This document shows, piece after piece, positions 1 to 64,000 of a stretch of DNA of 64,000 bases. The notes under the pieces are model-generated. The model made no database searches and was not told the DNA's origin. It worked only from the letters and a program-made list of their open reading frames with translations. A program made the translations under genes and the position numbers. The DNA comes from Trypanosoma brucei (taxonomy: Eukaryota), in NCBI GenBank assembly GCA_000002445.1, contig CP000071.1:1312001-1376000 (forward strand). Reading direction: 5' to 3'. The first letter of the stretch is position 1. Each line of letters begins with the position of its first letter.

Positions 1-339
1 CGCCGCTCAGAAACAGAAGAGAAGCAAACAGATTCATGCGCCGTCAGACGCAAACCAAAGGTAACGGGCGGGAAGCAAAAGCGCAGGTAAAAATTCAAAA
101 GGGAAATGAAGCCGCTGTTAAGAAAATTTACCTCCCCCCAAAGTAAAAGCAGACATTTCCCAATATCTGACTGCGATGAAAACAGTGGTGCAGCACGCTT
201 CGTCAGCACACAAGAAAAAAAAACCATCCACCCTCAACACCTCCCTCTCCCCCATACTCCCCTCGCCCTCGCATTCCGGTAAGAGGCTCGCTTTCATCTA
301 CATTTTTCTTCGATAATACCGTCTCAAGTGATGTGCACC

Positions 340-1350
340 TCAGGTTATTGTAATCTTCGTTTCTTCAGCCACCCTAGCCTTAGCTTTATTCAACCACTGA
401 AGGCTCGACTCCACACGTTTCCGCATAATGCCGTGCATGTACGTCCTCCCGGCACGGATATGATAGGCTAGCGTAGTGCGGAAGTTTACTAGGTGCATAA
501 CAGTCTCAACGAGACGCGGCGGGGGTTCCATCTGCTGCTTATACAACTGGAAGCTACACCAAAATGTGTTCGGATCGCGCACACGACCCCGAGGACCGGT
601 CACAGCAACGACAGAATCCGGAGGGCCACCTTGTTCAAATATAAATGCAGACGAACCACAAAAGCTACGTTCATGCTTCCTCACCTCCACCATTGCCTGC
701 AGAAAGTGACGTGTCAACACAGCATCGTCCTTAGACGGGACACGCAATGCGATAGCAACAATGAAACTTCCCCTATTATTGTACACCACCATTTCCTCAC
801 CATCGTGGTAATGCAGCTGCAGTGGTTGAACTACTTCGGGGTTCGTTAAAAACAACTCAAATTGCCGGGCAAATGCGGGTACGAAGCTCCACGCCCGTAG
901 CTGGGCGGTCGAATGCATTGCCTCCTTCAGCATCTTCGCAGGCACGTTGGAGGGAATGTGCACCGCAACTGTGAAATCTTCACCATCTCCCTTATGTGTG
1001 TCACACACAACAAATTTCTGCAACTCCGACGGGAAGAGTGTTGTCAGTACCTCATAAAAGTTCCCATGGGTGTTCAACTCAGCGAATGGAGTGAAGCTCC
1101 GAAGCGAAACTGTTACAGAGGCAGTGCCACCAACATTTACTGTCCCGACCTCGCCACTTCCGGTATCTTTTGAATCCACACCACTCGTCTGTGACATCTC
1201 TTTCTCTTCCTTGTCCCACTCCACGCGGATGTGATACTCGCAGCCATCGAAGTCTCGCACAACACTTACGGGTATTTTGCTATCGCCCCTCAAGATGCGC
1301 TCAACAGCAGCATGAACGGCGGGATGCTCCCTCTCTAACAGCAACAGCAT
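340..1350 (-). CDS. ARPC2: ARP2/3 complex subunit 2 (ARPC2, p34-Arc)
   Basis: 336-aa ORF aligns by eye along its whole length with human ARPC2. N-terminal VSVVRDFDGCEYHI matches VEVTFADFDGVLYHI. C-terminal FRTTLAYHIRAGRTYMHGIMRKR...KITIT matches [23 protein letters not shown]...KTITGK. Start codon ATG verified on the minus strand at 1348-1350. Confidence 0.85.
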   Translation of the reverse strand: MLLLLEREHPAVHAAVERILRGDSKIPVSVVRDFDGCEYHIRVEWDKEEKEMSQTSGVDSKDTGSGEVGTVNVGGTASVTVSLRSFTPFAELNTHGNFYEVLTTLFPSELQKFVVCDTHKGDGEDFTVAVHIPSNVPAKMLKEAMHSTAQLRAWSFVPAFARQFELFLTNPEVVQPLQLHYHDGEEMVVYNNRGSFIVAIALRVPSKDDAVLTRHFLQAMVEVRKHERSFCGSSAFIFEQGGPPDSVVAVTGPRGRVRDPNTFWCSFQLYKQQMEPPPRLVETVMHLVNFRTTLAYHIRAGRTYMHGIMRKRVESSLQWLNKAKARVAEETKITIT

Positions 1351-1373
1351 CTATGGAAGGACTATATGCAGGT

Positions 1374-1397
1374 AAGAAACAAAAAGGAAAAAGAACG
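1374..1397 (-). promoter_or_regulatory. polypyrimidine tract (minus strand) upstream of the ARPC2 ATG; candidate trans-splicing signal
   Basis: The + strand reads gtaagaaacaaaaaggaaaaagaacgc, so the coding strand is a pyrimidine run 25-50 nt 5' of the ATG. Trypanosomatid pre-mRNA processing uses such tracts upstream of the splice-acceptor AG. Confidence 0.45.
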
Positions 1398-1489
1398 CAT
1401 ACATATATTCATTGTGGTGCCGGTATACTACTGGGACCAGGTTCCCGAAAGCAGTAGGGAAGAAGACAACAAGGGTAATGAAATCAATG

Positions 1490-1510
1490 TATACATATAT
1501 ACATATAGAC

Positions 1511-1551
<41 letters not shown>
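1490..1551. repeat. (TA)n microsatellite preceded by a TACATA-type degenerate repeat
   Basis: Read directly from the sequence. Confidence 0.95.
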
Positions 1552-1552
<1 letters not shown>

Positions 1553-2333
1553 CTGTAAGCGCATGTGTTTTCGTGTGGGAACAAAAGTGAAGCGTGCGGT
1601 GTCGTAAAAGAGAGGAAACGCGGGATGTCAGCTATACACTGAGGCTTCCACCACGTTCCTCCTACCACTACTTTCGATGATTGTTCCATTCAGTTAATGG
1701 TGGGTTAGATGGCCTAATTTCTTAAATTCTGATGCAACCAAGTAGGAAAAGCAACATAACATTGATAATAATGCTGGTGTCACACATGGAAGAAAAACTT
1801 CCACAACCAAAATAGAGAACACCGACGTGGGTATTCTCATGTTGCGTCGGTTGAGGACGTGGAAGTCATTCTATGCGAATGTTCAGTCAGCCACACGGTT
1901 TAACTTACGCAGAGGTGCTCCATCGTCCCCTCCACCACGGCCAGCAGAGACGAGTCGTGTGGAGGTGGCTGGAAGTAAGAAAAGGGATGGTTATTATGAA
2001 CCAAGCGACAAGCTCCGCGCCGATGCATATATATATATATTGTTAGTGTGTGCATATGTTTATATATACACATATATTTTATTCTCTTTTGATCCGCCAC
2101 CAGACTTGTTTTCTTTCAAGTAACATGCGCTCTAAGAAAGAGGGAGGCTGCGAGCGTGAAAGGTACAAATAAATCAATAAAATGAAATCAAAAAAGAAAA
2201 AAATGGACATCTACCCCGCCAAATTAAGAAACAATCTCCATGCTACAGAGGACCCGCGCTGCTTCCGCTACTTAGAAGGTCCCTGAGAGGATGAAAGGGG
2301 GAAAAAACAAAACAGTACAACGTTGAGAAGCGA

Positions 2334-2870
2334 TCAGCATACAAACTCCTTCTCACCACAGTTGTCGCAATGCAAGAAATAAAAGACTGGCCCCTTAGGG
2401 TCTGGAGACAAAGAAGGCGGGGAACAATCTACGCTATGGCGTTGCTTGCGGTTGGACGGATCAGCAAACAAAATGCTGCGCTCCGCTACAATACTCCAGG
2501 GTGCCCAGTCACGTTGACTAGGAGTTTGAGAAACAATTTGGCACGTCTCAAGATGATCATCTAAGGCATTATAAAAGTTTCGAATCAGGTCACTGCCATC
2601 GATACAAGAGAACGACATGGTTCTATCCTGATCGATAACAGCACCGCAGGGGCATGATGATCGGTTCGTGCAAAGATGTGTTCCCTCTTCTTTACTGTTA
2701 TTAGTAGGGGACTTAGCTGCGGGTCGCATTAGGTGACCATTCGGGCACCAGGGACATCTTAACAAATTTTGTGTGCCCCTTTGATCCGATGCCGGAAAAT
2801 TCCCTGAAGCCGGTGGAGTGCTGAGCTCATCTCGTCCCCGTTTTAACCGGTAGCTACCACTTCCTTCCAT
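2334..2870 (-). CDS. hypothetical Cys-rich small protein (possible zinc-binding)
   Basis: 178-aa ORF with an ATG start. Paired Cys/His motifs (RCPWCPNGH, CPCG, HCDNCGEKEFVC) are compatible with a zinc ribbon or treble clef. No confident family assignment. Confidence 0.45.
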   Translation of the reverse strand: MEGSGSYRLKRGRDELSTPPASGNFPASDQRGTQNLLRCPWCPNGHLMRPAAKSPTNNSKEEGTHLCTNRSSCPCGAVIDQDRTMSFSCIDGSDLIRNFYNALDDHLETCQIVSQTPSQRDWAPWSIVAERSILFADPSNRKQRHSVDCSPPSLSPDPKGPVFYFLHCDNCGEKEFVC

Positions 2871-3430
2871 TCAATCCTTAACCCAACCACTCCCCTGCGC
2901 CCTTCAATCAGCGGAGGGAAAATATTCGAAGGAAAGGAGGAGGAAATAAGGGCATTTATACAATAAGCTGGAAAAAGTGTGACGCGAAAGTGGGGTAGCG
3001 ACACGCATTGATGGTGGAACAGATACAAACAAAAAAAGGAAAGAGAAAGAGAAAGAGGAAAATGGAAAAAACAAAGGGAAGAAAACAAAAATAGGTATAC
3101 GCAAAAAAAAAAAAAGAAATAGTCACCAGCTGCTGTTTTCCTGTAAAACTGATACGGTGCATACAAAAGTTAATTCATGGTGCGTGCACACCAGCAAGAA
3201 GATTGCATGTTAAGTGAAAATTGAGGCAGCGGCAATGATAATGATAACCTCAATTCTTAAAAATGGACATCGTCATTCAACCACCATCATAGAGATATTA
3301 AGGTCCATACCCTTTCTCCAGAACGACAGGCGTTTGTGTTATTTTTTTTTCCCCCCTTCACCGTTTTACTAATACGTCTGCCCGTTTTGCTTATTTTGTT
3401 TGAATGTTGTAACCCTCCTTTCCCTTTTCA

Positions 3431-4456
3431 CTAAGCGCTGACAAGCGCTTCAAGTATGATTTTGATACACCGCTTCATTGCGGCATCAAGCTGATCACCA
3501 AGAAACATTTTCTTTTCCCCAACGCGTTTTGAGACGACGACGCAGGCGGCTCCAGCTTGATAACCCAACATGTCGGAAAGGTAACAAATGGCGCTCGTTT
3601 CCATCTCGATATTGGTAACGACCTCCACACCGTTGCTTAGGTTAAACTTCAGGCTTCCAAGTTCCTCCACCATATTTGGTACGGTAAGATGCTTCATGAA
3701 CCGCCCAACTCGGCGCCCCTGGCAACCGTAGAAACCGCTTGCGGTGGCTGTCGTCCCAATTACGTATTGTTGCTTATCAGCTTCTGATCCAGTGGCAGCG
3801 TTGTGGGCATCGCAGGCAGCACAAATGCTCTTGGTGATATTGGGATGCGCCATTGATGTGTAAATATCAATTGCACGAAGCCCCGTTTGCTCACGAACAA
3901 TACGGCGAATCTCTTGTTGGTCCTTTGATGTCTCACGAGTCCCAGCCGAGTAGTAGAGGGAAGTGTTGTCCATACCAATGGCGTGCCGCGTGACAGCAAG
4001 TGCCAGAGGGGGAACCGACTCAGCAGGTGAGCCACAAGTTCCGAGGCGGATGATCTTCATGGTGGAGGGGTCAAAGAAGGGACCAGCGCTTGGTGCATCT
4101 GCATCACCTTTGCGATGGCGCCACTGGCCACGCTCCATGTCATACTCCTTCAATGCGTGAATTTCATTCAGGACAATTTCGATGTTGTCCACACCCATAC
4201 CGGTGCTTATAACGGTAACTGGAGTTCCCTTGTAAGTTCCAGTGGCAAAACGAATTTCACGGTGATCACGGGAGGCGCGGATGCTGTCCTTGTCGAAGTA
4301 ACCGGAAATGACGTCTACCCGCCCTGGATCACCAACAAAAATGATGCGGTCAGCCAACTCATCGCTTTTGCACTTCAAGTGAAGTGTCGTCCCATCCTTA
4401 CCGATAGGTAAGTCGGTTTCCGACCCCTTCGTGCTTCCATTAGCGGATGCAGCCAT
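3431..4456 (-). CDS. nucleoside phosphorylase, PNP/UDP family (probable uridine phosphorylase)
   Basis: 341-aa ORF with the family motifs IIFVGDPGRVDVIS (phosphate-binding region), VISTGMGVDNIEIVLNE and RLGTCGS. The size matches the homodimeric uridine phosphorylase described for T. brucei. ATG verified. Confidence 0.8.
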   Translation of the reverse strand: MAASANGSTKGSETDLPIGKDGTTLHLKCKSDELADRIIFVGDPGRVDVISGYFDKDSIRASRDHREIRFATGTYKGTPVTVISTGMGVDNIEIVLNEIHALKEYDMERGQWRHRKGDADAPSAGPFFDPSTMKIIRLGTCGSPAESVPPLALAVTRHAIGMDNTSLYYSAGTRETSKDQQEIRRIVREQTGLRAIDIYTSMAHPNITKSICAACDAHNAATGSEADKQQYVIGTTATASGFYGCQGRRVGRFMKHLTVPNMVEELGSLKFNLSNGVEVVTNIEMETSAICYLSDMLGYQAGAACVVVSKRVGEKKMFLGDQLDAAMKRCIKIILEALVSA

Positions 4457-4626
4457 TACTCACAATGTTATTGCCCTTGTTATATATTTGTAGTGTATTG
4501 CTTAGTTTTTTAAATCTTTTATGAACTTCCTTTATCCCCACAGCGAGAAAATGTGGCAATAGTTGCAAGAAACAAAAACAAAAGGTTCCTGTGGCAGCGC
4601 AAAGAAGCAAATTCAAATCGATCATA

Positions 4627-4630
4627 TGCA

Positions 4631-4663
<33 letters not shown>
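4627..4663. repeat. (TA)n microsatellite
   Basis: Read directly from the sequence. Confidence 0.95.
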
Positions 4664-5566
4664 TCATATCACAAAACCAAAATACACACACACAAAAAAA
4701 AAGGGAGCTACATCATGAGTTAACGATGTGATCTTCCGGTCCCTGCGGGAAAGGCAATAACCTCGTAGCTCACCTACAGTGCAGCACGTGTTTAGGTGCA
4801 CCTTACACGTCCAAAACGAGCGGAAACAACGACTGAGTGAAAACGAGGAGAATACGAAGGTAATACCGCAGTCCAGCACAATAAAATAAAACGGTAGTGC
4901 TTTCACCATTGTAATCGTAACTGCATTGTTCACGCACAGCTCCTCTAAAAATACCCCCATACGTTATGATGCGTCGTTCTGTGCAAATGCCTGATGGGGA
5001 CACGCGGGAGAAACGATCGAACAAATAACCGTTGCATTCGCCGTTTCCTCTCCACACAATCCCCTGTTGCGGGTATCTTTTCCTCCTCTCAGGGAGGATG
5101 AGAAGTAAGAGTGAGTAAAAGCTTAACAACAAAAAGTGGCATAACTCACGTGTATGATACTTCCCGTCTGCGACAATAAAGCGTTAAGGAAAGGGGAAAA
5201 ATGGGAGAGGGAGCGGGTTAAGACACTATAAAGTAAAACCTTGGATTTCAACAAACGAGAATAACGGTATTAAAGTGAAGTTCCGAAACCCTTACAAAAA
5301 TGAGGGTAACGCGCAACACCAGCAATAAGTTAGATTAAACAAAGCCATAACACCCTCGAATCGACCTGCACCCTCCCCCCATCCCTTCTTCCCGCCTTGT
5401 ACCACAGCAGCAATACAGCCGTTGCCCAAAGTGAAGGAAGTTCATTTAAGAAGATTTAAAAAACAAACAAGAAAACGACGGCCAAGACAGCCGATTTTAA
5501 TGTACAATAGAGGTTTCCAGGCGTGCAGGGTAGGGGGATCGCGGGAATGTGACCCCGGGTGTTGTT

Positions 5567-6670
5567 TCAACCACTTTGGTGTGCCCTGTCTGCCCAAAGT
5601 TTTGCATATTCGTATGATGTAGAAGCCAACACGCCGTCAATAAGACACGTCCCAATGTTTAGGGCGAGGCCACCATAAAACCCCAAAATACCACGGGTAC
5701 GATACACCTCACACGTGACTCCCCAAAGGCGTGCCTTAGGGGCCACTTGCAGGTTCGCACGCACAACTAAATACGGATTGAAAATGACTGCAGTTACCGC
5801 GCTTGTAATTACAGACGCCACAGTATTTAATGCAACGTTGTCATCCCTCGCGAGCAACCAGCGCTTCCAGGACAACCATGAGGAAGAAACGAAGACGGGC
5901 TCCGTCACTGGGTCCTCTCTCCCATCCAACAAGAAGCCGTCTGCAGCGGCATACAGGTAGCCCTTACTGACACCGTACATCGCCCACCATACGGCCGTCC
6001 ACTGGCAACCAATAACAAGTGTTGTGCCGTAGCCTGCATAAATTGTCCTCAGCCCTCCCTCGCGGTACATGGAGGCAAATGTATGAATCATACAACCGGA
6101 CTTGACGGCCCTGCCTCTTTGAACACCCTCACAATTAGCTGTCATCTGTCGAAGTGCCACAATACTCAGTGGAAGGTGCACAAGCCTGCACAGAGCGTCA
6201 GCGATATAGCCAGACACGGCGTCACGAGTTGGTTTGTTCGCTAGTGGTATATTCTCCCGGCTGTACTCAAACAACCACAGGTAGATTGCCTCGCTTAGGG
6301 CACATCCAAGTGCGAGGGCTGCCATCCCTTGCGTTAAACCAAGTAACCCACCTTCCGTATTGTACACGAGTCGGATGATTTGCCGGGTCGTCATTTTATT
6401 TGCAACAGAGCTCGTTTGCTTGCGCGCGAGGGCAAGGTTGAGCGGTTGCTGCGCCGCTGTGCGCAACCAACATAGGATGACGGCATATGTTACAAACCAC
6501 ATGCTATCCAAATCCGAGTAGCTACGGTTTAAACTGTTCGTGTGTTCGTGCGGACCCAACTCCGCTGTGGCCGTCCCACCATCGAATTCAGTCGGCGCGT
6601 CTCCTGCTGTGTGTTTCTCAATGTTACTTTGGTTCTCCTCAGGCTTTTGAGCCCACGGTACATCCGACAT
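5567..6670 (-). CDS. mitochondrial carrier family (SLC25) protein, divergent
   Basis: 367-aa ORF with a tripartite structure and degenerate Px[DE]xx[KR]x[KR]-like signatures (PLNLALARKQ, PLSIVALRQM, NPYLVVRANLQV). About six hydrophobic helices and G-rich helix ends (LRTIYAGYGTTL, FYGGLALNIG). ATG verified. Confidence 0.65.
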   Translation of the reverse strand: MSDVPWAQKPEENQSNIEKHTAGDAPTEFDGGTATAELGPHEHTNSLNRSYSDLDSMWFVTYAVILCWLRTAAQQPLNLALARKQTSSVANKMTTRQIIRLVYNTEGGLLGLTQGMAALALGCALSEAIYLWLFEYSRENIPLANKPTRDAVSGYIADALCRLVHLPLSIVALRQMTANCEGVQRGRAVKSGCMIHTFASMYREGGLRTIYAGYGTTLVIGCQWTAVWWAMYGVSKGYLYAAADGFLLDGREDPVTEPVFVSSSWLSWKRWLLARDDNVALNTVASVITSAVTAVIFNPYLVVRANLQVAPKARLWGVTCEVYRTRGILGFYGGLALNIGTCLIDGVLASTSYEYAKLWADRAHQSG

Positions 6671-7427
6671 CGGTATTATTGGCTTGCAATAACGCTGCTA
6701 TTAAACAATAATTGGAAGCAGTTACAGTGGAAATGCACCCAGATCCCCGAAACAGTAATGATGGTAATAGGAGGGATAATTATCGATGAACTCTGAAAAG
6801 CACAAGTGGGTCGAGGTCGTCGGGGTACACCGGCTGAGCTGTGATTCCTACCAACAGCTTTCCCCGGGAGGGGGGGGGGAGTTGAGTACCTTTAACGCTA
6901 AATTTGCTTAGCCCTTGCTCCCTCTATTGCTACCTCTGTTAAAACCTTATCCCGGCAAGATTGGGTGAAGATAGAGGAACAAAATAAGGAAAAGACAAAA
7001 AGGAAAAAAAAATGAGCAAATAACAACGATACCAACTGTGACCTCGCATCGGGAATGACAAATGCTAGGTAGAAACGTTAAAAGGGAATAGAAGTAGCAG
7101 CTGATGGTACGGTTTCAGCGAAGAAAAGAAAAGAGATGTGTGTGTCGCAAGGAAGTAACACACCGGTGTGCATAAAGGTATAGACTACCACACCTTCACG
7201 CTCAGCACTCGATTTCACCAGTTGCTCTTTATTTTTCTTGTGTGTGCTTCTTCACACCGAGTAATTGACGAGCGTCAAAACAACAGCCATGAGCACTCCT
7301 TCTCCTTAGGAGAAACTCCCTACGGCTTCCTGCATACGTTATTATATTTTCGTTTAATCGCGTTTATACTTAGCACGATGGTAGAAGGCACGGCCACACC
7401 AGACTGAGGTGCGAGAGGTGTAACACG

Positions 7428-7446
7428 AACACACACACACACACAC
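7428..7446. repeat. (AC)n microsatellite
   Basis: Read directly from the sequence. Confidence 0.9.
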
Positions 7447-7508
7447 TTCTCCACGCATTGACACGTTTGCATCTTTTTTTTTCCTTTCTGATTACCTTTA
7501 ACGATTAA

Positions 7509-8795
7509 TTACGACGGGTCGCGCTTAACTCGGGGCTTGGTCGCCTTCACCGATGAAGATTTGGTGAGATGTTGCGGTTTTACCGTCTTTTTGTCCTCCT
7601 GAGGTTGCTTTCGCTGTTTGGGATGTGTCCCTTTTTTATTCACTGGACTATTCTTCCCCGACACGTTTGAGGCTGGAACTGTGGCTACTGAAGAGGAAGA
7701 CACGACCGTTGACCGCACCCCACCACCTTTATTTTTCTTTCGTCCTCCTGCCACACCATTTGCATTGCTGCTTCCATTCTGCTTCTTGCCACTAACCCTA
7801 CTGCTGTCGTTACTGCCGACCCCTCTTTTGCTTGCTATTTCCTGGCACTTCTCCTTTGGCCCGCGTGCCAAGGCACTTGGTGGCACCCTTTCCAACTGTT
7901 TGCAAAAGTCATGGCATGCGTAGTCTATACCCAGGGCTTTCAGTTGAGCATTGTTTTTCTTCTCAGTTTTCGAGTACTTTATAAGGGCGGCTATGGGATT
8001 CTTGTAACGAACGTCATGTTGTTGTAGCGATATGCCCTTTGTTTTATAGGCGTATGCCAACTGGCGGCGCTGCTTCACTTTTTCCTTCGGTGGCATAGGA
8101 CGGTGGAGGACTGCCACACGGGCCTGTACGCAGAAGCCACCAAGTGCCATGCCATGACATTCTTCAACCACGATAGGAAGCACCGACTCATCATCAAACT
8201 GCACGTAGGCGATTCCTTTCGACTGATGTGTACGACGACTGCGAACACAGAAGCAGTTGAGCACTTTCGCACCAAATTGAGAAAAAAACTTGAACAATTC
8301 CGTCTCTTGAAACTCCGGGGGAAGGAAACGGAGGCGGAGTACAGAATAGGAGAGCCGCGTCCCCTCTCGCTTTGCCTTCTCGAAGGGATTCTCCTTCTTA
8401 TCGCTTTCCTCCTGGTCATCGTCACTGGAATCACCACCAAAGTCGTCACTCCCTATAGATTCGTCGTCGCTGCCACTGCTCTCAAGGTCATCCACGTCGC
8501 TTTGGTTTTCAGTTTCATCATCCAATTCCTGAGGGACGGAGTCCTCGTTTTCATCACGCAACCGCTTCTTGGATTTTATTATACCACTGGACTCCATGCG
8601 TCTTGCCGCAGCGGCGGCTGCTTTGCGAGCAGTCGAGTTGTCGTCATGGTTATCATCCTCGAAAGTGACGCGAGGCCGCTGTGCTTTCTTCTCCACACCG
8701 ACAGTTCGGGTTTCAACTCTCGACTTGGAAATCTCACCTGCACGCTTGACAACGGCTTTGCTCTTTGGGGGCACCTTCTTCGCCTTGATCCCCAT
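7509..8795 (-). CDS. RRM-domain nucleolar-type RNA-binding protein (Nop15/NIFK-like)
   Basis: 428-aa ORF with an acidic Ser/Asp-rich N-terminal region, then a single RRM (LRLRFLPPEFQETELFKFFSQFGAKVLNCFCVRSRRTHQSKGIAYVQFDDES), then a Lys/Ser-rich basic tail. ATG verified. Confidence 0.7.
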   Translation of the reverse strand: MGIKAKKVPPKSKAVVKRAGEISKSRVETRTVGVEKKAQRPRVTFEDDNHDDNSTARKAAAAAARRMESSGIIKSKKRLRDENEDSVPQELDDETENQSDVDDLESSGSDDESIGSDDFGGDSSDDDQEESDKKENPFEKAKREGTRLSYSVLRLRFLPPEFQETELFKFFSQFGAKVLNCFCVRSRRTHQSKGIAYVQFDDESVLPIVVEECHGMALGGFCVQARVAVLHRPMPPKEKVKQRRQLAYAYKTKGISLQQHDVRYKNPIAALIKYSKTEKKNNAQLKALGIDYACHDFCKQLERVPPSALARGPKEKCQEIASKRGVGSNDSSRVSGKKQNGSSNANGVAGGRKKNKGGGVRSTVVSSSSVATVPASNVSGKNSPVNKKGTHPKQRKQPQEDKKTVKPQHLTKSSSVKATKPRVKRDPS

Positions 8796-9192
8796 GATTT
8801 AGGCACACACAGAAACACACAAAGCAAATACGCTAGTAATTGAGTCCTTATCTCACTCCCTCTTCCTCCGGTGGTGCAACCAAAACTACAGATACCGTGC
8901 GCAGTGGGGGAAAGAAGGTGCACAGTCAGTCATAAAAAAGAAACAAGCAAAAACAAGGTAGGGAGCAGAACAACGTAGACGTAAAATACTCGAGGGGAAA
9001 CCCCAAACAACATGGTGAGAAACAAGTGACTGCCGTGGTCAGTTGTGTTGCTTGTCCGTCATTGGCGTAGTGGTTGGCAAGTTCATTTACATCTAATGAA
9101 TCCACATAAACACACACGCTCACGACTTCAGTATACAAAGCGCCTCTATATTCTAAAGTATACTGCCAAATTATGTACATCCACACTACCAA

Positions 9193-12100
9193 TCACGTCC
9201 TTTCCTTCACACTACTGCCGAGGAGAGGTGCCGCAGGCGTATCAACTCCATAACGATCTTTTCCCAAGGTCCCGTTGCGGCACAACCCGTTGTACCAAGC
9301 CATTGCATCTAACAATGTTGAGCCCTGATTTCTCCCCTGCACCTGGGTTCCTGTGCCAATCCTTGATCCCACCGACCCTAAACCATCTCTGCACACTTCC
9401 TTGTGCCAAGCAGCTACCAGCTGCTGCGCCATTCCTCCCAAACGTGCGATGTTATTCGTGCTTTCATCGGTTACAGCGAGCTTCCTCGAGAAAATTGTCT
9501 CAGAAAAGTTAGTCAGTGCCAAAATATCAGAATACATGGCTTGGAAAACAGCCACCCACCGCCGTGAGGATATGTTTTCTGGAAGGTTCGCGGATCGTTC
9601 AGGAAAAGAATTACCTGAGCGACAAGACACATTGATCTTGTAGAGCCAAGTTACACGCTGTGCCATATTCTCGTTGATGGTAGTTTCGTACGCAACTGAT
9701 TGCTTCTTCCCACCGCTCATCCGGAAGGAACCATTCTTGACAGTACCCGGAGAAGCACCGGAAGGCGTGGGGGCAGCCCCACCGTTTTGTCGTCGCACGT
9801 CACGAGTTAACCGAATCCTCCCCGGGCTTCCCTCCGTTCCACTTAGTTCGTCTTGGGGAAAGAGCAGAAGGACAGCCTCTGACAACGCAAGTGGGTAGCA
9901 GTCGCACAGGCGACCGGTCGCTAACAGGGAACCAATTAACGGGCTTTGGACAAGGGAGGGGCCCGATTGAGGGATTTGAACCCACTTGGTCGTCGCGGAT
10001 GCAACTGCTGGAGGTAACACTGGTGAAAAGAACGACTCGACAGCCTTCTCAGGCGCGTCTTTGAGAGCCCTGAGCACATCCACTGCAACTTCCTGCGGCT
10101 GCAAGAGTGCCTGACTCTCATTCTGGTGAGGAATGTCGTTAAGACACAGGGATAGTTGCTCCGCGATGTACAGCCGGAGATTCGCCGACCCCGGACGGCG
10201 GAGTACTTGACGAATGTTTCTCATGATAACCGCCAGCTGATACACAACATGATCGGGTAAGTTCCTGTGCTCTCCATCAAAAAATGAATCGGCTTGCACC
10301 AGGGAGGCAGGGGACACTGTAACCGTACCGGAAGGACTAATGCAGTTACTCCATGTTTTGTCACATGTCCAACCACAAAGACGTTGCAAGGCACGCCGTA
10401 ACCATCCGACACAAACGCAGGTGAACAACGGGGTGGTTGGTATTGAGCAACAACTACTCAAAAGCGGGAGAATTGTGTCAATCAAAAGTTCTCTGGAGCA
10501 ACCACGGCTGACAAGTACCTCTGCGAGACGCGCGCCCGCCAGCCGCACAACAGTTGACTCATGCGAGAGGGCACCGATGACGTGATACCCCGCGATAGTG
10601 AAGATGGTTTCGGAAAGTGAATCCTCCAATCCCAACTCTGCGCTACTACGGGCGGAGTCCAAAACCGAAGACATCCTCTGGGTTTTGTTAGCGGAGCCGC
10701 CGCCAGCCCTCGCATCTCGTGTCACGCGTGTGACAACGGCAGCCAAAAACAGTAAAAAACTCGTCCTGGCACTCGCACCACCCTGTTGCGTTACAACATT
10801 GTACACATGCGATACGATGTCAGGGAGTAGTTTTAATGCTATAGCTCGGTCGGCAGGCAACGCAGAGCAAAGGAGCGCAGCATGATTGTCGGCACCAATG
10901 TGGTCTAGTCGTCGCATCGCTTCCTTTGCATTATGAAGGATGTCGTCACGGTACAACGAAACAGCAAGAAATGCATCCACGTCGGATATGTTTGACATCA
11001 CCGAAGCGAGAAACATGTAGCGCTGTGACGCATGCTGACCACTCGCTGATGCAGCCGAAGAGGTTAATTTTAAAAGATCACTCGTGTTTCGTCCTCGCGG
11101 CGAACCTGGCACCGACTGACAGCGCTGTGCCCTCTTCGGCGGTTCTCTAAGGAAAAGGGCAGCAACTTCAGAAAGGTTACTGCCATCACGTAAGATTATC
11201 GCTGCTACATCACCAACACGCGAAAGTAGGGAGCTCCATACACGGCACTGTAATAAGGTGCCGACAGCCGTTTCATCACTTAGAAAACAGGAAGTATAAG
11301 CAGCCTCGTCACGAATTTTAATACCGGGTGAGCGCTTGGACAATTGAGACGGCGGAGGTTTCAGACCGGCCCCTTGACTGCGCACGATACCCTCAATAAA
11401 ATTGAGGGCGGACATTTCTTCCGTATAGGTTGGCCCTAGGTCTCCCAAATCTGGATCCACATCCCTTGTGCTTCTTGAAGACCGCCTCCCTGCTTTGCCC
11501 CCAGTAGCGCAGACAACTGTTGGTTGAACTTCTGAACGACGCATGGAAATACTAAACGCTACAGGAGGTCTCTCAGTACCTTCAGCACCACCACCACCAC
11601 TGGAACCCACATCTTCGTCAGCAGGGTCTTGTGCCATGGAGTGAAGAACACGACTGGAGGCATCATCCACAGCAGGAGGCGGTACCTCGTTCTCCATCGG
11701 CTGTATTGGAACAAACCCGCGTTGCATTATGCCACGAACTCGATTTGACTGAACTTTCCGCTCCTCCACATGGTCAGCAGTGGCCTCAATATCCACCTTC
11801 TTTGCCACGGACGTGTGTACAACTGTTGGTGGGGTAATTTCCACTGCAGGAAGCGGTGCGGCTTCGAGGACCTCACGCCCTGTCAACAGTGTATACAACT
11901 GCCGCAACAGAGATTCAGCATAACCCTCGCGGCATGCTATTAGTCCCTCTATCATACGGTCGCTTAGTGGACAGTTGTTCTGTTGAAAATGCTTCTTTAG
12001 TTGCTCCCAGTTGTTGCGCTTGTTCACCACGCTTAACTTATCCTCGTAGGAGTGCATGGAAATGTTTTTCCAATAACGGGAACAAATGGTCGCTACAAGA

Positions 12101-12222
12101 AATCCGTTGGACAGGTCACGCCTCGGGAACCGCAAAAAACGTGGAAGCTGCAGACACCTCAACCAAGCGAGGACTTCCCGGGGTAGTCCCTCATGTTTGA
12201 ACTGACAATGAGTTTCTAGCAT
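9193..12222 (-). CDS. large protein with an N-terminal CH-like (DUF1042 / SPEF1-type calponin-homology) domain
   Basis: 1009-aa ORF. Its N-terminus VLAWLRCLQLPRFLRFPRRDLSNGFLVATICSRYWKN...LSDRMIEGLIACREGYAESLLRQL aligns with the human SPEF1 CH domain (LYLWVDNIPLSRPKRNLSRDFSDGVLVAEVIKFYFPK...VPDDVMRKIAQCAPGVVELVLIPL). The remainder is Ser/Ala-rich with no recognisable domain. ATG verified. Confidence 0.7.
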   Translation of the reverse strand: MLETHCQFKHEGLPREVLAWLRCLQLPRFLRFPRRDLSNGFLVATICSRYWKNISMHSYEDKLSVVNKRNNWEQLKKHFQQNNCPLSDRMIEGLIACREGYAESLLRQLYTLLTGREVLEAAPLPAVEITPPTVVHTSVAKKVDIEATADHVEERKVQSNRVRGIMQRGFVPIQPMENEVPPPAVDDASSRVLHSMAQDPADEDVGSSGGGGAEGTERPPVAFSISMRRSEVQPTVVCATGGKAGRRSSRSTRDVDPDLGDLGPTYTEEMSALNFIEGIVRSQGAGLKPPPSQLSKRSPGIKIRDEAAYTSCFLSDETAVGTLLQCRVWSSLLSRVGDVAAIILRDGSNLSEVAALFLREPPKRAQRCQSVPGSPRGRNTSDLLKLTSSAASASGQHASQRYMFLASVMSNISDVDAFLAVSLYRDDILHNAKEAMRRLDHIGADNHAALLCSALPADRAIALKLLPDIVSHVYNVVTQQGGASARTSFLLFLAAVVTRVTRDARAGGGSANKTQRMSSVLDSARSSAELGLEDSLSETIFTIAGYHVIGALSHESTVVRLAGARLAEVLVSRGCSRELLIDTILPLLSSCCSIPTTPLFTCVCVGWLRRALQRLCGWTCDKTWSNCISPSGTVTVSPASLVQADSFFDGEHRNLPDHVVYQLAVIMRNIRQVLRRPGSANLRLYIAEQLSLCLNDIPHQNESQALLQPQEVAVDVLRALKDAPEKAVESFFSPVLPPAVASATTKWVQIPQSGPSLVQSPLIGSLLATGRLCDCYPLALSEAVLLLFPQDELSGTEGSPGRIRLTRDVRRQNGGAAPTPSGASPGTVKNGSFRMSGGKKQSVAYETTINENMAQRVTWLYKINVSCRSGNSFPERSANLPENISSRRWVAVFQAMYSDILALTNFSETIFSRKLAVTDESTNNIARLGGMAQQLVAAWHKEVCRDGLGSVGSRIGTGTQVQGRNQGSTLLDAMAWYNGLCRNGTLGKDRYGVDTPAAPLLGSSVKERT

Positions 12223-12653
12223 CAGAATTTCTTATATGATCTCAGATATACTTATACGTAAACAGGTGAACTGATAAAATTACGAAGGCCGCACTAGTGG
12301 CCGATGTAACACTTCGGCGGCCCCGTTGCTTTTAGTGCAGTCCCTCTCCAATCCAATGTGCGTAGGCCGTCCCGCCGGCAATGATATTTATTCTTCGCTC
12401 AAACCAATTTGCTAATATTTCGTTGAAAAAATGTTCCCAAAAAAGATTTTAACGCAGGATGAAAGTAGAGAAGGTGATATGCACAGCAGCGACAGCTCAG
12501 TAAGCAAACGACACCCAACACTCAATTTTTTTTTTAAATCAGTCGTCACAAGCAGCGCACAAATTTCTCAAGTGGACGAAGAATGGCGTAAAAACGAGTA
12601 TGTGCCTCGTCGCGCTTTTACTCCTTCTCTTCATATCACCTCTGGGGCTCATC

Positions 12654-13367
12654 TCATCGGCCCATCACAACGTAGCGCAGCCCCGCAAGCCACCGCCACC
12701 ACGCAGAAACTAAACGAAGTCGATAATAAGCACACACTAAAATGAAAAGGGGTTTCCTCTTGACCACCCACGGGGAATCGCGCCGCTGCTGAAGGTGCAA
12801 CTGCTCAAAATACCCCGATCCAAAGCCGTGTGAGCCCTCCGATGATCTTAACGCCGCTGCGATGCGCTCCGCCTGGGCTCCCCGCCGTTTCTCCAGGGCT
12901 CGAGCTAACGCCACGTACTCAAACAGAGAAGTCGACCCCTCACGCAGTTGCTGCTCATCTTTTTCTTGCTTCCGTTTTTGTGTTGTTGTCTTACCGCGTT
13001 GCCACGGCAGATCCCAATTTGCCATGCTGAGTGGAGTGCCAGGTACAACAAACGAAGCAGCTACCGCCTCCATTTCCTCCCTGCCACCGCCTCCAGTTGA
13101 AGGGGTGTCACTTCGGTCAACATTATTGCCCTTCATTGCCTCCTTTTGTTTTCCAGCAAGGCATTGGAGGGTTTTGTATGCGGCGGTTATGTTCGCCATT
13201 ACCTCTGCAGATGACTCCGGACCATTGTTATCCGGATGGTGTTTCTTCACGAGTTCCACGTAACGCCTTCTAAGCACCCGCCGTTCAATTGGTGGAGCGG
13301 CGAAACCCATAAGTCTACATGCTTGGCCTACGCTAACACTCCGTAAAAACGTAGAGTAAGTGAACAT
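12654..13367 (-). CDS. J-domain (DnaJ) protein
   Basis: J domain with the HPD motif lies right after the chosen start: MFTYSTFL...RRRYVELVKKHHPDNNGPESSAEVMANITAAYKTLQ. ATG verified at 13365-13367. A minus-strand polypyrimidine tract lies about 80-150 nt upstream (13440-13510). An in-frame upstream ATG at 13697 would add 110 hydrophobic, Cys-rich residues; I judge that to be UTR. The C-terminus has one hydrophobic segment. Confidence 0.65.
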   Translation of the reverse strand: MFTYSTFLRSVSVGQACRLMGFAAPPIERRVLRRRYVELVKKHHPDNNGPESSAEVMANITAAYKTLQCLAGKQKEAMKGNNVDRSDTPSTGGGGREEMEAVAASFVVPGTPLSMANWDLPWQRGKTTTQKRKQEKDEQQLREGSTSLFEYVALARALEKRRGAQAERIAAALRSSEGSHGFGSGYFEQLHLQQRRDSPWVVKRKPLFILVCAYYRLRLVSAWWRWLAGLRYVVMGR

Positions 13368-13775
13368 ATCCACGTTTGTTTTATTGTCCGCACACCTTCT
13401 CAACTCTGTGGGATCTCCGTTTTTCCACCAAGAGTCAGAGAAAAGGGGTGTGGTACAACAGCAGCACGGGGTGAGAACATGCAACACAAAGAAGAACGCA
13501 GGGACGAAAAAAGTATTAATGTTTTGGCTCCGACGAGAACATAAACGAATAGGAAATCTCAACAAGTGACCACACAACGTACTTCCATAGTTTTCTATGA
13601 ATAAAATCAACGGCCATTCTTTTTTTTTCGTTCGCACCAAAGTAGAAGAGACCGCGGCTCGTGCACCCGAAACGTTGTGTGCAAGAAGCAAAGACATACA
13701 AACGCAGACCCAGCGAAGGCATCTGTGGCTGCACCCACAAAACTAGGGAGGCCCTCGAGCTTTCCTACCAATATA

Positions 13776-14570
13776 TTACACCACAGTAAAGAGCACATCC
13801 ACACTGAGAAGTTGATACATTTGTAAAACAACGTGGTCCACACGATTAATCCATGCCTCTTCGCCAGCCTTTCCACTTTCCCCAGCCGCTGACTTTGTAT
13901 CTATTTCCAGAAGTAGCTCCATAAAACGTTGAAGTAAGTACCCTGCACGAACTGGCTCACCACAAAGAATATGAATGAGACCGATCCTCCGGTCCCGCTT
14001 TTCCGGAAGCCCACCGTATCTTCCTACCCCCAGCTGCCCCTTCTTGGCACTGCGCAGGCATGGACCCAAATAATAGTCCAGCAGGTAATCAAAACTGGCC
14101 ACATCTGCAGTGGCTATAAAATCAAAGTAAGGCCCCTCCGACATTGCGAGAGATACCTCCGATTCAGCGAAACTGCGGCTAAAACTTTCATAAGGTATGA
14201 TACGATCCTTTAGGGAAGAAAGAACTTCACCCCACGAGCTTTCGTCGCTAATGCCATTGTGTGAAAGCCCCTCCCCACGTAGAAGAGCTTCCCCAGCTAG
14301 CAGAAGTTGATCATCAGTTCCAGCATCACTTGTTCCAACATAAGTCGGTCGTGTGCCGCCTGCTGACGATCCCCCAAGAGATGAGGCAAGTCGATTGGGG
14401 TTTGCCGCATCGCGGTTCTTTTTAACATCAGTGCTGCTGGCACTTACCAAAAGATAGTTCCGTAACTGCCCACACCGTAGGGCCAGATGAGCGAATATCA
14501 TGGAGGCGGTAACAGTGCTGCTGCGATCACCGCCGTCCACAATGTGAAGGTGATAACGGCTCGCCGTCAT
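13776..14570 (-). CDS. hypothetical protein
   Basis: 264-aa ORF of ordinary complexity with ATG verified. No recognisable domain. Confidence 0.5.
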   Translation of the reverse strand: MTASRYHLHIVDGGDRSSTVTASMIFAHLALRCGQLRNYLLVSASSTDVKKNRDAANPNRLASSLGGSSAGGTRPTYVGTSDAGTDDQLLLAGEALLRGEGLSHNGISDESSWGEVLSSLKDRIIPYESFSRSFAESEVSLAMSEGPYFDFIATADVASFDYLLDYYLGPCLRSAKKGQLGVGRYGGLPEKRDRRIGLIHILCGEPVRAGYLLQRFMELLLEIDTKSAAGESGKAGEEAWINRVDHVVLQMYQLLSVDVLFTVV

Positions 14571-15355
14571 TTATTTAAGAGTAAATAAGTAGATGTAGGC
14601 AATGTATTTATACACGTTCCGGTTACTCCGTGTCTGCTTTTAGCTTTATTTGTTTCCTTTAGCAGTTCGTTCCCCCGAACGGTATTGGCTCGTTCCTTTA
14701 AATGTCACCGATTAACTGGCACTCGCGGAGAGTTTTTTACTGCCGGATGTGAACCTTGCTCTTGAACGCCTAAAGTTCCCTTTATTTCTCTCACTGTTTT
14801 TTTTTGAAGAGAAAAATGTGGAGCACAAAGAATTTAACAACAAAAATACATAAAACGGCAACATCGTGCAACAACATGAAGTAGAGAGTTACGAAGCCGC
14901 AAACGGAAAAATAGAATCAGATGACATAAAGCATAAAAACAAAAGTGGTGCAAATACTCCTACTATCGGGTGGACCGTACACTCGTTCTAATAGAATACA
15001 AATAAAAAAATAGCATGTTATCGATGCTCCTCTCTTTTATTAGGTTATCTCTATTTTTTTTTGTTTTCCACATTAATACAACCACTAAGCAACGGTATTG
15101 CCGACCGCTCTGCGTGCGTACGCGCAACTATGTAACAAAACATTCCATGAAGTAATGAGGGTGGGGAAAATAAACTTCACTAGACTTATATACACATAGA
15201 AATAACAAATAAACTGGAACTGACTGTGCAAACCACATGTAGATCAACCCTGTCATAATCACTTGGACGGAGCAGCAGGTGCAGAGTTGTGTCCACCTCC
15301 ACCGCAAAGTCACGCACGAGAAAACACGCAACCACCACCTCGCAATGCAGAAGCT

Positions 15356-16711
15356 TTACTTTGGGGCGTCGCGACGGGATGGAAGTAAAACGGTAAGCGG
15401 CGCGGTTTTTTGACTTCCTTTTCGGTTACTGTCCTCACCAGCTCCGGTTTGGGCGCGATTTGTTGGAGGAGAGGTCCATTGGGAGTAGTGAACAACTGCA
15501 GGGGCCTCCACAAACCATAACCTTTGACGATACGGCGATTGTCCTCCGGTGTCAACAAGACGGAGGCGAGGGTTTGGGGGGGCTTCTTGTACTCCCATCG
15601 CTTCTCGTGCCGCACAAGCAATTCCCGAAGTTTTGGGGCGCCACGTGCACTTTTTACTATCCATATTTTGTTTCTTCGGGGAGGAACAGAAGGTCGTATC
15701 CGGAAAGGTTACACTAGCTTCAGAATCCTGCAGCCGCCCAACTTCACATCGTAACGGTGACTTTTTACACACGTTCAACTCTTTACCGGTGGCCGCCAGT
15801 TGAAACGGCACCTCCTTTTCACTACGGTAATTTGCATGGTATCGCGTCTCCTGAGTTTTGACATCCGCATGACATCCAGGTGTTACTTTGCCCTCATCAA
15901 GCGGAAATTTTTCGTTTGCTTGTTTCAGCGGCCGCTGCGAGCCGTTTAGCCTCAGCCGCCCCTCGCGCCGTTCACGTACTAAAGAACAGAGAGCTGCGCT
16001 CCTCTCCCTTAGAGCCACAACCAACGCATGATACTCTTTATACCCAATACGACTCTCTCCCGACGGTGTTTCCATAGACTCAAACTGTTTTTGGTTATTT
16101 TCCGTGAGTAACATTAGAGCGGAGGAAATTCCAGAAACCGCATCGACAAATGCCTCAACTGCGACTGCGGTTACATCCTCCCGCTCAGACCTTCGCAGCG
16201 GTTCAGAAATGACACAATTCAACCCATCGGCAGCCGTCGTCGCTCCCAACCCGGGGTTTGAGACGGCTGCGTGACCGGTGGGGCACACGGCTTCAAAACC
16301 GCAGCAGCAACCGACACCGATTTCGGTATTTGGGGAAGGGCTGGAGTTGGCGGAAGAGAAGTGGCGGCTTTTCTTATCTGGCACGAGATGTTGAATACTT
16401 TGGAGTGGTGCAGAACACGTCTCGGCCGTTTCCTCCAGAAATGACTGCTGACGCTGCTCGCCAGCTTGTTGTTCTGAGTTCAAATCCTCTGAAGCGCCCA
16501 CAGCACCAAACCCGGAGCCGCAGCGACTCCCCCCGAGTTCTTCATGCGTTGCGGCATTACGGTGCCACCCTCTCCATGACCGGAGTGGGCTCGGCGCGAA
16601 GCCCGCAACATTATCTTGCATTCGTCTTTTCTGCTCAAAAGGAACGAGGCGCGGAAAACGATGAGGAAAGTAAATGTTGGAATTGAGAAACGCTTCACGC
16701 AGCAGAGACAT
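15356..16711 (-). CDS. hypothetical protein
   Basis: The track ORF begins with TTG at 16730-16732, translated as M. The first in-frame ATG (MSLLREAF...) is at 16709-16711 and was verified. No recognisable domain. Confidence 0.5.
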   Translation of the reverse strand: MSLLREAFLNSNIYFPHRFPRLVPFEQKRRMQDNVAGFAPSPLRSWRGWHRNAATHEELGGSRCGSGFGAVGASEDLNSEQQAGEQRQQSFLEETAETCSAPLQSIQHLVPDKKSRHFSSANSSPSPNTEIGVGCCCGFEAVCPTGHAAVSNPGLGATTAADGLNCVISEPLRRSEREDVTAVAVEAFVDAVSGISSALMLLTENNQKQFESMETPSGESRIGYKEYHALVVALRERSAALCSLVRERREGRLRLNGSQRPLKQANEKFPLDEGKVTPGCHADVKTQETRYHANYRSEKEVPFQLAATGKELNVCKKSPLRCEVGRLQDSEASVTFPDTTFCSSPKKQNMDSKKCTWRPKTSGIACAAREAMGVQEAPPNPRLRLVDTGGQSPYRQRLWFVEAPAVVHYSQWTSPPTNRAQTGAGEDSNRKGSQKTAPLTVLLPSRRDAPK

Positions 16712-16820
16712 TTGATGTCCATCAATAAACAATCAAGCGAGTAGCGACTCAAATAAACGGTAATAAGAAAACAAAGAAAAAAATTAAAGCTGTATATGTG
16801 CGAAGGTACCGGTACAGCAA

Positions 16821-17034
16821 CACACATACACACACACACACACACAAATGACGAAAAGAGGGGTGAGGGAATAAGTTTTAAAAACAACAACAACAACACC
16901 AAACAAACAAACGGAGACATATAATAAATAATAACAATAACAGCGGAAGCAAAGAAAGGTAATATGCGGCATAGCCTCTGTTTCCCCTCGGACCCCTGTT
17001 ACCTTGTAGACATCACCACACACACACACACACA
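16821..17034. repeat. two (CA)n microsatellites (16821-16846 and 17014-17034) flanking a (CAA)n/(AAC)n stretch
   Basis: Read directly from the sequence. Confidence 0.9.
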
Positions 17035-18712
17035 TGCAACACACACGTCTCCCTCCCGTTTGCTTTCACACAAGCATGCACATACATCAGCAAATACACG
17101 TGTGCAGGTTGAGCGAAAAGTGTTAACATAAAGCATTGTGCCAATACCAAACGAGGGAATGGAGTTAACACAGCAATGACACGACTGGCAACATAAACTG
17201 CCGCTACCGCTACGTTACAGAGCGAATCCCGCTGTGCACAGCCTTCCTCTGAGCAAAGCAAGCTTCAAGTGAGATAATATTAACTGCAATAATAACCCAA
17301 CACACAAACATTAGCCATACATGTGAAACGAAAGATAAAAGGTTTGCTCCCACACTGTCATCAAAGTCGAGTCGAAGGCTACTGATGTGCGCCCTTAATA
17401 ACGGTTGCCATCTATTATTATTATTTTTTTTCTTGTCTCTCTCTCCCATCCCTCCAGTGCCATCTTAACACACATGCACACAACTATTTTCTCGCTGCAC
17501 GTTTTACTTGCTTTGGTTTAATATGGTAATCTTACAGGGAGTCAAATCAATGTTTCATTGATCCTTCCCTTTTTTCCCCCCTTCACACATCTCTGCTTCG
17601 TTGTTTTTCCGCAACTTCTTCCACACACTTGCTTCCCTCCCCCCTTTACCTCCCTCCCTAAACATCACACGCATAAGCACACATACAGATATATATATAT
17701 ATAAGTGCGCGTCCGCAACAAAGAGAAAAATCCACATATACATACACAAATGCATACATATATATAAATATGAATATATTGAAAGATTTAGAAGGTGTTA
17801 ATGGCCGCTGCGCGTTACAACAAGAAGTGACGCCGAAGTTCCCCCACCCGTACAACTTTTTTCCCCTCCACCCCGTTCCTTCCTTCACTCGACCATGCGT
17901 GTCATATCATCATCATTGTTCCCGTCACACCTCTGACAAAAAGATGTACTTAGAGGAATGAGGAAAGAAAAGTGGAAAAAAAAAACATATATATATATAC
18001 GTGAAGCTCCGATACAGTAAATATTCCTTCGCCCTCTCCCCCCCTCTTTCTCAGTAAGTTTCAGTGAAAGGTGGTTTTAAAAAAAAATATTATAAACAAC
18101 AGCGAAAAAAAAAGAGAAAAAAGGTAAAGGTAAAGGTGTCGGGTAGTGGTTGTGGCGGTAACATTTATCGACCACAGGTACGAAAACCTTAGCGGTATGA
18201 TGATGTGAACAACCCGCGAAGAAACAAAAAATCCTTTTTAAGGAAATTAAAAAGGAAAACAAAGAACAGAAATATCTATAAATATACAAACAAGTTGAAG
18301 CAAATGTCCCGTTTTCACACCGCTCAATCCGACGCCTACCACCCTGTGGACAACTGAAGTTCAACGCATTAAACCAGAGTTGGTGGACATACGGAAAGGA
18401 GCCCTCGAAGGGTGTAAAAAAAAAAAATTGAGAAGAAGGTGGAATGTCGGGTGGAGTGGAAAGTAAATCCTTCAGTTGGTTTTAATCAAACGACAAAAAA
18501 CGAAAGGGAAAGGAAGGGAAAGGGGTAAACGGCATCCGCGCGCACAAGCGAACGAGCAGGTTCTGTTACTGAGGAAGCAAAAAAGAGCGAAACAAGAAAA
18601 AGAAAAAGCACTTTTCGCCAAATCTTGCGATCAGGTAAGAACAGGAGCAACAGAAATACACGCATGTGAAAGTAAACAAATCAGCAGATGATGTGTATAC
18701 AAACGTGCGTAC

Positions 18713-18714
<2 letters not shown>

Positions 18715-18764
<50 letters not shown>

Positions 18765-18790
18765 CTACAAATAAATAAATTTATTTATTT
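18715..18790. repeat. compound microsatellite (AT)n(GT)n followed by (AAAT)/(TTTA) units
   Basis: Read directly from the sequence. Confidence 0.95.
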
Positions 18791-19171
18791 TTCCTTGTAT
18801 GCGCAGCCATAAACGGAGGGCAGAGAAAAAAAAAATGTCAGGGATGGAGGAGCGAATGCGAGGAAAATTGCCCCGCCGCCGTTACCACCACTCACTTGTA
18901 ATGCTTCATTGGATGCTCCCTTGCACAGGCAACCACGCACCTACACGTTCGTACAACTCTCAACACCTCCGCCACCACCAGCGAAACCACCAAACACATC
19001 AACAGATTTCAATCTGCCAACAAAATAGAAGTAAAGAAGGACGAAACCAAGAGACATGATGCAAAGTCGCTCCCCTCCCAACCAACGCCCTGCTTCACAT
19101 CTTGCCATCCACCTTCTGATTTTTTGGTTGTGGCCCTTCGTCGTACCACCCACTCTTATTACAATCTGGAT

Positions 19172-21421
19172 TTATTTAGATTTCTCAAACGCAGCAAAGG
19201 CCTCCTTAGCAGTTTCGCCGTACTTTGTCGTTAAATGTGACTTGAACTTGTCGAAGGCATCTTTTGGAGAAACGAAAGGCCGAACTGCCTTTAAGAAGTC
19301 CTCAAAGGCTCTCTCCGGCGTTCGACCAAGAGATTGCCACGCCACAAATACCTCTTCTAGTAGCTGGTGAAGGGGTTGCTTTGAATTTACCATCCTCTTC
19401 AGCGTCTCCTTGTGCTCACGGCAGAGATGCTCCACGTCAAATCGAACAAAGGTAAAGAAAGCCGATATGAGGCAGCACTGATGGTGGAGGGACCGCGAAA
19501 TGGGACCATTCAAAAGAGGAACATTCTTTGCTCCGTCTGCATCACATAACTGGTTGAAGAATTCCACCTCCGTGTCATATGTGGTAAATTGCCTCAAAAT
19601 GTCGTCTGATTCATCCACCACTGTACCTGACAGAAGCGGAGGAGAATACCGCAGCAGTGCCGGTAGTACACGGAAGCGGGACTTCGGGTCGTAATCGGCG
19701 TTGCTGTTTTTCGGCCCCTCGCTGAGAACAGCTTGAACTTCTTTGAGCATATTGGCTATGTGGTCGCGGCTTCCCCCGCAGTCAACGAGCATATCCAGGA
19801 AATCTGTATGGAAGGAAAGTGGGAACACACTACGACCTCCCTTTATAACAATTGCCCAGTTATGGAAGTACTTCGGAAGGTCGGTAAAGATATCTTGCTC
19901 GACTGCATCCCTGAGATGCTTACGGAGCGCTTGTCTCACTTCACTGACAGGTAGCACCCTCGCGTTCCCCAATTTCTCGAACAACTCGCCGAGCCGAGCG
20001 CGTTGATCTGCATATCGCATTGTTGTGATATAGCGGTGAATAATGGAGGAACAGTATGCTATGCGTGTCTCCTCTGGGATGTCTGCCAATAGCAACGACA
20101 CCTCCTCCAAACTTTCAGCTGTGAAGTACTTGTCCATGGCCGCCCAAAACTTATCCCGGGACGGAACAGGCTTAAGCGGGGGCGGTATCGGTGGCAAAGG
20201 GTGTCGTTCACGCTCGCTATCACCCGTCCCTGTCACGTTACCTCCTCGGTCTCCTGAACTTCGCGCCGCTGCCGCAGCGGCCCCATGACGCGGCACCCAA
20301 TTATTATCTATTGTCTCAAGTGTGTTTAGCAATAGGAACTGAATGCGCCGCTGGGGGTGAGTGTGCATGAGGTCCTGAAGCACGGAGCGAAAGTGCGGCA
20401 CGAGCTCCGCACCCTCTTTGGAAAAATCTTTCCCGCACGTCAGAAGGAGATTCATGAAATGGATTATTTCGTAATCAGCGGGTATACGTCGTTTCGTCTC
20501 CGGACCGTACAAAAGCCACTGAAGGATCTGCAAGACTACCTTCTCGCGCACGAGACCGTGTGTGAAGAGGAGACCCAGAAAATTGATGTTTGCCTTCTGC
20601 TTCGCGGCGAAGTTCATTCGGCGTTGCTCCGCCTCATCCTCAGGAAGGCCCGCAATCTCCCGCTCCAGCTTTCCTTGAGCATCATCAGCCTTCTCAAACA
20701 TATTCTGTGACTGCCTAATAATTGCACTGCGAATGCGTCGACCCGCAGGTTCGTTGTCACCGATGCTACTGATCAAGTGAGCAATCAGCTTAACATAAAG
20801 CTGTACAAAGATGCTGTCCTCCGGTTGAATGGACTTGTGAAAAATCACCCTAATAACCTCTTCAATTTCTTCATCGTCGGATTGACGAATGGGAAGATTG
20901 GTCAACTCCTTCTTCATAAGTTCAATGTTGTCTTCACTTACTTTCCCGAGAATACCTAGTACCTCGTTGTGCAACTTCCGCTCACTCATCACCTTAGAAG
21001 GCGCAGACTCCCCCTGGAAGAGGTCCTCGCGGGAGAATATATGCTCGGGCTTGTTGACGTTGTTCTCTGGCATCTCCTTCCACAAATCCGTTGCGAATTG
21101 GAGAATGCCCTTGGGTGGCAAACATTTTGTGTTCTGCAATCTGGTAAACTCAGCGATCTCGTAGACGCAGTCTTCCGGGTAGCTGGACACTGGGGACTCG
21201 GCGGTTCCAGGGGCAGGAGCCGATGTGCGGTCAAAAATACCTGCCGATGGAGACGGAGCCGCCTGGTGGTGGAGGGGTGAGCCGCTGTTGACGCCCCGAC
21301 CGAGTCCGGCCCGATGAAAGCCAATTCCACGACCTGTGGGTCGCTGAAACGAGGAGGGCCCTTGCGTTAATGGTGCAGACCCTATGCGAGGGGGAACAAC
21401 AGGTGCGGCGCGGTGCTCCAT
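19172..21421 (-). CDS. EIF4G5: eIF4G-family translation initiation factor (MIF4G domain); EIF4G5-like
   Basis: 749-aa ORF with a central MIF4G/HEAT domain (LTNLPIRQSDDEEIEEVIRVIFHKSIQPEDSIFVQLYVKLIAHL...NINFLGLLFTHGLVREKVVLQILQWLL). The paralogue assignment rests on size (about 83 kDa) and remembered synteny with uridine phosphorylase and PBP1 on T. brucei chromosome 8; it is not verifiable here. ATG verified. Confidence 0.75.
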   Translation of the reverse strand: MEHRAAPVVPPRIGSAPLTQGPSSFQRPTGRGIGFHRAGLGRGVNSGSPLHHQAAPSPSAGIFDRTSAPAPGTAESPVSSYPEDCVYEIAEFTRLQNTKCLPPKGILQFATDLWKEMPENNVNKPEHIFSREDLFQGESAPSKVMSERKLHNEVLGILGKVSEDNIELMKKELTNLPIRQSDDEEIEEVIRVIFHKSIQPEDSIFVQLYVKLIAHLISSIGDNEPAGRRIRSAIIRQSQNMFEKADDAQGKLEREIAGLPEDEAEQRRMNFAAKQKANINFLGLLFTHGLVREKVVLQILQWLLYGPETKRRIPADYEIIHFMNLLLTCGKDFSKEGAELVPHFRSVLQDLMHTHPQRRIQFLLLNTLETIDNNWVPRHGAAAAAARSSGDRGGNVTGTGDSERERHPLPPIPPPLKPVPSRDKFWAAMDKYFTAESLEEVSLLLADIPEETRIAYCSSIIHRYITTMRYADQRARLGELFEKLGNARVLPVSEVRQALRKHLRDAVEQDIFTDLPKYFHNWAIVIKGGRSVFPLSFHTDFLDMLVDCGGSRDHIANMLKEVQAVLSEGPKNSNADYDPKSRFRVLPALLRYSPPLLSGTVVDESDDILRQFTTYDTEVEFFNQLCDADGAKNVPLLNGPISRSLHHQCCLISAFFTFVRFDVEHLCREHKETLKRMVNSKQPLHQLLEEVFVAWQSLGRTPERAFEDFLKAVRPFVSPKDAFDKFKSHLTTKYGETAKEAFAAFEKSK

Positions 21422-22454
21422 CGTAGTTGATATCGCTTGTATTCCAGTGATGCAGTTGTAGCTCCACTCCCCGTATGTATATGTCTATTTTGTATATGTA
21501 GGTCCCTCTTCTATCACTTACCCGATTCCCTCTCCCCTCTTCTCACGTATGAACGACCCCGACCTTTTTAAATGAAATGCCCCCTGTGGGTGAGCCGAGC
21601 AACTCGAATGGACGCGTGTGTCCCTCGCCTAGTAGGCACAATTGCTACTCGTTTAGTCCTTATACCGGCTAAAATGTTGATCACTATGCACTGTCCGAAT
21701 AACTTGTCAGAAGACTCCCTGGTTGTTTGTTGTTATTCCACAAGCACCTCTTCGTCAGATTCTGCGTACCTCCTTCCCCTTTCCTCTCTCTTCTGTTGTT
21801 CCTTACTCACTAACTGCTGCTTAGTTCTTCCCTTGAACCCAACTATAACTTCCTTCTTCCGCACTGCAGCTCCGCAAACGTGCCACGCTGTCCCTGTATA
21901 TATATGCGTGTGCGCACTTATGTGTGTTTCCGTCCTTGAGTCTATTAATCCTTCCTCCCCAGAACACAACTAATACTTTTAATGCCTCTTTTCCACTGCT
22001 TCCCTCACTTACCCTCGTCTCTTCCTTACACGGACTGTGTCTTATTAACTGGGAATGTGACGTTCCTTCACCCAGCGCCAGGGGTACGCGCTTGCCCTTC
22101 CCTTGTCCCCTAAAAAGATCTTCTTCCCTTTCTTTTTAAATCAATCCTTGATTTTCTTTTATTCTTTTTTCCTTCTTTTTCCCTCTTTCGAAAAAAAAAT
22201 ATTAACCTCCTCTTACCTTCCTTCCCACAGGCCAACTTTTTTTTTCCGCCGGCCCTGCGGTCTGTTATTCCCTCTTGGCTTCTCCTTTTCCTATGGGAGT
22301 ACCTCTGTTTACTGTGCCTCTTCCCTCTTATATTTCCTTTTCGATCTTTACTTCTTATTCCTTATTTCTCTTTCCTCGATTGTTCTTTTATGTCCCTGCC
22401 GATGTTGTTTTACCCACCTCTAGTTCCCTTTTCCCAGTCACCTCTGACAGGTCA

Positions 22455-22560
22455 ATAACCAAAAGATGTTAAAAACAGAAACGAAAACCCAAGGATAAAA
22501 TCGAATGACACCTAGACAAAAAAAGATAAAAAGAACTATTTAGTGTTCAAAAACAAATGT
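22455..22560 (-). promoter_or_regulatory. nearest strong polypyrimidine tract upstream of the EIF4G5-like gene, about 1 kb from the ATG
   Basis: The + strand is purine/A-rich here, so the minus strand is pyrimidine-rich. The region between this tract and the ATG at 21421 is GA-rich on the coding strand and has no comparable tract. Confidence 0.4.
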
Positions 22561-23480
22561 TGGAAAGAGAAAGATGGAGAGAAGCTGTCCACGTTCGACA
22601 GTGCAGCACTGTAAAGGTATAAGAGCCAAACATAAATTACACTAAAAGAAGGGATTATTCCCCTCTTTTTTTTTTGTCGGACCACAATGGTAGTGAAAAC
22701 ACGGATAACTTCCAAATCGTGGTTCGCATTTGCATTTTACAAAACGGGGCCTCACGGCACTGACGGAAGGCCCACACGTCCAGTCACCGGGTTTGGGGAA
22801 AAACAGGTGGAAAGGAAGAAAATATAAGCATGAATATAACATAATATAACATGAATGGTTATGCGTGTTTGCACATTATATTGTACAGTCTGGAACCATT
22901 CTCCTTTACTCCCCCCCCCCGTACGACCACTTGGAACAGTTGAAAGGGAGTTTTGGACCGGTTCGTACCCCTCCTTTTCACAGCTCCATAAATTCAGAGG
23001 TACCCACAGCGAACTTCGTGAGATCCTCTTTTTTCTTTTTGTTTTACTTGTTTGTTTCATTGCGCTTTCAGTAACTGAAGAAGCACTTCATCAGACAATG
23101 AACACGTGAAAAGGAAAGGGAAACGAAGGAGGAATAAAAATAAAAAGTGGAAGAAAGTCAGAAGTACCAGCGCCTTGTGAAGCTGTCAGTGAAAGACCCT
23201 CACTCAGTGTGTGGCACCACGATGTGGGAGAAATGAAAAGCAAATGGGAAAAACAAAATTAAACAAAACAAGAGCAACTTCTTCTCCTGTTCAAATTACG
23301 GAAACACACACTTTTCCTCTGCCGCCACACCCAATTCACATATCTTCCAGTACGTCTCACATAACATCAAATATGAAACGAAACTACGGATGGAAACTCA
23401 CGACGAAAATAAAAAAAAGAGTTGCGGAGTGTGTGTATGGGAGGGAGGGAAGTGCATCCCAAACCGAAACAGTTGGCTGC

Positions 23481-25385
23481 TCATTGCTTAAAGAGAAACA
23501 TAATGACGGAAACAAACGTGTGAAAACTAAGGGGCTCCAACGTATTCTTTACCAAATAATTACGGAAGTGAGCACGGTGATCTTCAAACCACAGCAGATG
23601 AACTGCCGGGCTGCGGTTGTATAGCCCCTCCATGTCCTCCCACATAACTTTACCGCATGGCGTGCTGCGTTCCAAAGCCATGAAAAGCGCACGAAGTCGA
23701 ACGGGGTGCGAAAGTAACAACGAAACATCGTCTACCTCAATCGTGGGGGGAATGTCATACATCGGTTGCGGGGTCGCGAACTTCGGTGCAACACGAGAGA
23801 GCACCGAATTACTTATGTACCCGCTGTGGCGGAAGGATAAATCGGCACCCGTCCCACAATCTCTTCCACTCGCGAAGGGCAATAAATACCTTTCCCCGGT
23901 GTGACCCTCTCCAACAGAGGGAAGAGGCACGGCAGCAGTGGCATCACTCTGTAATAGCTCCCGCTCACCTTCGCCATGCTCCTGCTGAAGTTGACCCTGT
24001 TGAGATTGCAAGGGGGGAAATATCGCTTGCACCGCACTTTCCAGTTCGTGCTCGCGCAGTAACAAGTCGAGCTCCCGCGCACGCAGTAGTTTGGCATTTG
24101 CCGCCAATTCTCGCTGTTGCTGCGCCAACTGGTGCTCCAGTTCCTTTGCTTTTTGTTGCCAGTCCCGAGCATTCAACTCACGATTTGCTGTCACGCTTCC
24201 TGGTCGGCCCTTCACGCCCTTCCTCTTCGAACCCAAAGGAGTCTCTCCAGTGTAATACGAAATGTGCGCCTGCATGTTTGCGTTCTTCACCGTCACAGTT
24301 GCCTCTAGTGTCGTCGGCCCTCGGGTTGGGGCACGGAGCCCCGGGAAAACCAGTTCACAGTGGGGCCTAACCGTAACCACACCCGCAATCTCACCGTGAT
24401 CCATGTAGCCGCTGAGTCCCGTGCAACCTGGACTTTCAGATGAAACACCCTGGTCACCCACCTCCGCTGTGGCATGATGAGGGGCGAAACCAAAGATGGC
24501 AGCAATGCATTCCCCCGCCTCTACAAGGTTGGACGCCGCATGCACAGCATTTCTAACCAAATCGTGACCAAAACGGGCTCGGATGCTGTTGGGAGAGTTG
24601 CAGCACGCGTCGACGGGGTTCTCCGGTCCAACGAGGGCTAACAAACGTTCCACGGCGTTTTCGCCCACGAGCTCCACCGCCAAACACGTCCCACCAAAAG
24701 CAAGGTGTTGTGTATGCTTCTGAAGAAGTTCCTGATACGGCAAATTTTCTAGCATGCGATTCCTTAAAACGGCAGCAGACGAGTACCTTGTTTCAGCGTT
24801 GTCGCAACCTTGCTGCACGTCAATGCTTTCTGCAGGAGGGAACAGAGACTTCTTATCACAGCCGTTAACAGACCCCTCGCTTGTTTCTCCATCATCAGCA
24901 GTTTTCGTTAAACCAGCATTAACGGCGTCACCCCCTTCACAACGAAGCTTCGTCAGCTGCATAATCTCTGCTATTATTACCTGACTTCGCTCTGGTTGGC
25001 TGGAGCCCTGCTTACTATCACTCTCACCGTCATTACTATTGCCCGAGCTTCCCCTCTCAGCGTTGTCCATTGCTCGCAGAGGTGTGGACTCGAGTTGCTT
25101 GTCACTGCTTGACTGGTTTTGGGAGATATTACCGGCCTTACGGTCGGGAAAAACTTTGTCAACCCTGTGTTCTGCGTACCGGGAGCGCCGGACGCTCGGA
25201 AACATCTTCACGATCATTTCGGCCTGCTTTGGTGTTATGATGAAGCTTTTAGCTATCACCCGGAAACCCTCATCTGCCACTATCTGAAGAATATTACGAT
25301 GGTATTGCTCAGCATCAGGTTTGCACAAAAGAAAGGTGTGCTCAGCCACCTGAGTTGCTTGTGCCTTTCTCGTTTTTTTGAACAT
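23481..25385 (-). CDS. nucleoside diphosphate kinase (NDK)-domain protein with a large insertion and a coiled-coil C-terminal region
   Basis: 634-aa ORF. N-terminus HTFLLCKPDAEQYHRNILQIVADEGFRVIAKSFIITPKQAEMIV matches the NDK strand-1/helix region. After an insert of about 150 aa rich in Ser/Asp/Gly, the domain resumes (LAFGGTCLAVELVGENAVERLLALVGPENPVDA...NSIRARFGHDLVRNAVHAASN). The catalytic His is conserved but the flanking GSD is degenerate (HAAS). A coiled coil follows (ELEHQLAQQQRELAANAKLLRARELD). ATG verified. Confidence 0.7.
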   Translation of the reverse strand: MFKKTRKAQATQVAEHTFLLCKPDAEQYHRNILQIVADEGFRVIAKSFIITPKQAEMIVKMFPSVRRSRYAEHRVDKVFPDRKAGNISQNQSSSDKQLESTPLRAMDNAERGSSGNSNDGESDSKQGSSQPERSQVIIAEIMQLTKLRCEGGDAVNAGLTKTADDGETSEGSVNGCDKKSLFPPAESIDVQQGCDNAETRYSSAAVLRNRMLENLPYQELLQKHTQHLAFGGTCLAVELVGENAVERLLALVGPENPVDACCNSPNSIRARFGHDLVRNAVHAASNLVEAGECIAAIFGFAPHHATAEVGDQGVSSESPGCTGLSGYMDHGEIAGVVTVRPHCELVFPGLRAPTRGPTTLEATVTVKNANMQAHISYYTGETPLGSKRKGVKGRPGSVTANRELNARDWQQKAKELEHQLAQQQRELAANAKLLRARELDLLLREHELESAVQAIFPPLQSQQGQLQQEHGEGERELLQSDATAAVPLPSVGEGHTGERYLLPFASGRDCGTGADLSFRHSGYISNSVLSRVAPKFATPQPMYDIPPTIEVDDVSLLLSHPVRLRALFMALERSTPCGKVMWEDMEGLYNRSPAVHLLWFEDHRAHFRNYLVKNTLEPLSFHTFVSVIMFLFKQ

Positions 25386-26691
25386 TGTCCCTCTAACAAG
25401 ATGCCCACGGTGGCTAAAACTTCCCTTTCCTCACACGCCCTCCACCGTATGGGCCTGTGTGTAGTTTAATTTACTGTCGCCTTCTTTATCTTGTGTATAT
25501 ATGTATACTGTCGATCTTCCCGCTGCCAAGTTTTTAGAGGATTCCCCTAGTGACTTGTTGCTTCGCTATTTTCTGTATGAACATCGCGCGCGCATGGCGG
25601 CAAGGATAAGCAAAATCATATAAATAAGGGGGAATTATCGAAAAGGGGGGAGCATGCCAGTGAAGCCGTTGTATATTCAAACCGTAAAGGAACAACAGTC
25701 GACACACACCATCGAACAACAAACCGCCGTAAACGACCGAAGAAGCAAGCAATTAAAAGTGACCATGTGGCTCCCACGTAGCGCCCAAAGCTCCACTCAC
25801 TTCTGCATCTAAACGACGCCGGTTGCGGACCGCTCTGCAAGAAACTCCACCTCACGAGGAAACAGGAATAAAAATATGCAGTCCAAAGCAACGTGTTGTG
25901 AGAGAGTGACAGAAAGTTCAATAAAAACTACTCCGCACGAAAGGGGTGGGGAAGGTGAGGGAACCAATAATACGAACGAGATGGAAATGAAAAGAATAGT
26001 TTGGCTGCTGTGTATTCGTTTTTTTTTTGTTTCAGCCTCCTTTTCTCTTTATTTTGTACTTTCAGGCCTTCCCCTACCTTTTCCTTCTTCACTTAACCGA
26101 TACAACACCACAGCAAACCCCTCGTTGCAAGTGGCGCGCTCCGCACCGTGATGTATATAGCAAACTGGAAAAACCACCGGATGATGTTGTCCTTTAAAAA
26201 CTCGCACTAATGTGTAGCGCTCAAATTCATTCCCAACGCGTACACTCGACATATATACACCTGTGTGCGCACATGTGGTAGGAAAGAAGCAAATATTAAA
26301 TGGAAGCAAATAAATGTGCATACATATATGTATATATAAATATTTGCATTATTTATATGCAACTTCGCACTACGAAGAAACTGGTAGTACTAGATGTGCC
26401 ACACGCACTGTTTTCATTCCTTTCCACTTTTCAACATATGGTTCCACACCATACTGCACTCAATTCCCTTCACATTATCATTCCCCCTTCCCCTCCTCCT
26501 CATCCTCTTCCTCTTCCCATCATTCCCGATTTTATATGATCTCTTTTTTTTTTTGCTATCGCTTTTTCTACCAGTCCCCCCCCTCCTCTCGCGTGTTTTG
26601 GCTGTCGAAATGAGAAATAATTCATAACCCCGCCTCCTTCCCACATCCTCTCCTCTCTTCTCCCCTCTTCAACGCACTGCTATGACGCATC

Positions 26692-27471
26692 TTACACTTT
26701 TCCAGCGAGCGGAACTCCATACGCCCCACATCTGTGAACCCCTTCCACAATTTGTTTACAAGCGTACCATGCAACGCACTGCTGCGTAAAAAGGTAGTTA
26801 AGTGCCATGAAAAAGCACACAATCACTTCTACCGCAACTTCAACGGATTGAAGTGTGCAATCGGGAGGTTCGTTTTCTTCACTCTGTCGGCAAACATAAA
26901 GGGTGACATGCCCCATTCCAAGCGTAATTGCAGTGAGAGCAAATGCAATGAGAGAAATAAGCTGCTGTATAAAGAATATTTTAGTGCTTGGTTTTTTACA
27001 GTGCAGCAAAATGGACAAGGCAGCAGAAGCCACAACAAATAATAGGGCCACAATACACATGAAACCATGCACAAATCCCCATTCAGTTTTCACCATGGAA
27101 GTTATCCAAGCAACGACAAGTACTACAATTGCCGGAAAGCTCAAAACGGTGCACGTGAGGTTGGTCCACATGACCGCCGCGGACTTCCGCTTTATTTTCG
27201 TCATCTGCTTAGTGAGGTCTATCATATCGCCTTTGTAACGAAGCTGGAAATAAGTGCTTCTACAAAAGAAAAACGGGATGCGGTGCCTGGCTAATTTCCT
27301 ACAACCAAACAACAGATCATCGAAGAGGAACATAAAGACATAAAGTAATTTAAAAAATGTATGGCACTGATGCGGATAATTATGAACACAAATAAAAGGG
27401 GAAAAAAGGAGCGCTGCGATGCGTTTCAAAGGAACCCGTCTCGGAATCTGCAACACAACCATCAGACGCAT
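26692..27471 (-). CDS. hypothetical multi-pass membrane protein
   Basis: ORF with four or more hydrophobic helices in the C-terminal 180 aa. The ATG at 27469-27471 was verified. An alternative in-frame ATG at 27223-27225 (MIDLTKQ...) would remove an N-terminal stretch that reads like translated polypyrimidine. The start is therefore uncertain. Confidence 0.45.
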   Translation of the reverse strand: MRLMVVLQIPRRVPLKRIAALLFSPFICVHNYPHQCHTFFKLLYVFMFLFDDLLFGCRKLARHRIPFFFCRSTYFQLRYKGDMIDLTKQMTKIKRKSAAVMWTNLTCTVLSFPAIVVLVVAWITSMVKTEWGFVHGFMCIVALLFVVASAALSILLHCKKPSTKIFFIQQLISLIAFALTAITLGMGHVTLYVCRQSEENEPPDCTLQSVEVAVEVIVCFFMALNYLFTQQCVAWYACKQIVEGVHRCGAYGVPLAGKV

Positions 27472-27992
27472 TTAACGCCAATAAGAGAAGAAAACACCTC
27501 AACGCGAATAAGTCCAACAGAAACAAGTTCCCCCTCCCCGCAAAAAAAAAAAATGATAATAATAATAGCGGCACCACGTCAGTCTGTATCTGAAGGCGCA
27601 AATATAATCCCATCCCACTTCGGAAATTAGAAATAAAGACGTTATACCAATATACATAGATATAAACATTTACAAATCTAAGATGAGATTGGATGAAAAA
27701 ATATATTGACGCAACAGTTCACAAAAACTGAAGAAAACAAATAATGGTTACGTCAACAAATAATAATAATCTGTCATCAAAAGAAAAAAGAAACGAAGCC
27801 GCACAGTTGGGAACCACACACCAACAAAGTACAGTAGATGTTGATAGAATAGATAACATAAACTACTGGAATATATAGCGAGGCGTCGGTAATTTATGGA
27901 AGGGGGGGAAACAATAACAACAATACTCAAATGGATGCAAAGATTTTTTTCAAAAAAATAAAAAAGATATATAACTCCGACAACGTTTACAA

Positions 27993-28814
27993 CTATGGAG
28001 TATGCGCAAGAATCCTCCGAACGCCTTCCCGTTTATGCAATTCAAACGCACGTCGCAACTCCGTGTATTGTTCCTCGCTAATATCTCCCTTACCAAATCT
28101 TTGCGGCACAACTTGCATAAATTTTCCAATAAACAACTCGGGTGGAGGGGCCTTTTCGCTTCCGCCTCCCGCCAACCCAACATCAGACGCAGTCGGGTGG
28201 CTCCGGCGAAGCGCCTCCATCAAATGGCGCTGCTGTTCGAAAGGCACCCGAGGGAATGTCATCAACACATCGCAACGCAACACATGCGGTACGGTACTCA
28301 ACGCGGGCACTAAATGAAGCGACAATCCCTCCAACACATCATCGATGGCTTCACATGTGGACGAACACCCCAAGAAATCGAGCACTGGGGTAAGTATAAA
28401 AAGCGGATGCCGCCGCTGCCAAATGCAAATGTTGTACAGGCGGCGGTAGTAAGCAATGGTGGGAGCCGCTTCAGCAGCTGTTTTTACAGTCCTTGCGGCT
28501 TCGCTGATCCACTCGCATAAAATGCCGCGAGTGGCGTGCAGGATGGAGGAACAACGTGTAAGAACAGGAAGAGGCCACTCCACTAAACGTTGCAAAAAAG
28601 CCTCCGTACTGGTGTCAGAACGGTGGGGTTGCGGTTCAAGTTGCTGACGTCGCTTTTCCTCTGCAACGACCAGCAGTTGTTGAAGAGCCGCGCAGCCGCC
28701 AGCTCGACTATTGAGTGCAATGGAACGCAGTGCCCAAATTGTTGTGGAAGGAGCACGGTAAAGTGAAGTTCGGTCCTGCCAGTGTAACCCCCCAAGCATT
28801 TTGTCATTCATCAT
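27993..28814 (-). CDS. hypothetical protein
   Basis: The track ORF begins with GTG at 28851-28853. The first ATGs (MMNDKMLGG...) are at 28809-28814 and were verified. Ordinary-complexity sequence with no recognisable domain. Confidence 0.45.
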   Translation of the reverse strand: MMNDKMLGGLHWQDRTSLYRAPSTTIWALRSIALNSRAGGCAALQQLLVVAEEKRRQQLEPQPHRSDTSTEAFLQRLVEWPLPVLTRCSSILHATRGILCEWISEAARTVKTAAEAAPTIAYYRRLYNICIWQRRHPLFILTPVLDFLGCSSTCEAIDDVLEGLSLHLVPALSTVPHVLRCDVLMTFPRVPFEQQRHLMEALRRSHPTASDVGLAGGGSEKAPPPELFIGKFMQVVPQRFGKGDISEEQYTELRRAFELHKREGVRRILAHTP

Positions 28815-28938
28815 CTTGGGCGGGAGGAATCTGAAGCAGTTCCAGCGCTTCACACCGCGGAGGGTGAGTTACGGTGCTGTCTGCTGTCTGAGATGCCGGC
28901 AAGTGTTCCTCCTTTGCTTCTTGTACAGCCTGCGTCTG

Positions 28939-28941
<3 letters not shown>

Positions 28942-28976
<35 letters not shown>
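28942..28976. repeat. (TA)n microsatellite
   Basis: Read directly from the sequence. Confidence 0.95.
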
Positions 28977-28978
<2 letters not shown>

Positions 28979-29099
28979 TTTATTTAAGCCTTAGGTTACT
29001 CTTTGTTTTATATCTGCCGCTTATTCTTTCCCCGTTCGCTAACCGCCCAGTGCGGTGATTCCAGCAGCGACACTCTCAAATTACCTTCAGATAGATAGT

Positions 29100-29200
29100 A
29101 AGTTCTATCTAACACAAGAAAATAATAATAATAATAACAATGATAATGATAACAAAAATAATAAAAATAATGATCGCAAGCAATGATAATGTTTGTAAAA
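29100..29200. repeat. (AAT)n / AATGATAAC-like degenerate A-rich repeat
   Basis: Read directly from the sequence. Confidence 0.8.
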
Positions 29201-29547
29201 AAAAAAAAATGAACACCAGCACAACACCAATACTTGTCCATTGCTAACGCCAGCTTTTCCTTCCCTCTCACAACAAAGCAAAAAAAAAAAAAAGAATACA
29301 AGGAAACAAATTCAAAGCGCCAAGCGCTCTTTCCATATTCCCTCCCTATCCATCCCTCCTCCTTCCTTTATCACTGACTATAGTCATTTGTGTGCACCCA
29401 AACTCAGTAACGTTCAGTAAAAGAGGAAGAGGGAATGAAAGTCATAAATGTTCCGCAAGCCTCAGGAGCAAAAACAAATAAATAAATAAAAAAGAGAGAG
29501 AGAGAGAAAGGAAGCCGCAACCGGCGATTCCTCGAGTTCCGCACATG

Positions 29548-29970
29548 TTAACACAACTCAAGCTCAAAAGCTGGCGCCGCCACGCCGAAACGATAGCGGC
29601 ACGGCACATACGGCGGCGTTGGACAGTCGTCATCATCGACATCTCCATCACTATCAGGTGGTAACGCGCGGAGGATAAAATCATCATCATCATCATCATC
29701 GTTATCAATTAGTGCTTCCGCATCCCTCACCACAACACGCCAATCATCTCCTCCCGCAGAAGCGAGTTTAGATGTGAGTGATCCGTCATTATCCTCGTCG
29801 TCAGACTCAAATGGGTTCCGCAGCCGTAAAGGGTAACTGAGTACTCCCAACGTATCATCATCATTATTATCATTTGCCTTTGTATACATTCTATGGTTTG
29901 ATTCTTTGTCGTGGTTAATTAACTTAATGTTTCCCTTCCGCATTTGCGTTTCTAATCCAAGCCCCTCCAT
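29548..29970 (-). CDS. candidate small acidic protein (140 aa), possibly unannotated
   Basis: Intact ATG-initiated ORF at 29968-29970. Ordinary complexity except for Asp runs (DNDDDDDDDF, DGDVDDDD). A strong polypyrimidine tract lies on the coding strand 80-250 nt upstream (30048-30215 on +, purine-rich), as expected for a trans-spliced gene. It sits inside an otherwise gene-free 6-kb gap. Confidence 0.3.
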   Translation of the reverse strand: MEGLGLETQMRKGNIKLINHDKESNHRMYTKANDNNDDDTLGVLSYPLRLRNPFESDDEDNDGSLTSKLASAGGDDWRVVVRDAEALIDNDDDDDDDFILRALPPDSDGDVDDDDCPTPPYVPCRYRFGVAAPAFELELC

Positions 29971-30047
29971 CTACACCCACACGTAAACTATAAAATGGTA
30001 ATAATAATAATAACAACAATAACCCTGTGGGTCAACTGTATGCTCTC

Positions 30048-30215
30048 GAAAGTAAGAAAAAAAGGAAGTTAGCGGCAACGATTCAAGGAAAAAGAGGATG
30101 AGTAAAGGAACGTGAACAAGAAAAAAAAATTGGTTGAAAATAGAAAAGGAAGATTTCAAAGAAAAAAGAAAGAAAGAGAGGAAATAGGAAGAGCACGGGA
30201 CAAAAATTTAAAAAC
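30048..30215 (-). promoter_or_regulatory. polypyrimidine tract (minus strand) upstream of the candidate acidic ORF
   Basis: The + strand is strongly purine-rich (gaaagtaagaaaaaaaggaag...gaaaaaagaaagaaagagaggaaataggaagag). Confidence 0.45.
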
Positions 30216-30555
30216 TATCCGACAGCAACATACGCATGCCAAAGATACGTATACACACGTAGTCACGGGTAACCAAATCTCATCACACGCGTAGTTCAAT
30301 ATCTAACATTACGACAGAGGCGCATAAGAGTGAAGAAGAGCTCAGGTATCAAAATTGTTTCGTGAAGTGATAGTACTAACCGCAGTGGGCCGATATTCGC
30401 AATGCTTTGGGCCTTTCCAAAGCGGATGTATTAAGTCAAGTTTAGGTTAGTGAAGGAGAGGAAATATACATATGTCCATAAATACACCAATACGTGCGGG
30501 TTTAGAGTAAAGAGGAAGATAACAAAGTCATTAACAACATGCAGCACCTCCCTTA

Positions 30556-30578
30556 CATATATATATATATATATATAT
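30556..30578. repeat. (AT)n microsatellite
   Basis: Read directly from the sequence. Confidence 0.95.
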
Positions 30579-30699
30579 TTATTTATTTAATATATACTTC
30601 CTCTCTTTACTGATCCCTCTCTTTTCCTCTTTTTCACTCTATATCCACTCCTTCATTCCCACTTCAGCACTTGCAGCAGGGACTACAGGAAGCACAAAC

Positions 30700-33600
30700 G
30701 GTGTAATCATTGCTCTGTTGACACATTTGCTAGTTTTACAGTCTTCCTTCCCTTTTTTTCTTTCTTCCTCTCATTCTCGCATTAGCCCTCTAAACAAAGG
30801 TAAAACGTGTCAAGGCAAAAGGAAAAAAAGGGGGAGGGTAACATTCTCTCTTTCACTCTTTCGAACCCGAGCGCATTCACACACATATGCACCAACTCCT
30901 CTCCTTTTTCTTCCCCTCCTTTCCTATTTTTTTTTTCTCTCTTTCTCTCTCTATATATATATATTCCCCTGCTCTTTGTTTTTGTTTTTTGTTTGTTTTA
31001 CGTGTGGAATTTTTATGTATTTCTCCTCGTATCGCCTTCCCTTCGCCATGAGGCTCTCAGACATGAGAAATGAGAGAAGTTTCCTTCGCACTCAATTTGT
31101 TCTCTTTTTTTTTTTCTTTTAAGGCTTTTGAAAACTCCCGCACCTCATCTCATCTCATCTCATCTCTCCCCTCCTCCCCCGCCTTCACTTCTCACGCTTT
31201 ACTCCACTCATTCACTCGCCATATATGTTCCGTCACTCATTTCCTTCCCCCTTTTCCCATGGGATCAACAACACCAAAAAAAAAAACAACTGATGATAAA
31301 GTAAAAACAAAAACAAAAACAAGGCAACAACAACGACAAAAGAAATAATAGGGAAGAAACAACACAAGAGTAGGCGGACACTCACAGAAAAATAACCAAA
31401 CAAAACTTATCTGTTTATGCGTTAGTTTTTATTGTTATGAAGGATTACAAGTAAACCAAAAGAAAAAGTTAAAAAAAAGGAGGGGGGTAAAGAAGGGAAA
31501 ATATGGAACGGCCATCTATCAAAAAAGTGAAATGAAAACAATAAAAGACGAACAGAGGACGAAGGGAAAGAACGAAATAAAAAAAAATTTAAAGGACAAG
31601 AAAAGGCTTCAAACATAAAGCAGGGGAACCACTTTTCCTTACTCTTTTCTTTCAAACCTTCCTTCACCACCACAAAAACACACAAACAAGAGAAGACATA
31701 TAAGAGGGAAGAATAGAAATCCACGGGAACGCTTCATTTTTTTTTTTCATTCCTTTCTTCCATTCTTTGCGCACGAATACTGCACAGCACAGCTCGCATC
31801 ATGGAACCAATGAAGGAAGGAAAGAGGAATGAAAGGAAAAGAAAAGAAAAGAAGAAGAAACACACAACATGGGACAATAAATAAAATAAAAGCAGAGAAG
31901 AAAAAAAAGAAGAGAAGAACCCCATTATGTGGTGAGTTATTCCAGTAACTTCTTTTACTTCTTTTTCCATCCACTCTCTTTCGTTACTGCATGTTGCAAC
32001 ACTCACACCATTACTACCAAATACCTCCATAATCGCCCAAACCTTCCATTTTTTTTTACCCCTCCGTTCACAATTCCGTTCATTTTGACTTTGCTTTCAT
32101 TTGGTATTAATATATATATATATATAAATATAAACCACCTGAATGTCCTTTCATTGGATCACTCAGTTTGGCAGTTTTGCTTCCACCTTATTTTTGCCTT
32201 TTTTTTTTCCCTTCCCCCCTCCCTTTCCCTCTTTTATCTCAAGTCCCTTTCGATTTTTTTCTTTTTTTCTTTCTTTTTTTTTTTTTGCTGTTCTTTTTAA
32301 TACTTCCCTCCTCCCTCCCTCCCCTCTCCCTCCAAAAAAACATTCTTGTGGAAGACCGCACGCATACATCACTCAACGTTCCTAAATTTTACCCCCTTTT
32401 CTACTTGTTTTCTTTTCTTTTTTTTTCTTCTTCTTCTTCTTCGTACCCCCGTCCCTCTTATATAACAAAACAAACGAAAAATGAAATTAAGAGGTTTTAA
32501 AAAAGAAAAACTAAACTTCATTTGCGCCATTTATTCCCTTTTCATCCCTCAAATCTTGTTTTTTTTTTAAACCCGGTGGTCTGTTCACAGGCAGATACGA
32601 ACACACACACGTCTCCACCCCTTCCCAAACAAACAAACGCCTTATTCCTCTCGAGATAACTCTCTCTCTCTCTTTTTTTCTTTTTTTTTCTTGCTCCATT
32701 TTTTATTTTATTATTATTATTATTATTTTTTTTTTTGTACTTCATGTGGTTTCTTCCACGTGACATCTTTACCATACGAAATGCCTTATTTTTTCTCTCC
32801 TTTTCCCAAATACGCCAACAAACACACATATTCATTTTGTCTTTCTCATATTTCATTCAACAGCCTCCTTTTGTCGTTCTCTTCTTCTTCCTTTTTTTTT
32901 GTTTTTTTTTCCCTAACGACACACAACAGAGAGAGAGAGAGGAAGAAAAAAAAAATCGAAAAGAAAAAAGAAAGGAAAAGTGGTGATGAAAAGGAAAAAC
33001 AAAACAAAACAAAGAAAGAAAGAAAGACGAAAAAGGAATCACACCACCGCGCGCGAAACAGTAACAATAATAATAATAAAGCAAAGCAAAGCAAAAAAAA
33101 GAAAAAAGAAAAAAGAAAAAAGAAAAAAAAGAAAAACAAATTGCACGAAAAGAGATAAATAAGCCAGAAAGTGGGCAGATGATAAGAGCGGGGAATGGAG
33201 AGAAGGAGGCACACCATCAGTGCGAAAGATCACGGGAAACAAACTTGCTAAAAGTAAAAAAAAAAAAGAAACAAACAAAAAAAAAATTAAATCATGGGAT
33301 GAAAGGGGGGGGGGCGAAGCAAAAAAAGAAAAAGAAAAAGAAAAGTTTGTTTTCCTTTTATTTTCTTTCTGATGCTCAGTTCCTTTCCCTTTGTTTTGTT
33401 TTTAGCTTGCTTTTTCTTTTTTTTTTTGCATCAACGTCTCTCGTCACCGTTCGTTTTCCTTCACATATTTCACCACTTCCGTCACTTACTCACACAAACA
33501 CACTCCCCTCTTGAAGGAAGTGAAGTAAATGAAGAAAAAAGAAAAGAAAAGAAAGAAAGAAACCAAGTGAAGAGAAAGGTAAAAACTTGACCAACGGAGG

Positions 33601-34700
33601 GGAGAAGAAAAAGAAAGAAAAATGTGGAAAACATTTATATATATATATATATATATATTCTTTCTTTTCATTTATTAATTTAAATATAAGAACAACAGTA
33701 AATTTTTTAAAAAATCATCTCCGTCGCCGCCGACATTCTTCTTCGCTTCCCACCAGAAACATAGAAAAAGTTATTTCAACAAAACCACTAGCCGAAGCGC
33801 ATTGTCACAAAAAGGCCGAGGAAAGGAAGAAAAAAAATAAAATAAAATAAAAGAAATGAGGTACTTTGCACGCCCTAAAAAAGAGTCGCTAATAACCTGC
33901 AGATCCCACAAGCGAGAATAAACCAAACAGACAGAGAGCAGGAACGGGCACGCCCACCTTTGCCTGTCATTTTGACTCCTCTCGTTCCCGTCACTCAATA
34001 CAAAACCAAAACAAAACAACAACGCCATAATCATAATTATAACAAACCTCTTCCAATGAAGTTTCCCACCAACTCGTTCACGCACCTCGAAACGCGTTCC
34101 CGCTGGCGCTTCGAAGGAAATAACTTTCATGTGACCTCATTTTCTCTCTTCCCCTTCCTTCCTTCCTTCCTAATCCTAATCCTAACCCTAACCCCATTTC
34201 ATTTCATTTCATTGATTCTGCCGCTTCTCCTCTTTTCTCCTCTCCTTCCCTTCCCTTCCTTCCCCTTCTTTTTTTTTCTTTCTCACTATTTTATTTATTA
34301 AAATTCCCATGTATCATTTACACACACAGCTTTATTACCTCCCCCCTTTTTATCTTTTTTTTTGTTGTTTCCGTTGCATTACCAACTCCAATTATAATCG
34401 CTTCTATATTTACCCTTTTTGACACGTTACCTCTTCCATACACACATGCATATACACATATATAAATATATAAATATATAAATATATATGTGTTTACCCG
34501 CGTCTCTCTCTCTCTCTCGTTGTGTGTGCACGTGTCCCATTTCCTCTTTCTTAACTTCCCTTTGTCTTTTTACCTGCTCCCCTTTCTCTTTCTTTTTTTT
34601 TCTATCTTCTCTGTCTCTTCTTGCCGCCCCTCCATTACCTATGATAACATTTATTCACGATCTTAAAGTTAGCAGAGAAAACGAAGGCCCCTCCCCCCCC
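30700..34700. repeat. about 4 kb of extreme low-complexity polypurine/polypyrimidine sequence with embedded (TA)n, (CATCT)n, (GAAA)n and (ATT)n microsatellites
   Basis: Strand-asymmetric CT-rich and GA-rich blocks alternate, with homopolymer runs of A or T up to about 20 nt. Examples: (CATCT)n at 31144-31166, (TA)n at 32110-32126 and 33636-33658, (GAAA)n at about 33010-33030. Confidence 0.9.
34169..34196. repeat. interstitial telomere-like repeat (CCTAAT)2(CCCTAA)2
   Basis: The sequence cctaatcctaatcctaaccctaacccca is read directly. It is immediately followed by (CATTT)4 at 34196-34215 and preceded by (CCTT)n. Confidence 0.85.
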
Positions 34701-35028
34701 CCCTAAAAAAAAAAAAGAGAGAGAGAAGAATGGAAAAGGAATGCGGTTAAAAAAGTAAAACATCCATGGCTGCAACCACTGACCGCTACGTGCATACACA
34801 TCTACACACGGAAATACGTACGGAAAACGGCATCATCACCACACATGAGGCTGGAGCATAGCGCGAGGATTTACATTATATTATTATATATATATATTTT
34901 TTTCTCCTTCGTTCAATTTCTCCCAACTCTCGTGGCCCTCCCGTTTGCGCCATCAAATAACATTTTATACTCATCCTTCCATCTCAACGTACCTTCTCTT
35001 CTATTCTTCGCGGTATTTACACCCACGT

Positions 35029-36681
35029 CTATTTCCCAACTCGTTTCTTCGGCCCGCCAGTTGCGTTGGTTGTAGCACCGGAGTCACCATCCATATCACC
35101 TTTTGTAAAGGCTGCCATGCCGCGACCACGCTGCAGCTTCGCGGGAGGTTTCACCTCATTTGGTGCGCTATCAACTGTGGGCACTGGTGGAGGTGAAGAT
35201 GCGGTATTGGCACTGACGGGTTGTTGTGGCTCTACACGAGAGGCCCCTCCGCCTTTCCCCTGCCGCATTCCAGGTCGCGAAACAACGCCCTGTTGCCCCT
35301 TGTGTGGAGCATATTCTTGAATAGGCGGGTTGTGGTGTTGTGACGAGTAGTTACCCATGCCGTGGAAGGCCTGGTGGTGATGCATCTCATGATGGAACCC
35401 CTGTCCTTGCATATGGTGCATAGGCATCGATTGGTTATGAGGAACGCGGCCAAGGGGGCCCTGGTATCCTCTGTGCGCATTGGGTATGTTGGGTTGGGAG
35501 TTCACGTACATGTGCATGTTCATGCTATGGCTAGGTGGCATGGCAGCAGCCTCATAGTTTTGCTGCGAGTAGGACGAGTCATCCTGGTCATAGAAAAGGT
35601 TGCACATACCCGGCCAATGTGGCTCACAGTCGTAGCACATATCGTTGTTCGAAATGGCATCAGCTAAGCTTGCTAGGAAGTCCACAACAGGGACGGCAGC
35701 TCCGGGTTTCATTGGTGTATAGGGAGCCGCCGCGGGGTTGAACCCAGCTGCCGTCTGGTTAGCGTCATACTGCATATGATGCGGATCTTCGTTCATCCGC
35801 TTGTGTCGCATCGAGCCATCATCTGCCATACTTGTGGCAGCTGGTGGTGGTGGAGGAGCGGCGGCAGCAGGCGCAGCGGCAGGAGGAGCCGCAGCGGGAG
35901 CGGGAGCAGCGGCAGGAGCCGTGGTGGGAGCCGTAGCGGGAGCGGCGGCGGCGGGGACGGGTGGGGGTTCATTGACAAGTTTCCTCCCGCCAGTGCTCGG
36001 TGGCACGTACGGAGGCTTTTTTTCCTGTGGTCGGTGGACATCCGAGTAGAGCTGCCCCTCATCGAGACCTTCATCGTCGTGAAGGCACTCTTCCCGTTCC
36101 ATCCTGTGAGCGATACCTCGTGTGGATGAACTTTCGATTTCGCGTGCGAGACGATCTGCCTGTGCCCGCTGTTCCTCTGTTATTTTACTGTGGTCCAAAC
36201 GGGTTGTGTAGAACTCTTCCTTGTATGTTGTCTTTACGCCAAAGGACTTCTCATTTGCCTCGAACTGATTCCAAGTACCAGTCTGATGAGGTTCACTCTC
36301 CAACAGCTCACTAACACCGTCATCAGCCCAATCAAACTTGGTGGCACTGAAGTCAGCGCGGCCGGTGTCGGGACGACCAGGCGTCTCGGTGCGAATCTTT
36401 GCATTCTGGACCTCAATCATCACTATGCTCTGATAAGGAATGAACAGGTCATCGGTGAAGTTAACACACGATGGAGAAAGCGGCGACCGTTTGGCGGATG
36501 CAAGGTTTCGGGTGCAACAAATCATAATGCCTGCATCCGTTTCCGCGTCGACATCTGTGCAGGCCACAAATAGACCCTCAACGCACATGTCATCCACCAG
36601 TCGTACCTGCACCACCTGGCCGACTAGGTTCAGGTAGAGGTATTCCAGGCGCTCCATGTTGCTGCTATGAGACCCCTCCAT
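35029..36681 (-). CDS. PBP1: ataxin-2 homologue / PABP-binding protein 1 (LSm + LsmAD domains)
   Basis: 550-aa ORF with an N-terminal Sm-like fold (LVGQVVQVRLVDDMCVEGLFVACTDVD) and an LsmAD domain (FGVKTTYKEEFYTTRLDHSKITEEQRAQADRLAREIE). These are followed by a poly-Ala/Pro tract and a Q/H/M/N-rich low-complexity C-terminal half typical of ataxin-2/Pbp1. ATG verified. Confidence 0.85.
   Translation of the reverse strand: MEGSHSSNMERLEYLYLNLVGQVVQVRLVDDMCVEGLFVACTDVDAETDAGIMICCTRNLASAKRSPLSPSCVNFTDDLFIPYQSIVMIEVQNAKIRTETPGRPDTGRADFSATKFDWADDGVSELLESEPHQTGTWNQFEANEKSFGVKTTYKEEFYTTRLDHSKITEEQRAQADRLAREIESSSTRGIAHRMEREECLHDDEGLDEGQLYSDVHRPQEKKPPYVPPSTGGRKLVNEPPPVPAAAAPATAPTTAPAAAPAPAAAPPAAAPAAAAPPPPPAATSMADDGSMRHKRMNEDPHHMQYDANQTAAGFNPAAAPYTPMKPGAAVPVVDFLASLADAISNNDMCYDCEPHWPGMCNLFYDQDDSSYSQQNYEAAAMPPSHSMNMHMYVNSQPNIPNAHRGYQGPLGRVPHNQSMPMHHMQGQGFHHEMHHHQAFHGMGNYSSQHHNPPIQEYAPHKGQQGVVSRPGMRQGKGGGASRVEPQQPVSANTASSPPPVPTVDSAPNEVKPPAKLQRGRGMAAFTKGDMDGDSGATTNATGGPKKRVGK
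35840..35965. repeat. imperfect (GCN)n trinucleotide repeat inside the PBP1 CDS, encoding a poly-Ala/Pro tract
   Basis: gcggcggcagcaggcgcagcggcaggaggagccgcagcgggagcgggagcagcgg... encodes PAAAAPATAPTTAPAAAPAPAAAPPAAAPAAAAPPPPP on the minus strand. Confidence 0.9.
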
Positions 36682-36984
36682 TTACTTAACTTTTGATGTT
36701 GCCGTCTTTTCTCCGCTCCTCAATTTCCGTTGGTCGTTTACGAAACAAGATACAAACCTCTGTTAGGCGCCTCTCGTACTCTCCTGTAAGGAATTATAGA
36801 ATTTATGATATTCTATTTTCTTCAGCTCCTCCGCGCGGGCGCAAACGAAAAAATATGTCCTCCACCTTCCTGTTCCTCTCCTCTTCGCTTAACGGCACGC
36901 TTTTCTTCCTCAGGCTTCCCTAGCTCTCACCTCTCGCGGTTGAATTTTTTTTTTCTCCTCCTCTTCTTATGACAGTTTAGTTAC

Positions 36985-37035
36985 GAGGGGGAAACAGTGA
37001 GAAAAAGAAAATATAAAATAATAGGGAAAAACGAG
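36985..37035 (-). promoter_or_regulatory. polypyrimidine tract (minus strand) upstream of PBP1
   Basis: The + strand reads gagggggaaacagtgagaaaaagaaaatataaaataatagggaaaaacgag, about 300 nt 5' of the PBP1 ATG on the coding strand. Confidence 0.4.
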
Positions 37036-37288
37036 TTCACTAACCTTCTTTACCCCCTTTTTGGTGCGGTTTCACCTCAGCTAGAAGCCTGTCGGAAGCA
37101 AGCACACAAAACAAAAAAAAGGAATTTAAAAAAGAACAAAAAACCTACAGCTTACTATTGCGTTCTATGATCCTTTTTGTAACGGTTTGGGTGGGTGAGC
37201 AACAAGAGAGAGAGAGGAAAAAGGGAGGTAGATAAAAGGGCAGCAACAAAAACAAAAAGAGGACAACAAAGCGGTGTCCCTCCCCTCG

Positions 37289-37311
37289 CACACACACACA
37301 CACACACACAA
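37289..37311. repeat. (CA)n microsatellite
   Basis: Read directly from the sequence. Confidence 0.95.
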
Positions 37312-37439
37312 CAACAACAGGGGCCATAAGCACTAGGGAAGTCATATATTATGTATAAATATATATGTTTGCGATTATGCAAGAGTATATATTTAATTCC
37401 CACGCAACAATTCCACAAAACACAATGCCGCTCCACTAC

Positions 37440-37991
37440 CTACAGGTACTTATCTAACGTCATCGCCTGTTTGTCCACGCGCTGCAACGGCGGATACAAC
37501 ATGGTACCCGCTGCGGGGAAAAGCACCCCTTGCAATTCTTCTCTGTCATAAACCTTGTTGCGAATGTTACTAAAGTCGTTACGTGCAGGATCCGTCATTT
37601 GTGGAATATCCGTATAAAGTTCCGGTATTACCCGCTGTTGCTCGCGTGGCACAAGGCGAAAGGGGATCTCAATCACTTCCCAATCTCGTTGCTTCCAGCG
37701 CTTGCGGAGCGTTTGCTGGGCGCACCACACATCCACATTGAACTGCACGGTGCGTGGGTCCTTTTTGAAGCGTCGGCCCTGTTTTTTTATATTAACTGGG
37801 CCAATTTCACGCAGGTAGGCGGTTCGTCCACCGAATCGGTTGGCATCATGCAACGGGGTGGTGTTGAAGGTGTGACGTTGACGGAACTGGAATGGTGGAT
37901 GGTCAAATTCTCCCGTTGACACCACCGCAACACTACATTGCAAAGCAGAGGAAGGATGGCTCAGAAAGAGACCATCCCTAACACGCCGCAT
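37440..37991 (-). CDS. hypothetical basic protein (183 aa)
   Basis: ORF of ordinary complexity with ATG verified. Arg/Lys-rich; possibly an organellar ribosomal or RNA-associated protein, which is a guess only. Confidence 0.5.
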   Translation of the reverse strand: MRRVRDGLFLSHPSSALQCSVAVVSTGEFDHPPFQFRQRHTFNTTPLHDANRFGGRTAYLREIGPVNIKKQGRRFKKDPRTVQFNVDVWCAQQTLRKRWKQRDWEVIEIPFRLVPREQQRVIPELYTDIPQMTDPARNDFSNIRNKVYDREELQGVLFPAAGTMLYPPLQRVDKQAMTLDKYL

Positions 37992-39073
37992 CGTTACCCG
38001 TCAGTGCTATGTTGGCTCGATGTTTTTGGTTTTGCCTACGTTTTGCCACTCCCACCCGCCCGCTCACTCAACACCCGGTAGAGTCAGAGAGCTGGTTTGC
38101 TGTATGCGACGTTTCTGCAAGGAGAACAAAATGGAAAGAAGAGAAGGTGGGTTGCACTATGAACAATATAAGAAGGCGCCGTAACATCCACACAACACAA
38201 CACACAAGGAAAGTAACGTTACGGGCATATTGGATACTATAGTTGCACGTTAGACGAATTTCTTTGAGTATATATATGTATATATATTACACAACACCGT
38301 GTATTTATCTCCCAAAACGTTAAAAATTGTACACACTCCACTCTGCCTGCATCAGCATATGAGAATCCCGTACTGAAAACTTGTCACTACTCCCATTCTT
38401 TTTGATGACTTCATGTGAAGCTAACCCCCAGAAATATCTCCATTCTACTTCACGATACCCTTTAATCCCACGCGCACTGTTCGTATAAAGATGTGAGCCT
38501 TTCTTTTCTCTCTTAACGCTTCACCATATTTTGACATTCTTTTTTCCTGCTGTGGTGACAGAAGATCGTTATATCATCACAATGACTATCCCAAAAATGC
38601 ACTCCGAGTCTTCGTAGCAAGTAACGCTTAACCGCTAAAGAGGAAAGAACTAGACTTCAAGAACACAAATATATGTATACGTACACATATATGCATATCT
38701 ATTTATTTATCACGACGAAATGAGATACTTATTCCAAGAACAAAATAAAACATGCCATTCACACTTCGCCTTGTCGCCTCCCCTTTCCTCCCCAAGTAAC
38801 TCTCGTCATTTGCACTCTGCCACATTTTGGTTGCCCTCATGCACACACTCAGCAATTTCACCAAGGGTACACCCCTTCCTTTCGTAAAATAGCGAGTAGT
38901 GTACAATAATTAAACAAACAGTGTTTACGACCATAATTGCCACGGTGTTGTGACTTCAGTGCCGGAGCATCAACTAGGCAGCGAGCAGGGGTGGGAACGG
39001 GAAAACCATATCATATTCCCCACTTGTGGATATCACGCGACGTGTGCAACCGACACTGATTGCAAATATGTTT

Positions 39074-42000
39074 CTACCAGCCGGTGACACTTTCCAACGC
39101 CTGAATAAGTGCGGGGATTGCTTGGAGACTGTAGCAATTCCCATTACATGCTGCCACGGCCTTCGCATTTCTCTTTTCATCAAGTTTATTCAACATATCA
39201 CCAAGCAACGAGCACAAGGACTTCGCCCCTATTGCTTTGTTACCCACGAGCATCCGGGCAACCGCGACTGCACCCCGAAGGGATATTGACAATGAATTGC
39301 GGTACACCCATTCGTGTGCACACCCGACCTTCCACGGGGTTAACGAATTCAGAAGCGCTTCATTTGTAGGGTCGTACGCAGCCTGTACACCTTTAAGGGC
39401 AACGGTGAGGTAAACTGCCCAGCTCCGCGCGAAACCAAGCGACCTGTGTTCCCTCACACCTTTCGTATCAGACAAACCCACTGCCACAAGAGCCATCTGC
39501 AGCTGGAACTCCAGTGGGTGGACGGTTCCGCTCAATTCCTTCGGCACACCGGCTCCCATTGAAACAGCGGAATCACCCCATTGATGGTGCAGCTCCTCCG
39601 ACCAGCGCTGCAGCGCCCCGTGTGGTGCCGTGCAGCTGAACAACCGCAAGACTTCCCACTGGAGCAGTGCACCGCATCCCGTCAACTCCGAAGCCCGCCG
39701 AAGCATCGAACAGATATTCCGCCCTTTGGGTCCATCACCCTGATGGCCGCTGGAGATAATGTGCGAAATCTGCCGACACGCATACATACGAAGAGCAAAC
39801 GCGAGTTTCTCTCTGGCCTCGCAGTGTGTGAAGTGGTCAACTGCCTGTCGGTAGAAGGAGTCCTCTTCGGGTGAGAGTGGTCGGGTGTCACCCATGGCTA
39901 GAGGCTGCTGTAGTGTGTTGGTCACAGTCGGTGATGTAAGACGCAACTTTAAGTTAGCCATGCGAAGGAACGTCTCACCCAGGGAGTACCGTACATCCTT
40001 GAGCGTTACGGCTGTGGAAGAAGTACAGCACTCACCGAGGGACGAATCCACTACTGCATCTTCCGCTACCTTGAACAGCGACTGCGCGCGGTGCAGCGAA
40101 TCCAGTGCCTTGGTATAACGATCGGTGAGTAGGTAATGGTGCCCGACATGATAATAAACCTGTGAAGTTTTCGCCAGAAGTCGTTTTGATTGCACACCCA
40201 CCTTCGTGATAAACCTCAAGGCCGTGTACGAAAGTGAAACTATGTCATAAGTGATAGAGGACAGCCACGTCAACACAGACTCACCAACAGCGGAGGTGCC
40301 GATAGCACCACGTATATCGGCAACCTCACTGCGTAGTTCCTCACGTGTCTTGATGCGACGGCTGAGTTCAACGAGAACGTTTGCTGTGAAAGGCGTTGGG
40401 TCGCTCATAGCCAAAAGAACAACATCTGCGTAGAGCTCCCACAGAGTCTTCACGAGCGGTGTAATATCAATAATGTCTGTTTTCGTGTCAATTAGCGCGT
40501 GCTCCTTCACCACATCGCACGCAGGTACGCAATGCACGAGTTCCATTCCACTTGCCACTGCCACTTTCATATTCTCCAACCGTAACAAACCCTCTACAAC
40601 CACCTGCAGAAGGTCCTTCGCAACGAGGCTGTGAATATGCACGTCGCTGCTTTTGCCGCACCCCGCCTTCAACCGCAAGTATGTGGCTCGCTCTACGCAA
40701 AACTGTTCAATAGCACATACCACACACACACAAAGCGCCGCGCTACACGGCAGAAGACATTGCAGAAGGGAACGACGCGTGGGAAGAGGCAGAGACTCAT
40801 CGACCACAGACTCTTGCAAACGAATTCCAAAGCGACCACACGTGATAAAAACCTCACGGCATATTTCGGGTAGTTGTATGATGCCGCCTTCTCCCTCGAG
40901 AGCGGCCTTCTTATTGCGGATGACAAGACCCACAAGATCTGGAAGCACCTTTAGGATGTCGCAGATGTGGGGACAAGCTTCCTCCACCCTCCTCCGTTGC
41001 ATAAAGTACACGGCAAAACTCCGGAGAAGAAGGGACAATGCGTCTGGGGCCTTATCCACGGAATCCTTGAGATGCATTCCCATACGGAAACACATTGTGG
41101 CCAACCCCCAATTCAACCGCTCATTCTCCTCGCGTTGTCGACTTTCCTCCTCCGCTTGCTTTTTGGTGGCGGCGCTGCCGCTATCTCTGACCTCGTCATC
41201 CGAGACGGTGCCGTCCTCCGGCAAGAAACGCTCCAAGTGGTCGTCCGTGAAACATTCGTAAACCTCCAGCGCCCCGGTTTCGTAGTTTTGAATCACGGCG
41301 TATGTCGCACCGTCCTTCTTGCACTGAGTCATCAACCACTGCAAGACGGTTGTTGTAAAGTTCATAGCTGTAGCGGCCATCCGGCGCTCAACCAGTCCGA
41401 GCATCTCCTGTGCTTTCCTAACCTCATATCCTTGAACAATGCCATCATGGTGAACGTATACACCAACATGTGGAACGTTGGCGAGGGTTGCCTCAAACCA
41501 AGTGTTAAGTGCTTCGTGCTGCGACTCTTCCGGGGTCGTTGGAATGGATGTGTCCCTCAGGCTCAGCACATGCTCCGTGTTATCTCTTCCGTCAATCACA
41601 ACAGGTGTGTCAACACCGACTAACGCATCCATTGCACCGATTTCCCAATGCAATATATGTGAGTACCGACTCAGCTCGTGAACACGCTTGGTGAGGTTGG
41701 CGGAACCGATTCGGTGCATTGGCAGCGCCACAACACCCTGGCCACTGGGGTTTGAAGCGCTAACGCCTTCCATATGTTGTTTGGTGATGGCCCCGCCCAA
41801 AATACGGTAGAGCGCCTTCCCGAGTAGTGACTTCATACGCATATCCCGCACCCCTGACCGCATCACTTCTTCGCCGTGTGAATCAACCAACAAAGTTGGA
41901 CCAACACGCCGCACCTGCAGCACAAGCGTCCGATCATCAGAATACGACGCTCTGAAAACACTACGCAGTGCCTCACCAGTAGAGAGTACGAGAACTCTAT

Positions 42001-42850
42001 CCTCTCCACCTCGCCATTCTCTCACAGCGCACGAAAGTAACGAGCGCTTCGCCGCGCCCTCATCACGTCCAAACCCCGGTACGTACTGATGCACGTTATA
42101 CATTGGGTCTGGGACAAGATAGTTCCACGGTGGCTGGTCAAGATCAGTCCCACTGGCCAGTGGCAACGGCATGGGAAGAGGTGGAACACCCTCAACGCGT
42201 CTAACAAAACTTCCGCGGAGTGCCCCGCTTTGCGCACTGGCTTTTAACGGCATCGATCCTCTAAACGGACGTTCCCGATCGCCTTCTGAGATCACAACGA
42301 GGGATTGCTCCTCTTCCGCATATAACCCCGATGACGATGGATTCGGAACCGGCGTGACTTCCTGGAGTTGGTGCTGAGATGGAGAATTTCCCACATCGGA
42401 AGAGTCCTTGCATGTGCGAAGCAGTTCGGAGGGCAATGTCCGGAAGAAAAAGTCAAACTCCCACTTGCCCATTAAAACATGTTTACCTGCCTCTCGGTCA
42501 CCGCCACCCCCTGGCCGCCGGGGTTTATCAACAACGCTGACGGAAGAGATAACGTTACTGGCACTTTCACCACAGGTGCGATCACCAACCTTTCCGACGA
42601 CATCAAGGAGTTTCTGATCTCGCTCCTCCGCTAAACGTTTGCTTTCCTCCTTCTTCTGTTTGTCGTTATATCGCTTCACAGCCCGGCGATGTAACGCGCG
42701 CCTCGAGGGACGGAGAACTGTAGCAGTGACACCAACGGAAGGGCCGTCGTCCCCGTGATCATCCGTAGCAGTATTATGGATATTAATGTTTGCTCGCCCA
42801 GCGACAGGCTTTGTTCCCTCTCTCGACATGCTTAGGCCTGTCAAGGTCAT
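39074..42850 (-). CDS. large conserved hypothetical protein (about 1259 aa)
   Basis: The track ORF starts with GTG at 42995-42997, and its first 49 residues are translated polypyrimidine (SFFFPSLRHASLFFFPLSRPRLSPLF). The first ATG (MTLTGLSMSREG...) at 42848-42850 was verified. Long alpha-helical protein with no family recognised. Confidence 0.6.
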   Translation of the reverse strand: MTLTGLSMSREGTKPVAGRANINIHNTATDDHGDDGPSVGVTATVLRPSRRALHRRAVKRYNDKQKKEESKRLAEERDQKLLDVVGKVGDRTCGESASNVISSVSVVDKPRRPGGGGDREAGKHVLMGKWEFDFFFRTLPSELLRTCKDSSDVGNSPSQHQLQEVTPVPNPSSSGLYAEEEQSLVVISEGDRERPFRGSMPLKASAQSGALRGSFVRRVEGVPPLPMPLPLASGTDLDQPPWNYLVPDPMYNVHQYVPGFGRDEGAAKRSLLSCAVREWRGGEDRVLVLSTGEALRSVFRASYSDDRTLVLQVRRVGPTLLVDSHGEEVMRSGVRDMRMKSLLGKALYRILGGAITKQHMEGVSASNPSGQGVVALPMHRIGSANLTKRVHELSRYSHILHWEIGAMDALVGVDTPVVIDGRDNTEHVLSLRDTSIPTTPEESQHEALNTWFEATLANVPHVGVYVHHDGIVQGYEVRKAQEMLGLVERRMAATAMNFTTTVLQWLMTQCKKDGATYAVIQNYETGALEVYECFTDDHLERFLPEDGTVSDDEVRDSGSAATKKQAEEESRQREENERLNWGLATMCFRMGMHLKDSVDKAPDALSLLLRSFAVYFMQRRRVEEACPHICDILKVLPDLVGLVIRNKKAALEGEGGIIQLPEICREVFITCGRFGIRLQESVVDESLPLPTRRSLLQCLLPCSAALCVCVVCAIEQFCVERATYLRLKAGCGKSSDVHIHSLVAKDLLQVVVEGLLRLENMKVAVASGMELVHCVPACDVVKEHALIDTKTDIIDITPLVKTLWELYADVVLLAMSDPTPFTANVLVELSRRIKTREELRSEVADIRGAIGTSAVGESVLTWLSSITYDIVSLSYTALRFITKVGVQSKRLLAKTSQVYYHVGHHYLLTDRYTKALDSLHRAQSLFKVAEDAVVDSSLGECCTSSTAVTLKDVRYSLGETFLRMANLKLRLTSPTVTNTLQQPLAMGDTRPLSPEEDSFYRQAVDHFTHCEAREKLAFALRMYACRQISHIISSGHQGDGPKGRNICSMLRRASELTGCGALLQWEVLRLFSCTAPHGALQRWSEELHHQWGDSAVSMGAGVPKELSGTVHPLEFQLQMALVAVGLSDTKGVREHRSLGFARSWAVYLTVALKGVQAAYDPTNEALLNSLTPWKVGCAHEWVYRNSLSISLRGAVAVARMLVGNKAIGAKSLCSLLGDMLNKLDEKRNAKAVAACNGNCYSLQAIPALIQALESVTGW

Positions 42851-43518
42851 AGTTGACCACCTAGGAGTACAAGAATGTGGAAAGGAAAAAACAAGGGAAA
42901 AGAGAGGTGACAAACGTGGGCGAGAGAGAGGAAAAAAGAAAAGAGAAGCGTGACGCAGGGAAGGAAAAAAAAAAGAGTGACTCAAGTTTGTTTCCACTCA
43001 CCCATCCACGCAAACTGAGTGCCGGTGTTAATTAATGACCGTACCGCAAGGTGGTCATCCAAATCGCAAGAAGAAGGACATAGGGTGCAAAGGGGGAAAA
43101 GAACAGATATGGAGAAATATATAGATGGAGGGGGAAGAGACTCCAAGTCATCGTAATAGCAACCGCTTAGGTACCGGCAAGAAAAGAATATTCTTCAAGT
43201 GTGGAATATTCCCTTTCTCAACGACGCCGACCGGCCAAACAAGCACAACATGAGCCCAGTGGCACAACTTGCTCCGGTAAATAGAGCGCCGACCTAGTCA
43301 TCGTTGGTCTCTCATATTTTCTACCCACAAGCATACGTTACATGTGCGCTAACGCGTTGACGTCCCACAACGCTGAACCTTATTCGGTTCTTGGGATCAG
43401 AGACTCTCTTCCCCAACTTCCCATCCGTTCTCACACGCACGTATACATTCATGCGCGTCTATGTATACGTACGTCAGCAATCATACCTCGGTGAAATGTG
43501 GGCTAAGTATTTGCGAAC

Positions 43519-44523
43519 CTAAGCGGTCATTAGGCGTTCAATTGGGACACGACATATGGGGCACGCGTTATTACGCTGGATACGCAACATACTGGCGCAT
43601 TCGTAGCACAAGCACATGTGACGACATGGCAGAAGCATGGTGTCACGCTCGTTAGTCAGACACACCACACAAAGTTTATCGTCATCATCCTCCGCGTTCT
43701 CGTCGTCGCTGTTGGCGCCAAGGTCAAAGACATCATCAAGTTCGTACACCTCCACACCCAATTGAAGTAGCTGACGCACAACTTTAACTTGTGCCCCCAC
43801 TTCGCCTGATGGCCTGCGGCCCTCACCACCTGAGCGGGCGGCATTTGCCACGAGGTCTGCAGCGTTGTCCGGTATGTCGAGGAACGTGTATTGTATAACA
43901 CGTTGCGTCGTGTCACGGGCATCGTCAGCAAGTGGCGCTCTACGCCTCTCTCGTCCACAAACCGGTGGTTCATAGGTGAGTTCAATAACTATAGGCGCAT
44001 ATGTGACCTGTTTAATCCCCTCCGGGGTTGTTATGCTGACAGCCTTGTCAACCTTCTGTAGCTGCACTCCCTCACCAATGTATACCTCTCCCAAAATCTC
44101 CTCTGGGGTGGACGTTTCATGGACGCAAAACGGATTCTGGCTCTTCTCCGCCTGTTTCAGATGTATTCCCTCGTTCTCCCGGTATTCAATGTCAACACCT
44201 GCAAATACACGCAGCGTGTAGCCGGGCCCCACAACATTGTTCGTGGCAGATACCATAAAAGAAAGAGCAAAGTCTGTCCGATTGTTTCCTGACCTCACGT
44301 GCCTCAGTCTGAAAGGTTCCTTAGGTAAGACGGACACAGCCATATTAAATACTTCTGCACGTTCTATTTCTCCCTCTTCCTCCGGTTTCTCTATATCTAC
44401 ATCAAAAATAAGCGGTCCGGCTTCCGGGGGGCCACCGATGTAACGAATAGACGGCCCCCCCATCACGAGATAGTAGCTCCGTGGCCTTCCTTCATTCGCG
44501 GCCGTTGAAGATTTTTGCCCCAT
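43519..44523 (-). CDS. RING-type E3 ubiquitin ligase, MGRN1/LOG2-like, probably N-myristoylated
   Basis: C-terminal C3HC4 RING (CVVCLTNERDTMLLPCRHMCLCYECASMLRIQRNNACPICRVPI) preceded by an acidic stretch. The track ORF begins with GTG; the true ATG at 44521-44523 gives MGQKSST..., a consensus N-myristoylation motif (MGxxxS). Confidence 0.75.
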   Translation of the reverse strand: MGQKSSTAANEGRPRSYYLVMGGPSIRYIGGPPEAGPLIFDVDIEKPEEEGEIERAEVFNMAVSVLPKEPFRLRHVRSGNNRTDFALSFMVSATNNVVGPGYTLRVFAGVDIEYRENEGIHLKQAEKSQNPFCVHETSTPEEILGEVYIGEGVQLQKVDKAVSITTPEGIKQVTYAPIVIELTYEPPVCGRERRRAPLADDARDTTQRVIQYTFLDIPDNAADLVANAARSGGEGRRPSGEVGAQVKVVRQLLQLGVEVYELDDVFDLGANSDDENAEDDDDKLCVVCLTNERDTMLLPCRHMCLCYECASMLRIQRNNACPICRVPIERLMTA

Positions 44524-45390
44524 TCGCACAACAGGATGGTGTTAGCAAATGGATCGGCAAAGTACCCTTATGTATATGCGTTAACACGTGGCTGTATCTT
44601 CCCTTTACCTAAGCGTTTAAAGAACAAGTAACTTCTCCTTCAAGGTCACCCTCCGCGGTGGTAATACTCTCTCCTGCCCGCCGCAAAGTACAGGGTTGTC
44701 CGCGTGGAAAACCTCGATGGCTTTGAGAATCTTCTGCTTGAGCGGGTCCCAGAGCACAGGTGCTGAAGGCAAAAAGCAGCGGCAGTGGAAAGGAGCTTGG
44801 GAGTAAAGAAAGGAAAAGGAATAACAAGTAAGAAATCAAGTCCTCACGCGGAAACACAGTGGTGACATGACCAATACAGATAATTGTTCGAGGCCGGCAA
44901 CTCCTCGACACGACCCACCCGAGAAGTTGTCATAAGGCCCCACTTCACGAAAAGCAGTAGAGGGAGTACTCAAGTAATGCGTTCGGTCACGCGAACAGCT
45001 TCTAAACGTCCCCCGTCTCCTTTTTCTGAAAAAAAAAGAGAAGAGTAAGTAGAGATTATACATCTAAAAGAGTAAAATGGATGTGCCTCTCCCTGTTCTC
45101 TCACACTGCCCCCGCAGCACATTCATTCATCAACGAGTATATGTACATAAAGCAACTCTAACCGCCACGTAAATAACAAACGATTGGCACATTCACCCAC
45201 AAAGTAAACACGAGCGTGAGAGGCCTAGAAGCTGTGTAGGCAAAAAAACAAAACAGTGTGTAAAGTCGAACGAATGCATCAAGTAGCAGCGGAAGAGACA
45301 CTCGGGGAGAAGGGAAAAAAGAGTGACTAGGGCAATACCAAAAATATAATGCGCGTATTAATACAAAAGTTCCTGCGGTTAAAAATGTAA

Positions 45391-46842
45391 CTATCGCCGG
45401 GCCACCTTGACCTTCATCTTCTTCTGCAGTGCCTGGCAGTACTCTTCAGGCACACCGAGTTCCTCTAACTCCTTCAACTTACGCTGGCGAATGGCCTCAA
45501 TGGCTGCTTCCCTCTCCCTTATTTGCATCATAATGCTGTTGCCCTCGGCCACGTACTCCTGCCGCTCACGGCGGCGTCTCTCCTCAACATCCATAATCTG
45601 TTTGAGCACTGCCAGAGAATTCTCTTCGTGTTGCTTGCGGGCCCACATTTTTCGCTCTCGCTCCTGCTCCAACGCAACCTTTTGTACGGCGTTGATGCGT
45701 TCCACCTCCTCTTCTTCCAGCCGCCGCTCTTCGGCCTTCATGCGCTTGCGCTCCTCGATCTGCTTCTCGCGCATTTGCGCGAGGTCCTGCAGAACCGCAG
45801 CCTCACGCTCCTTACGCTCCTTCTCCTTTCGGCGCATATCTCGCGCGTACTCTTCTTGTGCACGCTGTGCTCGTATGTCATCCAGCAATGCCTGCGTGTT
45901 CTGTGCCCGTTGCTGTTCTGCTCGCAGTCTGGCCACCTCACGCTCCTTTTCGTCTCGTATGCGCTGTTGCTCCTCCGCATAGAGGCGATCACGCTCCTGT
46001 TTCCGTTTAATAAACTCTGCTATACGCCTATCCTCCTCCTCATCGAGTTCCTGCTGTCTCTTCTTTAAGCTGATTTGTTGCGCGTTGGCCAATGCAACGG
46101 CTTCCATAATACGCCTCTCTTTCTCCTGCTGTTGAAGTTTTTCAGCTTGAGCCTCTTCTCGTAAAAGCTCAAGGTGGCGTGTCATGGCCTCCCGTTCGTG
46201 CTGAAGCAATTCCAGCTTCCGCACGCGTTCTACATCGTGTTGCTCCAACTGAGCCTTAATAACCGCGAGAGTTTTCTTGCGGGCAACAACCTGCTGCTCC
46301 TCCCGTTCGTTATAGAGTTTTGCCGCCTTCTCTGCTTCAGCTGTCATCATCTCTTCCATCTTTCGTTCATACTCCATTTCCTCTTCCTTACGCAGCTCCC
46401 TCTCCCTTATTTGTGCGTTACGCACGGCAATGCACCGGGCCTCGTCAACGATTTGATTCATCGCTTTCACTTCGTCATATTGCTCGTCAAGCAGCGTCTT
46501 CGCCCGCTCCAAGTTGAGGCGTCGCTGCTGCTCTTCCTCAATCTGTTCCAACGGCTTGTCATTCCCACCGCAAAGGCGCTGCTCCTCATCATACTGCTGC
46601 ATGCGCCGCTTGTGCTCTTCAGCCTCAACACTGCGGGTGCGCACTGCACTTCGCGTGAGTGTCGTCATAATATTCTTTCCACTGATCATTTCACGTATGA
46701 TGTCCAGTTCCGTGCGGGTGAGAATGGTGGAATCACGGGGGGCATTCCGGTCGTTAAGCTCCTTACGGAGGTCACCGTCCGTTTGTCCAGGGCGCCTGGG
46801 GGGAAAAACACCCGCCCCACTACGCGCCATCATACCAATCAT
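45391..46842 (-). CDS. TPH-domain (trichohyalin/plectin-homology) coiled-coil protein, MNS1-like axonemal protein
   Basis: 483-aa ORF, almost entirely Glu/Arg/Lys/Gln-rich coiled coil. The segment EEEDRRIAEFIKRKQERDRLYAEEQQRIRDEKERE aligns with human MNS1 (EEENRKIIEFANMQQQREEDRMAKVQENEEKR). ATG verified. Confidence 0.65.
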   Translation of the reverse strand: MIGMMARSGAGVFPPRRPGQTDGDLRKELNDRNAPRDSTILTRTELDIIREMISGKNIMTTLTRSAVRTRSVEAEEHKRRMQQYDEEQRLCGGNDKPLEQIEEEQQRRLNLERAKTLLDEQYDEVKAMNQIVDEARCIAVRNAQIRERELRKEEEMEYERKMEEMMTAEAEKAAKLYNEREEQQVVARKKTLAVIKAQLEQHDVERVRKLELLQHEREAMTRHLELLREEAQAEKLQQQEKERRIMEAVALANAQQISLKKRQQELDEEEDRRIAEFIKRKQERDRLYAEEQQRIRDEKEREVARLRAEQQRAQNTQALLDDIRAQRAQEEYARDMRRKEKERKEREAAVLQDLAQMREKQIEERKRMKAEERRLEEEEVERINAVQKVALEQERERKMWARKQHEENSLAVLKQIMDVEERRRRERQEYVAEGNSIMMQIREREAAIEAIRQRKLKELEELGVPEEYCQALQKKMKVKVARR

Positions 46843-47361
46843 GGCGGTAAACGGCTACACGTTCAGTCCTACGTTCCCTTCTGTTCAACCGTTTGCAAGG
46901 GACTCGTCCTGTCCTCTTTCACTATGCGGTGTCAACTTTGATTTTCTTTTTTTTCTTTTTTTAACTTCTCTATTCTATCCTGATCTCCCTTCGCCCCGCG
47001 CAGTTGTCACTCTCTCGATCCAGCACTACCGTTAAAATTCAGGCAACCCCTCTAGTTTGTTAGACAGTAAAACCTTCCTTCCTACCTTCAATTCATCAAA
47101 AAGAACGTGGGGTCAACAGAAGGAAGGAAGCAGAACATGCGGCGATATGCAAGCGCAGGCAAAATCCCGCAAACAAAAAAAAACTAGCGGAATCGACAAT
47201 GAGAAACAGATAGCAAAAGAGGGTTGTACACGTGACTGAAGAACTAAACGTAAACATAGTGTGCGTGTGTGTTGCGGGGGGGGAGGGAAGAGAACTAACA
47301 ATATGAACCCTCCCAGCTTTGATAATGATGGCTCATGTACGTGCAGTTGCTCACATATGTG

Positions 47362-47967
47362 TCATGACCCCTTGTTCAAAGCTACAGGCTGCAGGTTCTT
47401 GGTTTGCTCCGCCCGCATCTCCTCCCCGATGGTTACAATTTCTTCCAATGTCGGTCGGTTCAGAAGTGACATCATCGCCGTGAGCAAGCTCTGCCGCCTT
47501 AGTTCGTCTGTCATCATTTCCATCAGAGTGGGATGTCCTTCGCCATCCGTTTCTTCGAAAGTGATATTTTGTGACGTTGGGAACGCGTAGGAAAATGTTC
47601 CACTTGCGGATCGCTGCGGGGAGGAACGGACCCCATTCTTTGGTTGCTCCACACCATCGCCCTCGGCGTTTTCCATCTTTAGCATGAGGGCGCTCACCGC
47701 CCTGTCAGTGTTGATAGTTGCTTCCAGCTCCCGTATGTACTCCACCAGTCGCCGTATGTAAGCTTCCTTTTGCCTACAGGAGGGACAGGATGGCCCCGGT
47801 ATAAGTCCAGCAAATTCAGCCACCTGCGCCGGGCATTCACGCAGCGATGCGACACGCACAACCGGAGCGAAATCCCGTGAGTCCACACCAACGTCGCGGA
47901 CCTTCACCTGCACGACTTCACCCAAATCACCCGTTTTTTCGATGACTTTGTACCTCACACGTTCCAT
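47362..47967 (-). CDS. hypothetical protein (201 aa)
   Basis: The track ORF begins with GTG at 48016-48018. The first ATG (MERVRYKVIEKTGDLGEVVQVKV...) at 47965-47967 was verified. Contains a CPSC pair; no family recognised. Confidence 0.45.
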   Translation of the reverse strand: MERVRYKVIEKTGDLGEVVQVKVRDVGVDSRDFAPVVRVASLRECPAQVAEFAGLIPGPSCPSCRQKEAYIRRLVEYIRELEATINTDRAVSALMLKMENAEGDGVEQPKNGVRSSPQRSASGTFSYAFPTSQNITFEETDGEGHPTLMEMMTDELRRQSLLTAMMSLLNRPTLEEIVTIGEEMRAEQTKNLQPVALNKGS

Positions 47968-48916
47968 CTGTCTTTCTTGTACTCTTCTCGTATTGCCCTT
48001 ATCTCCCGTTTTAAACACCTCACTGTGCTACGAAGGCTCCCGACCACTTTCCAAATTGATAAACAGGAGAGGTGGGAGGGGTAAAAATGTGAACTACCCT
48101 GTATCTTGAGCCATGCAAAAAAAAAAAAAAAGTTGGAAAAGCCTCAAGGAGCCATTCAGAATCGCGATGCCATCCACATGATGTAAATACGAGCGGAAAT
48201 AATCCTTCATAATTCGTTTGGTTGTATTTCCCTTCTCATTTCGTCCTCAATGGAAAGGAAAAAGAAACGTGATACAATGATGAGAGTTGTACGGTGACCG
48301 GGTAAGGTTAATGAAAGGGAGATAACATGTTACGCATCGTGGTGCACACGCATGAAGAGTTTTGACCTCAACTCCAACAACATATTCCATCCTTCTCTTC
48401 CTGTTACCTCCCCACACACACAAATTAAGGAACCGCGCATCCAGCAACCTAGAGGCAACCAAGCAACAGATATAAGTAGAATAACAACAACAACAACAAC
48501 GAAAAAGAAAAAAAGCGAACTGATGACGCACAGTGGAACCTAATGATATAACCTTGAAAGCATAATTAACACTTCCTAACCCATTCGCACTTCCCTACTC
48601 ATCTCCTTTTTTTCCTCTTGGAGGAGTTTGATGCGGTAATTTTCCATACGCGCTTGAGACACAACTTCAAATACACACACACACACATATGCACCAGCGC
48701 TTCGCTTTGTCTATCCTCTCCCACCCACTTCGGAAATAACGTCGCCTCTTATTCGCGATGTGAAAATAGTAAAAGGTGAATTATGAAAAAAGAATGAAAA
48801 AAATGCGGCAGGCGATGATGACAGAAGCAGCGAAACCCAACCTGCACTCAATCTTCCATAAAGATACCCATCACAAGGTCTAGACTAGAGAGAGTGCATA
48901 CTGGAGGGTAACAAAA

Positions 48917-49954
48917 CTAATCGTTGCCTTTGGAGAGGCCCCGTAAACTAACCATAGCTAGAATCTTGACACGACAAAAAGGACACGTGAGGCCCTTATC
49001 ACCTGTGGGACGGAGTTTGGTGCAGCACATCTCACAACAACAAGTATGGTAACACGGCAGAAATGTCACTGTCGAATATGCGTCGAGGCATAAATGACAA
49101 AGAAGGTCGCTATTGCTCGTTACACTCGCCGCTGCAGAGCGAGCCCCGGCTTCCTCAGTCGCACCATCCTTCTTTTGAGCGACCGATGCTGGCAATTGCG
49201 GCAAATCGGAAGACAACTCCGGCGAGCATTCCTCACTTGCGTTAACCTCCCTCCCCTCACCCGTATTATCGGATGTATTAGAAACAACTCTCTCCTCATC
49301 AATCTGAGCATCATTCCCCCCATCGGTATTAGCTGCATCGCCATGATCCCCATTGGAGCCAGTCTCAGCCAGAAGTGGAGTGTGTTCGTTGGTCACATTA
49401 GCCTCGGGGGTTTCCTCACCTCGGCACTGCCATACCAACAGAACTACGTACATTATCGTCGAACTTACGATGAGCAAACCACCTGTACCTAGAAGAGGTA
49501 AAATCACAATGAGCAAATTCCACTCTGACATATCCTGCATATCACAAGATTGTATCACCCGCCCATCTTTGCACGTTTCGTACGCCGGTTGGCATTCGTT
49601 TGAGCTTGTACAGAAGTAACACCAGTTCCTATCCTCACAGCTGTCACAATCGGCTGCTGCAGCTTGGCACCTTGCGCCACACGTCACACTGGAGTTCCTT
49701 AACGTGGCCGCTTCACTGCATGACAGCGCATTGTATTGCTCCGACGGGTCAAAGCACTGACTTCCTACAGGTCGTTCACAGCACCACGCGCACTCCGGCA
49801 TCTTTAAACACTCCGAAGCGATGTAGATTGGGTTTGTGTCACATCTACTTCCGTATGCCGCTAATGGTTGAATCAACAAAATCAGAACCCAGGAGGGCAG
49901 TAACCACACCGCTGACCGGTTCACATAAAACTTTGTTGAACCTCCTGTACACAT
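48917..49954 (-). CDS. type-I membrane RING E3 ligase with signal peptide and extracellular PSI-like Cys-rich domain(s)
   Basis: The track ORF begins with GTG; the ATG at 49952-49954 gives MCTGGSTKFYVNRSAVWLLPSWVLILLIQPLAAYGS, a signal peptide. Cys-rich modules follow with the PSI-like C..WC signature (ECAWCCERPVGSQC, CDSCEDRNWCYFC). Next is one TM helix (LLIVILPLLGTGGLLIVSSTIMYVVLLV), an acidic linker and a C-terminal C3HC4 RING (CHLCLDAYSTVTFLPCYHTCCCEMCCTKLRPTGDKGLTCPFCRV). Confidence 0.7.
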   Translation of the reverse strand: MCTGGSTKFYVNRSAVWLLPSWVLILLIQPLAAYGSRCDTNPIYIASECLKMPECAWCCERPVGSQCFDPSEQYNALSCSEAATLRNSSVTCGARCQAAAADCDSCEDRNWCYFCTSSNECQPAYETCKDGRVIQSCDMQDMSEWNLLIVILPLLGTGGLLIVSSTIMYVVLLVWQCRGEETPEANVTNEHTPLLAETGSNGDHGDAANTDGGNDAQIDEERVVSNTSDNTGEGREVNASEECSPELSSDLPQLPASVAQKKDGATEEAGARSAAASVTSNSDLLCHLCLDAYSTVTFLPCYHTCCCEMCCTKLRPTGDKGLTCPFCRVKILAMVSLRGLSKGND

Positions 49955-50783
49955 CCACCTACCCCCGGTGCAACAAACTACTACTTTATCGTGGTTTGTA
50001 TCCACAAAACTCTACAGCTGGACAAAAAAATGGCACGAATAGAGGGAGACGACAAGGAGTACAGTGCAAAGAGTGGGGAACCAAAGGGAATATTCGAAAG
50101 AGACAAGCAACAAAAAGCGGATAAAATATAATATGATATGATATGACATGGCAGAGGAAGGAGAAAAAAAAAAAAGAAAAAGCAGGGAAAAGGGAAGAGA
50201 GGTATCGGACAATGAAAGGGTGGACACACTGTAAGCCCCTGCGAGCACAACCATTGCATTTAATCCTTTGTCATTCACAAGTGCTCTAAGGGGCTCAAAA
50301 CACACACCTCTACCCCACCTCAAACAGTAGAGACTCAAATGAGAAAACGACAAGGAATGTAGTCGGCGCCGCAACAAAAGGTGGAGACCAAACGTCTCCC
50401 GTCAACCGGTGAGCCCCAAAAAGAAAGTGGGAGGGATGACGCCGGACAAGCGGACGATGCAAAAGAAAAAGATGAAAGCTAAAAGACAAGAGGGAACCAC
50501 ACATATACATCACACGTGACTTCATGGACGGTCGTATCCCACATTAATAACTCATGTGGAAGGCGAACCATGCGGGAATGTATGCGTGACCTCTCAATCG
50601 TACACTTTCCTCCCCTCCCCCCGCCCCAAGTACACACACACACACACGGATATAGCACATACGTACACAATTGCGTCTTTCCTCCCTTTAAAAAGAAAAA
50701 AACAAAAATACCGCTGAACCATCCGTTCCGTAATTCACTACCGTAACATATTACCTCTCACTAGTACGAACGAAGATCACATT

Positions 50784-51440
50784 TTAACAGCAACCACCAC
50801 GCTTCGAGCCCTTTTGCCCTTCGTTTCCGGCTAACCTGACACCATTACCAGCTCCCCCTGCACCACCACTTGGGGACAGACCCTTTCCTGTACGTTCCTT
50901 CATATCCTCGAATATCTCCTGTGCTATTTTCTGAAACGCAGACTGTACATTCTCCTTCTCCTTTGCGCTCGTGTCAATGTACGACATTCCATGTTGTTTT
51001 GCCCATGCCATCGCTTCTTCCTTCGATACCTGCCGCGAAGTGCGGGCCTCGTCACTTTTGCATCCAACCAATAAGCACGGGATACCGGGAAGAGACTGCT
51101 GTCGCACGCGTTCCATCCAGTGCTCCAAGTGTAGAAATGAGGGTCGATGTGTAAGGTCAAAACAAAGCATTACGCCGTTGGCGCCGCGGTAAAAGGCAGT
51201 TGCCACTGACTGAAACCGCTCTTGCCCGGCTGTGTCCCATATTTGCAAGCGGACACGCTTATCCATGTACGTCATTTGGTGCATTCGAAAATCAATAGCG
51301 ATGGTGGATGCGTAATCCTTGTAAAAAACATCCTCAGAGAGCCGCACCGTAAGGGAAGACTTCCCAACGCCACTGTCGCCAATGACAATAATCTTGAATA
51401 TGTAGTCGCAGTCCCCACCAGGGGAAGCTGCTGTGATCAT
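50784..51440 (-). CDS. Rab-family small GTPase (C-terminal CC prenylation motif)
   Basis: P-loop GDSGVGKS, switch II WDTAGQERF, NKxD-type box (GCKSD), SAK, and a C-terminal GGCC. ATG verified. From remembered synteny this is probably one of the trypanosomatid-specific RABX1/RABX2 pair; treat that as low confidence. Confidence 0.85.
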   Translation of the reverse strand: MITAASPGGDCDYIFKIIVIGDSGVGKSSLTVRLSEDVFYKDYASTIAIDFRMHQMTYMDKRVRLQIWDTAGQERFQSVATAFYRGANGVMLCFDLTHRPSFLHLEHWMERVRQQSLPGIPCLLVGCKSDEARTSRQVSKEEAMAWAKQHGMSYIDTSAKEKENVQSAFQKIAQEIFEDMKERTGKGLSPSGGAGGAGNGVRLAGNEGQKGSKRGGCC

Positions 51441-52584
51441 ATGCGAAGTGGACTCTTCAAACGGGCATATTGAACAAAAAAACGTGACGAGAAAAGTGAA
51501 GAAAACAAAGAGGAAGTTGGCCGTCTATATATTGCAAAGAAAAAAATCTACGCAAAGCGCAGTAGCCGCCGATTGAGGCCGGGTGCGGGGTAACGTGCCC
51601 ATCAGGAAGTTAACGTTATTTGGCCGCGCCTGCTCATCCGCCTCTTCTTCTTACCGTCACTTCCCCACACGCCTACAATCCCACGAATTAAAAAAACCTT
51701 TCAACACGTCAATATCACCAGCAGGAACACCACCACGATGAGGCACGCAACACCGAAGGAAAACAGATTTGGTCAACAATACACACAAATTGGGGGAAAT
51801 AGAAATAACAGGAAATAACTACACTCAACACACAAGCCATGGGGCCTAATTGATGGAAACGACGCTTACAACAGAATGAATTTAATGGCATGTAACAGGG
51901 GGAGGAACTTCGTCATATTAAGTGAAAGTGGGAAGCAGCACACACACACACGCGTAAATACACAAATAGATGTAACAATATACAAAGGTATACATATAGG
52001 TATATATGTGCAGATGTGTAGACTGTGGGGAGTGCAGGCGCAGATATTGTAAAGGGGGAGACCCAAGATAGAAAAGAAAGGGACGGCCGTATATGCGACG
52101 GAGCATCTGAGCCGGTGGAGCCGAGTGGCCAAAGATAGAACCACGGTGTTCAGTGGTGTACGAAACCTTCTTCCAAATGAAAAATAAAACAATAGAATTG
52201 ATAAGAGAGAGGTATAACAAAATGCGAGAAGAAGGCAAGAATAAAATGAGTCGAATAAAAAAGGGGGGAAGATACGATGGCCCTCGGCGTAACACTTCCC
52301 TTTCAGTACTGGAGAGAGCGAACGGAGTGCTACACACTGTCTATGCTGGCTTGGATACCGTACTAAATCACAAATGGCAAGCATCCATACACGTGTCAAG
52401 GCAAAAGAAAATACCTATCTGCTTCACTTCATAGATTCTTTTTCACTATTGCTGCCTTCCGTTCCCTGTCCTTTCACTAATTTCTCGTCTAGCCTTCATG
52501 TGTAGTTCCTCCAAAGCTCCTCCCTCAGTGAACGAGGGCTTACCCGTTCATTGAATGGCAAATGCTATTGCCACCATAAGAGGT

Positions 52585-53244
52585 TCAGCACCTCCACTTC
52601 CTCTTTTTAGTATGTGTACTTGTGTTTAATCGTACGATGTTCCCTATCGCCTTGTCCCCATGACCCTCGACAGTTGGAGTTGTGTTATTCACTATATAAG
52701 TCCCCAGGTGTTGGAAAGCTTCGGAGACATTTGTGTTATTTCTCGAGCTCGTCTCGAAGTAGCACAAGCAACCGTGTCGCTTTGCCCATGCGTCTGCCTC
52801 GCTTTTCTCCACTTGCCTGCAAATCCCTAAGCTTGTCCCTTCTTTATGAAGTTCACTGCACTCCACCAGGTCTAACTTGCAACCCACGAGGATGAGGGGC
52901 GGAAGTACCGGGCAGTGGGACCTCAGGCGCTCAAACCACGCGTCGATCCCTTCAAAGGAGCTCCGATTGGTGAGATCAAAGCAAATCAGTGCGCCATGAC
53001 AGTTGCGGTAGTAAGCCGTCGTGAGTGAAACAAAACGATCCTGCCCGGAGGTATCCCAAATCTGAAGCAATATGGTGCGCGCGTGCTTTTCTAAAGTTGT
53101 GGTATGGCAATACTTGAAGTCCACGCCAATCGTTGGAACAATGTCATCGTAATAAATGCTGTCACAGAACCGCGATGAGATGTTGCTCTTCCCTACACCC
53201 ACATCACCAATTACTATAATCTTGTAAGCGGGTTCCTCTTTCAT
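52585..53244 (-). CDS. Rab-like small GTPase, paralogue of the adjacent Rab, atypical C-terminus
   Basis: The track ORF begins with GTG; the ATG at 53242-53244 gives MKEEPAYKIIVIGDVGVGKS. Switch II WDTSGQDRF, GCKLD and SSR. The C-terminus is polybasic and ends with a single Cys (KKRKWRC), not CC/CXC. Confidence 0.8.
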   Translation of the reverse strand: MKEEPAYKIIVIGDVGVGKSNISSRFCDSIYYDDIVPTIGVDFKYCHTTTLEKHARTILLQIWDTSGQDRFVSLTTAYYRNCHGALICFDLTNRSSFEGIDAWFERLRSHCPVLPPLILVGCKLDLVECSELHKEGTSLGICRQVEKSEADAWAKRHGCLCYFETSSRNNTNVSEAFQHLGTYIVNNTTPTVEGHGDKAIGNIVRLNTSTHTKKRKWRC

Positions 53245-53643
53245 GTAAGGAAACTTCACCTAACCCTATATTTCCCTTCCCCTTTCTTTTCCTCTTCACC
53301 TGGGATGTCGCTAGTTCTTTTAATTCAGCACTTCTGACGTTCCTTTACACGGTGGTTCTCGTACGATCCTATGCCCCTGCAGTGCCGCTGAGTACATTAG
53401 CAAATTCAACAACGGAGGAAATCATGGCATCAGAAAGTGGGGACCAAACGAAGGCAAAACGAAGGTCAGGAATGAAAAATGAAGAAAATAAATGGGAGAG
53501 GCAGTAACACCTTACGCAAGGGAATAGTGTATTTTAAGTAGGTAGGGTCGGCAATGGAAGGGAGGAGTAACTACCGCCCATTGAAGGGAGAGTTAAAAAC
53601 AAAATAAAAACAGTAACACCCAAAGACTTCACGACACATTGGA

Positions 53644-54072
53644 TTAGCGATACCATGTTGGGTGCTCCTCCTCCAGTTGTTCTCGTAGGCACTGAACACG
53701 CGGAGCCTTGAACGGCGGTTCCAGAACTACCACCCGAACCACGTAATAACCAGCAGCCGCAAGAAGGGAACCACATGTAAGTACCATTAGTACGACACGG
53801 ACAGGAAACAAATAATCCACAACAACCGCCTCATCAGGATTTGTAGGAAACGGCCGCTCCCTGTTGTAAGACGTCTGTGGCAGCGGCGCAGGTACGGGGT
53901 CGTGCGGCGACGATATAATGCAGCCATATGCAATAAAAGGCATGGCGGCACACGCGAGGCCGATAGGCAGCACCAGCCGGGGGCATACGTACGACCCAAA
54001 TAACGTCCCAACTATACCAAGAATGATGAAAAATAGGATGGCAAACGTACCATCACCGAGACCGAGAATCAT
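53644..54072 (-). CDS. hypothetical small membrane protein (142 aa)
   Basis: ATG verified. At least three hydrophobic helices. No homology recognised, so this could be a spurious ORF. Confidence 0.35.
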   Translation of the reverse strand: MILGLGDGTFAILFFIILGIVGTLFGSYVCPRLVLPIGLACAAMPFIAYGCIISSPHDPVPAPLPQTSYNRERPFPTNPDEAVVVDYLFPVRVVLMVLTCGSLLAAAGYYVVRVVVLEPPFKAPRVQCLREQLEEEHPTWYR

Positions 54073-54681
54073 ATTGCGTGTGAATGAGCACTGTCGCCGT
54101 AGGTTTCAAGGGAAGTATATGACAATGGAGACCCAGCTGTGTGAACACAAGCCATGTAAGTACACCTTTGATGGATTGACTAGTTCAAGGTGGTGGATGA
54201 AACTGAAGAGAAATAAAATTCAAGAATATATGCATATATGTAATAACGAGAGGAATGTGGCTTGACCACACGAATGTGAAACACGACCACTAAAAGTCAT
54301 GTGAGTCGGTGGGAAGTCATCAGAGAAAAGACGATTGGGGCAAGTGCACCCCACAGCATACAAAAAACTCACGATTAAGTGATGAATACATCTCACGACA
54401 ACGACACTTACAGAAGTTCATCTCGTGCTCTCTCCCCCTTTTATGCACTTCCTTCGTGTGTTTTCGCCTCTACGTGCAAGAATACACAGTACATATACGC
54501 ATATATATATAAATATATCATTTTTCTTCTATTTACTGGAAACAAAAAAAAGAGGCTTCTTCAAAATTGACATGCACCCACCACAAATGTTGAAATGTGG
54601 AAGTTAGACAAAAAGAAATGCCACAGATTCCCTGTGTCCAACGGCGCGCACGCCACCCCTCCCCCTCATTCTTCTAGTTGA

Positions 54682-55839
54682 CTACATACAGAGATCCCAA
54701 TACTTGAAATAGTCTTCATCTACCTGATTGGTGTACAACTCGTCTAGTTGCTTCTTGCGAATTTGTGATGCCTCCCTCTGCTTCATCTGCTCGGCAGCAA
54801 TGCTCAACCTTTCTGCATGCCGTTCACGTTCCTTCTGCCTTTCCAAAGCGTTGGCCATGCGAAGCTGCAAGTTGTCCTGCTGGGCCCACCGCCGTTCTTC
54901 CTCGACTTCCATAAACCGGCGACGCCGCAAAAGATCGCGTTGTCTCGCCCGATCCTCAAGAAACTTACGCTTCTGCTCCTCTGTCATGCCTTTGTAGCGC
55001 TCCGCCTTCACCTTCTTTCCAAGCTCGCTCACGACCGTCTCGGTTTCGTTAAGGAAATCACCCTCCATGTGGAAACGAATTTCCTCAAGGGCCTTGCGGG
55101 TGTCCTCCTCCTTGTCTCGAATGGCCTCACGGCGCTTTTGCTCGGCGAGGGCTTTATTAAATTCTGCTTGGTTCTTATGGATCATCCTGCGCTGCTCGGC
55201 GATACCCTGCTCTATATCGTAGATACGGCGGTTGGTCTCCTCGTTTCGTTCATCGAAGACACGGTTTGCCTCCTCCTCCATCCACTTCTTCGCGAGTTTC
55301 TCCTCCGTTTGCTGCCGCGCCCACTCGCGCTGTTGGCGCTGCTGAGCAGCCCGACGATTCTTGTAATCCAAGTCCTCACCTTCAAATTTTTGGAGAGAAG
55401 AAACCCCAGTTCGGGGATCGTTGTCGCCAACACGGCCCGGTAAATCCTTCGCCTTCCAGTGGGGATCGTTGAGGTCCCACTCGCGCTGCGTTTCCTTCTT
55501 CTGGTAGGTTTCACGGTAGTCAAGCAATTGCTTTTCACGGTTTGCTCGTATCTCGTTAACCTCCTTCTGAAGTGCCTGAGCATGGCGATCCATCAGAAGG
55601 GCTTGTCGGTCATAAAAGTCGTTCCGCTCTTTCTCCAGCTGTCGAAGCGCCTCCCTTTCACGGACCTGCCTGTCAAGCGCCTCCTTGTCGATGCCCATAT
55701 GACGCATTTTCGGGTCTTTGAGGCGCTCTGCACGCTGCATCATGAAGAGCCGCTTCTTTTCCCTCGTTGTTGCCGTCTCCAACTGCGGTAACGAAGAGGA
55801 ATTTGATGCGACATTGATGGTCTCAGCTGCTGGCTCCAT
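54682..55839 (-). CDS. RIB43A-like protofilament-ribbon / axonemal coiled-coil protein
   Basis: 385-aa ORF. Motifs match human RIBC1/RIBC2 as I remember them: RHMGIDKEALDRQV versus RVMGVDVQALNNQV; FEGEDLDYKNRRAAQQRQQ versus FSGEDLDRATRLRMQQGQ; YKGMTEEQ versus WKGMTPEQ. ATG verified. Confidence 0.65.
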   Translation of the reverse strand: MEPAAETINVASNSSSLPQLETATTREKKRLFMMQRAERLKDPKMRHMGIDKEALDRQVREREALRQLEKERNDFYDRQALLMDRHAQALQKEVNEIRANREKQLLDYRETYQKKETQREWDLNDPHWKAKDLPGRVGDNDPRTGVSSLQKFEGEDLDYKNRRAAQQRQQREWARQQTEEKLAKKWMEEEANRVFDERNEETNRRIYDIEQGIAEQRRMIHKNQAEFNKALAEQKRREAIRDKEEDTRKALEEIRFHMEGDFLNETETVVSELGKKVKAERYKGMTEEQKRKFLEDRARQRDLLRRRRFMEVEEERRWAQQDNLQLRMANALERQKERERHAERLSIAAEQMKQREASQIRKKQLDELYTNQVDEDYFKYWDLCM

Positions 55840-56095
55840 TTTGATCTACACTTCACCACACCTACACACAGTTCAGAGGAGCACACTGACCAGAAAAAGT
55901 GCAATGATTTTTTTAAAAAAAGAAATAGAATAGACAGTGGAACGGAAGTTTAACGCTGTGCTACCGACTTAGCAAACAATACACATCCTTAATTACTTAC
56001 AAGACAGAATACCTCACTCATCACCGTGAGCAGATATTCGAAAGCACGTTCGTGTACGGATGTAAACTCACTGTCAGCCGCGCTCACGTTGTAGC

Positions 56096-56602
56096 TTACA
56101 CAGCGGGCTTGAACGTTAGTAGTGGTGACGGCGAAGAGCATTTGAAGCAAAACTTCCGCACGTTTCTGTTAACACCCTTACATTTTGGGCACGTCCACAA
56201 CGTTACCTCCTTTCCGGGGAGCGGAGGCGGCGTCGGCTTTGGCTGTTGGCATTTATGGCAGACAACACTCCCACGAAAGTTCATCTGGCCACACGGACAC
56301 GCCCAGTCGTGAGGGTCCTCACCGGGAAGGGACGGACGCCGAACACCAGGTGGGAGCGGAGGGGCCGGCGCCCCACATTTGTAGCATTCGCGCTTCGATT
56401 TATAATTTGGTTCCCCGCACTGGCAGAGCCAATCGCCCTCCGCGGGTTCACGATGCCTTGTCCGACGGCCCTTAATCCGACGTGCAAAGAGGCATGGTGT
56501 GGTGACAAAATACGCGCGTGAGCAAAGCAGAGCTACAGAAGCACGACTTCCGAGGTGGTGGGCAAGATAGTGCCTGGAGAGTATGTGGACACACCTTTGC
56601 AT
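56096..56602 (-). CDS. protein with three RanBP2-type zinc fingers and an N-terminal presequence-like region
   Basis: The track ORF begins with GTG; the ATG at 56600-56602 was verified. Three W-x-C-x2-C...N...C-x2-C modules: DWLCQCGEPNYKSKRECYKCGAP, DWACPCGQMNFRGSVVCHKCQQP, LWTCPKCKGVNRNVRKFCFKCSSP. The N-terminal 45 aa (MQRCVHILSRHYLAHHLGSRASVALLCSRAYFVTTPCLFARRIKGRRT) is Arg-rich, lacks acidic residues and resembles a mitochondrial targeting sequence. Confidence 0.7.
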   Translation of the reverse strand: MQRCVHILSRHYLAHHLGSRASVALLCSRAYFVTTPCLFARRIKGRRTRHREPAEGDWLCQCGEPNYKSKRECYKCGAPAPPLPPGVRRPSLPGEDPHDWACPCGQMNFRGSVVCHKCQQPKPTPPPLPGKEVTLWTCPKCKGVNRNVRKFCFKCSSPSPLLTFKPAV

Positions 56603-56845
56603 CTCGCGCCCCTCCAACTGCAGTATCGCAAAGTCAGTGTGTGCGCCCACTGGAAAACGTGCATCAACACGAGCACAGATGCGAAGCCGGGGGATAAAGA
56701 AAAATGGAAAAAGCGACACGCAGTAGCAACGGGAGACAAAACAAGTAGCAAAGAAAGCAGCCGATTAAGATGAAAGTAATGACTTGCGCCCGGAAGAACT
56801 GCTTCTTGAATTTAAGTAGTGCACGAGGTTCATTCCAAGTTACCC

Positions 56846-59800
56846 TCATGCCAAACAGCGGGTTACAACTGTCGAAAACTGCTTAAATCCATTCACAAAC
56901 GAATTTTTATTGTTCTGACGATAAGATTCACAAGCACACTGTTGTAAGAGCACGAACGCCTCCCTCACTTCCGCTCCTTTTCCACCAACAGCCGCCAAAC
57001 CGGAAAACAAGTCACCTAGCTGCACGAAAGAGTCCCCATCCAGCACTATTAGTGTCTGCAGAAGGCTCTCAAATGGATCCGTCGTGCACTTCCTTGTCGT
57101 TATAAGGTCAAGTGTCGCCCGCAGCAGTCGGGAGAAAACGTTCTTGTCCGCCCGAAGAAGTGCCCCCAATATTTTAACGCCTTCACCTCCTTCATGGCCC
57201 TCACGACAACACAGGGCGCTGGTAAAAGCTGCCACCGCCTCTGCTCCAAGTGTTATAAGAGTTCCAAAGGTATTCTGGTAGTTAAGCGAGAATTCGAGTA
57301 GATGAATAACTTGTAACAAATGCTCGATAGGTAAGTCACAGATAAACCAAAGATACAAATCTCTAAGCAGCTCAGAGGCAAGCATAAAGTAACTACGCGC
57401 CAACTTCTCATTTTGGCATAAACGCTCGCGGTCCACAAGCATCATAGCACGCCAGAGAGCCACAAGGCACGCTGGCAGGGACCGATCTGCATAAAGACGG
57501 AGAACTCCCATATTGCAAAGCCCCCCTGCGAGAAGATTACGACCGGTATGGAACGTGATCCTCAAGCATTTGATACCCCAAGCCTCAAGTTGAGATCCAC
57601 GGGTCTCCAACGCTTTAACAATAATATTGACCACTGTGCCCATAGAGTTACCAATGTGGCGGAAGACAAGATAGCCCTCCGTACAATGGGCGCCGGACGT
57701 TATACGCCGGTAACGATTTTCGGTTATTTCGTCCAACAAGCGCAACAGCTGTACGCCACAGTTAGTTCCAAACTCACGTTGAAAATGCTGGACTATAACG
57801 TCAAAGTTTGGAAGTATGCGTTTCAGCAACACTCGGTACAGACGTTGGCACAGGCATGCGCAAAACGCGCCTCGCCATGAGCATGTAGCGCGCATGAGAG
57901 CATCCGCATAATCTTCACCGTGTTCTACACAACCATATTGGAAAATCTTGAAGTCTCCAACAAGTGATGGCTCAATGTCGCCCATTACACCCTGGGAACC
58001 ACCGTTGGACAGCCAAATCTGAGCCCTGATACGCGCAAGAAGAAACAGCACACGGTGATAAACCCTGGAATTTTTGCCCATCGTCATCTCCGCATCGAGT
58101 GCAAGGCGGTCATTAATGTGGGGCAGCGTCTTTAAAATAGCAACAGAAGTTGGCGATTGAGCCACCTCAGTCAAAAGGGCCAAGGCTTCGACGGCTGTCT
58201 CATCGGTACAAGAGTGAGCGCAGTTCATAACCTCGTCCACAATAAGCCCAAGCACAGTGGAGGACATTTCTCCATCACTTTTCAGAGATAAAGTATTTTG
58301 AAGGGAGACCCGTAGCCCGTTGCCATCATCAAGCCGATCGAGAAGAAGCGCGTTCCAAGTGGCACAAAGTAAAGCTATGAGGGAGTTGTGAAAGTGACGA
58401 CGAGTTCCCTGAGGTACAAACAATGAAAGCTTTCTCTCACAATCGTAGCTCACAACACCGAAGCATGCCCATAAAGCCTTACATATTATCGGGCATGCAT
58501 CGCTACGGGAATGGTTCATGCGCAACCATGAGCTGGAAAGGGTGATAAGCCATGCGAGTTGTTCGTATATGCTCGTCAAACAAAATCCTGCTTGATGTTC
58601 CGATGACTTAAGAACCCATAAATGGGACTCGATGAGTGTTGAAATGTGTTCCTCTGTGTCTCGACCACAGAATCGCAACAACTGCGATGCAAATTGAAGC
58701 TCCAACTCTTGTACACATGTATCCTCATCGAGAAAATAATCCTCAAACGATGCAATTTCACCAGATCTTGCGAACGCTACCGCTTGCTCCTGATTTGACG
58801 TAATGTACGACAAGCACACCTTCGGTGCCAGTTCCCCAAAAAGTGTGCGTTTATCTTTGCAGTAGGACTGAGATCCCACCAACTTCGCCCAAGTGGAGGT
58901 TAAAGAAAGGAACGACCGCCGCGCATGGCGCCAGTTCTGGAAGCACAAATGAGTGAAATCGGCAAGGGCTCCAATCCATTGCTCATAACACGAAACGCTA
59001 CACATTTGCTCAATGCTGAAATTCGGTTTCAGACGATTCAACAAGCGACAAAATTCGTGCAAAACCGTGGGATCTTCTAGGTGAAGACACTCCGTCATAA
59101 TTGGAAGCGTGACTTCAAAACAACAGGATATCCGCGCCTTCTGGTCCTCACAGAGTGGGTAGAGTGATCCCCTCAGAGATATGAGTGATGCCAACGATTC
59201 CAACAAGGGAGAGAAGAGGCGCGCATCCCCCTCCGGAAGTAAATACAACCCCCACAGTTTAGCGAAGAGCTCTTGGTCCAAAAGGTCAGCCGCCCAACCT
59301 TGCGGATAATCAGTTGTCAAAACGTCCTCAGTAATATCCTCCAAGGAGCAAGTAAAGTCAAACAAAAGAATTTGGCGCAATAACGGTACGGCGCCAATGA
59401 CCACCTGATTGTGCGACAACTGAGCCCGTTTAAGGCAACGTGAAACACTTTTGAATATGTCGTGGAGGCACTCATCGCGAAAAACCACGTTCGTCTTCTT
59501 ATTCACCGCGAGGTTCTGGTTTGGGCCGTCCGTAGATCCTATCGTGTCGATCAACACGGTTAGGATGTGACACGATAAGGATACGAGTTCTTCCGAATAA
59601 TCACCCCCTTCACCGGTTAGCGCCGTAGCCACCTTGAGGGGAAACCTTTGGAGCTCCGGGGCGTCACAGAATCCCCGTTTCACTACAGAACATAGCAACC
59701 GGACAAGGGCGTCCCTATTATGAGTGTCCAAGAGCTTATGCCGCTCCACAATGACACAACTCAGCATCTGTTCGAGGTCCACAAGGTCTGCAAGTGCAAA

Positions 59801-60010
59801 CTTAGAAGTCACCAAATGGTTTAACGCTTGAGAAACAAAGAAGATCGAACATGCGGCTACAGATTCCTTAAGAACTCTCTGCATCAGTTGCAAGCCCATG
59901 GCAGACGCGAAACCATCCCATCCAAGCTCCGTGGCTATCTGCATTGCCGATTTGTCCCCACTGTAGAGAAGAGTCGAGAAACGCTCCACATCATCAACAC
60001 TCCCCAGCAT
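56846..60010 (-). CDS. XPO7: exportin 7 (RanBP16-type importin-beta family nuclear transport receptor)
   Basis: 1054-aa helical-repeat protein. It aligns by eye with human XPO7: LHEFCRLLNRLKPNF versus YHEFCRLLARLKSNY; SYITSNQEQ versus AYITSRLES; GVLRLYADRSL versus GVFRLYGDDAL. The N-terminal region is compatible with an importin-beta N-domain. ATG verified. Confidence 0.75.
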   Translation of the reverse strand: MLGSVDDVERFSTLLYSGDKSAMQIATELGWDGFASAMGLQLMQRVLKESVAACSIFFVSQALNHLVTSKFALADLVDLEQMLSCVIVERHKLLDTHNRDALVRLLCSVVKRGFCDAPELQRFPLKVATALTGEGGDYSEELVSLSCHILTVLIDTIGSTDGPNQNLAVNKKTNVVFRDECLHDIFKSVSRCLKRAQLSHNQVVIGAVPLLRQILLFDFTCSLEDITEDVLTTDYPQGWAADLLDQELFAKLWGLYLLPEGDARLFSPLLESLASLISLRGSLYPLCEDQKARISCCFEVTLPIMTECLHLEDPTVLHEFCRLLNRLKPNFSIEQMCSVSCYEQWIGALADFTHLCFQNWRHARRSFLSLTSTWAKLVGSQSYCKDKRTLFGELAPKVCLSYITSNQEQAVAFARSGEIASFEDYFLDEDTCVQELELQFASQLLRFCGRDTEEHISTLIESHLWVLKSSEHQAGFCLTSIYEQLAWLITLSSSWLRMNHSRSDACPIICKALWACFGVVSYDCERKLSLFVPQGTRRHFHNSLIALLCATWNALLLDRLDDGNGLRVSLQNTLSLKSDGEMSSTVLGLIVDEVMNCAHSCTDETAVEALALLTEVAQSPTSVAILKTLPHINDRLALDAEMTMGKNSRVYHRVLFLLARIRAQIWLSNGGSQGVMGDIEPSLVGDFKIFQYGCVEHGEDYADALMRATCSWRGAFCACLCQRLYRVLLKRILPNFDVIVQHFQREFGTNCGVQLLRLLDEITENRYRRITSGAHCTEGYLVFRHIGNSMGTVVNIIVKALETRGSQLEAWGIKCLRITFHTGRNLLAGGLCNMGVLRLYADRSLPACLVALWRAMMLVDRERLCQNEKLARSYFMLASELLRDLYLWFICDLPIEHLLQVIHLLEFSLNYQNTFGTLITLGAEAVAAFTSALCCREGHEGGEGVKILGALLRADKNVFSRLLRATLDLITTRKCTTDPFESLLQTLIVLDGDSFVQLGDLFSGLAAVGGKGAEVREAFVLLQQCACESYRQNNKNSFVNGFKQFSTVVTRCLA

Positions 60011-60418
60011 TATCTAAACAGCAGGCCCTCCGCGGATAACGGCAAAACTAATACATATTAGAACGATAATAATTATTGAGTGCATAGAAAAACAGCAAAT
60101 TATAGACAAGGGGAGAAACAACTGAAAGATTACCACTGTGTGAAATCGTCATTTGAAACTTAAGGAAATATAAAATTCAGAATGTACACAAATGGGGTTG
60201 TTGTTCCTTATATCCTAGCACGTGCACACGCATGGGGATCTGTGTTGCTGCACCAATCCTCTGGAGAACAGGACGTGGTCGCGGTAAACTAAATGCTTGA
60301 TTATTAGCAGCTACTATACAACAAGCACAAGGGTGGTGTCCGGAGAAAGCATACAGACGGCTCAAGTACAAGACCCGACACAGGTAACGAAAAAAAGAAC
60401 AATGCACGGTGCACACGC

Positions 60419-62164
60419 TCAAAAGTTGTTGCTTAATGGGTTATCGTCGCTCGGTCGTTGAGCTGCCGACACACGGTACCCCCGAGAGATAACCTCCCGT
60501 CCATATGCAGTTTTGTGCAGACCCGCCTCCAGCAGAGCGAGTTGAAGTCGAAACCGTGGGTCCTTCGCTACCTCGTCAGCCGTGTAACCATGCACAGTAT
60601 ATCGTGCGGCCTCCGCGAACGGTACGTAAGCTTCATTCTGCTTACTTGAAACTGTCCCTTGCAGAACTCTCTCTGGGTCGGCCTCGACACCGAGCTGTTG
60701 CCTGACACCATTAAAGAAGGCCTCTAGTGTCTTCGCACGTGCAGCTTTTATTTCTTCCAGGTCCTGCTGACGTTTTTTACGCAACCGGCATTTCTCCTCA
60801 TATTCTTTCTGTCTCTCCACCACCCGTTTGGCGTTACGTTCCCCTCGTATCGCTTTTTGGATTGCTTCCTCCTCTGCAAGTGCCCTCCGAAGTTCGATTT
60901 CCTTCTCTTGCAGCTCTTTCTGCTGCTCCTGGTAGAGGTGCAGCTGTTTTAGGCGTTCCTGGAATTCTATCTCACGAGCACGCATGACTCTTTGTGTCCT
61001 TTCCTCTTCCTCTTTCCGTCTTGCTTCCTCCTCGTCGCGTCGGGCCAGTTCCTTGGCTTCTCGAACAGCACGTAGCTCATCCAACTCTCGGTGTTTCTTT
61101 CGTTGCTGCTCCTCGCGTAATTTAGCCTCTTCTTCCATATCCGCCACTAGCCTTCCAATCTCTTCATCAGCCGCGGCTGCCTTCTCGAATGATTTCAGAA
61201 GTTCCAGAGATTTCTTCTTGAACTGAAGCGTCACCGTCCGCGCGAGTGCTTTTTCTCTCTTCTGCCGCAAAACCTCATTCACAGCAAGTCGCACTTTGTC
61301 GCGGGACATATCGGGCAAACTCTGATGGACGCGATTGTAAACATCACCTGGAAGATCAGGTTTCTCACTACCGAGCGTTGAAAGACTCGTGTAGGTTTTC
61401 AAAACCAAAGAAATCTTACGAATGTCGCTCGAGGAGAGGTCCACAGTTGCTCCTGTTCGCTCCGTAGACATTAACCGAGACACGGCTTCCTCTCCTCCAA
61501 CCTCTATGGCGTCTCGAAACGTCTTCACGAGCCTAGGGTTGGGTTTACATACCATGGACTCGCACACACTATCTAACAATTCCAATGATGACCGCACTAA
61601 CGTTTGGACAGTTTCAATCGGTAAGATATTCTCGCTCTCCTCCATCTCGTTCAGCAAAGATTCCACTTCATGCTCGATAACTTTAATAGACTCAGAAATT
61701 TCCTCCCTCATGGTTGAAATCTTCTCTCGTAAGGTGTTAACGCCATCAGGCATGACATTGGCCTCCTTCTTGTGCAAGTCACGACATTCCTTCCGAAGTC
61801 CCCCAATTGTTTTCTTAAGGGAACGATGAATCGACTCGCATCGTTCCTCCATGCCGGCTCTTTCCCTCACCGCTGCCTCTGGTAGGAGGGAAGAGCACGA
61901 AGCCCACGCCTTTTCAAAATCGAATGCGCACGAAACTACCTCTCGCTCCAAGGCAGCGTGCTCCGCCAACCAACGGCCACCACGACTTACCTCCTCCGCT
62001 GATTTCCTCTGGTGTGCAATTTTCAATGTGATGTCCTTAAACACCAGCTTATCTGTACGCGCTCTTGACTGCCACTCAGCCAACGCAGCCTCCTGATCAT
62101 CCACAGAAAAAGCCATCGTGCGGAGTTGTTGCCGCGGCAGCATGACAGCCCTCCGAGGAGGCAT
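60419..62164 (-). CDS. coiled-coil protein (flagellar-type; family not identified)
   Basis: 581-aa ORF with a long E/R/K-rich coiled coil in the middle (EEEAKLREEQQRKKHRELDELRAVREAKELARRDEEEARRKEEEER) and a conserved-looking C-terminal globular segment. ATG verified; alternative in-frame starts are at M8 and M17. Confidence 0.55.
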   Translation of the reverse strand: MPPRRAVMLPRQQLRTMAFSVDDQEAALAEWQSRARTDKLVFKDITLKIAHQRKSAEEVSRGGRWLAEHAALEREVVSCAFDFEKAWASCSSLLPEAAVRERAGMEERCESIHRSLKKTIGGLRKECRDLHKKEANVMPDGVNTLREKISTMREEISESIKVIEHEVESLLNEMEESENILPIETVQTLVRSSLELLDSVCESMVCKPNPRLVKTFRDAIEVGGEEAVSRLMSTERTGATVDLSSSDIRKISLVLKTYTSLSTLGSEKPDLPGDVYNRVHQSLPDMSRDKVRLAVNEVLRQKREKALARTVTLQFKKKSLELLKSFEKAAAADEEIGRLVADMEEEAKLREEQQRKKHRELDELRAVREAKELARRDEEEARRKEEEERTQRVMRAREIEFQERLKQLHLYQEQQKELQEKEIELRRALAEEEAIQKAIRGERNAKRVVERQKEYEEKCRLRKKRQQDLEEIKAARAKTLEAFFNGVRQQLGVEADPERVLQGTVSSKQNEAYVPFAEAARYTVHGYTADEVAKDPRFRLQLALLEAGLHKTAYGREVISRGYRVSAAQRPSDDNPLSNNF

Positions 62165-62611
62165 CGCTCAGCCTACCAGGGGAGTAATATACGCAAAAAG
62201 TAAAAATATACAAGAGAAAATGAGTAGAAGCAAGAAAAAAGGGCAATATACAGGCAAGGTCCAGGAACGGAAAACGGTCACCGCATCCACCGTAAGATAA
62301 TAAAAAGGGGGGAAGGTATGAAAACAAAAAACAAAAAAATTGTTGTGATGGTGGAAGTGGTAGTGATTATGATAAAGCGGACACATGCAAGATACCGACA
62401 ACACATGGGGAATTTATATATATAAGTGATAATAGGAGGGGAAATGGGTCCCACAGAGAATATGGCATCCCCACCCTGAGTCAGGCAACTAGTGATTCAG
62501 AACCTCCACACCTGATGAGCAACAGGACCAGTACAATATTAGGTGTTGAGTAAAATTACGAAACGGGTTCATATGGGAAATGCCACCGACGTGTCGAAAT
62601 CACAAACACGG

Positions 62612-63526
62612 TTATTCTGTGTGCGTCTGCAGCGGCTCCATGGCAGACCTTCCTTCTGGGGTTGCGTGCGGGTCAACTGCTTTTCCAAACAATTCATCCG
62701 CTTCCTCAACTATACTGATAGGGGTGAGCCCTCGCAAAATTTCGCGCGCCTCGTTTGAGCAGTAGCAAAGATTCCTAATGACGAACGTCGCCCACTCACC
62801 CATGCCTGGATTTTCCAAATCAATGCGTGTGGCTCCGAGGATGGCAGTGAGAAGGCGGGTGTCACCTAAAACTGCGGAGCAGACCTCCTTATTCTCGTAA
62901 GTCAGATTGGCTACAAGCCGGACATGTTCCCTCCTGAAACCCTCTAGAAAACATGTTATCTCATGATCACGCGAAATGGTTAGCGCATCCGTTATATATT
63001 CCAGTACTTGTGATCCCAAGCAATATGTCTGGAGCCTTCTGAGGAGTCGTCGATGACTTAACAGTGTAAGATTGAGCACCTCAACAGCAGAGTGTGACAG
63101 GGTCGCTCCCATGTCTAACCATGCCTCAGAGCCGTCACTAAGCTCCGCAACGCTGCTTTCTCGTTGAAGCCCACCGCTCTCAGCATCTCCTTCAGCATTT
63201 GTAGCTCCGCCTACCACAGGGTCCTCCGTATTCGTAGTGCCGGGTGCAATAAACCCCTTTGTTCGGTGCAGTACATGACGCGCAACGTGAAGACTAAGCT
63301 TTATCATACGGAACAGGACATGTTGCAGGTGGAGTACCTCTTCCCCGGGCTCGCGCCCCGCATCAAACGCTGCCACATCGACCGCATGCTCCAGTTTGAA
63401 TGCAAAGGAGAAGTCCTTCAGTTTAACGTCCGTTTCGCACAGCGTCAGCAATTTGTCCACTTTGTTGTCTATTTCCCCCAGAGCCCTTGTGTCCAAATCC
63501 CTTATAGAACCCTCGTGATCAGTCAT
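62612..63526 (-). CDS. hypothetical helical protein, possibly ataxin-10-like (armadillo-type)
   Basis: The track ORF begins with TTG, and its first 53 aa are translated microsatellite (FIIYIYIFFF). The first ATG (MTDHEGSIRDLD...) at 63524-63526 was verified. The C-terminal ATFVIRNLCYCSNEAREILRGL resembles the ataxin-10 homology region; this is a tentative call. Confidence 0.4.
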   Translation of the reverse strand: MTDHEGSIRDLDTRALGEIDNKVDKLLTLCETDVKLKDFSFAFKLEHAVDVAAFDAGREPGEEVLHLQHVLFRMIKLSLHVARHVLHRTKGFIAPGTTNTEDPVVGGATNAEGDAESGGLQRESSVAELSDGSEAWLDMGATLSHSAVEVLNLTLLSHRRLLRRLQTYCLGSQVLEYITDALTISRDHEITCFLEGFRREHVRLVANLTYENKEVCSAVLGDTRLLTAILGATRIDLENPGMGEWATFVIRNLCYCSNEAREILRGLTPISIVEEADELFGKAVDPHATPEGRSAMEPLQTHTE

Positions 63527-63644
63527 TTGCCCTTCTCGTCGATATACACTCACCAGAAGGCCCCTCAAACAATGTTTCCTCTCTTCACATACATAAAAAT
63601 AGCAGTAAGCAACAGAAAAGGGGCAAAGAAAACAAAAAAAAAAA

Positions 63645-63659
63645 ATATATATATATATA
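63645..63659. repeat. (TA)n microsatellite
   Basis: Read directly from the sequence. Confidence 0.9.
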
Positions 63660-64000
63660 ATAAATAAATGAAAACGCCGGATCAAAGTGTAAGAAATGTC
63701 TCCCTATCCTCAGCCGCTCCCGAACGAATGGGAACGCAGATCCACGCGACATTCCGTACAACGAAACAGTGGAAAGGAAAAACAAAGTAAAATTTGGGCG
63801 ATGGCGCACTCAACAGAGGAAACCAGTGGGTCGCATGAACAGACACCCGCACTCACAGGAAGAAAAGTCCCTTGAATAGTAAATATAACAATAATAACCA
63901 GAAACCTGGCAAGCCTCTTCAACCCGAGTACAAAGGCACCCCCTCCTCTGCCTTCAGTTACCACTCGGAGACACCCGCATAAACACAAAAACGCATCGCG

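What the first reader, a model, noticed from the sequence alone, without database searches (positions are those of the whole stretch)
28860..35028. A 6-kb gene-poor gap downstream of PBP1 with extreme low complexity
The PBP1 stop (35029) and the next confident gene (start 28814) are about 6.2 kb apart. Most of the gap (30.7-34.7 kb) consists of alternating polypurine/polypyrimidine blocks and microsatellites, which is far longer than typical trypanosome intergenic or UTR intervals. Three explanations are possible: a multi-kb regulatory 3'UTR of PBP1; one or more unannotated small transcripts (see the acidic ORF and the 33.7-34.1 kb island); or a decayed repetitive element.
Basis: seen in the sequence. 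Interest (0 to 1): 0.5.

Follow-up and report, generated by a model that had tools for sequence, protein, structure and literature searches.

The report
Long PBP1 tail hiding small gene
The 6.2-kb "empty" stretch after the trypanosome PBP1 gene is real but ordinary: it is mostly PBP1's very long, repeat-rich 3' untranslated region, followed by one small conserved protein gene missing from the original annotation, and both were already recorded in published RNA-seq and ribosome-profiling tables.

Summary
28815..35028 is 6,214 bp without an annotated gene, 2.5 times the next-longest of 26 intergenic intervals in the window. In the 30.7-34.7 kb core, 45% of bases lie in purine-only or pyrimidine-only tracts, against 5% in resamples and 16% in other intergenic DNA.

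The window is T. brucei TREU927 chr8 1,312,001-1,376,000, so published tables apply directly. Kolev 2010 lists PBP1 (Tb927.8.4540) among genes with alternative 3'UTR processing. Its major poly(A) site gives a 2,359-nt UTR (window 32670), the sites are very dispersed, and the full-length transcript ends at window 29186, giving a 5,843-nt UTR.

The "acidic ORF" (29548..29970, minus strand, 140 aa) is a real gene:
- It is conserved next to PBP1 in T. vivax, T. cruzi, T. theileri, T. melophagium and T. grayi.
- Substitutions fall at third codon positions.
- Its codon usage is gene-like.
- It has its own polypyrimidine tract and AG.
- It is listed as a ribosome-footprint-covered candidate CDS in Vasquez 2014.

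The 33.7-34.1 kb "island" is not coding, not conserved and not structured. I found no trace of a retroelement, tRNA or Rfam RNA.

Verdict: a long 3'UTR plus a small gene, already known. Interest is low.

The parts
35029..36681 (-). PBP1 (Tb927.8.4540) coding sequence, 550 aa, ataxin-2-like; upstream boundary of the gap
   Evidence: ORF and translation. Its Trypanosoma orthologues carry SM-ATX and LsmAD. Kolev 2010 Table S3 gives the CDS as chr8 1348681..1347029, which fixes the window offset at 1,312,000. It is named PBP1 in PMC3985637.
32670..35028 (-). Proximal PBP1 3'UTR, up to the published major poly(A) site (2,359 nt)
   Evidence: Kolev 2010 Table S13 gives the major PAS at 1344670, which is window 32670. 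No ORF here has a positive codon score. Rich in R/Y blocks and microsatellites. The site lies in an A-rich purine tract (32704..32657, 67% A), so internal oligo(dT) priming cannot be excluded (my inference).
33771..34130 (-). Higher-complexity 'island' inside the 3'UTR; the 119-aa ORF here is not a gene
   Evidence: Codon score -0.094. Has 1-2 nt indels against T. b. gambiense and L002. No blastn or tblastn match in the other species' gaps. Not in the ribosome-profiling candidate list. RNA fold z-score -0.56. Only sub-threshold Pfam hits.
30196..32669 (-). Distal part of the long PBP1 3'UTR isoforms, or a UTR-internal transcript; non-coding low-complexity DNA with several internal polypyrimidine tracts
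   Evidence: The mean PAS (UTR 3,455 nt), the dispersion of 1,530 nt and the full-length transcript end at 29186 all mean that a substantial share of 3' ends lie beyond 32670. Internal PPTs followed by AG occur near 31921-31808, 31587-31458 and 30843-30811. All ORFs have negative codon scores. Nothing here is conserved across species.
30045..30195 (-). Polypyrimidine tracts plus AG: the predicted spliced-leader acceptor region of the small gene
   Evidence: PPTs at 30195-30156, 30110-30085 and 30069-30047 are followed by an AG at 30045, 75 nt upstream of the ATG by the count. An equivalent long PPT (37-106 nt) plus AG lies upstream of the orthologous ORF in all 5 other loci. The SL site itself was not seen in data.
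29548..29970 (-). Small acidic protein gene (140 aa), missing from the original TREU927 GenBank annotation, conserved across the genus Trypanosoma
   Evidence: Orthologues sit at the same syntenic position in T. vivax, T. cruzi, T. theileri and T. melophagium, and a homologue is annotated in T. grayi (no locus was fetched for it). L-x-L-x-NPF and DDCPTPPYVPCR-x-x-FG motifs are invariant. Variable columns by codon position are 4/2/20 in 22 C-terminal codons. Codon score +0.318 bits/codon. The only indel against T. b. gambiense is 6 nt and in frame. The exact ORF is listed as a ribosome-footprint candidate CDS with 100% coverage. AF2 predicts disorder.
29186..29547 (-). 3'UTR of the small gene, and the end of the 'full-length' PBP1 transcript
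   Evidence: Kolev 2010 Table S3 gives the transcript 3' end at 1341186, which is window 29186. T-rich tracts and an AG follow downstream, read directly from the sequence.
28815..29185 (-). Intergenic spacer, polypyrimidine tract and 5'UTR of Tb927.8.4530, including a (TA)17 microsatellite
   Evidence: Sequence and TRF. The function is assigned by inference from the PAS-to-splice-site spacing rule (median 142 nt).
27993..28814 (-). Tb927.8.4530, conserved hypothetical protein (DUF8384); downstream boundary of the gap
   Evidence: Exact protein match to AAZ13218 / XP_847284. PF28361 is recorded on its orthologues.

Best explanation
The gap is a composite of two ordinary trypanosome features on the minus strand of one polycistronic unit.

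(a) About 4.8-5.8 kb is the 3' untranslated region of PBP1, the ataxin-2-like partner of MKT1. This UTR is unusually long and is cut at several places. In trypanosomes each poly(A) site is set by a downstream polypyrimidine tract that directs trans-splicing. This UTR contains many such tracts, alternating with purine tracts and microsatellites, so 3' ends are scattered. The published major site is at 2.36 kb and longer forms reach 5.84 kb.

(b) Near the far end lies a small gene for a 140-aa acidic, disordered protein. It has its own polypyrimidine tract and AG acceptor and its own about 360-nt 3'UTR. It is conserved throughout the genus Trypanosoma and carries ribosome footprints.

Shown here or in published data:
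- gap size and composition;
- the poly(A) coordinates and transcript end;
- the ORF's conservation, purifying selection and footprints;
- the absence of other coding, RNA-family or retroelement signals.

Inferred, not shown:
- that the ORF's mRNA is trans-spliced at about 30045;
- that internal tracts are normally masked (as DRBD18 does for other long UTRs);
- that the long UTR regulates PBP1 expression.
For: Window identity. Two independent anchors give the same offset of 1,312,000 to Tb927_08_v4: the PBP1 CDS at 1348681..1347029 and the 140-aa ORF at 1341548-1341970 with identical sequence.

Published transcript data (Kolev 2010).
- Table S3 lists Tb927.8.4540 as 'alt 3UTR' with the transcript at 1349172..1341186.
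- Table S13 gives the major PAS at 1344670 (UTR 2,359 nt), a mean UTR of 3,455 nt and a dispersion of 1,530 nt.
- The main text says that genes in this class produce a full-length transcript, a shorter ORF-containing transcript and a UTR-internal transcript. It gives the median 3'UTR as 388 nt, with a range up to about 6,000 nt.

The small ORF.
- Homologues.
- Third-position substitution pattern of 4/2/20.
- Codon score +0.318, while every other gap ORF is negative.
- Ribosome footprints.
- Upstream PPT plus AG in six loci.

Long PBP1-downstream interval in other species. It is 2.1-2.9 kb in T. vivax, T. cruzi, T. theileri and T. melophagium, against about 0.4-0.9 kb for most neighbouring intervals.

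Negative results. No Rfam family near threshold, no tRNA, no Pfam domain in six frames, and no dispersed repeat.

Precedent. Multi-kb low-complexity 3'UTRs with many internal polypyrimidine tracts are documented for RBP10 (8.5 kb) and DRBD12.
Against: - I could not see raw reads, so the 'full-length' 8-kb PBP1 transcript rests on one supplementary table from procyclic forms. It may partly reflect the small gene's mRNA being assigned to PBP1, because Kolev lists no separate novel transcript here.
- The major PAS at 32670 lies in an A-rich tract and has no strong PPT within about 150 nt downstream, so it could be an internal-priming artefact.
- No spliced-leader site for the small ORF was found in the stored, truncated tables.
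- No peptides support the small protein.
- Frame-0 periodicity of its footprints is a modest 26.6%.
- A regulatory role for the UTR is untested. The motif counts I made were uninformative.
Confidence: 0.8

Rival explanations
1. PBP1's true 3'UTR is only about 2.4 kb or less, ending at the major poly(A) site. The 8-kb 'full-length' transcript would then be an annotation artefact. The 2.5 kb between 32670 and 30200 would be spacer or one or more trans-spliced non-coding 'UTR-internal' RNAs, followed by the independent small gene.
For: - The major PAS is at 32670.
- Kolev states that this gene class yields a shorter ORF-containing transcript plus a putative non-coding transcript.
- Several PPT-plus-AG candidates lie on the coding strand between 31921 and 30790.
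- Kolev did not recognise the small gene separately, so its poly(A) site at 29186 may simply have been credited to PBP1.
Against: - The weighted mean UTR of 3,455 nt and the dispersion of 1,530 nt require many PAS reads well beyond 2.36 kb.
- Kolev classed the locus as 'unambiguous' alternative processing that includes a full-length form.
- The PBP1-downstream interval is 2.1-2.9 kb in four other species, which argues that a long UTR is the ancestral state.
- The 32670 site sits in an A-rich tract and may itself be the artefact.
Confidence: 0.2
2. The whole interval down to 29186 is one 5.8-kb regulatory 3'UTR, and the acidic ORF is not an independently expressed gene. Its footprints would be noise on an abundant UTR.
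For: - Kolev's transcript model runs straight through the ORF, and no novel transcript is listed here.
- There are no peptides, and frame-0 periodicity is only 26.6%.
Against: - The ORF is intact at the same position in the 5 other species examined, and is also annotated in T. grayi. It has invariant motifs and a 4/2/20 codon-position substitution pattern, which only selection on a protein explains.
- Its codon usage is gene-like.
- Its only indel is in frame.
- A conserved PPT plus AG lies upstream.
- No other ORF of 50 aa or more that I could check in the same UTR was flagged as footprint-covered.
Confidence: 0.05
3. The low-complexity core is a decayed retroposon (ingi, RIME, DIRE or SIDER-like) or another degenerate mobile element.
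For: Only the size and the A-rich and T-rich tracts. Nothing specific was found.
Against: - No reverse transcriptase, endonuclease or any other Pfam domain at E <= 0.01 in six X-masked frames, apart from one sub-threshold ZIP hit in low-complexity sequence.
- With DUST masking there are zero matches to the other 57.8 kb of the window, and one weak internal match.
- A long interval at the same place exists in four other Trypanosoma species with unrelated sequence.
- Subspecies differences are microsatellite-type indels.
Confidence: 0.03
4. The gap hides further genes or structured non-coding RNAs, for example in the 33.7-34.1 kb island.
For: - The island has fewer indels than its flanks within Trypanozoon (2.8/kb against 10-14/kb).
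- The stored ribosome-profiling list contains a few candidate ORFs with coordinates beginning 1344 or 1345, and I could not establish the chromosome for most of them.
Against: - All other ORFs have negative codon scores.
- The island ORF has frame-breaking indels.
- None of the other gap ORFs among 135 stop-to-stop ORFs has a translated match in the other species' gaps; the only hits were the acidic ORF and its antisense.
- No Rfam hit approaches a gathering score, and there is no tRNA.
- The island's fold z-score is -0.56.
Confidence: 0.05

Closest known systems
Kolev et al. 2010 class of 394 T. brucei genes with alternative 3'UTR processing (e.g. Tb927.4.4370)
   Same: Tb927.8.4540 is itself listed in that table. 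It has a full-length transcript plus internal processing sites, which give a shorter coding mRNA and a UTR-internal transcript.
   Different: At 5,843 nt, its full-length UTR sits at the top of the reported range (about 6,000 nt; median 388 nt). The 'UTR-internal' part also contains a conserved, translated ORF, so it is not simply non-coding.
Very long, low-complexity 3'UTRs of T. brucei regulators (RBP10, 8.5 kb; DRBD12 mRNA, 8.4 kb) whose internal polypyrimidine tracts are masked by DRBD18 (PMC9380746)
   Same: A multi-kb UTR on an mRNA for a post-transcriptional regulator, with many internal polypyrimidine tracts, low-complexity sequence and heterogeneous 3' ends.
   Different: DRBD18 binding or dependence of PBP1 mRNA was not tested here and is not stated in the text I read. 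Developmental regulation through this UTR is unknown.
Unannotated small CDSs found by ribosome profiling in T. brucei (Vasquez et al. 2014 candidate list)
   Same: The 140-aa ORF is entry getorf_Tb927_08_v4_-_34015 in that list, with 100% footprint coverage.
   Different: This work adds genus-wide conservation, evidence of purifying selection, a syntenic position and a conserved upstream splice signal. These raise it from a candidate to a confident gene. Its function remains unknown.
ingi / RIME / DIRE / SIDER retroposons of trypanosomatids
   Same: Kilobase-scale non-coding DNA, sometimes inside 3'UTRs.
   Different: No RT or endonuclease remnant, no repeated copy in the window, and no element-like structure. 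The consensus sequences themselves were not available for a direct test.
MKT1-binding (H/N)(D/E/N/Q)PY motif proteins (Singh et al. 2014) and EH-domain NPF ligands: a resemblance of the small protein only
   Same: The small protein has an invariant x-N-P-F near its N-terminus (HNPF in T. theileri, NNPF in T. cruzi), inside a disordered acidic chain.
   Different: The last residue is F rather than Y in every species, and the first position is not conserved (R, C, N, H, Q or D), so the published consensus is not met. No interaction data exist.

Membership tests
Long alternatively processed trypanosome 3'UTR | Continuous sense transcription from the upstream CDS, with mapped poly(A) sites inside and at the end of the interval | not testable with these tools
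   Taken from published tables only: Kolev 2010 S3 and S13 give the transcript at 1349172..1341186, the major PAS at 1344670, a mean UTR of 3,455 nt and a dispersion of 1,530 nt.
Long alternatively processed trypanosome 3'UTR | No protein-coding capacity in the interval | tested here: met
   For 35028..30200, all ATG ORFs of 50 aa or more have negative codon scores. There are no cross-species translated matches, no Pfam domains, and frame-breaking indels in the island ORF.
Long alternatively processed trypanosome 3'UTR | Internal polypyrimidine tracts followed by AG on the sense strand, able to direct internal processing | tested here: met
   20 PPT blocks (20-117 nt, 86-93% Y) lie on the - strand, most with an AG within 50 nt. 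Kolev's median functional PPT is 18 nt.
Long alternatively processed trypanosome 3'UTR | Dependence on, or binding by, DRBD18 (or ZC3H28), as for RBP10 and DRBD12 | not tested
The main text does not name PBP1 mRNA as a target.
Independent trans-spliced protein-coding gene (small acidic ORF) | ORF conserved under purifying selection in related species at the syntenic position | tested here: met
   Orthologues exist in 5 further species, 4 of them confirmed at the syntenic position. Variable columns are 4/2/20 by codon position, and synonymous differences outnumber non-synonymous ones in every pair.
Independent trans-spliced protein-coding gene (small acidic ORF) | Evidence of translation | tested here: met
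   From the literature: Vasquez 2014 candidate CDS table gives coverage of 20.67 per nt, 100% of the ORF covered and 77 frame-0 reads. No peptides were found.
Independent trans-spliced protein-coding gene (small acidic ORF) | Mapped spliced-leader addition site upstream of the ATG | not testable with these tools
   Only the signal is seen: PPTs at 30195-30047 plus an AG at 30045, and equivalents in 5 other loci. No SL site appears in the stored, truncated tables.
ingi/RIME/DIRE/SIDER retroposon remnant | Remnants of reverse transcriptase or endonuclease coding sequence | tested here: not met
   Pfam scan of all six X-masked frames found no retroelement domain.
ingi/RIME/DIRE/SIDER retroposon remnant | Multiple dispersed copies, or similarity to the element consensus including the conserved 5' signature | tested here: inconclusive
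   No copy exists in the other 57.8 kb of the window.
Known structured RNA families (snoRNA, tRNA, etc.) | Match to an Rfam covariance model at the gathering score, or a tRNA prediction | tested here: not met
   The best Rfam hit scores 31 bits against a 90-bit gathering threshold, and all hits lie on microsatellites. ARAGORN found no genes.
MKT1-binding HNPY-motif proteins (for the small protein) | Presence of (H/N)(D/E/N/Q)PY | tested here: not met
   The motif is x-N-P-F in all six species: F replaces Y and the first position varies.

The most novel reading that the evidence does not exclude
The genus-wide conserved, disordered acidic protein encoded just downstream of PBP1 could be a functional short-linear-motif regulator. 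It has an invariant L-x-L-x-NPF motif and an invariant C-terminal DDCPTPPYVPCR-x-x-FG motif. Its NPF motif resembles the MKT1-binding (H/N)(D/E/N/Q)PY motif, so it might modulate the MKT1-PBP1 complex. Its expression is also physically coupled to the choice of PBP1 3' end, because using its splice acceptor necessarily truncates the long PBP1 UTR. A related, milder reading is that the 2-5 kb PBP1 3'UTR has been kept long across Trypanosoma because it mediates feedback control of this ataxin-2 orthologue.
Probability: 0.07. Interest if true: 0.55.

Novelty: already known. Interest (0 to 1): 0.18.

Why it matters
Mostly as a clean-up.
- It shows that an apparently anomalous 6-kb gene desert is the expected signature of a very long trypanosome 3'UTR on an mRNA for a post-transcriptional regulator.
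- It shows that comparative sequence alone can separate the one real hidden gene from about 130 spurious ORFs.
- The practical outputs are that the 140-aa ORF deserves a gene model wherever it is still missing, and that PBP1 belongs with RBP10 and DRBD12 as a candidate for studies of how internal polypyrimidine tracts in long UTRs are silenced.
- No open question becomes newly testable.

Tried and rejected
- Rfam E-value scan of 28-36 kb: only sub-threshold miRNA-model hits on microsatellites.
- tRNA scan: none.
- Pfam on the acidic ORF and its orthologues: nothing.
- Pfam on six-frame X-masked translations of the gap: nothing relevant.
- Profile search of 1.84 billion representative proteins with the small-protein alignment: only the Trypanosoma homologues, plus one weak hit (E 2.5e-4) to a PKA-regulatory-subunit-like repeat protein. 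The hit falls in its acidic, proline-rich pseudosubstrate linker. I treat it as compositional.
- AlphaFold2 on the small protein: disordered, mean pLDDT 53.6, so no fold search was run.
- Counts of 3'UTR motifs (RBP10 UA(U)6, AREs, PUF sites): uninformative or driven by microsatellites.
- RNA folding of the island: z-score -0.56.
- Search for 'Tb927.8.453*' in paper texts: zero papers.
- Siegel 2010: no supplements held.
- Jensen 2014 supplements: no hit.
- Parsons 2015 (the annotation update from ribosome profiling and SL mapping): not held.
- Exact look-up of the window's PBP1 protein failed, and the PBP1 homology search did not return T. brucei's own entry, probably because low-complexity words saturated the candidate list.
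- A few candidate ORFs in the Vasquez list have coordinates beginning 1344 or 1345.

Full report
**What is there**

All long ORFs in the window lie on the minus strand, so the window is part of one polycistronic unit. The ORF 35029..36681 (-) encodes a 550-aa protein. Its Trypanosoma orthologues carry the SM-ATX and LsmAD domains of ataxin-2/PBP1. The next annotated gene starts at the ATG at 28814, and its product is identical to T. brucei TREU927 AAZ13218 / XP_847284, a DUF8384 protein. The upstream neighbour at 37440..37991 is AAZ13220, the mitoribosomal protein ms69. The consecutive GenBank accession numbers imply that the original TREU927 annotation has nothing between PBP1 and Tb927.8.4530.

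**Is the observation more than chance?**

Yes.
- The interval 28815..35028 is 6,214 bp, the longest of 26 intergenic intervals in the window. The next longest is 2,439 bp.
- It has the lowest 3-mer entropy and the highest fraction of pure purine or pyrimidine runs of 20 nt or more: 12.9%, against 6.5% or less elsewhere.
- In the 30.7-34.7 kb core, 45.0% of bases lie in 20-mers that are at least 90% R or at least 90% Y. First-order Markov resamples give 5.4 +/- 1.6%, pooled other intergenic DNA gives 15.6%, and CDS gives 2.9%.
- TRF lists about 60 short-period arrays in the gap.
- On the coding strand, 20 pyrimidine blocks alternate with 26 purine blocks.

This is an extreme of a trend rather than something of a different kind. 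Other long intergenic intervals in the same window reach 21-26%.

**Where the window comes from, and what is already published**

Kolev et al. 2010 (PMC2936537) Table S3 gives the Tb927.8.4540 CDS as Tb927_08_v4 1348681..1347029. Vasquez et al. 2014 (PMC3973304) list an ORF at 1341548-1341970 (-) whose 140-aa sequence is identical to the window ORF 29548..29970. Both anchors give the same offset, so window coordinate x corresponds to chr8 position 1,312,000 + x.

Kolev's procyclic RNA-seq tables then apply directly.
- Tb927.8.4540 is one of 394 genes with "unambiguous alternative processing" in the 3'UTR. Its transcript runs 1349172..1341186, which is window 37172..29186. That is a 5,843-nt 3'UTR.
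- The major poly(A) site is 1344670, which is window 32670 (UTR 2,359 nt).
- The read-weighted mean UTR is 3,455 nt and the dispersion is 1,530 nt.

The paper gives a median T. brucei 3'UTR of 388 nt with a range up to about 6,000 nt. It gives a median distance of 142 nt between a poly(A) site and the next splice site. It states that genes of this class yield a full-length transcript, a shorter ORF-containing transcript and a UTR-internal transcript. No "novel transcript" is listed anywhere between chr8 1,305,834 and 1,377,077, which covers the whole window.

**The acidic ORF is a real gene**

- *Homologues.* The only close hit to the 140-aa product is T. equiperdum TEOVI_000095000, at 99% identity. 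T. b. gambiense and a second Trypanozoon assembly carry a called 138-aa gene at the same place.
- *Synteny.* I fetched the PBP1 loci of T. vivax, T. cruzi, T. theileri and T. melophagium. Gene order is conserved: TPH, RING, RAI1, ms69, PBP1, a small ORF, DUF8384, a 175-aa gene, NDK. An ORF of 83-93 aa lies just upstream of the DUF8384 gene in each. It is annotated in three of them and unannotated in T. theileri.
- *Conserved motifs.* These ORFs align with the T. brucei ORF. L-x-L-x-N-P-F is invariant near the N-terminus and DDCPTPPYVPCR-x-x-FG-x-x-A-x-AF is invariant at the C-terminus, around a variable acidic middle.
- *Family range.* Profile searches add T. grayi and find nothing outside Trypanosoma.
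- *Purifying selection.* Across 22 C-terminal codons the variable alignment columns fall 4/2/20 by codon position, and synonymous codon differences outnumber non-synonymous ones in every species pair.
- *Codon usage.* A codon log-likelihood trained on the window's genes gives +0.318 bits/codon. Most real genes score 0.07-0.54, and every other ATG ORF of 50 aa or more in the gap, on either strand, is negative.
- *Indels.* Its only indel against T. b. gambiense is 6 nt, in frame.
- *Splice signal.* A 37-106-nt polypyrimidine tract followed by an AG 54-105 nt before the ATG is present in all six loci. In the window this is PPTs 30195-30047 and the AG at 30045.
- *Translation.* Vasquez 2014 list the exact ORF as a ribosome-profiling candidate CDS, with coverage of 20.67 per nt, 100% of the ORF covered, 77 frame-0 reads and no peptides.
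- *Structure and family.* AlphaFold2 with the six-sequence alignment predicts disorder (mean pLDDT 53.6, no secondary structure), with local confidence maxima at the two motifs. Pfam finds nothing.

**The rest of the gap**

- *Cross-species conservation.* blastn of the gap against the four other species' gaps finds only one conserved block that is not low-complexity: 29554..29636, the C-terminus of the small ORF. tblastn of all 135 stop-to-stop ORFs of 30 aa or more finds nothing else.
- *The 33.7-34.1 kb island.* Its 119-aa ORF has a negative codon score. It carries 1-2-nt indels between subspecies and is absent from the footprint list, which is sorted by length and stored past 119 aa. It folds no better than shuffles, z-score -0.56. 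It does have fewer indels than its flanks within Trypanozoon (2.8/kb against 10-14/kb), which is simply what non-repetitive sequence shows.
- *RNA genes.* Rfam gives only far-sub-threshold hits on microsatellites, and there are no tRNAs.
- *Retroelement.* Nothing supports one. There are no Pfam domains in any of six frames, no DUST-filtered match to the rest of the window, and one weak internal match.

**Comparative context**

The interval from the PBP1 stop codon to the small ORF is 5,058 bp here. The corresponding lengths elsewhere are:

| Species | PBP1 stop to small ORF |
|---|---|
| T. b. gambiense | 5,014 bp |
| T. vivax | 2,921 bp |
| T. cruzi | 2,108 bp |
| T. theileri | 2,946 bp |
| T. 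melophagium | 2,910 bp |

Most neighbouring intervals are about 0.4-0.9 kb. The one longer "interval" in T. vivax comes from a truncated RAI1 gene model. A long PBP1 3' region is therefore ancestral in the genus and has been further expanded in the T. brucei group. Its sequence is not conserved. Within Trypanozoon the gap evolves mainly by microsatellite-type indels, at 7-14 events per kb.

**How it most likely works**

By established trypanosome biology, poly(A) sites are set by downstream polypyrimidine-tract-directed trans-splicing (summarised in PMC9380746 and Kolev 2010). On that basis, the many sense-strand polypyrimidine tracts in this UTR are potential internal processing signals. This fits the very high poly(A) dispersion reported for PBP1.

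Bishola Tshitenge and Clayton (PMC9380746) show that other regulators (RBP10, 8.5-kb UTR; DRBD12, 8.4-kb mRNA) have such long, low-complexity UTRs. They show that DRBD18 binds polypyrimidine tracts in them and prevents internal splicing and polyadenylation. I infer, but did not test, that the PBP1 UTR is handled the same way and that its length provides a platform for post-transcriptional control. The last strong PPT-plus-AG (30195-30045) serves the small gene. Its mRNA would run from about 30045 to the mapped end at 29186, which is about 0.86 kb plus the spliced leader and poly(A) tail. The small protein is best described as a disordered acidic carrier of two short linear motifs. Its function is unknown.

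**Caveats**

- I could not inspect reads.
- The 8-kb "full-length" PBP1 transcript may partly reflect the small gene's poly(A) site being credited to PBP1.
- The 32670 site lies in an A-rich tract and could be an internal-priming artefact.
- No SL site for the small ORF was seen in the truncated stored tables.
- I could not check whether TriTrypDB now carries a model for the ORF. No paper text mentions a Tb927.8.453x identifier, and Parsons 2015 is not held.

**Novelty and verdict**

Both components are already recorded in supplementary tables of published genome-wide studies, and the kind of feature is well described: a multi-kb low-complexity 3'UTR with internal processing, plus a small ORF missed by the first annotation. 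What this analysis adds is genus-wide conservation and selection evidence for the small gene, and the conserved length of the PBP1 3' region. The finding is real, explained and ordinary. Interest is low.

Noticed in passing
window 29548..29970 (-), residues about 48-54 and 113-135 of the product: The small acidic protein has an invariant L-x-L-x-N-P-F motif. It resembles the MKT1-binding consensus (H/N)(D/E/N/Q)PY but does not meet it, and NPF is also the classical EH-domain ligand. The protein also has an invariant DDCPTPPYVPCR, which contains PxxPxR. It lies immediately downstream of PBP1, the partner of MKT1.
   Followed up: partly
P0020 (972 aa), residues about 658-696: The only non-Trypanosoma hit of the small-protein profile (E 2.5e-4) is a triple-repeat PKA-regulatory-subunit-like protein. 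The match falls in its acidic, PPPP and R..SVSAEAY pseudosubstrate linker. It is probably compositional, but the alignment R-x-x-[LV]-S-A-x-A-[FY] is suggestive.
   Followed up: no
window 34168..34194: An interstitial telomere-like repeat, (TTAGGG)2(TTAGGA)2 on the minus strand, lies inside the PBP1 3'UTR. Pentamer and tetramer microsatellites lie next to it.
   Followed up: no
window about 34690..34716 (-): A T-run followed directly by a G-run (reading tttttttttttt-a-ggggggggggg-a-gggg) sits about 320 nt after the PBP1 stop codon. It could form a G-quadruplex or a slippage hotspot.
   Followed up: no
window 26692..27471 (-): The 259-aa ATG ORF has a negative codon score (-0.05), while the orthologous gene is called at 174-177 aa in T. 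b. gambiense, T. vivax, T. cruzi, T. theileri and T. melophagium. The long ORF's start is probably over-extended.
   Followed up: no
window 51866..52399 (-): This 177-aa TTG-start ORF, which I counted as a gene in my map, has the lowest codon score in the window (-0.21). It may not be a real gene, or it may have an atypical composition.
   Followed up: no
window 16733..19171 and 21422..23480: These are the two next-longest intergenic intervals (2.4 and 2.1 kb). They are also rich in R/Y tracts (21-26%). They lie downstream of the MIF4G-domain gene (19172..21421) and the NDK-domain gene (23481..25385), and probably also represent long 3'UTRs.
   Followed up: no
L006 3422..8382 (T. vivax GCA_021307395.1): The RAI1/EDRF1 orthologue is called as only 553 aa here, against 1,270 aa in another T. 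vivax assembly (L007) and 1,276-1,296 aa in other species. This leaves a spurious 3.3-kb 'intergenic' interval and is likely an annotation or assembly problem.
   Followed up: no
window 35032..36681 (-): The window's PBP1 protein was not found by exact look-up, although both neighbours were. The homology search returned no T. brucei entry either, probably because the Ala/Pro-rich low-complexity region saturated the word-based candidate list.
   Followed up: no
L008 14020..14149 and the equivalent in L009 (T. cruzi): In T. cruzi the small ORF's stop codon is only about 130-160 nt from the annotated start of the DUF8384 gene. That is very short for a 3'UTR plus splice signal plus 5'UTR, so the DUF8384 start may be called too far upstream there.
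   Followed up: no
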